The position numbers and the translations under genes are program-made. Positions 1 to 64,000 of a DNA stretch of 64,000 nucleotides are shown here, piece by piece. Origin of the DNA: Euglena gracilis (taxonomy: Eukaryota); assembly GCA_039621445.1 (NCBI GenBank), contig CP154954.1:13200716-13264715 (forward strand), written 5' to 3'. How positions within the stretch are numbered: position 1 is the stretch's first letter; each line of letters opens with the position of its first letter. The notes below the pieces were generated by a model. The model made no database searches and was not told where the DNA came from. It saw only the letters and a program-made list of their open reading frames with translations.

Positions 1-1091
1 AACGATGTGGGGAACAGTATAGAAGCCTTTCAGGCTGATTTGCCAGTCTGGTACATGTTCGTACAAGATTTGGCCCCATATTTGGCTTTTGGCCAAATTG
101 GCTGGGCCTAATTCAAAATTTCACGATCTCTTCAAATAAGAGTACCGTGCGGAGTTACAGCGATCTGATAGCATCGCTGAACGGCTCGTCCAACGAGCTT
201 TCGAATGAGGGGTAACATGGCCTATCGGCCAGCTACGGACGCTGAGATACGTCTTTGATCTTTTGCCTGTGTGAGTGAGCTTTTGCTATAAGCTCCCATA
301 ATTTATTCTACAAAGACAACTTTTGGTTTCTATCTCATAGGCACTACTACATACAGTCAAAACCTCATGGCACGAGGTGCCAGAAATTTTGAAGCTTTTG
401 TGGTGGTTTTGAGGCTATGCCAAAGTGACACTTATGCAAATCTGCATAAAACTAGCCTATTTGGCTTGTTTTGGCCAATTCAGCCACTTTCAGCTACATA
501 ATATGGCTTTTTGTGCCATTTTTTGAGGTCCTATGGACTTTTCACTTTATAATATGGATTTGTGGACCTTTGTCCTTTTGGTCCTTGCAATTTGTGCAAA
601 TTGGTCCTATGGACCCATGGACCACATGGGTAATGGCCCATAGGCCTTGCACATCATAGGGTGTATTGGTCACATAGACCTAAGGCTAAGTGGTCAAGTC
701 CACAAAAATGCATGTTTGAATGAATTTTCTTCATTTTCTTTTTGCAGGGGGGCAACTATGTTGCACATAAAAGAAATGAAATTGTGAGCATTTTCCCATA
801 TCTGGATTGCATTTTGCCAAAGTATAAGCCATTTAGGCACAAAACTGCTATTTAAGCACAAGTTGGATAAGTTTTCGGGAAAAATGCAGTATTTGCAATA
901 CATCCCAAAAACTTTATCACATAACGTGTGTTGCTTTGCTCTATAGAGCTTTGGGAACACCAAAATATTTTTGGTGTGGGAATGGATTGGGCAAAGAACC
1001 GTATTCACATAAAACTTCACTTCTTGTTTGCTGTCATCAAACAAAATCTGCAATTTGATCATGTGGTACAGAAACAAACATCCATGAACAG
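1..1091. repeat. AT-rich interspersed repeat, copy 1 (truncated by window start); second copy at 23616-24704
   Basis: Collinear near-identical sequence from aacgatgtggggaacagtatagaagcc to ...gaaacaaacatcc(a/c)tgaacag at both positions; no convincing ORF; family unknown. Confidence 0.85.
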
Positions 1092-2286
1092 AATTGCGGA
1101 TTTCCACACATATATCTTTGGGAATGATTCCCAAAAGAATATGGGTGGTTTGGGCGTATACCCATGTGTCATAAATGCACGATAGTGGTCACACCACATC
1201 GTGAGAAAGGGGGGTTGCCAAGGTGGGTGGCGCGATACGCGCCGGGTCTAGCGCGATACGCGCATGATATGGCGCGATACGCGCGGGGGGGGGGGGGCAG
1301 TTGCCTCACTGCACAACATGTGCGGGGGGGGGGGGAGGCTTGGAAGCGCGATATGCGCACGATTCGCGCGACGCGCGGTGTGCGCAATTAGCGCTTGGGG
1401 GGGAATGTGAGCTATGCGCATCGGCATTGATGTGCGCTATGCGCTTCGGGGGGAATGTGCACATAGTGCTGAATTTGTCTTGCACTTGACAAAAATCGGT
1501 CAATGAGTAGAGCTCTCCGTTGGAGATAGAGTGTGGGGGGATTAGTTTTGATGTATATATTCACCTTTGTGTTTGGTTGGTGATTGTGTGGAAAGTTCTC
1601 CCAGAGTGCACACCATGGGGGGAAGGTGCGGAGTAGTTGTCCTTGTCGCGCATGTCGGTCTGCGGGGGTGAGTGTGTTGGAAAAATGAGTATGCGACTTT
1701 TGAAGCTGCTGGGGGTGTACAGGATTGTCTGAATCAACAAACCTGGTGGAAAACGGAAAGTTGAAAGCAGCTGGGCGACTACTCGACACCGTTTAAACTT
1801 CAGGCCTTAGGGCTTTCGTCTTGGAACCCAGTGAAACGAATGGGGGTTAAGCTACTTGTTACCCCTACCGCATGTGGAACGTTTGTGGATATGCGGTGGT
1901 TAGGGGGGGCACTTTCTCTTTACCCCGGGTTGAAAACGGTGTTGGTGTTGTTGAAAACGGTGTTGCTGTCATCGAAAACGGTATGTAAAAGTGATGATTA
2001 GTGGAAGTTTGAGGGGGGGGGAATAATTTTGCGGTGTTGTGTGCATTCTTGGAGCGGGAATCCACTCAACCACATGGTCATTCATGGGCTATCCCATGAT
2101 AAACCACAACCGGAAACACAAAAGTGTCTATATGTCAAAGGTTCATGTAAATTTTGAGTGGGGACACCAGAAAATCCTTGCACACTGACCAGAAAGGATA
2201 CTGGGCAGGGGATGACTAGGGTCGCGACTCCTGTCACCTCCTTTCTAGTAGCCTCTGTAGTCCGCATCCTTGGATTTTTGGTTCCA

Positions 2287-5200
2287 TCACTCAAAAACCG
2301 AACCGGTGGCCATATCAGCCGTTGACTTTCTTGACGCATATACGTCTCTGACTATATGAGCGCTAAAGCGGGGATGATCCCTTTGGTTACGTGGGGTATC
2401 ATCCCCCTCCCTGCCCGAAGCCGGGTGATAATCCTCGATAGAGGTTGTTGTTTGACCTACCTTGTGCCTTTTGGCTGAAGTATGATCTTTTGAACTGCGA
2501 CTCATATCGCGATGACTCTGGCTTGGGTGGGGAGGAGTCGCATAGCGACATTTGGGTGAGGGGTGGTTAGTGGATCCGCACAGTGAACATGTGGATCTTG
2601 ATCGATATTTTGATTTTTGCGAATGCGCATTTTGTGAAAAACGAGAACTGCATGATGAGGCTGATCCTCTTGGGCTTGCGTTGCGCTTTCGCGCTGCGGG
2701 ATGTGGACAATGGCAAGAAATATGACCCTTTTTGTTACACAAAAAGCACAATTTGTCCGAAAATTCTTCTGAAGAGCGCGAATTGCGCAATTTGGATTCC
2801 GCTATAGCGGTATGTGATAAGCGTGACACTTTTTTCAAAGAACTGACTTGGATAGCGGGTATTTCTGCTGTGGGGTGGCTCGTATAAGCCGACTGGATTT
2901 GTCCCAGAAGCTGTGATAGCTTCAATTGTTTGGAAACATAGTTCCATCGCTCATCGAGCGTCAAAATATGTCCCGCGAGTTCCTCGCGGTGAATTTCTTT
3001 GATAATTTTGGGTATAAAGTGCAGTAATACTGCGTCAAATTGCTCTTTCATTTGGGTTTCGCCTAACTCGTCTACTTCGGCTGTCAAACAAAGCCACTTT
3101 GAGTACCATAGGTCTATCGACCTCCATTTTCGGTCATGGGGGGCATATTGCTGCCATTTTCTCTCCAGAGTGATTCTGGAAACCAAACTTGAACATGAAG
3201 AAGCATATTGCTCTACCAAATCCTGAAAAGAAATGCGCCCGCGTATGACCAATTGTCTGGCGCGTTCCTTTTCGTCTTTTGGTAAACAGTCTATGAATTC
3301 CATTTTGATTACTTCTGGGTTTCCGTCTTGGGTTGGACCCTTCAAGTCCCAGAAGTATTCCCAGTCACGGAAAAATTGTTTCCATGTGGTCGGGTCACCG
3401 TCCCATTGGGGCTTCACCTTATTCGCGATTGCGATGGTGTTTGTGAAATCTTTCTGAGTAACCCGTGGCCCTTCGGTGGTATTCATGGTGGGTGGGCCCG
3501 GGCGCGGTATCGCACCACGTGTGGATACACCGGTGGCTGCACCAAGTGTGTTGTTGTGGAAATTATGCGAATGCGCATGGAACATACCACCAAGTGTACC
3601 ATAGGTACCATGTACATTTGGGGTGTCGCGAATGCGCGAATGGTGATGCGAATGCGCATGGGGGGGTGACGTGTCACATGGTTGTACTGTTGGGGATTCC
3701 AAGCGTATTTGCGAGGAATGACCAGTAACTGGTGTGGGATTGCGGCCCATACCGCTAATTAGTTCGGACTGCCGAATCTCTTGACTTAAGAGGTGGGTTG
3801 GTCTGGATCTCGATGGAAAACCCGACTCATCATCCGAAAACTTGTCCATTGGGACTGGTAACACCACGGGGGGAACTTCCACATGAGCGGAAATGTGGTT
3901 TGGTGGCAATGTGCCAGTAGGCTCTTCAATGGTTGCGCGAATAGCACTTTCTGAGGTGAAGGATGTGGCAAGTGTGCCAACCATACCCAAATGCGGGATT
4001 TTTTGTACAGAACGCAATTGTGCGTGTACTTGGTCCAAATTGGTTGCCAACTCGTGCACACTTTGCTCCAAATTGTCAACAACTTGCAAATTGTCGTTTA
4101 TCCGACTCACATCATCCTGTAAGCGCCTAATTCGCTTTCGGTGTGAGGGTAACTCATCCAAAAGCAGAGTTTTGTCATAGATCGACTGCAAGTCCTGTGC
4201 AATTGCACCAAACCCAGTGTCTAATTCTTGAACTCGTACCGCTAAAGTGCGTATCACACTGGAAATGGCCTCCAATTGTGGAGATGGTTGGTCCGAATGC
4301 GGACTTTTGACTATTTCAGCCTTTGGCTGTTCAATTAAGACCGAAACTTGCGCGGATAGCGCGGTAATGTCATTTTGCAGTTTTGTGACATCCTGCTTCA
4401 CCGTTTTCTCGGTGTTCATGAGACTATCACAAAATCCTTGCATAATTTCGTGATTTTCCGCGCGCATTTCAGCGCAAAACTGCTCCAAGTGTAGGGATGT
4501 GAGTGTGGGTATGGGTGTGGTCGACGGCAATGCGTCTGGGGTTGGTGATTGCACCTGAAGCAATTTTGTGCTTAATTCTTGCATGCATATCTGCAAATCC
4601 GCTATCGCGGTTTGAATTACGGTTGCATCCGTAATTTTGCCATTTGTTTCCGCACAGCGGGCATGAAACTTAGCCATAGCGGCTTCAATTTCTACCATGT
4701 CACTTTGCCGCTGTTGTTGCAAATCCTCAAACCTACTCGCAATATTTGCGATTTGGGTGTGAAAACTTGCAACTTCAGCAGGAAATTTACCAGAATGACG
4801 AGATTTCTGCTCCAATCGAGAAAGTCTCTCCTCCAATTGTTGCACATAAGTGCGGGAGGCAAAACTTTCATGTGCTTGGGCAGAAACTTGTGCAAAATTC
4901 GCGGAATCACCGCTCAATTGGAGAATGCGCTGTTGCGCTTTCTGGGAATCAGTTGCAAGGTTGGAAAACTGCTGCAGTGTGATAAATTGTCCGATAGGAC
5001 TTGGACATGGGAGCACATGTGGGGTCGGGAAAAAAATTGGTATTTCTAACCCAACCTCAACAAAAAGTGGATGTGGCGCAACCGCCTCAGAATCAAATGT
5101 GCCTATCGGCATTGGTGCGATATCTCGCTGGGGGGTAAAACTGTCAGCCGTTCGGCTTTCCAACAAGAGCTGTTGTGCCCGTTGGGCAATGGATTGCTCG

Positions 5201-5781
5201 ATAGATCTGGGAACGGTGGGGGAATGCTCTATAGAGCTGGGGGTTGGAGGTAATTGCTCGATAGAGCTGGCCACTGTGGGGGGATGCTCGATAGAGCTAG
5301 ACACCATTAGGTGTGGCACCCATTGGGTGGGGGGTTGCTCGATAGAGCTGTGGGGGGAATGCTCGATAGAGCTGGAAAGCGGGGTGGGGGAATGCTCGGT
5401 AGAGCTGAAAATTACGGTAAGGGGATGCTCAATAGAGCTGAAAACTGTGGTGGGGGTGTGCTCAATAGAGCTGGAAACCACTGGGGTGGGGGAGTGCTCA
5501 ATAGAGCTGGAAAACAGGGTGGGGGGTTGCTCAATAGAGCTAGGGAAGGCAACCATGGAGTGTGGCACACCTTGGATGAGGGAATGCTCGATAGAGCTGA
5601 ATGTGTCCCCCGATAGGGGTGAACAAGCTTCTAGGAGCCTATACTCCGCTTGTAATAATGCATAACAATTGCTTCTCAAAGAACCAATCAATTCCTGGTA
5701 ATCAATGAGTGTGTTGGTGCTTGAGCTCTGCATAGTTTTATTTCCAGAAACAAACACAATCAAACCCCAAAAGGTAAGCAA
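2287..5781 (-). CDS. gag: Gag-like protein of Ty3/Gypsy family B (SSIEH repeats, coiled coil, capsid-like region, two CCHC zinc knuckles); true start probably the ATG of MQSSST near 5733
   Basis: 1164-aa ORF; CFLCNKKGHISCHC and CSLCGSTNHPSPKC; C-terminal half closely similar to the 12969-16979 Gag (KVKPQWDGDPTTW..FFRDWEY); lies downstream of an LTR and PBS. Confidence 0.85.
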   Translation of the reverse strand: MLTFWGLIVFVSGNKTMQSSSTNTLIDYQELIGSLRSNCYALLQAEYRLLEACSPLSGDTFSSIEHSLIQGVPHSMVAFPSSIEQPPTLFSSSIEHSPTPVVSSSIEHTPTTVFSSIEHPLTVIFSSTEHSPTPLSSSIEHSPHSSIEQPPTQWVPHLMVSSSIEHPPTVASSIEQLPPTPSSIEHSPTVPRSIEQSIAQRAQQLLLESRTADSFTPQRDIAPMPIGTFDSEAVAPHPLFVEVGLEIPIFFPTPHVLPCPSPIGQFITLQQFSNLATDSQKAQQRILQLSGDSANFAQVSAQAHESFASRTYVQQLEERLSRLEQKSRHSGKFPAEVASFHTQIANIASRFEDLQQQRQSDMVEIEAAMAKFHARCAETNGKITDATVIQTAIADLQICMQELSTKLLQVQSPTPDALPSTTPIPTLTSLHLEQFCAEMRAENHEIMQGFCDSLMNTEKTVKQDVTKLQNDITALSAQVSVLIEQPKAEIVKSPHSDQPSPQLEAISSVIRTLAVRVQELDTGFGAIAQDLQSIYDKTLLLDELPSHRKRIRRLQDDVSRINDNLQVVDNLEQSVHELATNLDQVHAQLRSVQKIPHLGMVGTLATSFTSESAIRATIEEPTGTLPPNHISAHVEVPPVVLPVPMDKFSDDESGFPSRSRPTHLLSQEIRQSELISGMGRNPTPVTGHSSQIRLESPTVQPCDTSPPHAHSHHHSRIRDTPNVHGTYGTLGGMFHAHSHNFHNNTLGAATGVSTRGAIPRPGPPTMNTTEGPRVTQKDFTNTIAIANKVKPQWDGDPTTWKQFFRDWEYFWDLKGPTQDGNPEVIKMEFIDCLPKDEKERARQLVIRGRISFQDLVEQYASSCSSLVSRITLERKWQQYAPHDRKWRSIDLWYSKWLCLTAEVDELGETQMKEQFDAVLLHFIPKIIKEIHREELAGHILTLDERWNYVSKQLKLSQLLGQIQSAYTSHPTAEIPAIQVSSLKKVSRLSHTAIAESKLRNSRSSEEFSDKLCFLCNKKGHISCHCPHPAARKRNASPRGSASSCSSRFSQNAHSQKSKYRSRSTCSLCGSTNHPSPKCRYATPPHPSQSHRDMSRSSKDHTSAKRHKVGQTTTSIEDYHPASGREGDDTPRNQRDHPRFSAHIVRDVYASRKSTADMATGSVFE
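5188..5600 (-). repeat. Coding minisatellite in gag: ~12 copies of gctc(g/a)atagagctg with variable spacers, encoding SSIE(H/Q)xP
   Basis: Read directly in DNA and protein; also present at ~25899-26160. Confidence 0.9.
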
Positions 5782-5967
5782 AGGAACAAACTTAGAAGGA
5801 TGTGGCAGCGTATACTGCCCAGAACCTCCTGAAGCTTGTACCTGTGCTTAGAAGTTGGCTCCAAACAGCTCGTTGATGCTTTGTAGCCTATAGGCTCAGC
5901 ACCACTCACTGTTTGAAGTCACCTGTTTAGATGAAGGGGGAGTAGGGGGGAGAAGGGGCGTAGGAAA

Positions 5968-5986
5968 GAAACCAAATCTGCTACCA
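5968..5986 (-). promoter_or_regulatory. Primer-binding site (initiator tRNA-Met type) of family B element
   Basis: Minus strand reads TGGTAGCAGATTTGGTTTC next to the LTR end; complementary to a ...UCUGCUACCA tRNA 3' end. Confidence 0.8.
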
Positions 5987-5988
5987 AG

Positions 5989-6420
5989 TGTACGTCCCCT
6001 GACTCTATTCCCACTGCCTGTCGGCCTACTTACACCCTCCCGTGGGAACAGAACCAGGAGAGTAACAAAAAAGAAAGTCTTTCACTTAACTATTAGTTTT
6101 TATTGCCTTTGGGCTTATGCAGAGCACAAGGCAGGTGGAGGAGCCCTATGGGCTACGGAAATCGATGCCAAGTTCTTGGCTGTCCTTTCAGGACTTCAAA
6201 TCAGAAAAATCAAACTTGAAACTCAAGTCTTGAATCAAAGACCAGAATGGAATAAAATAATACCACCTGTGAAAAGAGAAGGCAGATCCGAGATAGGATA
6301 GGCCATTCCTAATTCTGCAATTTGTATTGCAGAACATGGAATGATACTATCTGGCATGCCACTGTACATTCTGCAGATTGCTGCTATGCACAGTGCCATG
6401 TTCATGCTGCCTGGTACACA
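5989..6420 (-). repeat. 5' LTR of family B element; no matching 3' LTR downstream in the window
   Basis: tgtacgtcccctgactc...cctggtacaca; homologous to 21203-21620, 26540-26957 and inverted 25428-25845; adjacent PBS. Confidence 0.85.
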
Positions 6421-7031
6421 CCAAGGGCCAGAAATGCATGAAATTGCACCTCTTTCAAAATTTTCGAGGCCAGAAAAGATATACCCACCAGCCCGTACCC
6501 CACCCCCCAGTGGGGGGGGGAAGGGGGTCCAAGGGACCCACCCACCCCACCCCCTCCCCCCCGGGGAGGTGTCCAAGGCTTAAAAAAAAAACCCTGTTTC
6601 CAATCTCCTGCGTTCATGGGGGAACCCATGGTCAGGGACCATAGGCCACTGTAGAACGGCTGGTTCAACATCAGGCTTTTGCTCAAGGACCTGGGGGGGG
6701 GGGGCTAATCGGCTGGACCCTGGAAAAAAAATTGACTTGCTAAACCCCCCCCCCTCCACCCCCCGGTCCGGGGGTCCCCGCAGCTGGAAAAAATTTTCCT
6801 GCGAGGTGGAAGTGAGGTTTTTAATCGGTCTTTGGCTGATTTTGTTCCAAAAATTCCCCAAATTGGACTAGCCGCAGTCCAGCCCCCCCCCCTCCAGGGG
6901 TACTGCAATCCCTTAAGCAAAAGCCTGTTCAACACAGAAGGTTGAAGTGCTTGTGCAGCGCAACTTCAGGCTCAACTTTTGCTCGGTCTTCCGAGCATTC
7001 AGGAGCCACAGTACGGGACATTGAATGAATG

Positions 7032-9038
7032 CTGCACCCCCATCTCCGGCAGAAGTGCAACCACCGTTAGGGGATGAACCCCTGCCGACAGAGACATATG
7101 TCGCACCGGCTACAACGGAGGTTCAACCTCCCGTAGCACCTGCGCCAGCGGTTGTGGAGGATCAACCTCCTCGACCGGATGTCGAAATGGAAGTGGAGGA
7201 AGTACCCCCACGACCACCGACACCGCGCAGGATCCCTGCCGTCCCGAGGACAATGGCAGAGTTTATGGGAGTGTCAGCGCCTGTGGAAGCACCGATTCCG
7301 GTGACGACCACAGCACCACGCCCCGTCGGGCAGGATGACCCTGCTCGGCGCAGGGCGACTGAACAACCCCAGGAACGAGTGCCGACCCTCCGGAGCGTCA
7401 TGCGCGATCCAGCGGTCATTATGCCTGCTTCGCCCAGACGGCAAACGTCTGCTCCGGCACCATCGGCTCCTGATACCAGGAGTAAGCCACAGGCGTCGCC
7501 TCCTGATTCCTGGAGTGCGAAGCCGAAAGGAGGCAAACCGGGTGCTGTACCCTTTAAACCCCCTGCCAAAGGCTATGATGGGAAACCACCACCGAAAGGT
7601 AGCGCTGGAGGTCAGACTGGCGGACAGTCGAAAGGCCCTACGACAATGCACGACTATTCGGCCGTCACATCGTCCGGGTACGGCAAGAGCAAACCGAAAG
7701 GTAAGGCTCATGGTCTCAGGCCCAATCTTCCGCCGGATCGACGAATGAGGAGCAGGATGAATCTTCTTCACCTCCCGTGTCTGCGGATGCCCATCTCTGG
7801 ACTCAGGATATCCTGACCAGACTAGGCACCGTGGAAGAGAGGACGAAGAAACTGGCTGCTATTAGGCACCAGAAAGGGTCACATAATCGATGGATTCAGC
7901 CCCTCTTCGTCCGAGGAGAACCTTTCCACTATGTCCCGGAACATACCTGGACATTCTGGAACAGGCGCTCACCCAGAGTACTGGCACAGTACTTTGGCGA
8001 GGATTGTGTGTTGGATTTCCAGCACGGCACGTCACTTGCCTGAACGTGCACCGTGTGCCACCATCTGCGGTACTACCAACCGCTTGTGCATGTGTGCAAG
8101 CGGCAGGTGCAATCCACGACGTTCCATCACAGGGCATATGTGCTGAACTGTGTGGCGCTCGTATGTGGCGAGTGCCTGAACGCCTGGAAGCACAGCTTGA
8201 ACTACTCCTACAGTGAGAATGCTCACGACAGGGATATCCCTGCCTTGTGCATCAACTGTACAGGGGCCAAGTTCGTGCAGACTGCTGATGGAGCAGTCAC
8301 CACCATTGTCCCCCAGCACTTGGAGACACTGGAGAAGTGGAAGAAGGAGTACAAGCAGGTGGAAGGCCGCCTGAACCACTCCGACTTCCGAAAGGTAGAA
8401 AGCTACCGCCACACGGGAATGGCCCGTGAGTTCCAGATCGACGCTGGGGCAATGCGCCTCGCCGTCGAGGAACACGCCAAGGTAAGAATGCCTTACCTCT
8501 GGACTGATGGCGACTGGGAGACACAGGTTTACCCCCTGTTCTCCAAGCGTCAGCACGGCGGATACGCCTTGCCACTGTGGCCTCCTGAAGAACACGATTT
8601 AGTGGACTTCAAGGGTTGGTTGGCGGCTGTATTACGGCCCCATACTGCAAGAGCTCGGACAGCGAAGTGGATGTATGACATCAACTTCAAGCAGACCCCG
8701 GGGATGCCCCCGCAGGTGTCTGCGAATCACCCCTGGATGAATTACATCATCTGGCCGGTGATGCTGCCCAGAATTTTCTGGGAACAGCTCCAACGGTACC
8801 TTCAGCACATTGCTGACCGTACCAGGGAGAAGCAGCCGGACAGTTGGATCAAGGACTGGGAGACCCCATCCTTTGGTGTCAAAGATCCGGAGCACAGCGT
8901 GAGGTGCGCGAACGCCCAGCCGATAAAGGCAGGTGAGGTGGCTGTAAGCGCCAATGCAGCGTCTTTCAGAAACCTCGTCAGGTATTTGCCTGACACCCTG
9001 TTCGGGTATTTGCCCGAACACCCCTTCGAAGACCCTTT
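7032..9038 (+). pseudogene. Partial array unit: 3' part of unknown ORF3, frameshifted, with internal stop at 8041 and a deletion near 8897
   Basis: Near-identical to ~33310-35406. Confidence 0.85.
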
Positions 9039-9061
9039 GCGGTATATATATTATATACCGC

Positions 9062-9715
9062 CCGAAAGGCAATGGTAGAGCCGAGGCAGCCGTGAAATCC
9101 GTTGTCAATATCGTTGCCAGGGTTGGTATTAGCACACTCACCGTACAAAATTGTTTTCGGACGAGACCCTCCGGGCATAGCGGATATCCCCTCGGAGAGA
9201 CCCGACCGAAGTAGTGTCAGCTGTGAAACGTGGTTTGCAGAAGTGGAATCACTCCGCTCTGCAGTCCAATCACGTGTCACAGAAATTCATTCCAACAAAC
9301 GGAAATCTTTTTTACAAAACTTCAACATACCCGTGTATAGTCCAGGTCACCGCGTGTGGGTACGGAATAACCGCACCCGCATGCAATCTTCCAAGCTAGA
9401 TCATCTTTGGCTCGGCCCATGCGAATTTTTGGAGAGATTAGGTAGTATCGGGCGATATAAAGTTGCCTTGCCCAACGGGATTGAGGACGTCCATATGGAC
9501 GACTTCAAACCGTACCTAAGCCCCCCAGACGGAAAGGCTATCACCTGCCTATATTTCAAGCCCCGTTCCAGATTACCTGAAACGGACGACTTTGTGGTCG
9601 ATAAGATAATAGAGCACAAGGTCGACAGGGGTGTGCACTACTGGAAAGTTCGCTGGAAAGGGTATGGGCCAGAGGAGGACACTTGGGAGCCAGCATCCAG
9701 TTTTGTTGGACATAT
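9062..9715 (+). pseudogene. Gypsy integrase C-terminal half plus chromodomain (family C); interrupted at 9716 and resuming at 17537
   Basis: NGRAE catalytic-Glu motif, SPYKIVFGRDP, WLGP (GPY/F), chromodomain VDKIIEHKVDRGVHYWKVRWKGYGPEEDTWEP. Confidence 0.9.
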
Positions 9716-9717
9716 AG

Positions 9718-10025
9718 TGTACGTCTGATTCCCAATTCCCAATTCCCAAAAAGCCTTCGCTTTCGCCTTGGCGCACCTACTTGGGAACTAAAAATCAGAG
9801 TAACAGTAAAAACCCTTTTCCCACTTCCCAAGAAGCAACGCACGGAGCAATGCAGGGAGGACGGACTGGAAATCCAAGTCCGGTCCAAGGAAAAGGAAGG
9901 AAAAGGTATAAGAAGAATACCACCTGTGGAGAGAGAAGGGGGCACCCATTAGGAGATCCTAATAGGATCTGCTTCCATCCTAACTTCCTCAACGGAAGGG
10001 GACAGAAGCATACGCCTGGTACACA
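9718..10025 (-). repeat. 3' LTR, family C
   Basis: tgtacgtctgattccc...cctggtacaca, with PPT (tccccctccc on + strand) adjacent. Confidence 0.92.
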
Positions 10026-10888
10026 TCCCCCTCCCAGGGCTATGCCCGATTTCCCCTTTGGACCAGGCATTCTGGCCACAGGGATTTCGGACACAGACCT
10101 GGTCTGTGGGAGGTGCACCCTGGCGCATCCACAGGGGCCCTTTCCGTCGCACAGGGGTCCACTCAAAGGGGGGGGGGGACGGAAAGGAGGGGACCCAAAA
10201 GCCCAAAACGCGCAAAATGGTTTCACCTATTTTGCGGTGGCTTATGGGGTATAGTATATTATAGCCCATTGGGGAAAATGGGGCTGGCAGGTTTCCTTGC
10301 CAAGCAAACCCATCCACCCAGTTTGGGTGTGCCAAAGGCACTTGGGGTTGGGTCCATGGGCATTCCAGGAAAACCCATGGGGAGGGTGTGGAAGGAGGGG
10401 GCCTCTGACCAGTCAAACCTGGGCAGGGCGCATGGCCAGTCAAACCTGACCACGCAAAAGGAAATCCTACTCTACAAAACCAACTGCCGGCAGCATTTGC
10501 CCCGGGGGGAAAGTAGAGAGGAGTGGGGGGTTGGCTTAGGCCAGAAAAGTTGTGCTGTCTGGCAGCCTTAAGGCCTCAAACGGCCGAAAAGAAAAGAAAG
10601 GGAAAGGAAAAGGGGCCGTCGGCCCTGTGCGCTGCGTGTCGCACGCCCGCGAGAGAGGAGAGGGGAGAGGGGTGTGCATGCATGCGCACGGAATCCTGCA
10701 CATGGCAGCATCCCGGTGGGAACTTACTAGCGGCGAATACCGCAAAGGGTCTTCGAAGGGGCTGTTCGGGCGAATACCCAAACAGGGTGTCAGGCGAATA
10801 CCTGACGAGGGTGCTGAAAGACGCCGCATTGGCGCTGACAGACACCTCACCTGCCTTTATTGGCTGGACGTTCGCGGACCTCACGCCA

Positions 10889-12229
10889 TTAGTCGTGTTG
10901 GGGGTCCCCTAATGGGTCCTCAACCAACTCCAGTTGGCGTGGGGAACGCGGCGGAGCTGATTCACTCCGAATGGTGTTGAGCTCCGGATCGTTGACATCA
11001 AAGGAAGGGGTCACCCAGTCCTTGATCCAATTATCCGGCAGCTTCTCCCTGGTACGTTCAGCATGATGCTGAAGATACCGTTGGAGTTGCTCCCAGAAAA
11101 TTCTGGGCAGCATCACCGGCCAGATGATGTAATTCATCCGGGGGTGATTCGCAGGCACCTGCGGGGGCATCCCCGGGGTCTGCTTGAAGTTGATGTCATA
11201 CATCCACCTCGCTGTCCGAACTCTTGCGGTATGGGGCCGTAATACAGCCGGCAACCAACCTCTGAAGTCCACCAAATCGTGTTCTTCAGGAGGCCACAGT
11301 GGCAAGGCGTATCCGCCATGCTGACGCTTGGAGAACAGGGGGTAAACCTGTGTCTCCCAGTCGCCATCAGTCCAGAGGTAAGGCATTCTTACCTTGGCGT
11401 GTTCCTCGACGGCGAGGCGCATTGCCCCAGCGTCGATCTGGAACTCACGGGCCATTCCCGTGTGGCGGTAGCTTTCTACCTTTCGGAAGTCGGAGTGCTT
11501 CAGGCGGCCTTCCACCTGCTTGTACTCCTTCTTCCACTTCTCCAGTGTCTCCCAGTGCTGGGGGACAATGGTGGTGACTGCTCCATCAGCAGTCTGCACG
11601 AACTTGCCTCCTATACAGTTGATGCACAAGGCAGGGATATCCCTGTCGTGAGCATTCTCACTGTAGGAGTAGTTCAAGCTGTGCTTCCAGGCATTCAGGC
11701 ACTCGCCACATACGAGCGCCACACAGTTCGGCACATATGCCCTGTGATGGAACCACGAGGATTGCACCTGCCGCTTGCACACATGCACAAGCGGTTGGTT
11801 GTGCCGCACATGGTGGCACACGGTGCACGTCCAGGCAAAGGACGTGCCGTGCTGGAAATACAACACGCAGTCCTCACCAAAGTACTGTGCCAGTACTCTG
11901 GGTGAGCGCCTGTTCCAGAATGTCCAGGTATGTTCCGGGACATAGTGGAAAGGTTCTCCGCGGACGAAGAGGGGCTGAATCCATCGATTCAGCGACCCTT
12001 TCTGGTGCCTAATAGCAGCCAGTTTCTTCGTCCTCTCTTCCACGGTGCCTAGTCTGGTCAGGATATCCTGGGTCCAGAGCTGGGCATCCGCAGACACAGG
12101 AGGTGAAGCAGATTCATCCTGCTCCTCATCCGTCGATCCGGCGGAAGACTGGGCCTGTCGACCATGAGCCTTACCTTTCGGTTTGCTCTGGCCGTACCCG
12201 GACGAGGCAACGGCCGAATAGTCGTGCAT
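10889..12229 (-). CDS. C-terminal 446 aa of unknown ORF3 (Cys/His-rich domain), open frame, same orientation as gag
   Basis: Near-identical to the array ORF3 C-terminus; lies between the protease fragment and the 3' UTR/LTR of the element. Confidence 0.7.
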   Translation of the reverse strand: MHDYSAVASSGYGQSKPKGKAHGRQAQSSAGSTDEEQDESASPPVSADAQLWTQDILTRLGTVEERTKKLAAIRHQKGSLNRWIQPLFVRGEPFHYVPEHTWTFWNRRSPRVLAQYFGEDCVLYFQHGTSFAWTCTVCHHVRHNQPLVHVCKRQVQSSWFHHRAYVPNCVALVCGECLNAWKHSLNYSYSENAHDRDIPALCINCIGGKFVQTADGAVTTIVPQHWETLEKWKKEYKQVEGRLKHSDFRKVESYRHTGMAREFQIDAGAMRLAVEEHAKVRMPYLWTDGDWETQVYPLFSKRQHGGYALPLWPPEEHDLVDFRGWLPAVLRPHTARVRTARWMYDINFKQTPGMPPQVPANHPRMNYIIWPVMLPRIFWEQLQRYLQHHAERTREKLPDNWIKDWVTPSFDVNDPELNTIRSESAPPRSPRQLELVEDPLGDPQHD

Positions 12230-12249
12230 TGTCGTAGGGCCTTTCGGCT

Positions 12250-12923
12250 GTAAACGGGGTAAAAGTTTTCGAAAACGGTGTGAAAAAATTGGTGGCTGTC
12301 GCGGTTGACGCCACGGGTGATGAAGGTTTGGGGGGCAATGAAGAGAGTGGTGATGTGCGCAAACCGTGGGAGTGGCAATCCACTACCAGCCGGTGCTGAC
12401 GTAAAAAGGGGTATCCCAGAATTACGTCAGAACCATGGATTCCGGATTCATATCCCCAGGTATCCGGAAAATTTTGCGGTTGGGGGGGGTGTGAGTGGTG
12501 CTTGGGGATGAGGGGTAGGACAATGTCCAAAAAGCATCCCAAGTCACCACCGCACATGGGGGTGTTGTCAGCCGTCGTAATTTTGATCGGCTTCTTGGCT
12601 TGCACCAAGAGGGGGGTTGGTATCAACCCGAACCGAAAAAGTAGTGCAATGCGACAACCAGTGTCAATGAGAATTTTGACTTTTGCACAAAAATTTTGGA
12701 TTTTGATTTCCGCTTGGACCAAAAGTTTCATGGGGGGTAAGCAAAGTGAAGGGTCTGGCGAAAATACGTTTTCTTGCCAGCTTTCCCATGAACCCTTTCC
12801 TACTTTGCACAACATTCCGAGCGGAAAGTTGGAGTGGGGGGTGGGGGACCCGAAAATTTTCCGGGTACCGACCAGAAAGGCAGATGGGCAGGGGGGGCAG
12901 GGTTGATCAGGTCCTACCTCCAT
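12250..12923 (-). pseudogene. pol: Aspartic protease (start of pol), truncated by the deletion junction near 12250
   Basis: ILIDTGC catalytic motif and DVILGYPFL; in frame with gag after its TAG. Confidence 0.88.
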
Positions 12924-12968
12924 CTGTTCATCAGCCCAGAGGTCCGTGCCCTCGGACCTCGGGCTCCC

Positions 12969-15900
12969 CTACTCCAGGTCCGAACCGGCCGAATAGCCGG
13001 CTATGGGCCTTTTAGTGGTATAAACGGATTTCAACGTGCGCACCGCCATGCGGGCCTCGTCGAAATCGGTATCCGTGGTCTCATCCCCCTCCCTGCCCGA
13101 AGCCGGGGTGTCATCCTCCAAACAAGATATCTTGAAACCGACTTTATGGCGGCTGGAGGAGTGACCCTTGTCACCGCGATTCATACCGCGATGACGTTGG
13201 TCAGGGCGGGGAGAACGAGAACGCGGACATTTGGATGAGTGGTGATCACTCGATCCACAAAGCGAACACCGCGATTTGTGTCGCGATTCTGGGTAACGGG
13301 GGGATCGGTTTCCTGATTTCCCGTCAAACCGTCGTGGTGACCGGATATCCCGTCGACCATGACCGGTGTATCGGGGTTTTCCCGATGAGGATCGCGAAGA
13401 AGTTGATCCGCTTCGCGAACGCGATCGCGATGTCTCGCGATGAGAATCACGCTTCTTGGCCGGGGCACCGGGTGACCTACCCCGAGGGGTACCGTGTTTC
13501 CGCTCATCGCGGAACGGGATCCGGGGGCTAATACCACCGGAACGGGGACCCGATGACCGTGAATTGCCCGATTGACGTGAAAATGCGGAGGAACCCGAAC
13601 CTCGTGATGAGGTCGAGCCCCGCGGACTCTGAATACGCTTTCGCGCTTCAGGATTAGGGCACTCCCGAGACATATGTCCCGGTTTGTTGCACAAAAAGCA
13701 CACTTTATCCGTGGCTTGGTCCGAAGAACGCGGGTATCGCGTTTTCGATCCCGTGGTTGGTGAAGTGGGTGAAACCGGTGATTTTTGCAATGCGTTCACC
13801 GAACCAGCCGGTAATCCAGCGGTTGGGTGTGCGGTATACGCGGATTGAATCTGACCAAGAAGCTGTGATAGCTTCAGTTGCTTGGAAACATAATTCCAGC
13901 GTTGGTCAAGAGTCATTGCATTACCCGCCAACTCCTCACGATGGATATCCTTGATGAGGCTAGGCGTGAAATGCATGAGAACAGCGTCAAACTGTTCGCG
14001 CATTTGCTTTTCACTGAGTTCATCCACTTCAGCAGCAAGTCCTAACCATTTGGCATACCAAAGGTCAATGGACTTCCATTTGCGATCGGGTGGGGCGCAT
14101 TGCCGCCACTTGGTCTCCAGGGTAATCCTAGCGACCAAACTTGAACTGGTGGAAGCGTATTGCTCCAGCAGGTCATCAAAGGAAACGCGGTAGCGAATCA
14201 CGAGTTGTCGCGCGCGCTCCTTTTCATCCCTTGGGAGGCAATCGATGAATTCCATCTTGATCACCTCCGGGTTTGTGTCCTGGGTTGGCCCTTTCAATGC
14301 CCAGTAGTACTCCCAGTCCCGGAAAAACTGTCTCCATGTGGTTGGATCACCGTCCCACTGGGGTTTCACCTTATTCGCGATTGCGATGGTGCCCTTGAAG
14401 TCTTTCTGAAAAACCCGTTGGCCCTCGTTGGTATTCCGTGGATTCGGGCCCGGGTACGCTCGAGCACCAAGCGTATCCTTTCCGGATTCTTGTCGGAATC
14501 GCGAAATTTCTGGTGAAGGTGAATCCTGGTACCGGAAATCCGGTCGCAAACCCTGTTGGTCACCCGTAATAGGGGGACACTCCGGTGTGGGGGTATGTCG
14601 CGCATGCAACATGTGACCCACTCCCGGTGTACGGGTTTGGCTCATTCCACGCACAAGCATGGAATGATGGATTTCTTGGTGGAGACTTGGCGGAATCGCC
14701 GTGTTTTCCGCGAATTCGGTTCCCGTAATGGGAAATTCATCCGAAAACTGGTGTTGAGTTGTAGGCAAGGCCAATGGTGGCACAATTCGCGGAATCGCGG
14801 ATTGTGACACTCGGGACACGGGTGGTGGTGGTGCATGTGCACCCAGATTCGGGTTGTGGAAACGCGAATCTGGAGCATCTGGCGCATCTTCGGCAATGTA
14901 TACTGCCGAATTGCGGTGTGAAACCCGCTGTTGGTTGGACACATTATCCAAACCCACAGACAAGTCATGCACACTTTGCTCCAAATGCTCAACGAGTTGG
15001 AGTTGGCCGCAAATACGGTCAACTTCATCCTCCAAAGCGCGAATACGCTTACGGTAACGGGAAAAGTCATCCAAGTGCGGAATCCTTTCGGAAATTCCGG
15101 TAACATCTTGGACAAGTTTTCCGTGAGACTTATCCAATAATTGGAGTTGTCCCATTAATGCTTTTACAGCATTTGAGAGAATCTGCAAAGGTGATGTCAT
15201 CTTGGTTGGTGTGGTGGTGGGTGCAACCGGTGCAGGGTTATCCGACAACACGGTTGTGGTACCCATGGGCAAATTTCCAGGTTGTGGGTTATCCAACAAC
15301 GCGGAAATTCGCTCATCCAACCTGGTAATCTCACTTTGCGTGGATCGGGCATTCCGATTCACCGATTCCTCAAGCCGTAATAGGCTGTTGCAGAAATCTT
15401 GCAAGGTTTCCTGATTGTTAGTGAGCATTTTGTCATAAAATGCCTTGAAATCGGGGTTCTCGGTAATCCGAGAACCGGAACCTGCAGGTAGAGACTGCAT
15501 TTCCGTTACTTTGGTAGACACCGATGCATACCGGGTCTGGAGTTCCCCAATAGCAGTCTGAATACCGCTAATGTCCGGAACTCGGTGGGAAAGTGCGGAA
15601 TAGCTTTGTTGCAAACCCGCAATGGCCGAGTTAATCCCGCCAATGTCGGATTGCAACTGCAACTGCAGGGAATCCTGCCGTTGTGCCATTTCCGCGACTT
15701 TCGCGCTCAGATTGGATAATCCAACCCGATTCGCGTCACAATAGCAGGTTTTCTGCTCCAAACGGGAAAGTCGCTCCTCCAACTGCCGCACATACGTGTG
15801 GGGAGCAAAATTCTCGTTGGCTTGTGACTGGAATTGCCGAAACTTTTCCGTTTCATCGCACAACTGCATAATGCGGTGTTGCGATTCATGGAAAGTTGCG

Positions 15901-16979
15901 GACAATGTGGTGAAATGGTCCATAGACACAAATCCACCACTGCTGGATGTTGCAGACGAGGAATCTCGTGCATGCAACTGTTGTTGCAAATGCAACAACG
16001 CAGATGAACAGGACTCCATTTGTCCCGATAACTGTTGTAGTGAGCCATGCAAGTGCAGAAACTTGGAGTCATTCCGCGTTTCCGCTTCATGCATGCATTC
16101 ACTAATTTGCCGGAAGTTTTGCGGGAGCTGTTGGCATATTCTGTCAAAGGTTTCCCGAAAGTTTGCAAGGTCAATACCCGCACTTTCGAAATTCCTCTGG
16201 CAATATCTGCCAACTTCCTGCAAGTAATTCCAGCAGTGTTCCAGCTTGGTGAAGACATGTTTCTGGTTGTCCTCATCAAACTGAAGTACTTTGTTCAATG
16301 CGGTTGCACACTCTGCAACGCATTGTTGTACATGGTTGAACTGCCTCACAAGGGGGTGATCCCCTGGAAGCCGAGCAACAATATCCTGCACATCCTTAGC
16401 AGTGAGAAGCTCACCAGTGCCCTTCCCATAGTCATCCATGGGTTGGGATGTACCGGAGAATTCCGGCACCACGAGGCGAGTCTCCGGTTGCCAAGGTAGT
16501 GCGGGATAGCACCCGATATCGGGGGGTGGTGGCAAAGCTCTGTAAGGGCTTGCCGGTGGAAGAGCCGGTGGGGGTTGAAAGAAACACGGGGTTTCTAGCC
16601 CACCATCACCAGAGAAGCCCGGTGGCGGAATCACCACGGGTCTCTCCGGTGTGTGCAGCTGCACCATTGCCGCAGACAGAGGCGAATACCCCCGTTGTGG
16701 CAAGGTGAGTGCGGAAGAGGCCGCATTAGCCTCTGAAGCCAATGATGTGGAGGGCTCATCGCCGACCACTGTCAGTGATGACAAGTGTTGCAATTGTGAC
16801 AATTGAATCAATTGTGCCTCATCGGCGTGGGAACTGGAAGCATTTTCACATAAAAGCTTCCAATCCCCAGTTTCTTGGTCAATGTCTTGCAATGATGCCT
16901 GTAATAAGGCATAGTTGAATTGATGGTTGGGGCCTGTGCTTTGCATCTTTCTGACGACAAAAACAGCAAAAACCCACAA
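12969..16979 (-). CDS. gag: Gag of family C (1336 aa; long coiled coil, two CCHC knuckles, RS-rich tail)
   Basis: Uninterrupted ORF; CFLCNKPGHMSREC and CSLCGSSDHHSSKC; downstream of PBS and LTR. Confidence 0.9.
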   Translation of the reverse strand: MWVFAVFVVRKMQSTGPNHQFNYALLQASLQDIDQETGDWKLLCENASSSHADEAQLIQLSQLQHLSSLTVVGDEPSTSLASEANAASSALTLPQRGYSPLSAAMVQLHTPERPVVIPPPGFSGDGGLETPCFFQPPPALPPASPYRALPPPPDIGCYPALPWQPETRLVVPEFSGTSQPMDDYGKGTGELLTAKDVQDIVARLPGDHPLVRQFNHVQQCVAECATALNKVLQFDEDNQKHVFTKLEHCWNYLQEVGRYCQRNFESAGIDLANFRETFDRICQQLPQNFRQISECMHEAETRNDSKFLHLHGSLQQLSGQMESCSSALLHLQQQLHARDSSSATSSSGGFVSMDHFTTLSATFHESQHRIMQLCDETEKFRQFQSQANENFAPHTYVRQLEERLSRLEQKTCYCDANRVGLSNLSAKVAEMAQRQDSLQLQLQSDIGGINSAIAGLQQSYSALSHRVPDISGIQTAIGELQTRYASVSTKVTEMQSLPAGSGSRITENPDFKAFYDKMLTNNQETLQDFCNSLLRLEESVNRNARSTQSEITRLDERISALLDNPQPGNLPMGTTTVLSDNPAPVAPTTTPTKMTSPLQILSNAVKALMGQLQLLDKSHGKLVQDVTGISERIPHLDDFSRYRKRIRALEDEVDRICGQLQLVEHLEQSVHDLSVGLDNVSNQQRVSHRNSAVYIAEDAPDAPDSRFHNPNLGAHAPPPPVSRVSQSAIPRIVPPLALPTTQHQFSDEFPITGTEFAENTAIPPSLHQEIHHSMLVRGMSQTRTPGVGHMLHARHTPTPECPPITGDQQGLRPDFRYQDSPSPEISRFRQESGKDTLGARAYPGPNPRNTNEGQRVFQKDFKGTIAIANKVKPQWDGDPTTWRQFFRDWEYYWALKGPTQDTNPEVIKMEFIDCLPRDEKERARQLVIRYRVSFDDLLEQYASTSSSLVARITLETKWRQCAPPDRKWKSIDLWYAKWLGLAAEVDELSEKQMREQFDAVLMHFTPSLIKDIHREELAGNAMTLDQRWNYVSKQLKLSQLLGQIQSAYTAHPTAGLPAGSVNALQKSPVSPTSPTTGSKTRYPRSSDQATDKVCFLCNKPGHMSRECPNPEARKRIQSPRGSTSSRGSGSSAFSRQSGNSRSSGPRSGGISPRIPFRDERKHGTPRGRSPGAPAKKRDSHRETSRSRSRSGSTSSRSSSGKPRYTGHGRRDIRSPRRFDGKSGNRSPRYPESRHKSRCSLCGSSDHHSSKCPRSRSPRPDQRHRGMNRGDKGHSSSRHKVGFKISCLEDDTPASGREGDETTDTDFDEARMAVRTLKSVYTTKRPIAGYSAGSDLE

Positions 16980-17138
16980 AACTAAGCAGTTGTGCTGGCA
17001 CCAGAGGGGCTGTAACGGGTAATACCGTACAGAGCCTTCCGGAGCCTGCTCGTCTGCTTAGACGTTGACTAGAAGCCGGGAGCTGACGCTGCGACCGTGT
17101 AATAACGGTGCAGGGGCTCTCCGCTGCCAGTCAGCGTA

Positions 17139-17226
17139 GGATCGAACCAATCTGCTACCAAGTGTAAAACCTGGTAGCCTTTCTTTCTGTGAAGTATGTG
17201 TAGGATCGTAACCAAATCTGCTACCA
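17139..17226 (-). promoter_or_regulatory. Two tandem tRNA-iMet-type primer-binding sites (17139-17160 and 17203-17226)
   Basis: ggatcgaaccaatctgctacca-agtgta and ggatcgtaaccaaatctgctacca-agtgta. Confidence 0.8.
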
Positions 17227-17228
17227 AG

Positions 17229-17536
17229 TGTACGTCTGATTCCCAATTCCCAATTCCCAAAAAGCCTTCGCTTTCGCCTTGGCGCACCTACTTGGGAACT
17301 AAAAATCAGAGTAACAGTAAAAACCCTTTTCCCACTTCCCAAGAAGCAACGCACGGAGCAATGCAGGGAGGACGGACTGGAAATCCAAGTCCGGTCCAAG
17401 GAAAAGGAAGGAAAAGGTATAAGAAGAATACCACCTGTGGAGAGAGAAGGGGGCACCCATTAGGAGATCCTAATAGGATCTGCTTCCATCCTAACTTCCT
17501 CAACGGAAGGGGACAGAAGCATACGCCTGGTACACA
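17229..17536 (-). repeat. 5' LTR, family C
   Basis: Identical by eye to 9718-10025. Confidence 0.92.
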
Positions 17537-17796
17537 CATATCCAGCAGTATTGGAAGCTGTGGAACAAGCGCAATAACATAGACAAAAACATAAACACTT
17601 TCTGAAACGATTTCGTTTCGGAGAATGTGTGTGTTTTATGTGAATGTTTCGCGTTTATACCCACCCCTGCACTCATCTTCTGTCTTTCTCACAGAGTTTT
17701 TGATTAAGATAGAAGCCTTCTTTTTTCAGTGCACCAGCACTCAAAGCTACTGACAAAAAGGTTTCCCTTCGTTGCAGTCGTCGTTCGGGTAGCATC

Positions 17797-20700
17797 ATGC
17801 TGCCTGGGCGCGGACCTGGACCAGGTCCACCATGGCCGCAGCCTCCTGGCGCGCCATACCCCCAGTACCCTCAGTATGCTGAGGCCCCGATTCCGGGTGC
17901 CCCACATGCTGAGAGGGTTTCAGCCCCGGTATTCGCCGCGGCTACCAGCAGCCGGTCCGCATATGCGGCACCAGATCCATCTGCCGTCAAGCAGCCGGCA
18001 CCCCAGCCACCAGTGCAGCGCAGATTGCGCCTGCCCCCGTATGCGGGAGAGATGATCTTCCGCACTACGGAGACTTTGGAGCGGGCGATGTGTATGTGCG
18101 CACACCCCCCAACGGATCCCTTTATGAAAGCCCTTTGGGATGCATACTGTGCTCAGTTGTTGGTGGTAGCCAACACGCCTGTGGCTCAGTGGTGTCCCTG
18201 TGGTCAAGCCCTGATGACGGGAGACGGTATTTCTCGTGGGGATCCGATTCCGGATTCAAGCCTGGCGAGACAATGATGGACCTTGGCGTGTATGTGCCGC
18301 CCATGCTGCAAACGCAGAGGACGGTGGGATGCCACACCGTGCATATTTGTGAGCACACGCCCCCACGGGTAGGTGAGGCTGCGCATGTCCCACCTGGGAT
18401 GACGAGAATTTTTGCTCGCCCGCCCTCGCCGCAGCGAATGCTGCCGCGCGAGCCGCCAGCGGAGCAATTTGTCTCGCAGTACGCGACGCACGCGGATTAC
18501 CCGCGCGGCGCACGCGTGCTCCCAGCCGGACAGTCGGACGTGCCCCCTGAGGCATACGTCCAACACATGTTCGTGCACTGGATGCCACAGGCATCACCGG
18601 TCGCCCCTGCCCCTGGCGTTGAGCCACGGCGGCAGGTGGAGTCCATAGTGGTGGAGGATGAACCTCCCCACAGTGTGGCAGCCTGACCGCCCAGTGCACC
18701 TCCTGTCCAGACCGGGGATATCCCCCGTCGGCAGGAGGCTCCCCACTACCACATGGCACCTCCAGGAACCGAGCAGGATGAGTTTGCTCGGCACTTCCTG
18801 CAGGAGCCAGTATTCGCGTCTGAAGAGCACCGGACGAGGTATTACGCCTCTCTGGCTGCCCTTCAGGGATACACCCCCTACCATCCGTACCAGCCGCAGC
18901 TGCGGGTGGCAACCCCGGTTTTACCCGGTGAGCCCCCGGCAGGTGTGGCAGTATTACCTGCCACCCTGAAGCGCGACAGGGCTACGGAGAACCTTACCCC
19001 ACAGCCCAGGCGACCCAGCCCACGGGACGCGGAAGGCGGTGTGGCGAGGCAGAGGGAAGCCAGCCAGGATACCCCGACTGGACGACCACCGGCAGAGGCA
19101 CAGGTGGCGATGAGCCGTCCTGTTGCCGCAATGCCACCGCCGATCCCTCCGGTATGGAAGGAGCCGCGACCCCCTGCGTCGAAGCCAAGCCCACGCCAGG
19201 CTCCTAGCCAACGCCCAACCACGCCATCACCGCGACGTGCAGCGGATCGGCAAGATCCCTCCCCAGAGATGGAATGGGAAGGAACCGAACCGACTGCGGC
19301 ACCGAGCGCCTGACCCTCTGGTATTCGCCAGATGGGGAAGGACACTGGCAAGGCTGAGGGCAAAGGCAAAGGAGAAGGCAAAGGCGTTTGCCGGCAAAGG
19401 TAAGGGTGAGGGCAAAGGTGAGGGTAAAGGTAAGGGTACAGGACGTGAGGAGGAAGAACAACCAGCGGAAGTCCTCTCGGACTTTGAGCAAATGCTCAGG
19501 TTCAAGGAGGAGCTGGAGGACGAAGGCTGGCGAATGCAGCATGATTACCATGTTGCAGGAAACCGCCCCGTCACCCCTCCACAAGCTGTCATCGATGTGG
19601 TATTACACCACACCGAGAACAGAGTCAGACAATTCCATTACGGAATTGATCTGTACGCCTTCGAAGGTGAAGGTGGCAGACCCTTGCTGGATGCCCAGCC
19701 AGGTTTGTGGGAGCTCTGGTTTTGGCTGGGATACCCCTGCAAGAACTGGGGTCTCTTCAGCGATTCCACTGGTCGCAGTTACCTGCACCAGTTAGGATTC
19801 CGGGACCAGCATGTGTTGGCCCGGAGGCTGAAGGCCTACTTCGAATGTATTTATTCGGTAGGACCCCTCAGAGTCCAGTGGAAATACTACCCCCTGAACC
19901 CCGACATCGAACGCCTGATCGAGGTGTTGTGGTGCAACAACCTCCAGGTTTGGCTGGTGAGCCATTACGGCTCCACCTTCCGCGTTAAGCGTGTTTCCCT
20001 GGCTTACCCACAGAGGTATGACCTCTGTTGTAAGTACTGCGGGCAGGAACTTCCTGTCGACTTCTGGGGATTCGGCGTCCGCGGAAGTCCTCCACCGCCT
20101 CGTGATAACCCGGGCCTGAAGATGGGACGCCGCATGCTCATGCATGTGTGCCGCGACGCCCCGGATCTCCAGGGCAAAAGTCACCGCGTCCGCAAACAGC
20201 GTGTTTTTATGCTGCACCAGTTCTGGTGGCGAGCCTGGACCACCTACGTCATGGAGGTGTATGTACATCTCCGTGACCCCCAGGACGACAGGCCTGGTAT
20301 GGAAAGCTTGCCACCGGACTACGGCGATCCCATTGAGGGTCCTCGTCGTCGTCGGGTCATCGCCGACCTGCGCCGCAACTGGCACCTGGCTGATATCAGC
20401 CTGGAAGAACACTTGCGGCGACAGTTCGGCGGTACCCTCGACCCGGAGGTATTCCTCCAGTTGATGATGCACCCGAAGGCCGTCCTCGACCTGCGTATGC
20501 CGATTCTGGCATGCGTTCAGGAGTTAAAGGATGGCTTTTTCGAGGTCTGGACGGATACGCGTTACCTCGGATTCCTGGGCCCGAACAGGCCTGCCAACGC
20601 CTGGGTGCAGCCATCATGGCCGCCACCCTGGCCCAACAACGCCAGCAGCAGTACGCTGGCCTTTTACAGGCTGGCGGATACTCAGGGATGCCGATGGCAT

Positions 20701-21202
20701 CCCGACGATCCTCGTTCGCCCGAGGATCTGCGTGCCTTCATCGCCCCGGAGGATGAACCTCTGGCGCGAAGGAGACGTGAGGCGTCAGTCGCTTCCACCA
20801 CCGCGATTCCGCGGCGGGAGGAACGCGAACGCAGCCCCTTCGTCACAATTCTGGAGGCAGCGCCGCCGTCTCCGACAGGAACGGCTGTATCCTTGGTCTC
20901 TGCCCCGCGAGCGGCAGGGGAACGATCAGTTTCCCCGGCCCCCGCGGCGGCTCCCGTCTGTCCACCGGTAGGTGGGGACGAGGAACTCCCTCAGGAAGGC
21001 GAGAACGTGAAGGATATCCTCTACGCTGCTCTACCTGCACCGGCACAGCCTCGGCCAGACGAAGCACCCACAGAGGATATACCTGTGACAGCAACGCCTG
21101 TCCCGACGGCTGAGCCTCAACCCGAGGTGACTGGTATGGTCGTCGACGATATCCTCGAAGAACCTACCAGCCCCGCAGCACGCACCTCATTAGGAGGCCG
21201 CG
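17797..21202 (+). pseudogene. Unknown ORF3, 5' part (MLPGRGPG...); interrupted by family B LTR at 21203 and resuming at 26958
   Basis: ORF fragments 17797, 18090, 18753 and 19123 are collinear with other units; in-frame TGAs and frameshifts. Confidence 0.8.
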
Positions 21203-22333
21203 TGTACGTCCCCTGACTCTATTCCCACTGCCTGTCGGCCTACTTACACCCTCCCGTGGGAACAGAACCAGGAGAGTAACAAAAAAGAAAGTCTTTCACT
21301 TAACTATTAGTTTTTATTGCCTTTGGGCTTATGCAGAGCACAAGGCAAACCAGTTGGGATTTTGGAACTTCAGTTCCAGTTGTGATCTCCTATCGGAGTT
21401 CAAATCTTCAAATCTTTGATTTGCCCTTTTGGGCTTGTGGAACACAAAACAAAGCAATAATACCACCTGTGAAAAGAGAAGGCAGATCCGAGATAGGATA
21501 GGCTATTCCTAATTCTGCAATTTGTATTGCAGAACATGGAATAGTACTATCTGGCATGACATTGTACATTTTGCAGTCTGCTGCTATGCACAGTGCCATG
21601 TTCATGCTGCCTGGTACACATCCCCCTCCCAGGGCTTTGCCCGATTTCCTTACTGGACCAGGCCAGCAAGGACACAGGCAAGGCCGTGAGATAGAGGAAC
21701 ATTCACCAGGAAAGCATATCTTGGGTCTGCTTCTCCATCACAAGGTAAAAAAACCAGAAAGGGAAGGAAGGAAGAGAGGGGAACTCAAAAACCCAAAACG
21801 CGCAAAAGAGTTTACCCGCTTATGCGGCTAACTACTTATTGCGGTAAAGGGGTGGAAGTGGAAGAGCCCACTTGGAAAGTGGGGCTGGAAGGTTTCCATT
21901 CCAGAAAGTCCCATCCACCCGGTTTGGGGTGTGTCTATGACACGCGGGGAGGTATCATTCCATAATCTGAAAAGATTGAAGGGTAGGGTGTGGAAGGAGG
22001 GGCACCTGGCCAGTCATACCTGACCAGGGAGGAAAGCCTATTTACAAAACCAACTGCCGGCGACAGCGATTTTGCCCGGGGGGGAAAGGGGAGAGGGGTG
22101 GGGGGCTGGTCTGAAGACCTTACAAAGAATTTTTGCTGTCTGGCAGTCTTATGGGGCCTTAAGGCCGAAAAGTAACAAGTTGGCCTAATTATTGCTGTGT
22201 GCGCGCTGTACGCTGTGCGTCTTCTTACTGCGGCATATACCGTTGTGAAGTCTTCACAGTGCAGCGCGAGCACGATGTTGTCGATGGGTTATCCCCAGAG
22301 GCGTATACCTCAGAATAGTGGGCAGTAGCCCTA
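21203..22333 (-). repeat. Left arm of ~1.13-kb inverted repeat (LTR-B plus 3' UTR)
   Basis: Reverse complement of 24712-25845; inner boundary ggcagtagcccta / tagggctactgcc. Confidence 0.88.
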
Positions 22334-23615
22334 AAAACTGTAGATTTGGCATTTGTGCCTTGGGTGTGCAGCCTATAGGCTGAAGGGTTGGCATTAGCCA
22401 AAAATAATGGGGGGTAGGCTTTATCGCCCAGAAACATTGCCTTGCGGAATATGCATGGCACAAAAATACTACTGGGTGTATTCCCGAATCAAAAAAATTC
22501 GGCATATTGCCAAAAAGATCACACTGAGGTGTACAACCGCTGAAAAAATGCAGAATTGTGGCAGGCTGCTGCCAATTCACCGAACAAATGTGGTTAGGGT
22601 GGCTTATACCACTCTAAAAAAACCGCAAATGAACTGTGAATGCACACAAAAAGGTGGAACATTGTTCAAGTGCGGTGAAATTCATCACAAAAAGCTGGAT
22701 TTCACCATTTTTGAGCTATGGTTCTTATAAACCTTGCAGAAGGACACCATTGGTGTTGCACATGATGACCATTGGGTCCTCCGAATTATATCGGTAAGGG
22801 GGTCCCACTGAATAAAGTGGGGGGGTCCGAACCATATCGGTAAGGGGGTCCCACTGCATAAAGTGGGGGGGGGGCAAGAATGCCGTTAGTGTGGTCAGCA
22901 GAAAAAAATACTGCAAATATGACAAAATCTCATCATTTGTGACTATGCCACTGAGAAATACTGACTTTTGTCAGATTTTTAGGGAAATCCCTATCAGGAT
23001 TTAGGGCAGAAATGCAGATTCTGCGTCGAGAATTGCATTTTTGTAACCAAAAGTGCAACTTTGTTGCATTTTGAGTCATTTAAGACTGCAAATTAGCCAA
23101 GTGCACATAGTGCTTGTTGAGAGTGTCCAATAACACTGCATGTTTGCTGTTGTTTTACAGATTTTGGGACTTGGGTGTCTAATAACACCACATCACCCAA
23201 AAAGCTGTAAAATTGTGCAAAAATATCGCAAAAAAAGCAAAAATACGCTTAAAAAAACAAGTAAAACATGTCTATGACATCTTGAGCAAAGGAAAAATTG
23301 CTAATATCAGCATATACCTTTGCACTCCATTCTGGCATAGTGCCTCATGGTCACTCCCATTAGGGATATGAGTGCCAGAATAGGGAAAAATCACCAAAAA
23401 TTGCAGAAAAGCAATGATTTAAATGCAAATTTGCACATAAGTGCTCCCAAAAATGGTTCTAGTGAGTCGAAATGACTCCAAATTGTGGGCTATAGCCCTC
23501 TGAATTGTACCAGGCCTAATGGCCCGTACAGAGGGGGTAATGGGCAGAATGCTGCCAAAGGTACTAAAAAATGGCCATTAGCCCATCTGGTAACCAATGG
23601 TAATTAGCCATCAGA

Positions 23616-24704
23616 AACGATGTGGGGAACAGTATAGAAGCCTTTCAGGCTGATTTGCCAGTCTGGTACACGATCGTACAAGATCTGGCTCAAAATTTGG
23701 CTTTTGGCCAGATTGGCTTGGCTTAATTCAATTTTTCACGATCTCCTCAAATAAGAGTACCGTGTGGAGTTACAGCGATCTGTTTGCACCGCTGGACGGC
23801 TCATCGAACGAGCTTTCGAATGAGGGGTAACATGGCCTATCGGCCAGCTACAGGCGCTGAGATACGTCTTTGATCTTTTGCCTGTGTGAGTGAGCTTTTG
23901 CTATAAGCTCCCATAATTTATTCTACAAAGACAACTTTTGGTTTCTATGTCATACGCACTACGACATACAGTCAAAACCTCATGGTACGAGGTGCCAGAA
24001 ATTTTGAAGCTTTTGTGGTGATTTTGAGGCTATGCCAAAGTGACACTTATGCAAATCTGCATAAAACTGGCCTATTTGGCTTGTTTTGGCCAATTCAGCC
24101 ACTTTCAGCCATGTAATATGGCTTTTTGTGCCATTTTTTGAGGTCCTATGGACTTTTCACTTTATAATATGGATTTGTGGGCCTTTGGTCCTTTTGGTCC
24201 TTGCATTTTGTACAAATTGGTCCTATGGACCCATGGACCACATGGGTAATGGCCCATAGGCCTTGCACATCATAGGGTGTATTGGTCACATAGAACTGAG
24301 GCAAGTGGTCAAGTCCACAAAATCCATTCATGTTTGAATGAATTTTCTTCATTTTCTTTTGGGGGGGGGGCAACTATGTTGCACATAAAAGAAATGAAAT
24401 TGTGAGCATTTTCCCATATCGGGATTGCATTTTGCCAAAGTATAAGCCATTTAGGCACAAAACTGCTATTTAAGCACAAGTTGTATAAGTTTTCGGGAAA
24501 AATGCAGTATTTGCAATACATCCCAAAAACTTTATCACGTGACTTGTGTTGCTCTATAGAGCTTTGGGAACACCAAAATATTTTTGGTGTGGGAATCGAT
24601 TGAGCAAAGAACCGTATTCACATAAAACTTCACTTCTTGTTTGCTGTCATCAAACAAAATCTGCAATTTGATCCTGTGGTACAGAAACAAACATCCCTGA
24701 ACAG
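23616..24704. repeat. AT-rich interspersed repeat, copy 2; probably extends left to ~22334
   Basis: Direct repeat of 1-1091. Confidence 0.85.
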
Positions 24705-24711
24705 GGCTGAA

Positions 24712-25845
24712 TAGGGCTACTGCCCGCTATTCTGAGGTATACACCTCTGGGGATACCCCATCGACAACACCGTGCTCGCGCTGCACTGTGAAGACTTCAC
24801 AGCGGTATATGCCGCCAGTAAGAAGACGCACAGCGTACAGCGCGCACACCGCAATAATAGCCCCAACTTGTTACTTTTCGGCCTTAAGGCCCCCGTAAGA
24901 CTGCCAGACAGCAAAAATTCTTTGTAAGGTCTTTAGACCAGCCCCCCACTCCTCTCCCCTTTTCCCCCCCCGGGCAAAATCGCTGTCGCCGGCAGTTGGT
25001 TTTGTAAATAGGCTTTCTTCCCTGGTCAGGTATGACTGGCCAGGTGCCCCCTCTTCCACACCCACCCGAGAATTCGCTTTCCGATCATGGAATACACCAC
25101 CCCAAGTGCCATAGGCACACCCAAACCTTGGAGGATGGGATTTCTGGAAAGAAAACCTTCCAGCCCCACTTTCCAAGCGGGCTCTTCCACTTCCACCCCT
25201 TTACCGCAATAAGTAGTTACCCGCATAAGCGGGTAAACTCTTTTGCGCGTTTTGGGTTTTTGGGTTCCCCTCTCTTCCTTCCTTCCCTTTCTGGTTTTTT
25301 TACCTTGTGATGGAGAAGCAGACCCAAGATATGCTTTCCTGGTGAATGTTCCTCTATCTCACGGCCTTGCCTGTGTCCTTGCTGGCCTGGTCCAGTAAGG
25401 AAATCGGGCAAAGCCCTGGGAGGGGGATGTGTACCAGGCAGCATGAACATGGCACTGTGCATAGCAGCAAACTGCAAAATGCACAATGTCATGCCAGATA
25501 GTACTATTCCATGTTCTGCAATACAAATTGCAGAATTAGGAATAGCCTATCCTATCTCGGATCTGCCTTCTCTTTTCACAGGTGGTATTATTGTTTTGTT
25601 TTGTGTTTCACAAGCCCAAAAGGGCAAATCGAAGAATTGAAGACTTGAACTCCGATAGGAGAACACAACTGGAACTGAAGTTCCAAAATCACACCTGGTT
25701 TGCCTTGTGCTCTGCATAAGCCCAAAGGCAATAAAAACTAATAGTTAAGTGAAAGACTTTCTTTTTTGTTACTCTCCTGGTTCTGTTCCCACGGGAGGGT
25801 GTAAGTAGGCCGACAGGCAGTGGGAATAGAGTCAGGGGACGTACA
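24712..25845 (+). repeat. Right arm of inverted repeat (3' UTR, PPT, LTR-B 25428-25845), followed by a PBS at 25848-25860
   Basis: gggaggggga-tgtgtaccagg...ggggacgtaca-ct-tggtagcagaggg. Confidence 0.88.
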
Positions 25846-25886
25846 CTTGGTAGCAGAGGGTTTCGCTTGGCTTTCTCTTGAAAACC

Positions 25887-26305
25887 AATGTGGGGGGATG
25901 CTCGACAGAGCTGGACACCGTTAGGTGTGGCACCCATTGGGTGGGGGGTTGCTCAATAGAGCTGTGGGGGGAATGCTCGATAGAGCTGGAAAACGGGGTG
26001 GGGGAGTGATCGGTAGAGCTGAAAATTACGGTAAGGGGATGCTCAATAGAGCTGAAAACTGGGGTGGGCGGGTGCTCAATAGAGCTGGAAACCACTAGTG
26101 TGGGGGGATGCTCAATAGAGCTGGAAACCATTGGGGTGGGGGCATGCTCAATAGAGCTGGGAGTTGCCCCATATAGGGCCACACACCTGGGTTGGAGCAT
26201 ATACTCCTGCGACAAATCTTCATCAAACTTTCTCAAGGAACTAATCAAAGTGTTTGATGTGTTGGTGCTTGAGCTCTGCGTATTTTTATTTATTTGCAGA
26301 AACAA
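25887..26305 (-). pseudogene. gag: Truncated 5' end of family B gag (SSIEH repeat region)
   Basis: Homologous to ~5275-5750. Confidence 0.85.
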
Positions 26306-26957
26306 ACACAGTCAAACCCCAAAAAGTAAGCAAAGGAACAAACTTGGAAGGATGTGGCAGCGTATACTGCCCAGAGCCTCCTGAAGCTCGTACCTGTGCT
26401 TAGAAGTTGGCTCCAAACAGCTCGTGGATGCTTTGTAGCCTATAGGCTCAGCACCACTCACTGTTTGAAGTCACCTGTTAAGATGAGGGGGAGAAGGGGG
26501 GAGAAGGGGCGTAGGAAAGAAACCAAATCTGCTACCAAGTGTACGTCCCCTGACTCTATTCCCACTGCCTGTCGGCCTACTTACACCCTCCCGTGGGAAC
26601 AGAACCAGGAGAGTAACAAAAAAGAAAGTCTTTCACTTAACTATTAGTTTTTATTGCCTTTGGGCTTATGCAGAGCACAAGGCAAACCAGTTGGGATTTT
26701 GGAACTTCAGTTCCAGTTGTGCTCTCCTATCGGAGTTCAAATCTTCAAATCTTTGATTTGCCCTTTTGGGCTTGTGGAACACAAAACAAAGCAATAATAC
26801 CACCTGTGAAAAGAGAAGGCAGATCCGAGATAGGATAGGCTATTCCTAATTCTGCAATTTGTATTGCAGAACATGGAATAGTACTATCTGGCATGACATT
26901 GTACATTTTGCAGTCTGCTGCTATGCACAGTGCCATGTTCATGCTGCCTGGTACACA

Positions 26958-29197
26958 ATATACCTGTGACAGCAACGCCTGTCCCGACGGCTGAGCCTCA
27001 ACCCGAGGTGACTGGTATGGTCGTCGACGATATCCTCGAAGAACCTACCAGCCCCGCAGCACGCACCTCATTAGGAGGCCGCGTGCTCGGCGCCGTAGTC
27101 ACCGGCATTACTGCCGTGGCTGCTGCACTAACGCCACGAGGTGGAGGCGTAGCATCAAGCTCCGCCGCTGAGGTCGTGGAGATGCCGGATGTCGGCGTCC
27201 CTGCACCCCCATCTCCGGCAGAAGTGCAACCACCGTTAGGGGATGAACCCCTGCCGACAGAGACATCTGTCGCACCGGCTACAACGGAGGTTCAACCTCC
27301 CGTAGCACCTGCGCCAGCGGTTGTGGAGGATCAACCTCCTCGACCGGATGTCGAAATGGAAGTGGAGGAGATACCCCCACGACCACCGACACCGCGCAGG
27401 ATCCCTGCCGTCCCGAGGACAATGGCAGAGTTTATGGGAGTGTCAGCGCCTGTGGAAGCACCGATTCCGGTGACGACCACAGCACCACGCCCCGTCGGGC
27501 AGGATGACCCTGCTCGGCGCAGGGCGACTGAACAACCCCAGGAACGAGTGCCGACCCCTCGGAGCGTCATGCGCGATCCAGCGGTCATTATGCCCGCTTC
27601 GCCCAGACGGCAAACGTCTGCTCCGGCACCATCGGCTCCTGATACCAGGAGTAAGCTACAGGCGTCGCCTCCTGATTCCGGGAGAGCGAAGCCGAAAGGA
27701 GGCAAACCGGGTGCTGCACCCTGTAAACCCCCTGCCAAAGGCGGTGATGGGAAACCACCACTGAAAGGTAGCGCTGGAGGTCAGACTGGCGGACAGTCGA
27801 AAGGCCCTACGACAATGCACGACTATTCGGCCGTTACATCGTCCGGGTACGGCAAGAGCAAACCGAAAGGTAAGGCTCATGGTCGACAGGCCCAATCTTC
27901 CGCCGGATCGACGGATGAGGAGCAGGATGAACCTTCTTCACCTCCCGTGTCTGCGGATGCCCAGCTCTGGACTCAGGATATCCTGACCAGACTAGGCACC
28001 GTGGAAGAGAGGACGAAGAAACTGGCTGCTATTAGGCACCAGAAAGGGTCACATAATCGATAGATTCAGCCCCTCTTCGTCCGAGGAGAACCTTTCCACT
28101 ATGTCCCGGAACATACCTGGACATTCTGGAACAGGCGCTCACCCAGAGTACTGGCACAGTACTTTGGCGAGGATTGTGTGTTGGATTTCCAGCACGGCAC
28201 GTCCTTTGCCTGGACGTGCACCGTGTGCCACCATCTGCGGCACTACCAACCGCTTGTGCATGTGTGCAAGCGGCAGGTGCAATCCACGACGTTCCATCAC
28301 AGGGCATATGTGCCGAACTGTGTGGCGCTCGTATGTGGTGAGTGCCTGAAAGCCTGGAAGCACAGCTTGAACTACTCCTACAGTGAGAATGCTCACGACA
28401 GGGATATACCTGCCTTGTGCATCAACTGTACAGGGGCCAAGTTCGTGCAGACTGCTGATGGAGCAGTCACCACCATTGTCCCCCAGCACTTGGAGACACT
28501 GGAGAAGTGGAAGAAGGAGTACAAGCAGGTGGAAGGCCGCCTGAACCACTCCGACTTCCGAAAGGTAGAAAGCTACCGCCACACGGGAATGGCCCGTGAG
28601 TTCCAGACAAACGCTGGGGCAATGCGCCTCGCCGTCGAGGAACACGCCAAGGTAAGAATGCCTTACCTCTGGACCGATGGCGACTGGGAGACACAGGTTT
28701 ACCCCCTGTTCTCCAAGCGTCAGCACAGCGGATACGCCTTGCCACTGTGGCCTCCTGAAGAACACGATTTAGTGGACTTCAGAGGTTGGTTGGCGGCTGT
28801 ATTACGGCCCCATACTGCAAGAGCTCGGACAGCGAAGTGGATGTATGACATCAACTTCAAGCAAACCCCGGGGATGCCCCCGCAGGTGTCTGCGAATCAC
28901 CCCCGGATGAATTACATCATCTGGCCGGTGATGCTGCCCAGAATTTTCTGGGAACAGCTCCAACGGTACCTTCAGCACATTGCTGACCGTACCAGGGAGA
29001 AGCTGCCGGACAGTTGGATCAAGGACTGGGAGACCCCATCCTTTGATGTCAAAGATCCGGAGCACAACACCATCCGGAGCGAATCAGCTCCGCAGCGTTC
29101 CCCACGCCAACTGGAGTTGGTTGAGGACCCATTAGGGGACCCTCAACACGACTATTGGCGTGCGGTGCGCGAACGCCCAGCCGATAAAGGCAGGTGA
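26958..29197 (+). pseudogene. Unknown ORF3, 3' part; premature TAG at 28061
   Basis: Collinear with other units; ends RERPADKGR*. Confidence 0.85.
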
Positions 29198-29299
29198 GGT
29201 GGCTGTAAGCGCCAATGCGGCGTCTTTCAGAAACCTCGTCAGGTATTTGCCTGACACCCTGTTCGGGTATTTGCCCGAACACCCCTTCGAAGACCCTTT

Positions 29300-32200
29300 G
29301 CGGTATATATATTATATACCGCCCGAAAGGCAATGGTAGAGCCGAGGCAGCCGTGAAATCCGTTGTCAATATGCTTCGCCTTTCACTGGATGACTCGGGT
29401 AAGAATTGGTTATCCGTTCTTCATTGGTGTTTATTTTACATCAATACGTTGCCAGGGTTGGTATTAGCACACTCACCGTACAAAATTGTTTTCGGACGAG
29501 ACCCTCCGGCCATAGGGGATATCCCCTCGGAGAGACCCGCCCGAAGTAGTGTCAGCTGTGAAACGTGGTTTGCAGAAGTGGAATCACTCTTGGAAGCTGT
29601 GGAACAAGCGCAATAACATAGACATAAACATAAACACTTTCTGAAACGATTTCGTTTCGGAGAATGTGTGTGTTTTATGTGAATGTTTCGCGTTTATACC
29701 CCCCCCTGCACTCATCTTCTGTCTTTCTCACAGAGTTTTTGATTAGACAGAAGCCTTCTTTTTTCAGTGCACCAGCACTCAAAGCTACTGACAAAAAGGT
29801 TTCCCTTCGCTGCAGTCGTCGTTCCGGTAGCATCATGCTGCCTGGGCGCGGACCTGGACCAGGTCCACCATGGCCGCAGCCTCCGGGTGCCCCACATGCT
29901 GAGAGGGTTTCAGCCCCGGTATTCGCCGCGGCTACCAGTAGCCGGTCCGCATATGCGTCACCAGATCCATCTGCCGTCCAGCAGCCGGCACCCCAGCCAC
30001 CAGTGCAGCGCAGATTGCGCCTGCCCCCGTATGCGGGAGAGATGATCTTCCGCACTACGGAGACTTTGGAGCGGGCGATGTGTATGTGCGCACACCCCCC
30101 AACGGATCCCTTTATGGAAGCCCTTTGGGATGCATACTGTGCTCAGTTGTTGGTGGTAACCAACACGCCTGTGGCTCAGTGGTGTCCCTGTGGTCAAGCC
30201 CTGATGACGGGGAGACAGTATTTCTCGTGGGCATCCGATTCCGGATTCAAGCCTGGCGAAACAATGATGGACCTTGGCGTGTATGTGCCGCCCATGCTGC
30301 AAACGCAGAGGACGGTGGGATCCCACACCGTGCATATGCGTGAGCATACGCCCCCACCGGTATGTGAGGCTGTGCATGTCCCACCTGGGATGACGACAAT
30401 TTTTGCTCGCCCGCCCTCGCTGCAGCGAATGCCCCCGCGCGAGCCGCCAGCGGAGCAATTTGTCTCGCAGTACGCGACGCACGCGGATTACCCGCGCGGC
30501 GCACGCGTGCTCCCAGCCGGACAGTCGGACGTGCCCCCTGAGGCATACATCCATCACATGTTCGTGCACTGGATGCCACAGGCATCACCGGTCGCCCCTG
30601 CCCCTGGCGTTGAGCCACGGCGGCAGGTGGAGTCCATAGTGGTGGAGGATGAACCTCCCCACAGTGTGGCAGCCTGACCGCCCAGTGCACCTCCTGTCCA
30701 GACCGGGGATATCCCCCGTCGGCAGGAGGCTCCCCACTACCACATGGCACCTCCGGGAACCGAGCAGGATGAGCTTGCTCGGCACTTCCTGCAGGAGCCA
30801 GTATTCGCGTCTGAAGAGCACCGGACGAGGTATTACGCCTCTCTGGCTGCCCTTCAGGGATACACGCCCTACCATCCGTACCAGCCGCAGCTGCGGGTGG
30901 CAACCCCGGTTTTACCCGGTGAGCCCCCGGCAGGTGTGGCAGTATTACCTGCCACCCTGAAGCGCGACAGGGCTACGGAGAACCTTACCACACAGCCCAG
31001 GCGACCCGAGCCAAGGGACGCGGAAGGCGGTGTGGCGATGCAGGTGGAAGCCAGCCAGGATACCCCGACTGGACGACCACCGGCAGAGGCACAGGTGGCG
31101 ATGAGCCGTCCTGTTGCCGCAATGCCACCGCCGATCCCTCCGGTATGGAAGGAGCCGCGACCCCCTGCGTCGAAGCCAATCCCACGCCAGGCTCCTAGCC
31201 AACGCCCAGCCACGCCATCACCGCGACGTGCAGCAGGTCGGCAAGATCCCTCCCAAGAGATGGAATGGGAAGGAACCGAACCGACTGCGGCACCGAGCGC
31301 CTGACCCTCTGGTATTCGCCAGATGGGGAAGGACACTGGCAAGGCTGAGGGCAAAGGCAAAGGAGAAGGCAAAGGCGTTTGCCGGCAAAGGTAAGGGTGA
31401 GGGCAAAGGTGAGGGTAAAGGTAAGGGTACAGGACGTGAGGAGGAAGAAGAACCAGCGGAAGTCCTCTCGGACTTTGAGCAAATGCTCAGGTTCAAGGAG
31501 GAGCTGGAGGACGAAGGCTGGCGAATGCAGCATGATTACCATGTTGCAGGAAACCGCCCCGTCACCCCTCCACAAGCTGTCATCGATGTGGTATTACACC
31601 ACACCGAGAACAGAGTCAGACAATTCCATTACGGAATTGATCTGTACGCCTTCGAAGGTGAAGGTGGCAGACCGTTGCTGGATGCCCAGCCAGGTTTGTG
31701 GGAGCTCTGGTTTTGGCTGGGATACCCCTGCCAGAACTGGGGTCTCTTCAGCGATTCCACTGGTCGCAGTTACCTGCACCAGTTATGATTCCGGGACCAG
31801 CATGTGTTGGCCCGGAGGCTGAAGGCCTACTTCGAATGTATTCACTCGGTAGGACCCCTCGGAGTCCAGTGGAAATACTACCCCCTGAACCCCGACATCG
31901 AACGCCTGATCGAGGTGTTGTGGTGCAACAACCTCCAGGTTTGGCTGGTGAGCCATTACGGCTCCACCTTCCGCGTTAAGCGTGTTTCCCTGGCTTACCC
32001 ACAGAGGTATGACCTCTGTTGTAAGTACTGCGGGCAGGAATTTCCTGTCGACTTCTGGGGATTCGGCGTCCGCGGAAGTCCTCCACCGCCTCATAACCCG
32101 GGCCTGGAGATGGGACGCCGCATGCTTATGCATGTGTGCCGCGACGCCCCGGATCTCCAGGGCAAAAGTCACCGCGTCCGCAAGCAGCGTGTTTTTATGC

Positions 32201-35200
32201 TGCACCAGTTCTGGTGGCGAGCCTGGACCACCTACGTCATGGAGGTGTATGTACATCTCTGTGACACCCAGGACGACAGGCCTGGTATGGAAAGCTTGCC
32301 ACCGGACTACGGCGATCCCATTGAGGGTCCTCGTCGTCGTCGGGTCATCGCCGACCTGCGCCGCAACTGGCACCTGGCTGATATCAGCCTGGAAGAACAC
32401 TTGCGGCGACAGTTCGGCGGTACCCTCGACCGGGAGGTATTCCTCCAGTTGATGATGCACCCGAAGGCCGTCCTCGACCTGCGTATGCCGATTCTGGCAT
32501 GCGTTCAGGAGTTAAAGGAGGGCTTTTTCGAGGTCAGGGAGGATACGCGTTACCTCGGATTCCTGGGCCCGAACAGGCCTGCGAACGCCTGGGTGCAGCC
32601 ATCATGGCCGCCACCCTGGCCCAACAGCGTCAGCAGCAGTACGCTGGCCTTTTACAGGCTGGCGGATACTCAGGGATGCCGATGGCATCCCGACGATCCT
32701 CGTTCGCCCGAGAATCTGCGTGCCTTCATCGCCCCGGAGGATGAACCTCTGGCGCGAAGGAGACGTGAGGCGTCAGTCGCTTCCACCACCGCGATTCCGC
32801 GGCGGGAGGAACGCGAACGCAGCCCCTCCGTCACCATTCTGGAGGCAGCGCCGCCGTCTCCGACAGGAACGGCTGTATCCTTGGTCTCTGCCCCGCGAGC
32901 GGCAGGGGAACGATCAGTTTCCCCGGCCCCCGCGGCGGCTCCCGTCTATCCACCGGTAGGTGGGGACGAGGAACTCCCTCAGGAAGGCGAGAACGTGAAG
33001 GATATCCTCTACGCTGCTCTACCTGCACCGGCACAGCCTCGGCCAGACGAAGCACCCACAGAGGATATACCTGTGACAGCAACGCCTGTCCCGACGGCTG
33101 AGCCTCAACCCGAGGTGACTGGTATGGTCGTCGACGATATCCTCGAAGAACCTACCAGCCCCGCAGCACGCACCTCATTAGGAGGCCGCGTGCTCGGCGC
33201 CGTAGTCACCGGCATTACTGCCGTGGCTGCTGCACTAACGCCACGAGGTGGAGGCGTAGCATTAAGCTCCGCCGCTGAGGTCGTGGAGATGCCGGATGTC
33301 GCCGTCCCTGCACCCCCATCTCCGGCAGAAGTGCAACCACCGTTAGGGGATGAACCCCTGCCGACAGAGACATCTGTCGCACCGGCCACAACGGAGGTTC
33401 AACCTCCCGTAGCACCTGCGCCAGCGGTTGTGGATGATCAACCTCCTCGACCGGATGTCGAAATGGAAGTGGAGGAGATACCCCCACGACCACCGACACC
33501 GCGCAGGATCCCTGCCGTCCCGAGGACAATGGCAGAGTTTATGGGAGTGTCAGCGCCTGTGGAAGCACCGATTCCGGTGACGACCACAGCACCACGCCCC
33601 GTCGGGCAGGATGACCCTGCTCGGCGCAGGGCGGCTGAACAACCCCAGGAACGAGTGCCGACCCCTCGTAGCGTCATGCGCGATCCAGCGGTCATTATGC
33701 CTGCTTCGCCCAGACGGCAAACGTCTGCTCCGGCACCATCGGCTCCTGATACCAGGAGTAAGCTACAGGCGTCGCCTCCTGATTCCGGGAGTGCGAAGCC
33801 GAAAGGAGGCAAACCGGGTGCTGCACCCTGTAAACCCCCTGCCAAAGGCGGTGATGGGAAACCACCACCGAAAGGTAGCGCTGGAGGTCAGACTGGCGGA
33901 CAGTCGAAAGGCCCTACGACAATGCACGACTATTCGGCCGTTACATCGTCCGGGTACGGCAAGAGCAAACCGAAAGGTAAGGCTCATGGTCGACAGGCCC
34001 AATCTTCCGCCGGATCGACGGATGAGAAGCAGGACGAACCTTCTTCACCTCCCGTGTCTGCGGATGCCCATCTCTGGACTCAGGATATCCTGACCAGACT
34101 AGGCACCGTGGAAGAGAGGACGAAGAAACTGGCTGCTATTAGGCACCAGAAAGGGTCACATAATCGATGGATTCAGCCCCTCTTCGTCCGAGGAGAACCT
34201 TTCCACTATGTCCCGGAACATACCTGGACATTCTGGAACAGGCGCTCACCCAGAGTTCTGGCACAGTACTTTGGCGAGGATTGTGTGTTGGATTTCCAGC
34301 ACGGCACGTCATTTGCCTGGACGTGCACCGTGTGCCACCATCTGCGGCACTACCAACCGCTTGTGCATGTGTTTAAGCGGCAGGTGCAACCCACGACGTT
34401 CCATCACAGGGCATATGTGCCGAACTGTGTGGCGCTCGTATGTGGTGAGTGCCTGAAAGCCTGGAAGCACAGCTTGAACTACTCCTACAGTGAGAATGCT
34501 CACGACAGGGATATCCCTGCCTTGTGCATCAACTGTACAGGGGCCAAGTTCGTGCAGACTGCTGATGGAGCAGTCACCACCATTGTCCCCCAGCACTTGG
34601 AGACACTGGAGAAGTGGAAGAAGGAGTACAAGCAGGTGGAAGGCCGCCTGAACCACTCCGACTTCCGAAAGGTAGAAAGCTACCGCCACACGGGAATGGC
34701 CCGTGAGTTCCAGATCGACGCTGGGGCAATGCGCCTCGCCGTCGAGGAACACGCCAAGGTAAGAATGCCTTACCTCTGGACCGATGGCGACTGGGAGACA
34801 CAGGTTTACCCCCTGTTCTCCAAGCGTCAGCACGGCAGATACGCCTTGCCACTGTGGCCTCCTGAAGAACACGATTTAGTGGACTTCAGAGGTTGGTTGG
34901 CGGCTGTATTACGGCCCCATACTGCAAGAGCTCGGACAGCGAAGTGGATGTATGACATCAACTTCAAGCAGACCCCGGGGATGCCCCCGCAGGTGTCTGC
35001 GAATCACCCCCGGATGAATTACATCATCTGGCCGGTGATGCTGCCCAGAATTTTCTGGGAACAGCTCCAACGGTACCTTCAGCACATTGCTGACCGTACC
35101 AGGGAGAAGCTGCCGGACAGTTGGATCAATGACTTGGAGACCCCATCCTTTGATGGCAAAGATCCGGAGCACAACACCATCCGGAGCGAATAAGCTCCGC

Positions 35201-35406
35201 AGCGTTCCCCACGCCAACTGGAGTTGGTTGAGGACCCATTAGGGGACCCTCAACACGACTATTGGCGTGAGGTGCGCGAACGCCCAGCCGATAAAGGCAG
35301 GTGAGGTGGCTGTAAGCGCCAATGCGGCGTCTTTCAGAAACCTCGTCAGGAATTTGCCTGACACCCTGTTCGGGTATTTGCCCGAACACCCCTTCGAAGA
35401 CCCTTT
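29300..35406 (+). repeat. Uninterrupted tandem array unit (6107 bp; carries ~470-bp and 45-bp deletions relative to the ~6.6-kb consensus)
   Basis: Junction gcggtatatatattatataccgc at 29300 and 35407; integrase fragment then ORF3 (29835-35304), including a 1129-aa open stretch at 31804-35193. Confidence 0.92.
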
Positions 35407-35429
35407 GCGGTATATATATTATATACCGC

Positions 35430-36223
35430 CCGAAAGGCAATGGTAGAGCCGAGGCAGCCGTGAAATCCGTTGTCAATATGCTTCGCCTTTCACTGGCTGA
35501 CTCGGGAAAGAATTGGTTATCCGTTCTTCATTGGTGTTTATTTTACATCAATACGTTGCCAGGCTTGGTATTAGCACACTCACCGTACAAAATTGTTTTC
35601 GGACGAGACCCTCCGGCCATAGAGGATATCCCCTCGGAGAGACCCGCCCGAAGTAGTGTCAGCTGTAAAACGTGGTTTGCAGAAGTGGAATCACTCCGCC
35701 CTGCAGTCCAATCACGTGTCACAGAAATTCATTCCAACAAACGTAAATCGTTTTTACAAAACTTCAACACACCCGTGTATAGTCCATATAGGTGACCGCG
35801 TGTGGGTACGGAATAACCGCACCCACATGCAATCTTCCAAGCTAGATCCTCTTTGGCTCGGCCCATGCGAATTTTTGGAGAGATTAGGTAGTATCGGGCG
35901 ATATAAAGTTGCCTTGCCCAACGGGATTGAGGACGTCCATATGGACGACTTCAAACCGTACCTAAGCCCCCCAGACGGAAAGGCTATCACCTGCCTATAT
36001 TTCAAGCCCCGTTCCAGATTACCTGAAACGGACGACTTTGTGGTCGATAAGATAATAGAGCACAAGGTCGACAGGGGTGTGCACTACTGGAAAGTTCGCT
36101 GGAAATGGTATGGGCCAGAGAGGACACTTGGGAGCCAGCATCCAGTTTTGTTGGACATATCCAGCAGTATTGGAAGCTGTGGAACAAGCGCAATAACATA
36201 GACATAAACATAAACACTTTCTG
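35430..36223 (+). pseudogene. Integrase C-terminal half plus chromodomain (frameshifted)
   Basis: NGRAEAAVK, SPYKIVFGR, WLGP and WKVRWK motifs. Confidence 0.88.
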
Positions 36224-36415
36224 AAACTATTTCGTTTCGGAGAATGTGTGTGTTTTATGTGAATGTTTCGCGTTTATACCCACCCCTGCACTCATCTTCT
36301 GTCTTTCTCACAGAGTTTTTGATTAAGAGAGAAGCCTTCTTTTTTCAGTGCACCAGCACTCAAAGCTACTGACAACAAGGTTTCCCTTCGCTGCAGTCGT
36401 CGTTCGGGTAGCATC

Positions 36416-39400
36416 ATGCTGCCTGGGCGCGGACCTGGACCAGGTCCACCATGGCCGCAGCCTCCTGGCGCGCCATACCTCCAGTACCCTCAGTATGCTG
36501 AGGCCCCGATTCCGGGTGCCCCACATGCTGAGAGGGTTTCAGCCCCGGTATTCGCCGCGGCTACCAGCAGCCGGTCCGCATATGCGGCACCAGATCCATC
36601 TGCCGTCCAGCAGCCGGCACCCCAGCCACCAGTGCAGCGCAGATTGCGCCTGCCCCCGTATGCGGGGGAGATGATCTTCCGCACTACGGAGACTTTGGAG
36701 CGGGCGATGTGTATGTGCGCACACCCCCCAACGGATCCCTTTATGCAAGCCCTTTGGGATGCATATTGTCCTCAGTTGTTGGTGGTAACCAACACGCCTG
36801 TGGCTCAGTGGTGTCCCTGTGGTCAAGCCCTGATGACGGGGAGACGGTATTTCTCGTGGGCATCCGATTCCGGATTCAAGCCTGGCGAAACAATGATGGA
36901 CCTTGGCGTGTATGTGCCGCCCATGCTGCAAACGCAGAGGACGGTGGGATCCCACACCGTGCATATGCGTGAGCATACGCCCCCACCGGTAGGTGAGGCT
37001 GTGCATGTCCCACCTGGGATGACGAGAATTTTTGCTCGCCCGCCCTCGCCGCAGCGAATGCCGCCGCGCGAGCAGCCAGCGGAGCAATTTGTCTCGCAGT
37101 ACGCGACGCACGCGGATTACCCGCGCGGCGCACGCGTGTTCCCAGCCGGACAGTCGGACGTGCCCCCCGAGGCATACGTCCAACACATGTTCGTGCACTG
37201 GATGCCACAGGCATCACCGGTCGCCCCTGCCCCTGGCGTTGAGCCACGGCGGCAGGTGGAGTCCATAGTGGTGGAGGATGAACCTCCCCACAGTGTGGCA
37301 GCCTGACCGCCCAGTGCACCTCCTGTCCAGACCGGGGATATCCCCGTCGGCAGGAGGCTCCCTACTACCACATGGCACCTCCGGGAACCGAGCAGGATGA
37401 GCTTGCTCGGCACTTCCTGCAGGAGCCAGTATTCGCGTCTGAAGAGCACCGGACGAGGTATTACGCCTCTCTGGCTGCCCTTCAGGGATACACCCCCTAC
37501 CATCCGTACCAGCCGCAGCTGCGGGTGGCAACCCCGGTTTTACCCGGTGAGCCCCCGGCAGGTGTGGCAGTATTACCTGCCACCCTGAAGCGTGACAGGG
37601 CTACGGAGAACCTTACCACACAGCCCAGGCGACCCAGCCCACGGGACGCGGAAGGCGGTGTGGCGATGCAGGTGGAAGCCAGCCAGGATACCCCGACTGG
37701 ACGACCACCGGCAGAGGCACAGGTGGCGATGAGCCGTCCTGTTGCCGCAATGCCACCGCCGATCCCTCCGGTATGGAAGGAGCCGCGACCCCCTGCGTCG
37801 AAGCCAAGCCCACGCCAGGCTCCTAGCCAACGCCCAGCCACGCCATCACCGCGACGTGCAGCGGATCGGCAAGATCCCTCCCCAGAGATGGAATGGGAAG
37901 GAACCGAACCGACTGCGGCACCGAGCGCCTGACCCTCTGGTATTCGCCAGATGGGGAAGGACACTGGCAAGGCTGAGGGCAAAGGCAAAGGAGAAGGCAA
38001 AGGCGTGGCCGGCAAAGGTAAGGGTGAGGGCAAAGGTGAGGGTAAAGGTAAGGGTACAGGACGTGAGGAGGAAGAAGAACCAGCGAAAGTCCTCTCGGAC
38101 TTTGAGCAAATGCTCAGGTTCAAGGAGGAGCTGGAGGACGAAGGCTGGCGAATGCAGCATGATTACCATGTTGCAGGAAACCGCCCCGTCACCCCTCCAC
38201 AAGCTGTCATCGATGTGGTATTACACCACACCGAGAACAGAGTCAGACAATTCCATTACGGAATTGATCTGTACGCCTTCGAAGGTGAAGGTGGCAGACC
38301 CTTGCTGGATGCCCAGCCAGGTTTGTGGGAGCTCTGGTTTTGGCTGGGATACCCCTGCCAGAACTGGGGTCTCTTCAGCGATTCCACTGGTCGCAGTTAC
38401 CTGCACCAGTTAGGATTCCGGGACCAGTATGTGTTGGCCCGGAGGCTGAAGGCCTACTTCGAATGTATTCATTCGGTAGGACCCCTCAGAGTCCAGTGGA
38501 AATACTACCCCCTGAACCCCGACATCGAACGCCTGATCGAGGTGTTGTGGTGCAACAACCTCCAGGTTTGGCTGGTGAGCCATTACGGCTCCACCTTCCG
38601 CGTTAAGCGTGTTTCCCTGGCTTACCCACAGAGGTATGACCTCTGTTGTAAGTACTGCGGGCAGGAATTTACTGTCGACTTCTGGGGATTCGGCGTCCGC
38701 GGAAGTCCTCCACCGCCTCGGGATAACCCGGGCCTGGAGATGGGACGCCGCATGCTTATGCATGTGTGCCGCGACGCCCCGGATCTCCAGGGAAAAAGTC
38801 ACCACCGTCCACAAGCAGCGTGTTTTTATGCTGCACCAGTTCTGGTGGCGAGCCTGGACCACCTACGTCATGGAGGTGTATGTACATCTCCGTGACCACC
38901 AGGACGACAGGCCTGGTATGGAAAGCTTGCCAATGGACTACGGCGATCCCATTGAGGGTCCTCGTCGTCGTCGGGTCATCGCCGACCTGCGCCGCAACTG
39001 GCACCTGGCTGATATCAGCCTGGAAGAACACTTGCGGCGACAGTTCGGCGGTACCCTCGACCGGGAGGTATTCCTCCAGTTGATGACGCACCCGAAGGCC
39101 ATCCTCGACCTGCGTATGCCGATTCTGGCATGCGTTCAGGAGTTAAAGGAGGGCTTTTTTGAGGTCTGGGAGGATACGCGTCACCTCGGATTCCTGGGCC
39201 CGAACAGGCCTGCCAACGCCTGGGTGCAGCCATCATGGCCGCCACCCTGGCCCAACAGCGCCAGCAGCAGTACGCTGGCCTTTTACAGGCTGGCGGATAC
39301 TCAGGGATGCCGATGGCACCCCGACGATCCTCGTTCGTCCGAGGATCTGCGTGCCTTCATCGCCCCGGAGGATGAACCTCTGGCGCGAAGGAGACGTGAG

Positions 39401-39586
39401 GCGTCAGTCGCTTCCACCACCGCGATTCCGCGGCGGGAGGAACGCGAACGCAGCCCCTCCGTCACCATTCTGGAGGCAGCGCCGCCGTCTCCGACAGGAA
39501 CGGCTGTATCCGTCGTCTCTGCCCCGCGAGCGGCAGGGGAACGATCAGTTTCCCCGGCCCCCGCGGCGGCTCCTGTCTGTCCACCG
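36416..39586 (+). pseudogene. Unknown ORF3, 5' part; interrupted by element M and resuming at 52721
   Basis: Fragments 36416, 37372, 37951 and 38609; sequence continues ccaccg|gtgggtggggacgagg across the insertion. Confidence 0.85.
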
Positions 39587-39588
39587 TT

Positions 39589-40293
39589 TGTACGGGATAA
39601 CCCCCTTCGCTGCCTCGCCTGTTCCAGGTCCGTGGGGTTTCCCTGTCCCTGCGTGGGATCGATTACCCTGCCCAGTTGAATTTCAATTCCCCGCGCGGCC
39701 TTTGTTAAAAATTGTTTCATTTTCTTGGGTTAAAAAGACCTTTTTCCTTTTTGGGGTTGGTGTGGGGTGGGTCCTTGGGGGGGTCACAAATCGGGCATAA
39801 AACACCTGTAGGTATTGCTCAAAGCAGCGAAATGCTTTCAAATTGGTGGTCGTGGTCAGTGAAGGTCTTCGGTGCCGGCGAACTGGCGCTTCTTAGGCAC
39901 ACCAGCAGCAACAACTCCTGCTTCAGACTTCACTTCAGATCACAGGACCAATGCTTGAACAGATAATCAACTTCCACTTCCAATGAAATCTTGACAAACT
40001 TGAATTGGCTTGAAACTTGAACCAAATAGGCCAATGGCAAATAGATAATCAGATTGAGCAAGGACAGAGTAGTTACAGAGCCCTGTGGAACAGGTTGTAA
40101 AATCGTGGTTAAAATCTGGTCAGAGGTTAAAATTCAGTTAGGAGGGGATTATCCTAATTGTTTCATCATTGAAACTGTAGGCCCCTGGTTGGGTCAAGTC
40201 CCCTGGTTAGTTCTGTGGGCGCCTGGGTTAGCTTTTAAGGTTAGCGCCTGAGGTTAGCTAACTTACCCGGGCACTCAGCACCCCTGACTCACA
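39589..40293 (-). repeat. 3' LTR of element M
   Basis: tgtacgggataacccc...ccctgactcaca; roughly 15 differences from the 5' LTR by eye. Confidence 0.95.
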
Positions 40294-42219
40294 CTCCCCT
40301 TCCCAAGGAGTTGTTTACAACTCTTTTCGACTCACTTAGGAAGGGGTGCGGAGTGAGTTTGTTGTAAGGGGGCTGGCCGTTTATGTTTTTGGTCACAGGC
40401 TGGTCAAACATTCCCTCGGGGGGGGGGGCCTGGTTTTTTTTTTCAGGTGGCTGTCCCCCCCAGGTCCCTTGTCGTGTGGGGGGGGGCAGGCGCCAGGCGC
40501 CGACCACAGCCCCCCCCCCTTTTTTTAAAACAAAAAGGGGGCAGCTCCCGTTCGGGGGTTCCGCCTCCACCTGCCAAGCGGTCAGTCGCCGGCCAGGGGC
40601 AAATTTTTACAAAATTCAAGCGAAGGCTGAGTCAGAGTCTTTCGGTTAAAATCAGGCTGGGGCAGGGCCCGGTCCGGTCCGGTGGCTGGTTTCCCCACGT
40701 TTGGTTTCCGGGGGGGGGGGCAGGCATCCAGCACCGCCCACAAACAAAACTTATTTGTCTGCTTTTATTTTGTGGGGGGGCAGTTGGCTGGGCCCCAGTT
40801 TTTTTTTTCAGCCTCGGTGGCGCACCCCTCCCAGGTCCAGGTCCTGAACGGGGGGGGGGGCACGCAAACGCTGCCTACCTCAGCCAAAAAGTCGTTTTGA
40901 ATTCTTTTTTACACTCCCTGGGGTGTATCCTGGCACCCCGGATCTGTCAGGCGTGGGGGGGGGGGGGCAGCAGGATCCTTAATGCCCCTCTTCCGCTCCA
41001 CCCCCTCTCTTTCGTCAAACGTTTTGTGTAGTTGAAAAATGCACAAATTAAGCGGAGGGCTGGGTTTCAGTTGAGCCCTCTACGCTCTGGGTCAGACCAG
41101 GCCTGGCCAACCCAGGTTCTGGTTTCTTTTTCTTTTTTCTTTCTTTGCAGGTCCGGGGCTGCCCCCCCCCTCTAGTCCCTTCGTAGCCTCAGGGGGGGCG
41201 GCAGGTGTCAAGCGCTGCCCACGGTCTGTTTTGGGGGGGGGGGGCAGTTGGCTGGGCCCCCCATCTTTTCCTTTCTTGTCTCTTTTTTTTCTTTTCTTTT
41301 TGCTTTTTTTGTTTTTTGTGTGCGGTGGCTGGACCCCCCCCTCCCAGGTCTCATGTCGGGGGGGGGACGGCAGGCGCCAAGCGCCGCTGCCCCCCCCCCT
41401 TTTTTTAGTAACAAATCTCTGCCCCAACCTTAGGCTGCCCGTGGGGGGGAACCCAGGTCCTCTCTGAGGGAGGGGGGCCCCCTAGGTTCAGTGGGGGGGG
41501 GGCCCCCCCGGGTTCGGCGTGGGGGGGGGGGGGCGCTCCAGGTTCAGTGTGGGACAGCTTCCCTTCCCACTGCGGTTGAAGAAACGGTCTGAGAGCTCTG
41601 GACAGGTAAAGGGGGGCTGCGAGGGGGCAGCCCGCTCCAATATTGGGGTGTGGGGGTAAGGGAGCCTCCAGGGGGGAGCTAGCCCCAGAGGTCCCGGAGG
41701 TACCAGGGGGTGGGGCGTCGCGGTGGCGAGTCGTCGTCGGAGGAGGACGGGGAGGTTGGCGACGCCAGGGGGGACGGGCTCCGGTCCGGGGTCCCGATGT
41801 AGAGGGGGGGGCTGAGGGAGCGGGGGCTGCGGGGGCTGCTGCATACGGAGCGCCCGCGCTCCCTCCGGGGGGGTTGTGTGGGTGTTGGGGTGGGCTGGGT
41901 TGGCGTCGGGGTGGGTATGCGTGAGGTTGGGGGTGGGCTGCTTGCTGGCTGGGTAGGGGTGGGTGTGGGTGCTCTCCAGCAGCTGGCGGGGAGGAGTACG
42001 GCCTCGAGGGCCTTGCGTAGGGGTGGGGGTAGTATGGTGGGGATGATGAAGTCGGGGGTTGGGGGTGGCTGGTATGGGGGAGGGGGTGGGCGTCGAAGGG
42101 GTTGAGGTCGAAAGTAGGGGTGGTGATGTTGGGGTTGTTGGTGTAGGTGTTGGCGTTGTGGACGTCGATGTCGGGACATCTGTGAGGGAATGTGGGGATG
42201 ATGAAGACAAGGAACCTTG

Positions 42220-43560
42220 TCACTTCATCAATTCCAACAATTCCTTGACGTCCAAATCCACCCCGTTCTCCACACAACAGGCAACCACGTCCTTGTTGAT
42301 TCTAAAGAAAAAATTCCCCAGTGGTTCCCATTTGTCCGCTTCTGGCCCAAATCCTTTCCACCGCACCAAAAATTCTGTCTTTCCGTTTTCATGTCGGTGG
42401 TTGAGCACCCTTTCCACCTCCCTCTCGTCGGGTCCAACCTCCAGTTCTTGTGCTTTCCCACACCAAAAATACAAAGGCACGGGGGTGGTCGAGTAAAGGT
42501 CTTCCACGTGTGGTTTCAGTTGGGAACGGTGGGCTGGTTGTCGCTTCCCCGGCTGAAGCTCCACCACATAGGAGTGGTCTCCCACTCTTTCCGAAACCAC
42601 CACTGGCCCTTTCCACCTGGGTTCCAACTTGTCGGTTCCAGGCTGTCGTTCAGGTTGGTACCAAACCTTGGAACCAATTTGAAGGGCTGGGGGTTCACGT
42701 CGTTTCTGGTTCACAGCCTCTTTCCGAGCCTCCAGTTTTTCATTGAGCGTTTGGGCCACCCTCCTGTCTTGTTCCTTCATTCGCTTGAGGAATTCGGTTG
42801 CACCCTCAGCCTCCCGCTGTGGTTTGTGCGGAATCCCACACAAGGGTCGGTGTCGCCCAAAAACAATTTCATAAGGGGACAATCTAACCTCACCCGGCAC
42901 GTCGTGAATGGCTCTCAGGGCCCGTGGGAGGAGTTCCACCCACGGGACACCGTTTTCTGCAGCCAGTTTTGCAAGTTTCCGCATTACCTGCTGCCCGGCT
43001 ACCTCTGCCCTTCCGTTCGCCTGATGGCGGTAAGCCTGTCCATAGGCAACCCTTACACCGTGTGCTGCGCACAGAGTTTTCCACCAGGCTGCTATGAACT
43101 GTGGAACCCTGTCGGAACTCACCACCGAGGGGATTCCGAACAGATCCCACTGTAGAAACATTTCCTTGGCCACCTTTTCAGCTGTGAGACCCTTGTTAAG
43201 ATGGGGGGTAGCAACCATCCACCCACTCAATCGGTCCACACAAAGTGCCAAAGTGTCGTATCGTTTCCCTTCAAAAGTGGTTTACGGTAGTGCAAAGAGG
43301 TCGACCGCCACGCTGTCCATCAGGTGGGGCGGGACCGGTGTTGGTTGTATTGGACACTTGAAGGGTTGATGGTTTGGTTCAGTGACCTGACACGTTTCAC
43401 ACATCCCCATCGTTTTGCTGGTCAGTTTTTTTGCGTGTTTTTTTTGCGAAAAGAAACCACCGACCCATCTGCTCCCACAGCCGTTCAGCCCCTGGGTGTC
43501 CCGCCGCTTCGTGGTGTTCCCTGATGACCCTCCCCATGACACCCCTTGGTACACACAAGA
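42220..43560 (-). pseudogene. pol: Integrase (HHCC, D-D-E, GPY/F) plus chromodomain of element M, split by two frameshifts near 43440 and 43280
   Basis: HHEAAGHPG...CETCQ; VAVDLF; SSDRVPQF; QANGRAE; WKGP; EVERVLNHR...FLVRWKGFGPEADKWEP. Confidence 0.93.
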
Positions 43561-46500
43561 GTCCGTGTTTGAAGAGCATTCCGTTTTCAAATCGGAAGCC
43601 CTCAGGCCATTCTTTGAACCCCGAATCCTCCAACCCCTTGAGCACAGGGCCCCACTTGGGGCACCCGCTGTACCCGCTCCTCCAGTCCTCGTCCATCACC
43701 GACCGCGACCCTGTCGGTGGAAGCTCCGGGGCGTGCACTCCCCTTGATGGAGGTCCCACAGGCAGGCTCGTCGAAGATGAGGGACGCTGCGCGTCCTCGA
43801 GTCCGTTCTCCCCTGGACTTGCTGTTTTTGGAGGGTCCACAGGGTCCTCTTCCAAGGTTCTTCGCCTAGGGGGGTCTTCCTCTGTGGCTGTCCTCTTGGC
43901 CATTTCTTTTTCTGGGCTTCCCTTTTCTTGTGTGCCTTCGGTGTCCCTGTCCTTGGGTTTTGAAGTTTTTGAAGTTTTTTCTGGGGGGGTCTCCTTCCCT
44001 GGTGTGACTTTACTCGTTGTGGCCGAATCCTCACCAGTCTTGGCCCCTCCCCTTGTTCTGACGGCCACAACGAGGGGTGGGTCTCCCAATTTTTTCTGTG
44101 CCCGTAGCAATTCCTTCATTGAAACCACTGAGCAGCCCCTTTCCTCCTTCCTTTCCTGTTCGATTATTTCTTGCATGAGGCGGTCATCCTCCTCACTGCC
44201 GTGCACACTGACGTCGGCAAACGCCTGTGAGGCGGGATAGGCCCACCTGCTCAAGGCGTCAGCCACCACGTTGTCCTTCCCAGGTACGTAGGCTACCGTG
44301 ATGTCAAATTTTGAAAGGAGTTCGTGCCATCTGGCCCTCCGTCCCGACAACCCTGTGGCTGTGTCCAGGTTTTCTGTGGCCCAGCACTCGATTGCCTTGT
44401 GATCGGTCAGGACCAGCACCGGTTGCATACCGAACCATGAGGCCCATTTCTGAAGGGCCAGGATCACCGCGTATGTCTCCTTGTCCCGTGGTGTCCAAGT
44501 CCTGACCTGTCCCGGTGCCAATTTCCGTGAACAAAATGCCACTGGGGCAGTTTTCTTGGTCTGTGCCGTTGTGGTGTCCAGTTTCCCCAATCCATTCTCC
44601 ACAAACTGCTCCAAGGCAGCCCCCACAGCCCTGCCACTGGCATCCACTCGGAGGATGAATGGCTTGTCGGGGTTGACTGTTTGCAGTTTGAGGCTGCCCA
44701 ACAGTTTGTCCTTGATGGCCTGGAACGCCTTGCGTTCCTTCTCCCCGAAAAACACAGGCATCTGGCTCCCCTTTTTTCCCAGTCCCTTTTTCACCTTGAG
44801 TTTTCCCATCAGGTCCGCTGCCAGCTCCGCGTATCCTGGGATGTAGGATGAGTAGTAGTTGGTGAATCCCAGGAATGCGCGGAGGGCTGTGATGGTTTGC
44901 GGGTCTTCCCACTTTTCCAGGGCCATCAGTTTTCCTGGGGCTGGTCTCCGTTGTCCTCCCCCCAAGAGGTGTCCGCAGAATTCCACTTCATGCACAAAAA
45001 ACTTACATTTTTTTATGTCGGCTACGAGCAGCTGTTTCTTGAGTGCCTCCATGACTCTGCGGATGTCCTTGTCGTGCTGGAGGATTGTTGCCTCTTCCGT
45101 TCCCTGCCAAACTGTTCCTACGATGATGTCATCTACGTAGGGGTTGGCAATGTCTGCGACCTCCTCCAGGCTGTATTCAATGACCCTCTGGAAAATTGGG
45201 ACTCCGTTTTTCATCCCCATCACCACTACTTTCCACTGCTTCGTTCCTCTTGGTGTACTACAGCAGGTGTAGGGTCGGGATTCCTTTCTCATGCGTACCT
45301 GATGGAAAGCATCCTTTAGGTCCAACACACTGTACATTGCTCGTTGACCCTGTTGGACCAAGATGTCTTCGATGCGGGGGAGGGGGTTTGCGTCTGTCAC
45401 CGTGGCCTCGTTCAGGGCCCTGAAATACACCACCCCCCTCCACTTTCCCCCTTTCTTGGCCACCACTAACGTGGGGCTGGACCAGTCACTTCTCCCATCC
45501 TCCACCTTTTCATCCCTGACCCACTCGTCGACCATGTCCAGGAGTGCCTGTCGGCGTTCTCCGGTCATGTGGATGGGTCTTTGTTTTTTTGCCACCGTCC
45601 CAGGTTTGAGTTCTATTTTCCCGAAACCCAGTGGACCCCGTTCAGGGGGGTTTGGGTAGATCTTGTCCCTCAACACCACTCCCTCGTAGTCTTTACGCAG
45701 CTTTGCGACCAAATCTGTCACCCTGTCTCCCTCCACAGCCTGCCCTTCAGGTACGGCTATCACCCCCTGGACCCCCTGTGGGGCTTTGCGTTTTCTGGTT
45801 ACCAGATGCTGGGCCAGATTTTCCAAAACTGTTTCGTCTTCAAACAAAAATTCTTCCGTTTCACCTGCTTCTGCAGGCGCCTGCAGGTTCATGGCCCGCA
45901 CCTTGCTGACTTTCTTCAAAATTTTTCTGTCACCCTGTTCCCGTTCTCTTACTCCTTTCCAACTTGTCAGCAGGAGCAATGGTTCCCCTATCAGGGCCAG
46001 TGAATGTAGGTGTGGAAAAACCCCTAAGTGGTGTTGCTCCATCCAGGGATACCCCAAAATGGCATCCACCTGGATTGCCGCGTCGTGGAAGGTCCCCGTG
46101 GTTGTCCATTCCCTTGTGTTGTCTTGGTTGAAAATCTGGGCCGTGAATTTCAGTGTTAGTGTCGTTTCATGCAACCCTCCCCCCATCCGTGTGCCGTCGG
46201 CAGTGACGAGGGCCAAGGGGTGGTTTGACACCGTGAAGGCTCCTGGGGGTAGGAGGTCTTTTCTGATCAGGTTGGTTTGGGCCCCTGTGTCCACGAGGGC
46301 CTTCAGGTCCACCGTTTCACCATTCGGGCAGACCGCACGAATGCCAATCAGAAGTTGCTTGGACTTCCCCCGTTTCACCACCTGTCCCAACAGTCGTTCC
46401 GATGCTGGCCCAAGCAACCGTTTTGGCAGGTAAACGTTTTCATGGTGCCTCCGTGGGATTTTTGGCTGTGCCGCAGGCTCTTGTGTGTTTTGTTCATCTT

Positions 46501-46585
46501 TCCAACCAGCCAAATCTTGGATCAGTTTCTCTGGAATTCGATACTTTTTGTTTCTGGAAATACTCGTCGTGTTTGAGATTTTCAC
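43397..46585 (-). CDS. pol: Pol polyprotein segment: end of C5-MTase, aspartic protease, reverse transcriptase, RNase H
   Basis: ALVDTGA and DAILGYPW (PR); FRALN, LDLKDAFHQV, YVDDI (RT); VDASG, TDHKAI, NVVADALSR (RNase H). Confidence 0.95.
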   Translation of the reverse strand: MKISNTTSISRNKKYRIPEKLIQDLAGWKDEQNTQEPAAQPKIPRRHHENVYLPKRLLGPASERLLGQVVKRGKSKQLLIGIRAVCPNGETVDLKALVDTGAQTNLIRKDLLPPGAFTVSNHPLALVTADGTRMGGGLHETTLTLKFTAQIFNQDNTREWTTTGTFHDAAIQVDAILGYPWMEQHHLGVFPHLHSLALIGEPLLLLTSWKGVREREQGDRKILKKVSKVRAMNLQAPAEAGETEEFLFEDETVLENLAQHLVTRKRKAPQGVQGVIAVPEGQAVEGDRVTDLVAKLRKDYEGVVLRDKIYPNPPERGPLGFGKIELKPGTVAKKQRPIHMTGERRQALLDMVDEWVRDEKVEDGRSDWSSPTLVVAKKGGKWRGVVYFRALNEATVTDANPLPRIEDILVQQGQRAMYSVLDLKDAFHQVRMRKESRPYTCCSTPRGTKQWKVVVMGMKNGVPIFQRVIEYSLEEVADIANPYVDDIIVGTVWQGTEEATILQHDKDIRRVMEALKKQLLVADIKKCKFFVHEVEFCGHLLGGGQRRPAPGKLMALEKWEDPQTITALRAFLGFTNYYSSYIPGYAELAADLMGKLKVKKGLGKKGSQMPVFFGEKERKAFQAIKDKLLGSLKLQTVNPDKPFILRVDASGRAVGAALEQFVENGLGKLDTTTAQTKKTAPVAFCSRKLAPGQVRTWTPRDKETYAVILALQKWASWFGMQPVLVLTDHKAIECWATENLDTATGLSGRRARWHELLSKFDITVAYVPGKDNVVADALSRWAYPASQAFADVSVHGSEEDDRLMQEIIEQERKEERGCSVVSMKELLRAQKKLGDPPLVVAVRTRGGAKTGEDSATTSKVTPGKETPPEKTSKTSKPKDRDTEGTQEKGSPEKEMAKRTATEEDPPRRRTLEEDPVDPPKTASPGENGLEDAQRPSSSTSLPVGPPSRGVHAPELPPTGSRSVMDEDWRSGYSGCPKWGPVLKGLEDSGFKEWPEGFRFENGMLFKHGLLCVPRGVMGRVIREHHEAAGHPGAERLWEQMGRWFLFAKKTRKKTDQQNDGDV

Positions 46586-47092
46586 CCGGTGACCCTTCTA
46601 TCCTGGCATCAGGTTGGGACATGTTCTCCCATCACACAGCTTTCCCTGTATTTGCAGGATATCTGGGCTGCCCCAGATTCGTGTTGGCTTTTTGTGCCCC
46701 CAGTCGGAGTATTGACAATAATCCACATCAACAAATGGATATGGTTTCATGTACTCCCTGTGTCTGAGGTACCCGTGTCTGGGATTTTCCCGCCACCATT
46801 TCTGCGGTCGCAGGAATTTCACGATCTCCAGTGACTTTTTGGCCAATGCGTCCCCCTTCTCCAGTTGTCTTGGTCTGGTTATGAGTGCCAGGCTGAATTC
46901 CGTACAGGGAACTCCACAGTCCACCGTGTGGAATTCCCCAGGTTTCAAAACTTTCTTGTAGTCCCACGTCAAGACATCCACCTGAAAATATGCCTGCCAC
47001 TTGGGGTCCAGGTCCACTGTCACCACCTGAAACCCCATTTTTTTGTATGCTTGGCCCACCGACTTGGTACCACAGAAAAGGTCCAGCATTTT
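46510..47092 (-). pseudogene. C5-cytosine DNA methyltransferase domain in the pol frame (one TAG at 46598)
   Basis: Motif I MLDLFCG; VTVDLD; DVLTWDY; motif IV PC (GVPCTEFS); motif VI ENP; YCQY..KPTRIW; terminal KYRIPEKLI located past the stop. Confidence 0.88.
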
Positions 47093-47284
47093 CCGTTTCG
47101 GTTCTGCTGCACGGTCCAAAACGTTTTTTCACGGCAGGTCTGCTTTCCCCAGTGGCTGGTGTTCATCACCCCCCTCCTCTGTCTCCAAAGGTGGAACATG
47201 TTGCACCGTCCCGAAGTTGACCTTGGACGTTGAGTGTGGGGGGGTCATGTGCTGGTGGAAGCCCGTCAGGTAATCACAGCGTTC

Positions 47285-47710
47285 CGTGTGTCCACACACC
47301 AGCAGCACCTCCACTGGCCACTGTGTTTCCCTGCAACCCTTGTCGATCCTGCCAAAAAAATTGGTTTTTGCGGGAAAAGTCATGGACATGAGGGTCAGTT
47401 TTCTGGCCTGTGGGTACCAACCTCGGTGTTTCCACTGAGGCACCACCAAAACTGCGTGGGCCTGGTCTGTCTGAATTTTTTTGATCACCTGTGGGATTTT
47501 GTCGAACGGGGGGTTGATCCACAGGAGGCTGCCCTGCCAATTTTTTTGGAAGGCATCTGTGCCGTGTGGGCTGCCTGGTCCCCACCAACGCGGGAACCGC
47601 TTGTCCTGTTATGTGGCGAAGGCATCCACCTGTGGTTGCAAACCGACATGTGAGATGATCTTTTTCACAAAACTGTCCTGCACATAGTACTGGTTGGTGA
47701 TCCAACGGGA
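47285..47710 (-). pseudogene. Dam-like N6-adenine DNA methyltransferase domain (DIRS/phage type) in the pol frame (one TAA at 47609)
   Basis: Manual read-through translation: QPQVDAFAT*QDKRFPRWWGPGSPHGTDAFQKNWQGSLLWINPPFDKIPQVIKKIQTDQAHAVLVVPQWKHRGWYP; NPPF at 47504-47515. Confidence 0.88.
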
Positions 47711-47929
47711 GGCTGCCCGCCCAAATCTGCAGCAAGCCTCCTCCCGTGGCACCTGAGTCTTTGTGTTTTGTCTTTGTCTGTTTCGTGCTTTCTGGTCTGA
47801 ACCCCTGGCTCCCTTACCTCCCTCCGTTCGCTGTTTCTGCTGCGGTAATGGCTCCTTTCTGTCCCCCTGTTCGGTTTGTTTTCTCAAAGAGTCGCCCCTC
47901 TCGTCCCCTCCCTCCATACCGCAGCTGCT

Positions 47930-50900
47930 TCACTTCTGCCCCTGGGCAGCAACCTGCTGTCCAGTCTGTGGTGGTGCTGTTTTCTGTGTCCACCGCGGTG
48001 GCTGTGGACACTCCCGTTTGAAATGTCCCGGCTGTTCACAGTTGTAACACCGTCCGTCATCTGGAGGTGGCCCGTACCTGGGCTGTCCGGCTGTCCCGGA
48101 GTTCTGTGTCGACTGCCAGGACGGTTGTCCTTTTCCTGAATTTCCCTTCCCGCTCCCCTTCCCAGACCCTTTTCCCTTGCCTTGGTCAGGATGCGAACCC
48201 TGTCCCTTGCCTTTTCCTTTCCCCTTGCTGTAATCCACAGTGGTCCAGCCTGCCCAGCTTTGGCCCTGATTTTGACTCTGTCCCTGATTGTAGGGGGCTG
48301 GGGGCTGGGGTTGTGGGGCACCCGAAGGCTGCCTTTCATTTTCCGGAGTCGGTGGTCTGGGTTTTCGGGAATTGGAACGGGACCGGGCAGGTGGGGGCGT
48401 TTTGCTTCTGGGTCGAGAAGAATTGTTTTCTTTCACCTCCCGGACATACCCCCTTTTGTCACTGGATCTTGATCGATGTTCCCGTGGCTGGTTCTGCCAC
48501 CCCCCGAAATTTTTTCCGAACGTGTCAGATTGTTCCTGACATCTCAGTTCTGTTTCCACCTTTACAAACATCTCCTCCAGGGACAGCTTTGTTTGTACCA
48601 CTGTGAATCTGGGTTGGTGTCCTGAGGCCAGGGCTGTGCCGTTCTTCATCATCAGCAGCTGGGACGCCCTGCTGCCGTTCAGGCTGATGATGAAATCAGT
48701 TCCGTCGGTTGTCACGAGGAACCTTTCGTCAGCCCCAAGTGTGGCTGCCACCAGTCTTGTTACGTCTTCCCTGGTTGCGTCTGAGACCCCAGGTACGTTT
48801 GTCAGCCCCTTCCATTTCAGAGTGGGTCTGTCTTGGTTACTCCTGTCTTGTTCACGAATGCAGTTTCTGCGCATCATTTCGGGCATCCGTTCAGCGACCA
48901 ATGCATACGCATCGTCTGTGGAGGGGTGTTCCAACCGACTGTAGAGCAGTTTGAAGCGTGCTTCAAACTCACTCCATGCCCCCAGAGTCAGTTTTCCATC
49001 GTACCTGGGTTTCAGGTTTTTCAGCTCCTCCTTTATTGCCAGCTGGGTGTCCCCTTCGTACTTTTGGCAGAGCCAATTCCAAAATTCCTGATACCTGATT
49101 TTTTCCCCCCGTTCTTGTCGTCGCTGGAGCTCCAGCCGGCCCGTCTCGTCTAGGCTTCCCTCCAAAATTGTTAGTTTCATGTCATCTGTGAGGGGTCCCT
49201 GTCCAGCTGACAATCGCTTCAGGTAGATGGGAAATTTCACAGAAAAATCTGCAAAATTTCCTTGGAGGAGCGATCTGACCAGGTCTTTTGTCATGGCTGC
49301 ACCCACTGGTCCCATCATCAGCCCAATGGAGGGGGCAGCCTGTGCTGCCACTGGGGCGACAACCGTTTCTGCCACCACATGAAAAATGGGTGTGTATGTG
49401 CTGCCGAATTGGGGACCTGCTGTGTTTTGTGGCCCTGGGTTTTCTTCTGTCACCCATGTGAACAGATCCCGCGTTCGTGGCTGTGAGATCTGGCTGGGAC
49501 CTGTGTTTTCCCGTTGCTGACCCTGCTGTTGCATCATGTTTTTGATTTCCAACAGTTCCCTCTCCAGTCGCTGCTGGTGTTCCAGCATTGGGTCTGTCGG
49601 TTTCGGTCGAGGTTGAAAAGGTTGGGCGTCGGCTGAAAGTTCAAACACAGGTTGGGGTTTGGGGGGTTGGGTCTTTGACACGGGGGAGTCCTGTCGGATT
49701 GAAAGTTTTTTAAATTCTTCTTGTACCGTTTGCACCATTAGGGTTTTTAGGTCAGGGAGGTCCCAACCCACACCTGGCACAGGTTCTCGGGGTCCTCGGG
49801 TCCCCTCCCGGAGCTGTCCTGGGGGTCCTCGGGTCCCCTCCCTGGGCTGTGTTAGGGGGCTTTGGGGCCCCCAGCCCCCCGTTGGGGTCACTGGCTGTGG
49901 GGCCGAGGCTGCTGGCTGTGGGGCTGGGGCCGCTGGCTGGGGTCCCCCCAACCCCATCAGTTCTGCCCAAGCCTCCGGCTGGGGCCCAGATGCCAGCCCC
50001 TGCCCCGTGATGGCTGTGGCTGGGCCTGGGCTTCGCTGCCTTGCTGCAGCAGTTGGCTGGGGTTCTTGGGTTTGCCCCTTCCCGCTTGGCGGTTCTGTTG
50101 TCCGTCTGGACAACTGCCCCACTGGCCCAGGGGCTGGGGTTTCTGGGGTTTTCCCCATCCCCTGTTGCCGCCGGTCGCTGAGAGAGCTAGAGGCTGCTGA
50201 GAAAGAATAAGATTGAGATTTTTCAAAACTTTCTTTTGTCTTTTGTGTCAGTTCAGTCAATTCATTTAAGCTTTTTTCGGTGGCCTCCCATTTCGTTTGC
50301 CACAGTTGGTTCTGACTGTGGAACTCGGCAGTCAGCGATCTACACTGCTGCTGCCAAATTCCAGAGTCTTGCGCTTCTTTCAGTGTTGTTCGTGTAGTGA
50401 GGTCTGTCAGCTGTGCCTCCAACCGTCCCACCTTGTTTACCATCTGTCCCAGTGTGGATGACATGTCGATCAACCTGGCCTGGTCACTGGCTTCCTGCGA
50501 CCCAGTCTTGAAAACCCCCTTTTGCAATTCGCCCAGTACCCTCCTGAATGTCTGGGCCGATTCCTCCACCTTGTGTCCCAGCCCGGTCATTTCCTGGTTC
50601 AGGCGGTCAAATCTTCTTTTGTTGTCGTCGTTTGAGGCCAGGGTGTCCAGACGTCTGGTCAAAATGGCCATTTCCTGTGAAAGCTTAGTCATCCGCTGTT
50701 CCAATGTTTGATCCTGTTGTCCCTCCGACAGTTGTTCCACCCTTGCGTTCAGCCCTTTCATTGCCTTGGTAAAATGTTCTTGTGTTTGTTGAACCCTGTG
50801 GTTCAGTTCCTTCAGCGTCTCGTCACAGTTGCCTGCCAGTGTCCCTACCTGGCGTTCTGTCTCTGCCTCCCGTGATTTCACCTCCCGTTGACTTTCAGCC

Positions 50901-51391
50901 AACCCAGCCATTGTCTGTTCGACCCGCTGCATCCGCATCTGCAATTCTTGAAGCACCTGCTCGTTTTGTTTCTGCTGGCCGAGTAATCCTATGAGGTGTT
51001 GCCCCTGGGTCTGTGTGCTTCCCCCTGCCACTTGCAGCAAACCCTGGAACCAGTTAGTTTTTTCGTCCAGCAGCCCAGCCATCACCTTCAGGTCCCGAAT
51101 CTGTTGTCCCAGCTTCTCAAAGTGTCCCTGGTACAGTCTGTTTTGATTCGTCACCATCCCCTCCAAGTTTTCAGTTACCGTGGCCAGGTTTGTGGACAGC
51201 TCTTCATATCCGCCGTCTGTTCGCCACACCAACCCTTCTGTCCGTTCCCCCTGTGTAATCAGCTGCTGTTCCAAGCGTGTAAACTGTAGTTCTGTGCTGT
51301 TTTGAAGTCGTTGTATCACCTCTGTGGTTTTCTGGTTCACAAACTCAGTGGCTCGCCTGAAAGTTTGCAATTCCTGCTGGAATTCCGTCAT
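47930..51391 (-). CDS. gag: Gag of element M (1153 aa; N-terminal coiled coil, Pro/Gln linker, capsid-like region, GKG repeats, CCHC knuckle)
   Basis: CYNCEQPGHFKREC near the C-terminus; lies between PBS and pol. Confidence 0.88.
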   Translation of the reverse strand: MTEFQQELQTFRRATEFVNQKTTEVIQRLQNSTELQFTRLEQQLITQGERTEGLVWRTDGGYEELSTNLATVTENLEGMVTNQNRLYQGHFEKLGQQIRDLKVMAGLLDEKTNWFQGLLQVAGGSTQTQGQHLIGLLGQQKQNEQVLQELQMRMQRVEQTMAGLAESQREVKSREAETERQVGTLAGNCDETLKELNHRVQQTQEHFTKAMKGLNARVEQLSEGQQDQTLEQRMTKLSQEMAILTRRLDTLASNDDNKRRFDRLNQEMTGLGHKVEESAQTFRRVLGELQKGVFKTGSQEASDQARLIDMSSTLGQMVNKVGRLEAQLTDLTTRTTLKEAQDSGIWQQQCRSLTAEFHSQNQLWQTKWEATEKSLNELTELTQKTKESFEKSQSYSFSAASSSLSDRRQQGMGKTPETPAPGPVGQLSRRTTEPPSGKGQTQEPQPTAAARQRSPGPATAITGQGLASGPQPEAWAELMGLGGPQPAAPAPQPAASAPQPVTPTGGWGPQSPLTQPREGTRGPPGQLREGTRGPREPVPGVGWDLPDLKTLMVQTVQEEFKKLSIRQDSPVSKTQPPKPQPVFELSADAQPFQPRPKPTDPMLEHQQRLERELLEIKNMMQQQGQQRENTGPSQISQPRTRDLFTWVTEENPGPQNTAGPQFGSTYTPIFHVVAETVVAPVAAQAAPSIGLMMGPVGAAMTKDLVRSLLQGNFADFSVKFPIYLKRLSAGQGPLTDDMKLTILEGSLDETGRLELQRRQERGEKIRYQEFWNWLCQKYEGDTQLAIKEELKNLKPRYDGKLTLGAWSEFEARFKLLYSRLEHPSTDDAYALVAERMPEMMRRNCIREQDRSNQDRPTLKWKGLTNVPGVSDATREDVTRLVAATLGADERFLVTTDGTDFIISLNGSRASQLLMMKNGTALASGHQPRFTVVQTKLSLEEMFVKVETELRCQEQSDTFGKNFGGWQNQPREHRSRSSDKRGYVREVKENNSSRPRSKTPPPARSRSNSRKPRPPTPENERQPSGAPQPQPPAPYNQGQSQNQGQSWAGWTTVDYSKGKGKGKGQGSHPDQGKGKGSGKGSGKGNSGKGQPSWQSTQNSGTAGQPRYGPPPDDGRCYNCEQPGHFKRECPQPPRWTQKTAPPQTGQQVAAQGQK

Positions 51392-51852
51392 GTTCTGTAC
51401 GAAACTGGACCACCAGTTTGTGTCGGCGAACCAGTCGTAATGTTCTGGTCCGCCTCAGATTCCTCCACCCCTGCACCGTTGACCTGGAAGTGGTCTTCGT
51501 TCGGGCTCTGTCTTGCCGCTTCCAGGCTCAACAGTTGGTTCTGAGTGTCTGTGCTGGGTTCTGGGTGGAATGTGAGCTGCAGTGGCTGTGTTTCCTGGTA
51601 GATGTCTCCCAGTTCGTCGTCTTCGGCGTCCGTGAACTGTGTCGTCCCTGTATCCTCCTGAGTCCTGGGGTTCTGTTCCCCATCTTGTTCCATTTGAACC
51701 ATCGCAATTGTCACCTGCGACAATTGTGCATTGTCAACGTCGCACCCCAGGGTCCTGGCCATGTCTGTGGTCGTTTCTGTGTCGTATTCCCATTGTTCAG
51801 GTTCCTGGTTCCATTGCAAGTTTTCTGGGGCGGTCATTGTTAATTCTGTCAT
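51388..51852 (-). CDS. Acidic upstream ORF (~154 aa) or frameshifted Gag N-terminus; its stop overlaps the gag start (ATGA)
   Basis: Open frame MTELTMTAP...PVSYRT*; no motif recognised. Confidence 0.4.
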   Translation of the reverse strand: MTELTMTAPENLQWNQEPEQWEYDTETTTDMARTLGCDVDNAQLSQVTIAMVQMEQDGEQNPRTQEDTGTTQFTDAEDDELGDIYQETQPLQLTFHPEPSTDTQNQLLSLEAARQSPNEDHFQVNGAGVEESEADQNITTGSPTQTGGPVSYRT

Positions 51853-52003
51853 TGTGATTCCTGTTGCTGGGGCATTGAAATGGACATCTGTCCTTGAACC
51901 AGCCGACCTAGCGACGGCTGATGAGACAGATTCCTGTGGTTCTGTGGTATTTTCCTGTTGTTCAGTCCAGCCGCCTTCGGGGGAACTGAAAATGGGCAAA
52001 AAC

Positions 52004-52015
52004 CCTCTGCTACCA
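52004..52015 (-). promoter_or_regulatory. Primer-binding site TGGTAGCAGAGG (initiator tRNA-Met type)
   Basis: Lies 2 nt inside the 5' LTR CA end. Confidence 0.88.
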
Positions 52016-52017
52016 TT

Positions 52018-52720
52018 TGTAAGGGATAACCCCCTTTGCTGCTCCGCTTGTTCCAGGTCCGTGGGGTTTCCCTGTCCCCGCGTATGATCGATTACCCTGC
52101 CCAGTTGAATTTCAATTCCCCGCGCGGCCTTTGTTAAAAATTGTTTCATTTTCTTGTGTTAAAAGACCTTTTTCCTTTTTGGGGTTGGTGTGGGGTGGGT
52201 CCTTGGGGGGGTCACAAATCGGGCATAAAACACCTGTAGGTCTTGCTCAAAGCAGCGAAATGCTTTCAAATTGGTGGTCGTGGTCAGTGAAGGTCTTCGG
52301 TGCCGGCGAACTGGCGCTTCTTAGGCACACCAGCAGCAACAACTCCTGCTTCAGACTTCACTTCAGATCACAGGACCAATGCTTGAACAGATAATCAACT
52401 TCCACTTCCAATGAAATCTTGACAAACTTGAATTGGCTTGAAACTTGAACCAAATAGGCCAATGGCAAATAGATAATCAGATTGAGCAAGGACAGAGTAG
52501 TGACAGAGCCCTGTGGAACATGTTGTAAAATCGTGGTTAAAATCTGGTCAGAGGTTAAAATTCAGTTAGGAGGGGATTATCCTAATTGTTTCACCATTGA
52601 AACTGTAGGCCCCTGGTTGGGTCAAGTCCCCTGGTTAGTTCTGTGGCGCCTGGGTTAGCTTTTAAGGTTAGCGCCTGAGGTTAGCTAACTTACCCGGGAA
52701 CTCAGCACCCCTGACTCACA
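52018..52720 (-). repeat. 5' LTR of element M
   Basis: Direct repeat of 39589-40293. Confidence 0.95.
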
Positions 52721-55074
52721 ACCGGTGGGTGGGGACGAGGAACTCCCTCAGGAAGGCGAGAACGTGAAGGATATCCTCTACGCTGCTCTACCTGCACTGG
52801 CACAGCCTCGGCCAGACGAAGCACCCACTGAGGATATACCTGTGACTGCAACGCCTGTCCCGACGGCTGAGCCTCAACCCGAGGTGACTGGTATGGTCGT
52901 CGAGGATATCCTCGAAGAACCTACCAGCCCCGCAGCACGCACCTCATTAGGAGGCCGCGTGCTCGGCGCCGTAGTCACCGGCATTACTGCCGTGGCTGCT
53001 GCACTAACGCCACGAGGTGGATGCGTAGCATCAAGCTCCGCCGCTGAGGTCGTGGAGATGCCGGATGTCGGCGTCCCTGCACCCCCATCTCCGGCAGAAG
53101 TGCAACCACCGTTAGGGGATGAACCCCTGCCGACAGAGACATCTGTCGCACCGGCTACAACGGAGGTTCAACCTCCCGTAGCACCTGCGCCAGCGGTTGT
53201 GGAGGATCAACCTCCTCGACCGGATGTCGAAATGGAAGTGAAGGAGATACCCCCACGACCACCGACACCGCGCAGGATCCCTGCCGTCCCGAGGACAATG
53301 GCAGAGTTTATGGGAGTGTCAGCGCCTGTGGAAGCACCGATTCCGGTGACGACCACAGCACCACGCCCCGTCGGGCAGGATGACCCTGCTCGGCGCAGGG
53401 CGGCTGAACAACCCCAGGAACGAGTGCCGACCCCTCGGAGCGTCATGCGCGATCCAGCGGTCATTATGCCTGCTTCGCCCAGACGGCAAACGTCTGCTCC
53501 GGCACCATCGGCTCCTGATACCAGGAGTAAGCTACAGGCGTCGCCTCCTGATTCCGGGAGAGCGAAGCCGAAAGGAGGCAAACCGGGTGCTGTACCCTGT
53601 AAGCCCCCTGCCAAAGGCAGTGATGGGAAACCACCACCGAAAGGTAGCGCTGGAGGTCAGACTGGCGGACAGTCGAAAGGCCCTACGACAATGCACGACT
53701 ATTCGGCCGTTACATCGTCCGGGTACGGCAAGAGCAAACCAAAAGGTAAGGCTCATGGTCGACAGGCCCAATCTTCCGCCGGATCGACGGATGAGGAGCA
53801 GGATGAACCTTCTTCACCTCCCGTGTCTGCGGATGCCCAGCTCTGGACTCAGGAAATCCTGACCAGACTAGGCACCGTGGAAGAGAGGACGAAGAAACTG
53901 GCTGCTATTAGGCACCAGAAAGGGTCACATAATCGATGGATTCAGCCCCTCTTCGTCCGAGGAGAACCTTTCCACTATGTCCCGGAACATACCTGGACAT
54001 TCTGGAACAGGCGCTCACCCAGAGTACTGGCACAGTACTTTGGCGAGGATTGTGTGTTTTATTTCCAGCACGGCACGTCCTTTACCTGGACGTGCACCGT
54101 GTGCCACCATCTGCGGCACTACCAACCGCTTGTGCATGTGTGCAAGCGGCAGGTGCAATCCACGACGTTCCATCACAGGGCATATGTGCCGAACTGTGTG
54201 GCGCTCGTATGTGGCGAGTGCCTGAACGCCTGGAAGCACAGCTTGAACTACTCCTACAGTGAGAATGCTCACGACAGGGATATCCCTGCCTTGTGCATCA
54301 ACTGTACAGGGGCCAAGTTCGTGCAGACTGCTGATGGAGCAGTCACCACCATTGTCCCCCAGCACTTGGAGACACTGGAGAAGTGGAAGAAGGAGTACAA
54401 GCAGGTGGAAGGCCGCCTGAACCACTCCGACTTCCGAAAGGTAGAAAGCTACCGCCACACGAGAATGGCCCGTGAGTTCCAGATCGACGCTGGGGCAATG
54501 CGCCTCGCCGTCGAGGAACACGCCAAGGTAAGAATGCCTTACCTCTGGACCGATGGCGACTGGGAGACACAGGTTTACCCCCTGTTCTCCAAGCGTCAGC
54601 ACGGCGGATACGCCTTGCCACTGTGGCCTCCTGAAGAACACGATTTTAGTGGACTTCAGAGGTTGGTTGGCGGCTGTATTACGGCCCCATACTGCAAGAG
54701 CTCGGACAGCGAAGTGGATGTATGACATCAACTTCAAGCAGACCCCGGGGATGCCCCCGCAGGTGTCTGCGAATCACCCCCGGATGAATTACATCATCTG
54801 GCCGGTGATGCTGCCCAGAATTTTCTGGGAACAGCTCCAACGGTACCTTCAGCACATTGCTGACCGTACCAGGGAGAAGCTGCCGGACAGTTGGATCAAT
54901 GACTTGGAGACCCCATCCTTTGATGTCAAAGATCCGGAGCACAACACCATCCGGAGCGAATAACCTCCGCAGCGTTCCCCACGCCAACTGGAGTTGGTTG
55001 AGGACCCATTAGGGGACCCTCAACACGACTATTGGCGTGAGGTGCGCGAACGCCCACCCGATAAAGGCAGGTGA
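52721..55074 (+). pseudogene. Unknown ORF3, 3' part (frameshift near 54645, TAA at 54961)
   Basis: Collinear with other units. Confidence 0.85.
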
Positions 55075-55179
55075 GGTGGCTGTAAGCGCCAATGCGGCGT
55101 CTTTCAGAAACCTCGTCAGGTATTTGCCTGACACCCTGTTCGGGTATTTGCCCGAACACCCCTTCGAAGACCCTTTGCC

Positions 55180-56186
55180 GTATTCTCCGCTAGTAAGTTC
55201 CCAACGGGATGCTGCCATGTGCAGGATTCCGTGCGCATGCACACCCCTCTCCCCTCTCCCCTCTCGCGGGCGTGCGACACGCAGCGCACAGGGCCGACGG
55301 CCTCTTTTTTTTCTTTCCCTTTTTCTTTTCGGCCGTTTGATGCCATAAGGCTGCCAGACAGCACCACATTTCTGGCCTAAGCCGACCCCCCACTCCTCTC
55401 TACTTTCCCCCCGGGGCAAATGCTGTCCCCGGCAGTTGGTTTTGTAGAATAGGATTTTTCTTTTGCGTGGTCAGGTTTGACTGGCCAGAGGCCCGCTCCT
55501 TCCACACCCTCCCCACGGGTTTTCCTGGAATTCCCATGGACCCAACCCCAAGTACCTTTGGCACACCCAAACTGGGTGGATGGGTTTGCTTGGCATGTAA
55601 ACCTGCCAGCCCCATTTTCCCCAGTGGGCTATAATATTCTATACACCCATAAGCCAGCGCAAAGTAGGTGGAACCATTTTCCGCGTTTTGTGCTTTTTGG
55701 GTCCCCCTCTTTCCGCCCCCCCCCCCTTTTGACCCTGTGCGACGGAAAGGGCCCCTGTGTATGCGCTAGGGTGAACCTCCCACAGACCAGGTCTGTGTCC
55801 GAAATCCCTATGGCCAGAATGCCTGGTCCAAAAGGGAAATCGGGCATAGCCCTGGAAGGGGGATGTGTAACAGGCGTATGCTTCTGTCCACTTCCGTTAA
55901 GGAAGATAGGATGGAAGCAGATCCTATTATGATTTCCTAATGGGTGCCCCTTCTCTCTCCATAGGTGGTTTTCTTATTCTTTTATATTCTTGTTCCTTCC
56001 TTTCCTCCGGACCGGACTTGTATACCCAGTCCGTCCTCCCTGCATTGCTCTGTGCTTTGCTTCTTGGGAAGTGGGAAAAGGGTTTTTTCTGTTGCTCTGA
56101 TTTTCAGTTCCCAAGCAGGTGCGCCAAGGCGAAAGCGAAGGCTTTTTGGGAATTGGGAAAGGGGAATTGGGAATCAGACGTACACT
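55180..56186 (+). mobile_element. Genuine 3' end of a family C element: 3' UTR, PPT (~55854-55863) and 3' LTR (55864-56184/56186)
   Basis: Diverged reverse complement of 9716-10740; ggaagggggA-tgtgtaacagg...atcagacgtacact. Confidence 0.88.
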
Positions 56187-57976
56187 CAAACACAAGGGGC
56201 CAAACTTCACAAACAGAAAGCCAAACACAGAACTCTAGAATTCTGGAAATACGGTTGTTTTTTTTCTTCGTGAAAACATGTCAGCCCCTCGGTGGCTCGG
56301 CAGGCAACTTTCGTAGTTGCACCCCGACCCACCTAGAGAGCCCCGCAAAGGGCCATTCTAAGAATGAGTTTCTTGTGGAGGGTGTGGATAAAAACCCCAT
56401 ACCATATGGTGATTGTGAACAAATTACTCACACACGCGCCGCACCTGGTGGACCGTGCGGCACCGTACGTTGCGATGCTCCCCACCGTTGAACCCCGTTG
56501 CACATTCACCCACCCCCCAAATCTGTTACGTACACGGGATGCGGCGTGTCCTTTTCTGCTGCCCCCCCCCCCACCGTTACTTCCACGGGGTAAGGCGTCG
56601 CATCTTGGGCTGACCCCCCCTAGTTGTTCTAACCAACCGCATACATAATAATTTTATTTGCAATCCAAATTGCTTCTTTGTGTACGGACACCTTATTTTT
56701 TACTTTCTTTTTTTAAACTTTCCCCAAGACTTCACTAAGCAAGGGAGTTTAAACGGGTCCTAACCCAAATATGTGCCAAAATTTGCCTGAGTGGGGCCAA
56801 AAATCATTGAAATTCGATTTTGTTGTTGTCATTTTGAATTTAGCCCGCGGAAGGGATTATGATAGTCATCTTGAAGGCCTGAACACAATTTTTTCCTGGC
56901 AGGGCCGCTTCTTTGAAGCTTTCAACACGGCCGACCACTTTTTCACAGTAGGAGTTGTCATTTTCCCTAATTCACGTAAGAAAGTCCCCACCGGAACACA
57001 ACAAATCCAAAATGCATTAAAAAGTGCATTAAAATGACGAACCCACTCCCAGCCCCGGCAGGAACATGGTCTTCTGACCACTGTCTTTCAGGGTCCGTGT
57101 CCATCACTTTGGGAGATTTGGTTTGGGGAAGTTTATTTTAAGGAAAGGCATGGCCTAAACAGGTCAAAGTGCGACATGTTTCGGTCCGTCGCTTAAAAAA
57201 TCCAGGCAGGGTCTTATTTTTGGGAGTCTTTTTTTTGACCGACTCCCGCCCGAAAAAAGCACCTTTTTACAGGTTTTCAAAGCAGTAAAAAATTTCCTTC
57301 CGCACCCCATTTATTCATTGGTGAAGGTTTGCATTTAGCGTAATTTTTTCACTTTAAAAATTTGAAATTTTTTAAATTTCAATATTTTTTTAAATTTCAA
57401 TATTTTATGTGCGAAATTGGTTTTTTTTGGGTAATTTCTCCGCAGAAACGTTTCGTACTCCCTCGAGGAAAACCGATACAGGAGGAAGGGACACCGAGGG
57501 CGAAGAACAAAGACATCATGAGGCCACGCTTTGCTTCGGCGCTTCAGGGGGTTCTTATTTTGGGTTTTTCGCTCGATCAGCCCGGCGGCTTTTATTGGGG
57601 GGGGGCCTTATTTTTGGGGGGTATGGAGGCCATTTTCAGCCAGTGGGCTTTTCTCAGCCCTGGATACCCAACAGCGACATGTACCTATAATCTATATCTA
57701 TTTGTGACATGTACCGACATGTATCTATGATCTATATCTATTTACTGTGTCCCTTCGGCTTGCGCCGCCCTTCCCAAAGAGTAAAACCCACAGAGAAGCA
57801 ATACAGGGCAACCGGGCGAGAGCAGACTAAACAGACGCACGGACCTAACCTGACTTCTTAGACGGCCTATCGCAACGTTTCCTCGCTGTCTCATACCCTG
57901 ACCGATTCAGGATGAAGCACTGTACGATGGTGCTCTGCAAGACGTTCCTCAAAAATGAAAATAAGATACCCGCTGT

Positions 57977-57989
57977 NNNNNNNNNNNNN
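57977..57989. other. Assembly gap (13 N)
   Basis: Run of n. Confidence 0.99.
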
Positions 57990-59279
57990 TCGACGGATGA
58001 GGAGCAGGATGAACCTGCTTCACCTCCTGTGTCTGCGGATGCCCAGCTCTGGACTCAGGATATCCTGACCAGACTAGGCACCGTGGAAGAGAGGACGAAG
58101 AAACTGGCTGCTATTAGGCACCAGAAAGGGTCACATAATCGATGGATTCAGCCCCTCTTCGTCCGAGGAGACCCTTTCCACTATGTCCCGGAACATACCT
58201 GGACATTCTGGAACAGGCGCTCACCCAGAGTACTGGCACAGTACTTTGGCGAGGATTGTGTGTTGGATTTCCAGCACGGCACGTCATTTGCCTGGACGTG
58301 CACCGTGTGCCACCATCTGCGGCACTACCAACCGCTTGTGCATGTGTGCAAGCGGCAGGTGCAATCCACGACGTTCCATCACAGGGCATATGTGCCGAAC
58401 TGTGTGGCGCTCGTATGTGGCGAGTGCCTGAAAGCCTGGAAGCACAGCTTGAACTACTCCTACAGTGAGAATGCTCACGACAGGGATATCCCTGCCTTGT
58501 GCATCAACTGTACAGGGGCCAAGTTCGTGCAGACTGCTGATGGAGCAGTCACCACCATTGTCCCCCAGCACTTGGAGACACTGGAGAAGTGGAAGAAGGA
58601 GTACAAGCAGGTGGAAGGCCGCCTGAACCACTCCGACTTCCGAAAGGTAGAAAGCTACCGCCACACGGGAATGGCCCGTGAGTTCCAGACAAACGCTGGG
58701 GCAATGCGCCTCGCCGTCAAGGAACACGCCAAGGTAAGAATGCCTTACCTCTGGACCGATGGCGACTGGGAGACACAGGTTTACCCCCTGTTCTCCAAGC
58801 GTCAGCACGGCGGATACGCCTTGCCACTGTGGCCTCCTGAAGAACACAATTTAGTGGACTTCAGAGGTTGGTTGGCGGCTGTATTACGGCCCCATACTGC
58901 AAGAGCTCGGACAGCGAAGTGGATGTATGACATCAACTTCAAGCAGACCCCGGGGATGCCCCCGCAGGTGTCTGCGAATCACCCCCGGATGAATTACATC
59001 ATCTGGCCGGTGATGCTGCCCAGAATTTTCTGGGAACAGCTCCAACGGTACCTTCAGCACATTGCTGACCGTACCAGGGAGAAGCTGCCGGACAGTTGGA
59101 TCAAGGACTGGGAGACCCCATCCTTTGATGTCAAAGATCCGGAGCACAACACCATCCGGAGCGAATCAGCTCCGCAGCGTTCCCCACGCCAACTGGAGTT
59201 GGTTGAGGACCCATTAGGGGACCCTCAACACGACTATTGGCGTGAGGTGCGCGAACGCCCAGCCGATAAAGGCAGGTGA
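57990..59279 (+). pseudogene. Unknown ORF3 C-terminal domain, open frame to ADKGR*; 5' part lost in the gap
   Basis: Near-identical to the other copies. Confidence 0.8.
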
Positions 59280-59381
59280 GGTGGCTGTAAGCGCCAATGC
59301 GGCGTCTTTCAGAAACCTCGTCAGGTATTTGCCTGACACCCTGTTCGGGTATTTGCCCGAACACCCCTTCGAAGTCCCTTT

Positions 59382-62300
59382 GCGGTATATATATTATATA
59401 CCGCCCGAAAGGCAATGGTAGAGCCGAGGCAGCCGTGAAATCCGTTGTCAATATGCTTCGCCTTTCACTGGATGACTCGGGTAAGAATTGGTTATCCGTT
59501 CTTCATTGGTGTTTATTTTACATCAATACGTTGCCAGGGTTGGTATTAGCACACTCACCGTACAAAATTGTTTTCGGACGAGACCCTCCGGCCATAGGGG
59601 ATATCCCCTCGGAGAGACCCGCCCGAAGTAGTGTCAGCTGTGAAACGTGGTTTGCAGAAGTGGAATCACTCCGCCCTGCAGTCCAATCACGTGTCACAGA
59701 AATTCATTCCAACAAACGGAAATCGTTTTTACAAAACTTCAACACACCCGTGTATAGTCCAGGTGACCGCGTGTGGGTACGGAATAACCGCACCCGCATG
59801 CAATCTTCCAAGCTAGATCCTCTTTGGCTCGGCCCATGCGAAATTTTGGAGAGATTAGGTAGTATCGGGCGATATAAAGTTGCCTTGCCCAACGGGATTG
59901 AGGACGTCCATATGGACGACTTCAAACCGTACCTAAGCCCCCCAGACGGAAAGGCTATCACCTGCCTATATTTTAAGCCCCGTTCCAGATTACCTGAAAC
60001 GGACGACTTTGTGGTCGATAAGATAATAGAGCACAAGGTCGACAGGGGTGTGCACTACTGGAAAGTTCGCTGGAAAGGGTATGGGCCAGAGAGGACACTT
60101 GGGAGCCAGCATCCAGTTTTGTTGGACATATCCAGCAGTATTGGAAGCTGTGGAACAAGCGCAATAACATAGACATAAACATAAACACTTTCTGAAACGA
60201 TTTCGTTTCGGAGAATGTGTGTGTTTTATGTGAATGTTTCGCGTTTATACCCCCCCCTGCACTCATCTTCTGTCTTTCTCACAGAGTTTTTGATTAGACA
60301 GAAGCCTTCTTTTTTCAGTGCACCAGCACTCAAAGCTACTGACAAAAAGGTTTCCCTTCGCTGCAGTCGTCGTTCGGGTAGCATCATGCTGCCTGGGCGC
60401 GGACCTGGACCAGGTCCACCATGGCCGCAGCCTCCTGGCGCGCCATACCCCCAGTACCCTCAGTATGCTGAGGCCCTGATTCCGGGTGCCCCACATGCTG
60501 AGAGTGTTTCAGCCCCGGTATTCGCCGCGGCTACCAGCAGCCGGTCCGCATATGCGGCACCAGATCCATCTGCCGTCCAGCAGCCGGCACCCCAGCCACC
60601 AGTGCAGCGCAGATTGCGCCTGCCCCCGTATGCGGGAGAGATGATCTTCCGCACTACGGAGACTTTGGAGCGGGCGATGTGTATGTGCGCACACCCCCCA
60701 ACGGATCCCTTTATGCAAGCCCTTTGGGATGCATACTGTGCTCAGTTGTTGGTGGTAACCAACACGCCTGTGGCTCAGTGGTGTCCCTGTGGTCAAGCCC
60801 TGATGACGGGGAGACAGTATTTCTCGTGGGCATCCGATTCCGGATTCAAGCCTGGCGAAACAATGATGGACCTTGGCGTGTATGTGCCGCCCATGCTGCA
60901 AACGCAGAGGACGGTGGGATCCCACACCGTGCATATGCGTGAGCATACGCCCCCACCGGTAGGTGAGGCTGTGCATGTCCCACCTGGGATGACGAGAATT
61001 TTTGCTCGCCCGCCCTCGCCGCAGCGAATGCCCCCGCGCGAGCCGCCAGCGGAGCAATTTGTCTCGCAGTACGCGACGCACGCGGATTACCCGCGCGGCG
61101 CACGCGTGCTCCCAGCCGGACAGTCGGACATGCCCCCTGAGGCATACATCCAACACACGTTCGTGCACTGGATGCCACAGGCATCACTGGTCGCCCCTGC
61201 CCCTGGCGTTGAGCCACGGCGGCAGGTGGAGTCCATAGTGGTGGAGGATGAACCTCCCCACAGTGTGGCAGCCTGACCGCCCAGGCACCTCCTGTCCAGA
61301 CCGGGGATATCCCCCGTCGGCAGGAGGCTACCCACTACCACATGGCACCTCCGGGAACCGAGCAGGATGAGCTTGCTCGGCACTTCCTGCAGGAGCCAGT
61401 ATTCGCGTCTGAAGAGCACCGGACGAGGTATTACGCCTCTCTGGCTGCCCTTCAGGGATACACCCCCTACCATCCGTACCAGCCGCAGCTGCGGGTGGCA
61501 ACCCCGGTTTTACCCGGTGAGCCCCCGGCAGGTGTGGCAGTATTACCTGCCACCCTGAAGCGCGACAGGGCTACGGAGAACCTTACCCCACAGCCCAGGC
61601 GACCCGAGCCAAGGGACGCGGAAGGCGGTGTGGCGATGCAGGTGGAAGCCAGCCAGGATACCCCGACTGGACGACCACCGGCAGAGGCACAGGTGGCGAT
61701 GAGCCGTCCTGTTGCCGCAATGCCACCGCCGATCCCTCCGGTATGGAAGGAGCCGCGACCCCCTGCGTCGAAGCCAATCCCACGCCAGGCTCCTAGCCAA
61801 CGCCCAGCCACGCCATCACCGCGACGTGCAGCAGGTCGGCAAGATCCCTCCCCAGAGATGGAATGGGAAGGAACCGAACCGACTGCGGCACAGAGCGCCT
61901 GACCCTCTGGTATTCGCCAGATGGGGAAGGACACTGGCAAGGCTGAGGGCAAAGGCAAAGGAGAAGGCAAAGGCGTTTGCCGGCAAAGGTAAGGGTGAGG
62001 GCAAAGGTGAGGGTAAAGGTAAGGGTACAGGACGTGAGGAGGAAGAAGAACCAGCGGAAGTCCTCTCGGACTTTGAGCAAATGCTCAGGTTCAAGGAGGA
62101 GCTGGAGGACGAAGGCTGGCAAATGCAGCATGATTACCATGTTGCAGGAAACCGCCCCGTCACCCCTCCACAAGCTGTCATCGATGTGGTATTACACCAC
62201 ACCGAGAACAGAGTCAGACAATTCCATTACGGAATTGATCTGTACGCCTTCGAAGGTGAAGGTGACAGACCGTTGCTGGATGCCCAGCCAGGTTTGTGGG

Positions 62301-64000
62301 AGCTCTGGTTTTGGCTGGGATACCCCTGCCAGAACTGGGGTCTCTTCAGCGATTCCACTGGTCGCAGTTACCTGCACCAGTTAGGATTCCGGGACCAGCA
62401 TGTGTTGGCCCGGAGGCTGAAGGCCTACTTCGAATGTATTCACTCGGTAGGACCCCTCGGAGTCCAGTGGAAATACTACCCCCTGAACCCCGACATCGAA
62501 CGCCTGATCGAGGTGTTGTGGTGCAACAACCTCCAGGTTTGGCTGGTGAGCCATTACGGCTCCACCTTCCGCGTTAAGCGTGTTTCCCTGGCTTACCCAC
62601 AGAGGTATGACCTCTGTTGTAAGTACTGCGGGCAGGAATTTCCTGTCGACTTCTGGGGATTCGGCGTCCGCGGAAGTCCTCCACCGCCTCGGGATAACCC
62701 GGGCCTGGAGATGGGACGCCGCATGCTTATGCATGTGTGCCGCGACGCCCCGGATCTCCAGGGCAAAAGTCACCGCGTCCGCAAGCAGCGTGTTTTTATG
62801 CTGCACCAGTTCTGGTGGCGAGCCTGGACCACCTACGTCATGGAGGTGTATGTACATCTCCGTGACCCCCAGGACGACAGGCCTGGTATGGAAAGCTTGC
62901 CACCGGACTACGGCGATCCCATTGAGGGTCCTCGTCGTCGTCGGGTCATCGCCGACCTGCGCCGCAACTGGCACCTGGCTGATATCAGCCTGGAAGAACA
63001 CTTGCGGCGACAGTTCGGCGGTACCCTCGACCGGGAGGTATTCCTCCAGTTGATGATGCACCCGAAGGCCGTCCTCGACCTGCGTATGCCGATTCTGGCA
63101 TGCGTTCAGGAGTTAAAGGGGGGCTTTTTCGAGGTCTGGGAGGATACGCGTTACCTCGGATTCCTGGGCCCGAACAGGCCTGCGAACGCCTGGGTGCAGC
63201 CATCATGGCCGCCACCCTGGCCCAACAGCGCCAGCAGCAGTACGCTGGCCTTTTACAGGCTGGCGGATACTCAGGGATGCCGATGGCATCCCGACGATCC
63301 TCGTTCGCCCGAGGATCTGCGTGCCTTCATCGCCCCGGAGGATGAACCTCTGGCGCGAAGGAGACGTGAGGCGTCAGTCGCTTCCACCACCGCGATTCCG
63401 CGGCGGGAGGAACGCGAACGCAGCCCCTCCGTCACCATTCTGGAGGCAGCGCCGCCGTCTCCGACAGGAACGGCTGTATCCTTGGTCTCTGCCCCGCGAG
63501 CGGCAGGGGAACGATCAGTTTCCCCGGCCCCCGCGGCGGCTCCCGTCTGTCCACCGGTAGGTGGGGACGAGGAACTCCCTCAGGAAGGCGAGAACGTGAA
63601 GGATATCCTCTACGCTGCTCTACCTGCACCGGCACAGCCTCGGCCAGACGAAGCACCCACAGAGGATATACCTGTGACAGCAACGCCTGTCCCGACGGCT
63701 GAACCTCAACCCGAGGTGACTGGTATGGTCGTCGACGATATCGTCGAAGAACCTACCAGCCCCGCAGCACGCACCTCATTAGGAGGCCGCGTGCTCGGCG
63801 CCGTAGTCACCGGCATTACTGCCGTGGCTGCTGCACTAACGCCACGAGGTGGAGGCGTAGCATTAAGCTCCGCCGCTGAGGTCGTGGAGATGCCGGATGT
63901 CGCCGTCCCTGCACCCCCATCTCCGGCAGAAGTGCAACCACCGTTAGGGGATGAACCCCTGCCGACAGAGACATCTGTCGCACCGGCTACAACGGAGGTT
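59382..64000 (+). repeat. Further tandem array unit (integrase+chromodomain 59405-60194; ORF3 from 60386, running off the window)
   Basis: Same palindromic junction at 59382 and collinear content. Confidence 0.92.

Follow-up and report, generated by a model that had tools for sequence, protein, structure and literature searches.

A giant third open reading frame in a decayed tandem array derived from a chromodomain Ty3/gypsy element of Euglena gracilis

Within a 64,000-nucleotide stretch of Euglena gracilis DNA (GCA_039621445.1 CP154954.1:13200716-13264715; hereafter the window), a giant third open reading frame, ORF3, follows the integrase-chromodomain frame of a Ty3/gypsy retrotransposon. 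A first-pass annotation had described it as a single frame of about 1,830 aa at 29835..35304. To what kind of DNA does this copy belong, does it encode a protein, and what could such a protein be?

ORF3 in a head-to-tail array

Self-comparison of the window located ORF3 DNA at nine further places, at 94.7-98.7% identity. The flagged copy is one unit (29590-36170) of a head-to-tail array, and both it and its neighbours are array units, not separate LTR-bounded elements. The unit is a rearranged 6.58-kb element fragment made up of the C-terminal half of integrase with SH3 and chromodomain, ORF3, and about 220 nt of 3'UTR. All four array junctions share one breakpoint, at which the 3'UTR (..CCCTTTGCGGTAT) passes through an AT filler into mid-integrase; at the same point the LTR-type copies (2 of 2) run on into the remaining 3'UTR and the LTR. 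The components of the array and the element lying in it are as follows.

7032..9715, plus strand: array piece with the ORF3 3' part, 3'UTR, junction and integrase C-half, cut by element 9716-17536
9716..17536, minus strand: LTR-bounded, internally deleted element of the ORF3 family, the sole such element in the window
17537..21204, plus strand: array piece past that element, with the ORF3 5' part (unit 36160/29590-33192)
26958..29589, plus strand: array piece adjoining the flagged copy upstream (98.6% identity, 0 indels), with the ORF3 3' part (unit 33065-35193), 3'UTR, junction and an integrase fragment
29590..29644, plus strand: tail of the integrase-chromodomain frame, last 55 nt, TGA at 29642-29644
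35194..35413, plus strand: start of the 3'UTR, about 220 nt; two colinear stretches, 54965-55183 and (as reverse complement) 10737-10957, each run on to an LTR
35414..36224, plus strand: array junction with AT-rich filler ATATATTATATACC, then integrase C-half, SH3 and chromodomain, stop at 36222-36224
36170..39586, plus strand: following array unit with the ORF3 5' part, interrupted by a 13.1-kb LTR element at unit coordinate ~32955
52721..56186, plus strand: continuation of the preceding unit, with the ORF3 3' part, full 3'UTR, PPT GGAAGGGGGA and a 323-bp LTR
57990..64000, plus strand: second array stretch, with the ORF3 3' part, junction, integrase C-half, SH3, chromodomain and ORF3 5' part

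In the flagged unit, a deletion of 473 bp between 29589 and 29590 has removed SH3 and the greater part of the chromodomain, as 26958-29589 matches unit 33065-35696 while 29590 matches 36170; the intact equivalent of the integrase-chromodomain tail is found at 36120-36224. The integrase C-half after the junction begins about five codons ahead of the DDE glutamate (PKGNGRAEAAV). In the second array stretch the equivalent piece, 59291-60169, is open and matches SH3_Tf2-1 (E = 3.1e-7) and Chromo (E = 4.9e-4), and the frame 61703-64000 is open to the window end.

Element 9716-17536 lies within one array unit and another unit is interrupted by the 13.1-kb element. Since these LTR insertions struck different units, the units are distinct DNA and not an assembly duplicate. 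Among the singleton changes in the array, 36/87 in the 5' part and 19/34 in the 3' part are C>T or G>A, and the changes are evenly spread over the codon positions (23/33/26 and 15/7/12, respectively). Tandem arrays derived from LTR-retrotransposon fragments are known in plants, and a literature search on Euglena gave no relevant report of such arrays. Like these arrays and satellites, the ORF3 array is an internal fragment amplified head-to-tail, with no LTRs between units; it differs in that its unit is 6.58 kb long and retains a nearly complete giant ORF.

The first-pass annotation had placed ORF3 about 190 bp past the integrase-chromodomain stop, and this spacing was recovered, the stop at 29642-29644 lying 190 nt upstream of the ATG at 29835. 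The 3'UTR, PPT (55854-55863) and LTR (55864-56186) described downstream of ORF3 at 55180-56186 are likewise present, and 52721..56186 holds the true 3' end of an element. The same order was claimed for element 9716-17536 and is seen there, but the ORF3 region is reduced there to its final ~1.5 kb. This element has 310-bp LTRs that are 100% identical, a TSD (CATAT) and a PBS (TGGTAGCAGA). Its gag (17057-12972, zf-CCHC, 1,362 aa) is followed by an in-frame TAG, a protease (LIDTGC) and the deletion, and its block C, the C-terminal globular part of ORF3, lies in an open frame of 497 aa (10892-12382) that leads to the 3'UTR and LTR. The position of ORF3 between integrase-chromodomain and 3'UTR/PPT/LTR thus identifies it as retrotransposon cargo rather than a host gene, as had been proposed. 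Adjacency of integrase and ORF3 is confined to the array units, i.e. one lineage, and RT, RNase H or the integrase N-half of the ORF3 family was found beside ORF3 in 0 copies in the 64-kb window.

The reading frame and its interruptions

ORF3 is an extra gene, protein-coding and about 1,800 codons long, of which a decayed copy is present here. The annotated start at ATG 29835 stands, but the end had been overshot by 111 nt, the stop being at 35191-35193. The frame is indeed very long; the single ORF of ~1,830 aa, however, becomes one of ~1,800 codons after repairs, and the copy itself is broken. The longest open piece, 31789-35193, encodes 1134 aa. In 300 mononucleotide shuffles the longest chance ORF was 185 aa in the median and never exceeded 351 aa, so ORF3 is far beyond chance length. 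Its parts are given below.

29835..30677, plus strand: segment N, a Pro-rich stretch of 280 aa that contains the CMCAH..WCPCG block and is closed by TGA
30678..31304, plus strand: segment M1, 208 aa, Pro-rich, without Cys, ending in the second TGA
31323..35193, plus strand: main conserved part, alternatively a separate ORF from ATG 31323
31438..32830, plus strand: globular block B, ~465 aa, Trp/aromatic-rich, CCKYC..DFWGFG..MHVC
32831..34089, plus strand: Pro/Ala-rich disordered linker, ~420 aa, with a Lys/Gly-rich basic tract and a borderline hydrophobic stretch
34090..35190, plus strand: globular block C, ~367 aa, Cys/His cluster and C-terminal motif

The frame of the flagged copy is broken by a pair of TGA codons, a private stop and a single extra base. 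The TGAs at 30675-30677 and 31302-31304 are each common to all four 5' copies in the window and sit in an identical GCC-TGA-CC context. The extra T near 31379, which shifts the frame, is present in three of the four window copies; base 31379 is missing from most genomic contigs (40898/42322 summed depth). The stop at 31786-31788 is private to the flagged copy, 31786 being T>G in all contigs aligned there, and a 48-bp in-frame deletion at 29884 is private as well. Because both TGAs occur in 4/4 5' copies and no intact copy was seen, a single 1,800-aa product is a reconstruction.

The first stop can be explained by an independent homologue. P0023, a jgi protein of 367 aa with 90% identity, extends over segments N and M1, contains the 16 residues deleted at 29884, and has Arg where the array carries the first TGA. 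A CGA>TGA change in the array founder thus accounts for the first stop and plausibly for the second, which has the same context; C>T and G>A dominate the decay spectrum. A sense reading of the P0023 kind is lacking at the second TGA, so two consecutive ORFs are possible: ORF3a, Pro-rich and ~505 aa long, from 29835 to the TGA at 31302-31304, and ORF3b, ~1,290 aa with blocks B and C, from ATG 31323 (MGKDTGKAEGKGKG...) to 35193, the TGA between them being genuine or leaky. We regard this as the less probable arrangement, though one to be taken seriously. The ATG follows the TGA by 18 nt, its frame leads into block B in the absence of the extra T at 31379, the state of the genomic majority, and every detected distant homologue maps past 31323. 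The gag/protease region of the ORF3 family is also split by one in-frame TAG, and read-through may therefore be used by this family. The sharing of the second TGA by 4/4 copies, on the other hand, proves little, because all four descend from one rearranged founder.

Coding constraint and relatives of ORF3

ORF3 is a genuine protein-coding cargo gene. The dN/dS comparison suggested with the first-pass annotation gave 0.32-0.36 in block C between the array copies and the LTR-element copy (Sd 24.5-27.5, Nd 31.5-36.5), with a synonymous excess at p = 9e-5 to 5e-4. A search of 1.84 billion representative proteins yielded 19 matches at E <= 1e-3, 13 of them at E <= 1e-10. Block C is matched by about ten distant homologues with 24-47% identity, in which the Cys/His and PGMPPQ..NHP..IWP motifs are conserved (alignment A1, block C with 10 database homologues); P0017 (431 aa) spans the whole block. 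Three homologues, P0020, P0015 and P0008, cover block B, P0020 with 30% identity over 154 aa (E = 8e-15). The N-terminal third, for which a word-index search was the sole search, gave one match. No relatives of the protein are known beyond a small, apparently lineage-restricted family.

P0003 (eukprot EG_transcript_25142), a transcript-derived sequence, is identical at 227/230 residues to block C of element 9716-17536. RNA support for the stretch is thin. Run X15 gave 15 reads out of 12.9 M, X18 gave 125 out of 8.29 M and X19 gave 39 out of 11.9 M, in both orientations; 14/15, 31/125 and 29/39 of these, respectively, overlap it partially, and some of the matching reads come from a host-gene chimera. 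In run X9, 10,443 contig pieces match the 6.58-kb unit, with all 30 bins covered.

Could ORF3 be a passenger, captured as a host gene or as a fragment of a different mobile element, which has no part in the life cycle and whose conservation dates from an earlier or parallel life? The make-up of the protein would allow it: block C is the C-terminal module of much shorter proteins (the Met of P0017 lies 47 residues ahead of the block, and P0007 is similar), the modular layout with long linkers is fusion-like, and fragments of the ORF3 linker occur within other gene products (P0011 and P0016). We nevertheless find it unlikely, as the dN/dS was obtained between two element-borne lineages and block C is still open in a deletion derivative that moved recently. 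The very high copy number fits a TE-borne gene, and no known host family (Pfam/NCBIfam) is matched.

Nature of the ORF3 protein

The Pro-rich disordered linkers and GKGKGE repeats reported for ORF3 are present in its translation; the fraction of order-promoting residues is 0.04-0.28 in the 32831..34089 linker and 0.4-0.56 in block B. A Pro-rich N-terminal third appears to be followed by a GK repeat and an acidic tract. The reported Cys clusters CMCAH..WCPCG, CCKYC..HVC and CGEC..CINC were recovered, but CTVC..HVC reads HVF in the flagged copy and HVC in the others. Block B may hold a zinc-ribbon-like CxxC..HxC site. In block C the cluster CTVCH..HVC..NCVALVCxxC..CINC is followed by a conserved C-terminal motif, PGMPPQ..ANHP..N..IWP; these would amount to a cluster of 8-10 ligands and an invariant PGxPxQ..N.P..IWP motif.

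A known host gene or TE domain was not recognised, in keeping with the first-pass annotation: Pfam/NCBIfam searches with ORF3 matched 0 families, also with cut-offs relaxed to E <= 5 or E <= 1, a PDB sequence search gave nothing under E = 0.09, and ESM Atlas scores (0.77-0.78) were at noise level. AlphaFold modelling, which had been recommended, produced two models, though no family assignment. Both models are poor (pLDDT 48.5 and 38.4) and the fold matches were consequently not significant (best VIA Z 4.3 and 3.5; best Foldseek E 0.64). Among the 50 VIA matches listed, at least 10 are ZZ-type fingers (model residues ~99-188, Z 2.1-3.2), among them dystrophin, Nbr1, p62, HERC2, KCMF1, BIG, Ada2, EP300 and MIB1. 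Block C shares with ZZ/RING cross-brace fingers a conserved set of 8-10 Cys/His (CxxCH..HxC..Cx4CxxC..CxxC); the likeness, however, rests on the pLDDT 48.5 model, Pfam gives no zf-ZZ or zf-RING match, and the ligand order departs from the ZZ consensus. The modelled resemblance may serve as a low-confidence lead, not as evidence of membership.

It is highly improbable that block B represents a very divergent cytosine DNA methyltransferase, a counterpart of the DNMT/DAM cargo of other Euglena LTR elements. In favour are its best ESM Atlas feature match, a DNA_methylase cluster (0.77), its YPCQNWG and DFWGFG, which resemble DNMT motifs IV and I, and the weak Dam and DNA_methylase matches of a neighbouring element. 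Against it, shuffled proteins also reach 0.77, PF00145 is unmatched even at E <= 5, hhalign gave a probability of 0.4% for the block B profile and the DNMT-like ORF of the window, the PCQ string is missing from homologue P0020, and the motif order is unfitting. A membrane glycoprotein of the envelope kind, as carried by Athila or errantivirus-type elements, can be dismissed with similar assurance. An env-like additional ORF has been reported in Athila-like elements (PMC2864245), and ORF3 shares its position 3' of pol, but the N-terminus (MLPGRGPGPGPP...) has no hydrophobic signal-like segment and coiled-coil or fusion-type matches are absent (VIA, Foldseek). The annotated lack of a signal peptide therefore stands; that of a transmembrane segment is less clear-cut, as one stretch, GGRVLGAVVTGITAVAAAL, reaches the usual threshold (KD19 = 1.6), but this lies mid-protein in the disordered linker and contains a Pro in P0006, a relative with 57% identity. 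With Env features absent, ORF3 is, as annotated, not a typical Env, and its product is probably neither an envelope protein nor an enzyme of recognisable class.

ORF3 resembles the aORFs of Ty3/gypsy elements, including chromoviruses, in being a sense-strand extra ORF of unknown function between pol and the 3' LTR. It differs in its ~1,800 codons, exceeding the element's gag, and in its euglenid host, and the ORF3 family has no detectable link to described aORFs or domains. The 13.1-kb element inserted in the array (39576-52720) carries weak Dam/DNA_methylase matches, RT, RNase H, integrase and Chromo, and its integrase is 29% identical to the ORF3-family C-half (59291-60169). Its EpiLTR-type, methyltransferase-like cargo lies between gag and RT, whereas ORF3 lies past the chromodomain and has no methyltransferase signature. 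The EpiLTR/DAM-LTR elements (bioRxiv 10.64898/2026.05.21.726589) are likewise chromodomain-bearing Ty3-like elements with unusual cargo, probably in the same host genus; the accessible part of that account does not mention an ORF3-type gene.

We consider it likely (probability about 0.7) that the flagged stretch is a decayed tandem-array unit of a chromodomain Ty3/gypsy fragment, with ORF3 as coding cargo unmatched outside its small family. On this reading, the progenitor was a chromodomain-bearing Ty3/gypsy element with ORF3 between integrase-chromodomain and the 3'UTR, PPT and LTR. In the array, the 3'UTR end of one fragment adjoins mid-integrase of the unit after it, and growth was by tandem duplication at the DNA level. 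The units then underwent neutral decay, with C>T and G>A as the main changes, and were struck by other LTR elements. The ORF3 message would be subgenomic or internally initiated. Its product is most likely, at low confidence, a zinc-binding, largely disordered accessory protein that binds nucleic acid or chromatin; more specifically, and quite tentatively, it may act in trans as a zinc-dependent binder for the nuclear or particle stage of the element.

ORF3 is cargo of a chromodomain-bearing LTR element

ORF3, the extra reading frame of ~1,800 codons behind the integrase-chromodomain, runs on the + strand of the flagged copy from the ATG at 29835 to the TAA at 35191-35193, and a gap of 190 nt separates its start from the integrase-chromodomain stop (29642-29644). 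The frame of this copy is broken into four pieces.

29835-30674, + strand: ORF3 piece N, then TGA
30678-31301, + strand: ORF3 piece M1, then TGA
from 31105 in the +1 frame, + strand: ORF3 piece M2, closed by the stop at 31786-31788
31789-35190, + strand: main open piece of ORF3, 1134 aa, last of the four

The main piece lies far beyond chance expectation: in 300 mononucleotide shuffles of 29590-35400, the longest ORF never exceeded 351 aa and its median was 185 aa. On the opposite strand of the region, ORFs of up to 242 aa occur. The motifs ascribed to ORF3 in the first-pass annotation were recovered in the flagged copy bar one Cys cluster, CTVC..HVC; its HVC is present in other copies, and the flagged copy has HVF at this place.

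The element at 9716-17536 (minus strand) is bounded by 310-bp LTRs of 100% identity, with the TSD CATAT and a PBS (TGGTAGCAGA) downstream of the 5′ LTR. A PPT (GGAAGGGGGA) stands directly before the LTR at 55864, and with it the paired LTRs, TSD, PBS and PPT of a chromovirus are all present. The gag at 12969-17057(-) contains a zf-CCHC (Pfam, E = 8.8e-7), and the protease motifs LIDTGC and ILGYPFL follow directly past its stop, giving both gag/CCHC and an aspartic protease. Past the protease come an internal deletion, the 3′-most ~1.5 kb of the ORF3 region, the 3′UTR and the LTR; the frame of block C (34090..35190 in the flagged copy) is open here over 497 aa. The gag of this element closes at a TAG (GAG TAG GGG) with the protease in the same frame (12930-13010 and 12174-13700, minus strand), either as a gag-UAG-pol read-through layout or as a nonsense change in this copy.

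No copy of the RT, RNase H or integrase N-half of the ORF3 family was found in the window; the deletion in 9716-17536 has removed RT and RNase H, and the repeated array unit does not extend to them. An integrase with a C-terminal chromodomain does precede ORF3, the array units holding its C-half only. On 59291-60169, SH3_Tf2-1 scored 30.9 bits against a Pfam cut-off of 30, and Chromo scored 20.4 bits (E = 4.9e-4), short of its cut-off of 25.1. Over 251 aa, the same stretch shares 29% identity with the integrase of a neighbouring element, which has rve, SH3 and Chromo (38 bits). The adjacency of integrase and ORF3 is seen in the array units only, that is, in one lineage. At 52721-56186, ORF3 is followed by the full 3′UTR, the PPT GGAAGGGGGA and an LTR whose ends read TGTGTA..GTACACT. 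ORF3 thus lies in sense with the element, after the end of pol and ahead of the PPT and 3′ LTR, and is element cargo.

The tandem array and the decay of its copies

By self-comparison, ORF3 DNA was found at nine further places in the window with 94.7-98.7% identity, the copies lying head to tail in units of 6,581 bp (29590-36170). At the junctions, the ORF3 stop, ~220 nt of 3′UTR and AT-rich filler are followed by the mid-part of the integrase core, entered ~5 codons upstream of the DDE glutamate (PKGNGRAEAAV); beyond lie the SH3 domain, the chromodomain and the integrase stop, with the next ORF3 190 nt further. The breakpoint is identical in 4/4 junctions (near 9045, 29306, 35413 and 59388). 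The two remaining copies, at 55183 and at the reverse complement of 10737, have the rest of the 3′UTR and an LTR instead of a junction. The array unit corresponds to one unbroken segment of an element, from mid-integrase into the 3′UTR. The flagged unit lacks 473 bp on its upstream side, and with them the SH3 domain and the greater part of the chromodomain. Three other elements interrupt the array.

9716-17536, minus strand: LTR element with the TSD CATAT
21204-26957: insertion with 419-bp LTRs
39576-52720: 13.1-kb element with 715-bp LTRs

Because the units are interrupted in this manner, they are distinct stretches of DNA rather than duplicates produced by assembly. C>T and G>A changes predominate among the substitutions confined to one array copy (36/87 in the 5′ part, 19/34 in the 3′ part), and these substitutions are spread evenly over the codon positions (23/33/26 and 15/7/12). 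The array copies are in neutral decay following DNA-level duplication.

The insertion at 21204-26957 has direct terminal repeats 99.8% identical, together with internal inverted copies, and its ends resemble the LTR termini of the ORF3 family (..GGTACACA). Instead of a short TSD, a duplication of ~125 bp of unit sequence (33065-33190) flanks it; recombination between two insertions in adjacent units could be its source. It also shares two repeat pairs with the left end of the window, 1-1091/23616-24704 (94.8% identity) and 5386-6133/25967-26684 (85%).

The element at 39576-52720 (minus strand) lies inside an ORF3 unit, and its LTRs are 97.4% identical. Its gag-like ORF spans 1174 aa and includes a CCHC motif. 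Next come weak matches to Dam (PF05869, E = 2e-4) and DNA_methylase (PF00145, E = 4e-3), with RT, RNase H, integrase, SH3 and Chromo beyond them. The layout agrees with the Euglena 'EpiLTR' architecture, as far as the accessible text of the preprint describes it (bioRxiv 10.64898/2026.05.21.726589). The gag-like ORFs at 12969-17057(-), 47930-51454(-) and 2287-5847(-) have N-terminal extensions of ~1,100 aa ahead of the zinc knuckle, for which Pfam gave no family bar a weak, coiled-coil-like match to NPV_P10. Two gag-like ORFs that were compared had little in common outside the zinc knuckle.

The interruptions in the flagged ORF3 copy were examined against sequencing run X9 and a database protein. 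The base at 31379 is omitted in 40898/42322 of the summed X9 contig depth, and 31786 is G, not T, in all X9 contigs covering that position. With the extra T removed, M1 and M2 share one frame, and the TGA at 31302 is its sole interruption (compare the copy at 36170). The protein P0023 (jgi, 367 aa) is 90% identical, begins with the same Met as ORF3 and keeps 16 residues that the flagged copy has lost. It has Arg at the position of the TGA at 30675, where 4/4 window copies have TGA. Both TGAs share the context GCC-TGA-CC. The simplest reading is that they arose by CGA>TGA decay in the founder of the array, P0023 giving sense-codon support for the first TGA only. A separate ORF could alternatively start at the ATG at 31323, after the second TGA. 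The flagged ORF3 copy is a dead pseudogene.

Coding constraint, homologues and RNA

Coding constraint was measured on block C. Between the array copies and the LTR-element copy, dN/dS was 0.32-0.36 over 430 codons, with a synonymous excess at p = 9e-5 to 5e-4. Together with the distant homologues described next, this constraint marks ORF3 as protein-encoding.

The 1134-aa piece was used as a HMMER query against 1.84 billion representatives. Matches were obtained to 19 proteins at E <= 1e-3; 13 of these pass E <= 1e-10, and a single one passes E <= 1e-30. Block C is covered by ~10 homologues at 24-47% identity, which retain the CxxCH..HxC..Cx4CxxC..CxxC cluster and the PGxPxQ..N.P..IWP motif; one of the database proteins, P0017 (431 aa), corresponds to the whole of block C. 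Block B (31438..32830) has homologues in P0020, P0015 and P0008. P0003 (eukprot:EG_transcript_25142, a name not found in the literature) is 93% identical to the array copy and matches the LTR-element copy at 227/230 residues. Its name prefix and the resemblance of the neighbouring element to published Euglena 'EpiLTRs' make Euglena gracilis the probable host. Repeat word-index protein searches added P0023 only, and metagenome scans with alignment A2 and with P0023 gave no relative. Nothing at E <= 1e-3 was found between ORF3 and the gag N-terminal extensions or any other ORF in the window with at least 80 aa.

Part of the disordered ORF3 linker (33365-33488) recurs as ~60-67 aa at 73-81% identity inside P0011 (506 aa) and P0016 (395 aa), two proteins that look unrelated. 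Another expressed gene seems to have acquired this linker piece.

The ORF3 family is very abundant: 10,443 contig pieces of run X9 match the unit, with all 30 bins covered. RNA is scarce: in three raw runs, 15, 125 and 39 reads fell on the unit, from both strands, and many overlap it in part only. Among the matches listed, a subgenomic or spliced-leader message was indicated by none of the read starts, ends or joints. At 33488, the ends of X19 reads spell LQHVYMAAQV, which is the continuation of P0016, a different protein with the ORF3 linker piece. At 35458-35504, ~45 nt of the integrase fragment, 17 X19 reads have unrelated letters on both sides; this looks like a short element-derived segment within another abundant RNA. 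In runs labelled as other organisms and in a leaf-litter metatranscriptome, 0.15-0.22 of the sampled words were present.

Putative function of ORF3 and its place among accessory genes

No family was found for ORF3 in Pfam searches of 23, 52 and 10 ORFs/proteins or in NCBIfam. Sub-threshold near-matches of zinc-ribbon type were seen on homologues only (DZR, E = 0.7; Lar, E = 0.037-0.19). PDB searches by sequence and profile gave nothing usable (best E = 0.096 and 0.2), and ESM Atlas scores of 0.77-0.78 were in the noise range. AlphaFold2 models were built for block C (13-row alignment, pLDDT 48.5) and block B (7 rows, pLDDT 38.4); no fold could be assigned with them by Foldseek against pdb (best E = 0.64) or by VIA wide (best Z 4.3 and 3.5). 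Since both models are poor, these fold searches carry little weight. One theme alone recurred: for the Cys/His segment of block C, at least 10/50 VIA rows were ZZ-type zinc fingers, at Z 2.1-3.2 on the model of pLDDT 48.5; the ZZ finger profile of Pfam gave no match at E <= 5.

The first-pass annotation had considered ORF3 not to be a typical Env, and this reading was borne out. By scripted hydropathy, ORF3 shows neither a signal peptide nor a C-proximal TM anchor: the Pro/Gly-rich N-terminus does not exceed a KD19 of 0.95 over the first 280 aa, and the sole, borderline stretch reaching 1.6 is mid-protein, within the disordered linker. Judged from these features, ORF3 is unlikely to be an Env. 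An HNH nuclease was suggested by eye from CxxC..HH..N..CxxC, an idea dropped because the HH pair is absent from the homologues P0007 and P0017. A methyltransferase is not supported: the sole pointer to one was an Atlas feature score of 0.77; C-5 cytosine DNA methyltransferase (PF00145) had no match at E <= 5, and hhalign against the DNMT-like ORF of the window returned a probability of 0.4%. Blocks B and C as an internal duplication also reached an hhalign probability of 0.4%, and no relatedness between them was detected.

From the anatomy of the protein, the most likely role for ORF3, which we hold with low confidence, would be that of an accessory protein acting in trans for the element and binding nucleic acid or chromatin in a zinc-dependent manner. 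It is proposed because zinc-ligand clusters are kept across 24-47% identity, long Pro/Ala linkers are present, and Lys/Gly basic tracts and an acidic tract lie ahead of the globular blocks.

Extra ORFs 3′ of pol of unknown function occur in Gypsy elements, some of which bear a chromodomain, according to the available part of PMC2864245. ORF3 differs from known aORFs in that it is very large and constrained and has two new protein modules; its copies here are dead ones within a tandem array built from an element fragment. The accessible portion of a 2026 preprint (bioRxiv 10.64898/2026.05.21.726589) describes LTR elements of Euglena that carry DAM and DNMT cargo. This preprint, on methyltransferases, was the one report found on Euglena retrotransposon cargo. 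An orchid Ty3 element reportedly carries an RNA demethylase domain. ORF3 was not found in the accessible literature on Euglena retrotransposons and chromovirus extra ORFs; preprint supplements may list such elements.

On the most far-reaching reading, to which we give a probability of roughly one in five, ORF3 would be the first member of a family, confined to euglenids, of retroelement accessory proteins, and its zinc-binding modules would serve the element by recognising or recruiting chromatin or nucleic acid. Block B would contribute CxxC..DFWGFG..HxC, and block C a cross-brace Cys/His cluster with PGxPxQ..NHP..IWP. Block C would be an autonomous module, circulating also as a stand-alone protein of ~430 aa, and the 6.58-kb array would be a macrosatellite derived from the ORF3 element.

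A large part of the Euglena gracilis genome consists of LTR retrotransposons, which are scarcely described; for the 2.37-Gb assembly, the available parts of PMC11252322 give 32.81% (text) and 21.8% (Table 4). Much of this 'LTR' sequence may reflect amplification of fragments at the DNA level rather than retrotransposition, and a fragment-derived array has consequences for repeat annotation and insertion dating. Blocks B and C provide two new conserved modules for the set of TE-borne domains. A very abundant family with a constrained gene of ~1,800 codons in which no domain is recognised offers an entry to the persistence of retroelements in a heavily 5mC-methylated protist genome. If the far-reaching reading above is true, ORF3 would be a third, non-enzymatic route of Euglena chromoviruses to the host epigenome, besides the chromodomain and the DAM/DNMT cargo.

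What the first reader, a model, noticed from the sequence alone, without database searches (positions are those of the whole stretch)
46510..47917. Gypsy LTR retrotransposon with tandem adenine (Dam-like) and cytosine (C5) methyltransferases in its Pol frame
Seen: ORF pieces 47609-47917, 47129-47488, 46598-47119 and 43397-46585 are all in one minus-strand frame, separated only by single stops. Read through, they give an N6A-MTase (DAFA, DAF..W, WINPPF, VVPQW..WYP), then a C5-MTase (LDLFCG, PC, ENP, KPTRIW), whose last motif (KYRIPEKL) falls inside the PR-RT ORF. This ties the MTases to the polyprotein. Established: Dam-like domains occur in DIRS tyrosine-recombinase elements, and C5-MTase-carrying retrotransposons are known from Symbiodinium dinoflagellates and a charophyte. 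Inference: both enzyme classes together, N-terminal to the protease in a chromodomain DDE-integrase Gypsy, is an architecture I do not recognise. It could mark its own cDNA with 6mA and 5mC, for protection, host mimicry or self-regulation.
Basis: partly seen in the sequence, partly recalled or inferred. Interest (0 to 1): 0.95.

Follow-up and report, generated by a model that had tools for sequence, protein, structure and literature searches.

The report
Decayed dual-methyltransferase Gypsy retrotransposon (EpiLTR type)
This is a real but dead copy of a chromodomain Gypsy retrotransposon whose Pol frame carries both an adenine and a cytosine DNA methyltransferase domain, an unusual design that a May 2026 preprint has already described in Euglena as "EpiLTRs".

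Summary
On the minus strand, 39587-52720 is a 13.1-kb LTR retrotransposon with 705/707-bp LTRs and a 4-bp target duplication. It is nested in another repeat. Gag, a Dam-like domain, a C5-MTase domain and PR-RT-RNaseH share one frame, broken by three internal stops (TAA, TGA, TAG). The other two frames hold 58 and 34 stops.

Both MTase calls are supported. Pfam hits on this copy are sub-threshold, but intact relatives pass the curated cut-offs. Phage MTase profiles match. Family-invariant residues, including NPP, PC and ENP, are kept. AlphaFold models (pLDDT 89 and 91) match N6-adenine and C5-cytosine MTases.

Relatives with unbroken ORFs show the same Dam-DNMT-PR(-RT-RH) order, so this is not a one-off insertion.

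The copy is dead: stops inside both MTase domains, one stop and a 2-nt deletion in integrase, and a 1-nt deletion in gag.

The architecture is not new. bioRxiv 10.64898/2026.05.21.726589 describes Euglena "EpiLTRs" with DAM, DNMT and a chromodomain.

Two points may go beyond it. The two MTase cassettes sit in at least seven orders within Pol. The DNMT module is one clade, nearest to compact phage-type C5-MTases.

Function (self-methylation of cDNA) remains inferred.

The parts
52721..52724 (.). Target-site duplication, upstream copy (ACCG on the + strand)
   Evidence: Three uninterrupted copies of the host repeat (around 32952-32955, 63553 and 20964) read ...GTCCACCGGTAGG... at the site. The occupied site has ACCG on both sides of the element. 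A 6-bp duplication with one mismatch is an alternative.
52016..52720 (-). 5' LTR (705 bp), starts TGTGAG
   Evidence: Direct repeat with 39587-40293. 14 mismatches plus 2 gap columns in 707 aligned columns.
52004..52015 (-). Primer-binding site, TGGTAGCAGAGG, directly after the LTR
   Evidence: Read. That it complements the 3' end of initiator tRNA-Met is recalled, not tested; no tRNA gene lies in the window.
47933..51850 (-). Gag: long coiled-coil/Q-rich protein with a CCHC zinc knuckle at 48002-48052; this copy has a 1-nt deletion near 51448/51449
   Evidence: ORF 47933-51454 has zf-CCHC at E 1.6e-6. The N-terminal part is in another frame (ORF 51388-52158). Contigs of other copies carry one more base behind 51448: all depth in X2, X8 and X14, and 10745 of 19346 in X1. 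The start near 51850 is my reading of the first Met, not tested.
47930..47932 (-). Gag stop codon TGA, in frame with Pol
   Evidence: Pol ORFs of relatives also begin shortly upstream of the first MTase domain, so a gag/pol stop is probably native. A 12-bp stem starts 5 nt downstream, z -2.2: a weak hint of read-through.
47255..47734 (-). Dam-like (PF05869-type, DIRS-type) N6-adenine MTase domain; NPPF at 47504-47515; split by TAA at 47609-47611
   Evidence: Pfam Dam E 2e-4 to 4e-5, 21.4-23.7 bits against a cut-off of 28.1. phrog_111 E 4e-6. All 14 invariant columns of 25 sequences are kept. AF2 pLDDT 88.7. Best folds: PCIF1 Z 11.2, ErmC' 8.9, T4 Dam 8.4, EcoDam 8.3, M.TaqI 7.8.
47129..47131 (-). 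In-frame TGA in the linker between the two MTase domains
46505..47098 (-). Compact C5-cytosine DNA MTase domain (~200 aa): motif I LDLFCGTKS, catalytic PC in VPCTEFS (46892-46912), ENP (46781-46789), KPTRIW, KYRIP; split by TAG at 46598-46600
   Evidence: Pfam DNA_methylase E 4e-3, 17.1 bits against a cut-off of 22. phrog_757 E 4.5e-10 and phrog_363 E 6.8e-10. All 15 invariant columns are kept. The profile hits DNMT1 in the PDB at E 1.7e-4. AF2 pLDDT 91.4. All listed Foldseek hits are C5 DNA MTases, best 9.6e-8. VIA ranks 1-14 are C5-MTase-fold enzymes: DNMT3B Z 13.6, M.HhaI 13.2.
46157..46324 (-). Aspartic protease (DTGA)
   Evidence: Weak Pfam gag-asp_proteas hit, E 0.04. The DTGA motif is seen in the translation. 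PR segments of relatives match.
44969..45460 (-). Reverse transcriptase
   Evidence: RVT_1 E 1.1e-25, 90.9 bits.
44306..44674 (-). RNase H
   Evidence: RT_RNaseH E 1.8e-19 and RT_RNaseH_2 E 6e-17.
43400..43552 (-). Integrase H2C2 zinc finger, broken by a frameshift in this copy
   Evidence: Integrase_H2C2 E 1.6e-3 on frame A. The CxxC half lies in frame B. One contig of run X14 has 2 more bases behind 43445.
42223..43281 (-). Integrase core (rve, 43027-43254), SH3-like (42508-42636) and chromodomain (42319-42420); preceded by an in-frame TAA at 43282-43284
   Evidence: Chromo E 1.6e-9, 38 bits above the cut-off of 25.1. rve E 6e-6, 26.9 bits below the cut-off of 32.6. SH3_Tf2-1 E 1.3e-4.
40305..42219 (-). 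1.9-kb low-complexity spacer (G/C runs, proline-rich ORF 41405-42301) between chromodomain and PPT; function unknown
   Evidence: Many joints and skipped repeats in contigs of other copies.
40294..40304 (-). Polypurine tract GGGAAGGGGAG, directly before the 3' LTR
   Evidence: Read.
39587..40293 (-). 3' LTR (707 bp)
39583..39586 (.). Target-site duplication, downstream copy (ACCG on the + strand)

Best explanation
Window 39587-52720 (minus strand) is one decayed insertion of a Ty3/Gypsy chromovirus-type LTR retrotransposon of the 'EpiLTR' kind. Its layout is gag (CCHC), in-frame stop, then Pol. Pol runs: Dam-like N6-adenine MTase, compact C5-cytosine MTase, protease, RT, RNase H, DDE integrase, chromodomain.

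Shown: the anatomy, the identity of both MTase folds, retention of their family-invariant residues including the catalytic motifs, and intact relatives with the same layout. Also shown: this copy cannot make the proteins, because it has three stops in the MTase region, a stop and a 2-nt deletion in integrase, and a 1-nt deletion in gag.

Inferred mechanism for intact family members, about 35% likely as stated. Pol is made by read-through of the gag stop and is cut by the protease. The two MTase modules act inside the particle or pre-integration complex on the newly made cDNA, or on the RNA:DNA hybrid. A new copy therefore arrives already carrying 5mCpG and 6mA. 5mCpG is the default state of the Euglena genome according to the preprint, so it would be host mimicry or protection. 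6mA is a mark of permissive chromatin that host AMT1 could maintain. The chromodomain steers integration into repeat-rich chromatin; this copy sits inside another repeat.

The host is probably a euglenid (Euglena gracilis or a relative). This is inferred, not shown.
For: Anatomy:
- LTR pair, empty-site comparison and TSD.
- PBS and PPT.
- Domain hits.
- Single frame with 5 stops against 58 and 34.

Dam-like domain:
- PF05869 on this copy at 21-24 bits.
- 21 of 25 aligned sequences (24 relatives plus the window copy) match at E<=1e-3.
- 25 of 25 match phrog_111.
- 14 of 14 invariant columns are kept.
- Fold matches N6-adenine MTases.

DNMT domain:
- 17 of 25 aligned sequences match PF00145 at E<=1e-3; the window copy is not among them (E 4e-3 on a 176-aa stretch).
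- 25 of 25 match phrog_757 and phrog_363.
- 15 of 15 invariant columns are kept.
- Fold matches C5-MTases over residues 5-213.

Full-length relatives: 4 of the 6 scanned pass both Pfam curated cut-offs. Bit scores (Dam/DNMT) are P0286 33.5/26.4, P0215 45.3/26.7, P0190 37.6/25.3 and P0198 44.7/26.2.

Same order in unbroken ORFs: P0021 (891 aa, Dam-DNMT-PR, one stretch over query 67-474, E 4.8e-111) and P0169 (1443 aa, Dam-DNMT-PR-RT-RH).

Nearest RT relatives: P0167, P0169 and P0170 show an MTase domain or its tail upstream of PR. P0168 begins at the last DNMT motif, KYRIPE.

Family copies in four sequencing runs cover all 30 bins of the element. Contigs bridge the gag/Dam junction: X2 record 20 at 47603-47988 and X14 record 12 at 47712-47984.

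Prior description: EpiLTRs in Euglena with DAM + DNMT + chromodomain; CG 5mC is the default state and 6mA sits on a subset of promoters in E. gracilis.

Host hint: RT relative P0178 (57% identity, Dam + chromodomain) carries the source name EG_transcript_113. That naming occurs in E. gracilis papers (listing only).

CpG observed/expected is 0.53 in the element, 0.73 in the window and 0.83 in the repeat it interrupts. This is compatible with long-term CpG methylation of the family.
Against: - On this copy both Pfam matches are below the curated cut-offs: 21.4-23.7 against 28.1, and 14.4-17.1 against 22. The window's 213-aa DNMT stretch gave no Pfam family at E<=1e-3.
- The Dam-family profile found nothing credible among solved-structure sequences.
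- The best fold match of the Dam-like domain is an RNA cap m6Am enzyme (PCIF1, Z 11.2). DNA Dam enzymes score lower (Z 8.3-8.4), in the range the tool calls common.
- No activity is shown. [quoted passage not shown] It also reports low or undetectable LTR expression in E. gracilis.
- The host is not demonstrated: no genome is held for the window and run organisms are coded.
- LTR differences are not enriched for CpG transitions: 2 of 14.
- I could not see the preprint's supplementary figures, so I cannot confirm that its Euglena EpiLTR has this exact domain order.
Confidence: 0.85

Rival explanations
1. The MTase segment is a one-off event in this copy: a nested insertion, a captured host gene fragment or an assembly chimera. 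It would not be a family feature of the retrotransposon.
For: The window is a dense nest of repeats and the element itself sits inside another repeat. The preprint notes that nested insertions or assembly artefacts may create chimeric TEs in E. gracilis.
Against: - The segment is in the same frame as gag and PR-RT.
- The last DNMT motif lies inside the PR-RT ORF.
- Unbroken ORFs from other assemblies have the same order: P0021 and P0169.
- 41 of 288 retrieved database proteins carry both domains.
- Contigs from four runs cover the segment and bridge its upstream junction.
- All 41 TE-linked DNMT domains in the tree form one clade, SH-aLRT 97.
Confidence: 0.03
2. The domains are real and conserved, but the Dam-like module does not methylate double-stranded DNA. 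It would act on RNA (for example the element's own transcript) or only on the RNA:DNA hybrid. Alternatively it is a non-catalytic binding module.
For: - The best structural match is the RNA cap-adenosine N6-MTase PCIF1 (Foldseek E 2.2e-5, VIA Z 11.2), followed by rRNA adenine MTases (KsgA, Erm, DIMT1, METTL5). T4 Dam and EcoDam score Z 8.3-8.4.
- The preprint reports no gain of 6mA in dam-deficient E. coli and itself raises a hybrid substrate.
Against: - The NPPF motif and the PF05869/phrog_111 matches point to phage DNA adenine MTases.
- The preprint reports more 6mA-methylated insertions among DAM-LTRs than among other LTR elements in three species.
- Fold rank among Rossmann MTases does not fix the substrate.
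Confidence: 0.2
3. The in-frame stops are not damage. They would be recoding signals or a variant genetic code, so this copy could still express the full polyprotein.
For: The stops are single and the frame is otherwise open over 1512 codons. Gag and Pol are in one frame, separated by TGA, with a stem 5 nt downstream at z -2.2.
Against: - The three internal stops are three different codons: TAA, TGA, TAG.
- Two of them lie inside conserved domains, where relatives have ordinary residues.
- P0003, 94% identical, has Q at the TAG position (read by eye).
- The same copy also has two frameshifting deletions that other copies lack, and a further stop in integrase.
- LTRs differ at 14 sites, so some decay is expected.
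Confidence: 0.03

Closest known systems
EpiLTRs of Euglena gracilis (Fernandez-Moreno et al., bioRxiv 10.64898/2026.05.21.726589, 22 May 2026)
   Same: Ty3/Gypsy-like LTR element with a chromodomain plus both a DAM (PF05869-type) and a DNMT domain in Pol. An E. gracilis transcript is among the RT relatives.
   Different: It places the DNMT as sister to DNMT4 in a tree of eukaryotic families. My searches find compact phage-type C5-MTases as nearest look-alikes. This copy is degenerate.
Cymbomonas tetramitiformis EpiLTR (same preprint)
   Same: Chromovirus-like element with DAM, DNMT and a chromodomain.
   Different: There the DNMT is appended at the 3' end of pol. Here both MTases lie between gag and the protease. 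The preprint infers independent assembly.
DIRS retrotransposons with a Dam-like MT domain
   Same: The same type of small NPP(F/Y) adenine MTase domain (PF05869). The preprint derives LTR-borne DAMs from DIRS elements.
   Different: DIRS elements use a tyrosine recombinase and have split or inverted repeats. This element has a DDE integrase (rve), a chromodomain, direct LTRs and a 4-bp TSD.
KnitGypsy-Dnmt3, SymbioDIRS-Dnmt3 and SymbioLINE-Dnmt (de Mendoza et al. 2018, PMC5890265)
   Same: A C5-MTase inside a retrotransposon coding region, with proposed self-methylation of cDNA (passages).
   Different: Those carry DNMT3-type or Symbiodinium-specific DNMTs and no adenine MTase. Here the DNMT is a ~200-aa compact type and is paired with a Dam-like domain.
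Compact standalone C5-MTases of tailed phages (phrog_757 / phrog_363)
   Same: 30-40% identity over the whole domain, with the same motifs and length. 30 standalone ORFs of 198-355 codons were found in metagenome contigs. L022 lies beside a DNA polymerase III alpha-like gene (named by eye) and a second MTase. L014 lies near a primase. The nearest ESM Atlas clusters are labelled 93-100% viruses, Uroviricota.
   Different: Those are free-standing genes in phage-like contigs. Here the domain is a cassette inside a retrotransposon polyprotein.

Membership tests
Ty3/Gypsy (Metaviridae) chromovirus-type LTR retrotransposon | Direct LTRs flanked by a short target-site duplication | tested here: met
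   705/707-bp LTRs with 14 mismatches and 2 gap columns. 4-bp ACCG duplication against three empty-site copies.
Ty3/Gypsy (Metaviridae) chromovirus-type LTR retrotransposon | Pol order PR-RT-RNaseH-IN with a DDE integrase | tested here: met
   RVT_1 90.9 bits and RT_RNaseH 70.3 bits. The rve hit is 26.9 bits, below the cut-off of 32.6 on this copy. Relatives score 39.7-41.7 bits.
Ty3/Gypsy (Metaviridae) chromovirus-type LTR retrotransposon | Chromodomain at the C-terminus of integrase | tested here: met
   Pfam Chromo 38 bits, above the cut-off of 25.1, at 42319-42420.
EpiLTR (DAM + DNMT + chromodomain LTR element) | DAM domain and DNMT domain encoded in the same element as the chromodomain | tested here: met
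   Both domains lie in the Pol frame between gag and PR, and the chromodomain lies after IN.
EpiLTR (DAM + DNMT + chromodomain LTR element) | Host is Euglena gracilis or Cymbomonas tetramitiformis | not testable with these tools
   No genome is held and run organisms are coded. The only indirect evidence is an E. gracilis-named transcript at 57% RT identity.
EpiLTR (DAM + DNMT + chromodomain LTR element) | DNMT belongs to the clade the preprint places sister to DNMT4 | not tested
   No DNMT4 sequences were available to me. My tree had only TE-linked and standalone compact DNMTs.
Pfam Dam (PF05869), N6-adenine DNA MTase | Profile match at the curated cut-off | tested here: inconclusive
   This copy scores 21.4-23.7 bits against 28.1. 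Four intact relatives score 33.5-45.3 bits. 21 of 25 aligned sequences match at E<=1e-3.
Pfam Dam (PF05869), N6-adenine DNA MTase | Catalytic (D/N)PP(Y/F) motif on a Rossmann MTase fold | tested here: met
   NPPF lies at 47504-47515, and N80 and P81 are invariant in 25 sequences. Model pLDDT is 88.7. Folds: PCIF1 Z 11.2, T4 Dam 8.4, EcoDam 8.3.
Pfam Dam (PF05869), N6-adenine DNA MTase | Methylates adenine in DNA | not testable with these tools
   The preprint's E. coli assay of related DAMs was negative.
C5-cytosine DNA MTase (PF00145) | Profile match at the curated cut-off | tested here: inconclusive
   This copy scores 14.4-17.1 bits against 22. Four intact relatives score 25.3-26.7 bits. 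17 of 25 aligned sequences match at E<=1e-3. phrog_757 matches the window copy at E 4.5e-10.
C5-cytosine DNA MTase (PF00145) | Motif I (FxGxG-like), catalytic Pro-Cys (motif IV) and ENV-type motif VI on the C5-MTase fold | tested here: met
   LDLFCGT, VPCTEFS (C75 invariant) and ENP (E114 and P116 invariant). Fold: DNMT3B Z 13.6, M.HhaI Z 13.2, aligned over 192-200 of 213 residues.
C5-cytosine DNA MTase (PF00145) | Sizeable target-recognition domain between motifs VIII and IX | tested here: not met
   The whole domain is about 200 aa against 327 for M.HhaI. Only a short Cys-rich stretch (LCDGRTC...H) lies there. It works like a C5-MTase core, but its target recognition must differ.
DIRS retrotransposon | Tyrosine recombinase instead of a DDE integrase | tested here: not met
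   The Pfam scan of the Pol and IN ORFs gives rve, Integrase_H2C2 and Chromo, and no phage-integrase family.

The most novel reading that the evidence does not exclude
Both methyltransferases of this retrotransposon lineage would be phage-type cassettes. The DNMT would be a compact tailed-phage C5-MTase (phrog_757 type), captured once rather than derived from a eukaryotic DNMT4-like gene. It and the Dam-like cassette were then moved around inside Pol, giving at least seven different orders relative to PR, RT and RNase H. The Dam-like cassette is closest in fold to the RNA m6Am writer PCIF1. It may act on the RNA or the RNA:DNA hybrid of the replication intermediate rather than on duplex DNA.
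Probability: 0.25. Interest if true: 0.6.

Novelty: already known. Interest (0 to 1): 0.3.

Why it matters
A mobile element that brings its own writers for two different DNA marks, plus a chromatin reader, can in principle set the epigenetic state of each new copy. This bears on how transposons persist in heavily methylated genomes and on where eukaryotic methylation enzymes come from. A 2026 preprint already makes that point for Euglena. This window therefore adds an annotated, precisely delimited but dead example, and an independent rediscovery from raw sequence. It also adds two leads that may go beyond the preprint: the many positions of the cassettes within Pol, and the phage-like affinity of the DNMT module.

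Tried and rejected
- No whole genome is held for the window, so a family-wide copy census and dN/dS were not possible.
- Earlier scan notes: three look-ups returned nothing.
- Rfam found no family in the window and ARAGORN found no tRNA.
- P0001 alone against solved-structure sequences gave only a weak generic SAM-MTase hit, E 0.72. The Dam-family profile gave one chance-level lectin hit, E 0.87.
- tblastn of the MTase region against the window found no second copy.
- The metagenome scan used one DNMT motif-I pattern and returned 51 loci. Of the 33 whose ORFs I extracted, 30 were standalone compact DNMTs rather than close copies of this family. Only L001-L003 are TE-type, at 41-52% identity. 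It therefore did not give DNA for a selection test.
- Read laying printed only 40 of 565 base differences, and none at the three stop codons. Whether other copies have sense codons there is unknown, except for Q in P0003 at the TAG site.
No statement on habitat or expression is made.
- A variant genetic code or programmed read-through of the internal stops was considered and rejected (see rivals).
- The outgroup in the DNMT tree sits on a very long branch (8.6), so the rooting, and hence the direction of transfer, is not established.
Full report
**Observation**

Translating 43397-47932 on the minus strand gives 1512 codons with only five stops. These are the gag TGA at the start, the terminal TGA, and three internal ones: TAA 47609-47611, TGA 47129-47131 and TAG 46598-46600. 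The other two minus-strand frames have 58 and 34 stops. The gag ORF (47933-51454, CCHC zinc knuckle, E 1.6e-6) is in the same frame.

**The element**

A self-comparison of the window shows that 39587-52720 interrupts another repeat. Uninterrupted copies of that repeat run straight through the site; 29882-35413 is one of them. The occupied site has ACCG on both sides, against a single ACCG in three empty copies.

- The LTRs (52016-52720 and 39587-40293) differ at 14 positions plus 2 gap columns of 707.
- A PBS, TGGTAGCAGAGG, follows the 5' LTR. Its match to initiator tRNA-Met is recalled, not tested.
- A purine tract precedes the 3' LTR.
- Pfam finds RVT_1 (90.9 bits), RNase H (70.3), Integrase_H2C2, rve (26.9 bits, sub-threshold), a Tf2-type SH3 and a chromodomain (38 bits).

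So this is a chromovirus-type Ty3/Gypsy element of 13.1 kb.

**The two MTase domains**

On this copy the Pfam hits are weak. Dam PF05869 scores 21.4-23.7 bits against a cut-off of 28.1. DNA_methylase PF00145 scores 14.4-17.1 bits against 22. The 213-aa DNMT stretch gave nothing at E<=1e-3.

The calls rest on relatives.

- An exhaustive HMMER search found 5329 representatives at E<=1e-3.
- Four of six full-length relatives scanned pass both curated cut-offs.
- In an alignment of 25 Dam-like sequences, 21 hit PF05869 and all 25 hit phage family phrog_111. The window copy keeps all 14 invariant columns, including N-P of NPPF.
- In an alignment of 25 DNMT sequences, 17 hit PF00145 and all 25 hit phrog_757 and phrog_363. 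The window copy scores E 4.5e-10 and 6.8e-10. It keeps all 15 invariant columns, including the catalytic Cys and E-P of ENP.
- The DNMT profile hits DNMT1 catalytic domains in the PDB at E 1.7e-4.

AlphaFold models, made with X at the stop, are confident: pLDDT 88.7 and 91.4.

- The DNMT model matches C5 DNA MTases over almost its whole length. Foldseek gives a best E of 9.6e-8, and all listed hits are C5 DNA MTases. VIA-align gives DNMT3B Z 13.6, DNMT3A 13.2 and M.HhaI 13.2. Ranks 1-14 are all C5-MTase-fold enzymes.
- The Dam-like model matches amino-MTases with an NPPF-type pocket: PCIF1 Z 11.2, ErmC' 8.9, T4 Dam 8.4, EcoDam 8.3 and M.TaqI 7.8.
- Values near 8 are in the range the tool calls common. 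The fold therefore supports 'adenine-N6 MTase-like' but does not fix the substrate.

**Not a one-off**

- P0021 (891 aa) aligns in one stretch to query residues 67-474 and continues into the protease.
- P0169 (1443 aa) is an unbroken Dam-DNMT-PR-RT-RH ORF with 68% RT identity to the window.
- Of the other nearest RT relatives, P0167 begins inside the DNMT, P0168 begins at its last motif, and P0170 begins at the Dam tail.
- Contigs from four public runs cover all 30 bins of the element and bridge the gag/Dam junction.

**State of this copy**

- The TAA lies inside the Dam domain, the TAG inside the DNMT, and the TGA in the linker between them.
- Integrase carries a further in-frame TAA (43282-43284) and a frameshift in the zinc finger. 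One contig of run X14 has two more bases behind 43445.
- Gag has a frameshift where contigs of all four runs have one more base behind 51448.
- P0003, a 94%-identical fragment, has Q where the window has TAG, and has a frameshift of its own (read by eye).

The copy is dead. The three different stop codons, together with the indels, argue against recoding.

**What is known**

PMC5890265 (passages read) describes DNMTs in Symbiodinium LINE and DIRS elements and in a Klebsormidium Gypsy. It notes Dam-like domains only in DIRS elements.

bioRxiv 10.64898/2026.05.21.726589 (Results, Discussion and Methods read) reports the following.

- DAM domains occur in Ty3/Gypsy-like LTR elements.
- 'EpiLTRs' are elements with DAM, DNMT and a chromodomain. 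They are found in E. gracilis and, assembled independently, in Cymbomonas.
- Their DNMTs are placed sister to DNMT4.
- The E. coli 6mA assay was negative.
- In E. gracilis, CG 5mC is the default state, 6mA marks a subset of promoters, and more DAM-LTR insertions are 6mA-methylated than other LTR insertions.

'EpiLTR' occurs in no other paper of the library. Supplements were closed, so I could not check the exact order drawn there.

**Host**

The host is not shown. One RT relative (P0178, 57% identity, Dam + chromodomain) bears the source name EG_transcript_113, a naming used in E. gracilis papers (listing only). Another relative is labelled Genlisea aurea in NCBI. I take that to be a contaminant, which is an inference.

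**What may go beyond the preprint**

First, the cassettes occupy many positions. I classified the 289 stored proteins with HMMs of the two domains and window-derived PR, RT, RH, IN and chromo probes. 41 database proteins carry both MTases, in at least seven relative orders:

- Dam-DNMT-PR-RT
- PR-Dam-DNMT-RT
- DNMT-Dam-PR-RT
- Dam-PR-DNMT-RT
- PR-DNMT-Dam-RT
- DNMT-PR-Dam
- PR-DNMT-RT-RH-Dam

Others have a single MTase after RNase H. The sample is biased because it was retrieved with MTase or RT queries, and many ORFs are truncated.

Second, the DNMT module looks phage-like.

- 30 of the 33 metagenome loci I extracted hold standalone ORFs of 198-355 codons.
- L022 places one between a DNA polymerase III alpha-like gene (named by eye) and a second MTase. 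L014 has one near a primase. L009's neighbours matched no PHROG.
- The nearest ESM Atlas clusters are 181-219-aa DNA_methylase clusters labelled 93-100% viruses, Uroviricota.
- In a quick ML tree, all 41 TE-linked DNMTs form one clade (SH-aLRT 97). The 41 are 40 of 78 picked at random, plus the window; 38 were left out. This clade lies inside a clade with standalone sequences (SH-aLRT 95).
- The root rests on a very long outgroup branch, and no eukaryotic DNMT families were included.

These are leads, not results. By contrast, the nearest Atlas clusters of the Dam-like domain are eukaryotic. This fits the preprint's TE-borne eukaryotic DAM clade.

**Mechanism**

Shown: the coding layout and conservation of the catalytic motifs across divergent intact ORFs. 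Inferred: read-through of the gag TGA, protease release of the modules, and methylation of nascent cDNA or hybrid with 5mC and 6mA. Also inferred is chromodomain-guided integration into repeat-rich chromatin. The element's CpG observed/expected of 0.53, against 0.83 in the repeat it interrupts, is compatible with long-term CpG methylation. Only 2 of 14 LTR differences are CpG transitions.

**Verdict**

The novelty claim is overtaken by a 2026 preprint, and function is still open.

Noticed in passing
window 1-64000: The whole window is a nest of repeats. Several families recur at 95-99% identity, for example 17536-21204 with 60126-63793, and 26958-29589 with 33065-35696. Their long ORFs (for example 31789-35190 and 2290-5847) have no Pfam family at E<=0.01.
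   Followed up: partly
window 12360-17057 (minus): A second gag-like ORF (12972-17057) carries a CCHC knuckle. A weak protease match (28% identity) lies only about 200 nt downstream. This unrelated Gypsy fragment has no room for MTase domains between gag and PR. It is cut off by another repeat near 12251.
   Followed up: partly
window 41346 / 51986: Contigs in runs X1 and X8 join 41346 directly to 51986, skipping 10,639 bases. The family may therefore have internally deleted, non-autonomous derivatives that lack all coding sequence. The joint has a short side (21 letters) and is weakly supported.
   Followed up: no
window 40305-42219: A 1.9-kb low-complexity stretch lies between the chromodomain and the PPT. 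It has runs of G and C, short tandem units and a proline-rich 298-codon ORF in another frame. It is variable among family copies, with many joints and skipped repeats. Its role is unknown.
   Followed up: no
window 47830-47925 (minus): A 12-bp stem (GCUGCGGUAUGG pairing with CCAUUACCGCAGC) begins 5 nt after the gag TGA. The folding z-score is -2.2. It could be a read-through stimulator.
   Followed up: partly
window 46619-46723 (minus); alignment A2: The short region that replaces a target-recognition domain in the DNMT holds conserved Cys and His residues (DYCQY, LCDGxTC, then GxxxH). This may be a small metal-binding element. The geometry in the model was not checked.
   Followed up: no
protein P0031 (NCBI EPS62093.1): A Dam-PR-DNMT polyprotein fragment of this lineage is deposited as a hypothetical protein of the carnivorous plant Genlisea aurea. 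It is probably from a protist contaminant of that assembly.
   Followed up: no
locus L022 9986-13398: A phage-like 155-kb metagenome contig carries a compact 228-aa C5-MTase of the same family as the retrotransposon's DNMT. It lies next to a DNA polymerase III alpha-like gene and a second, 650-aa canonical C5-MTase.
   Followed up: partly
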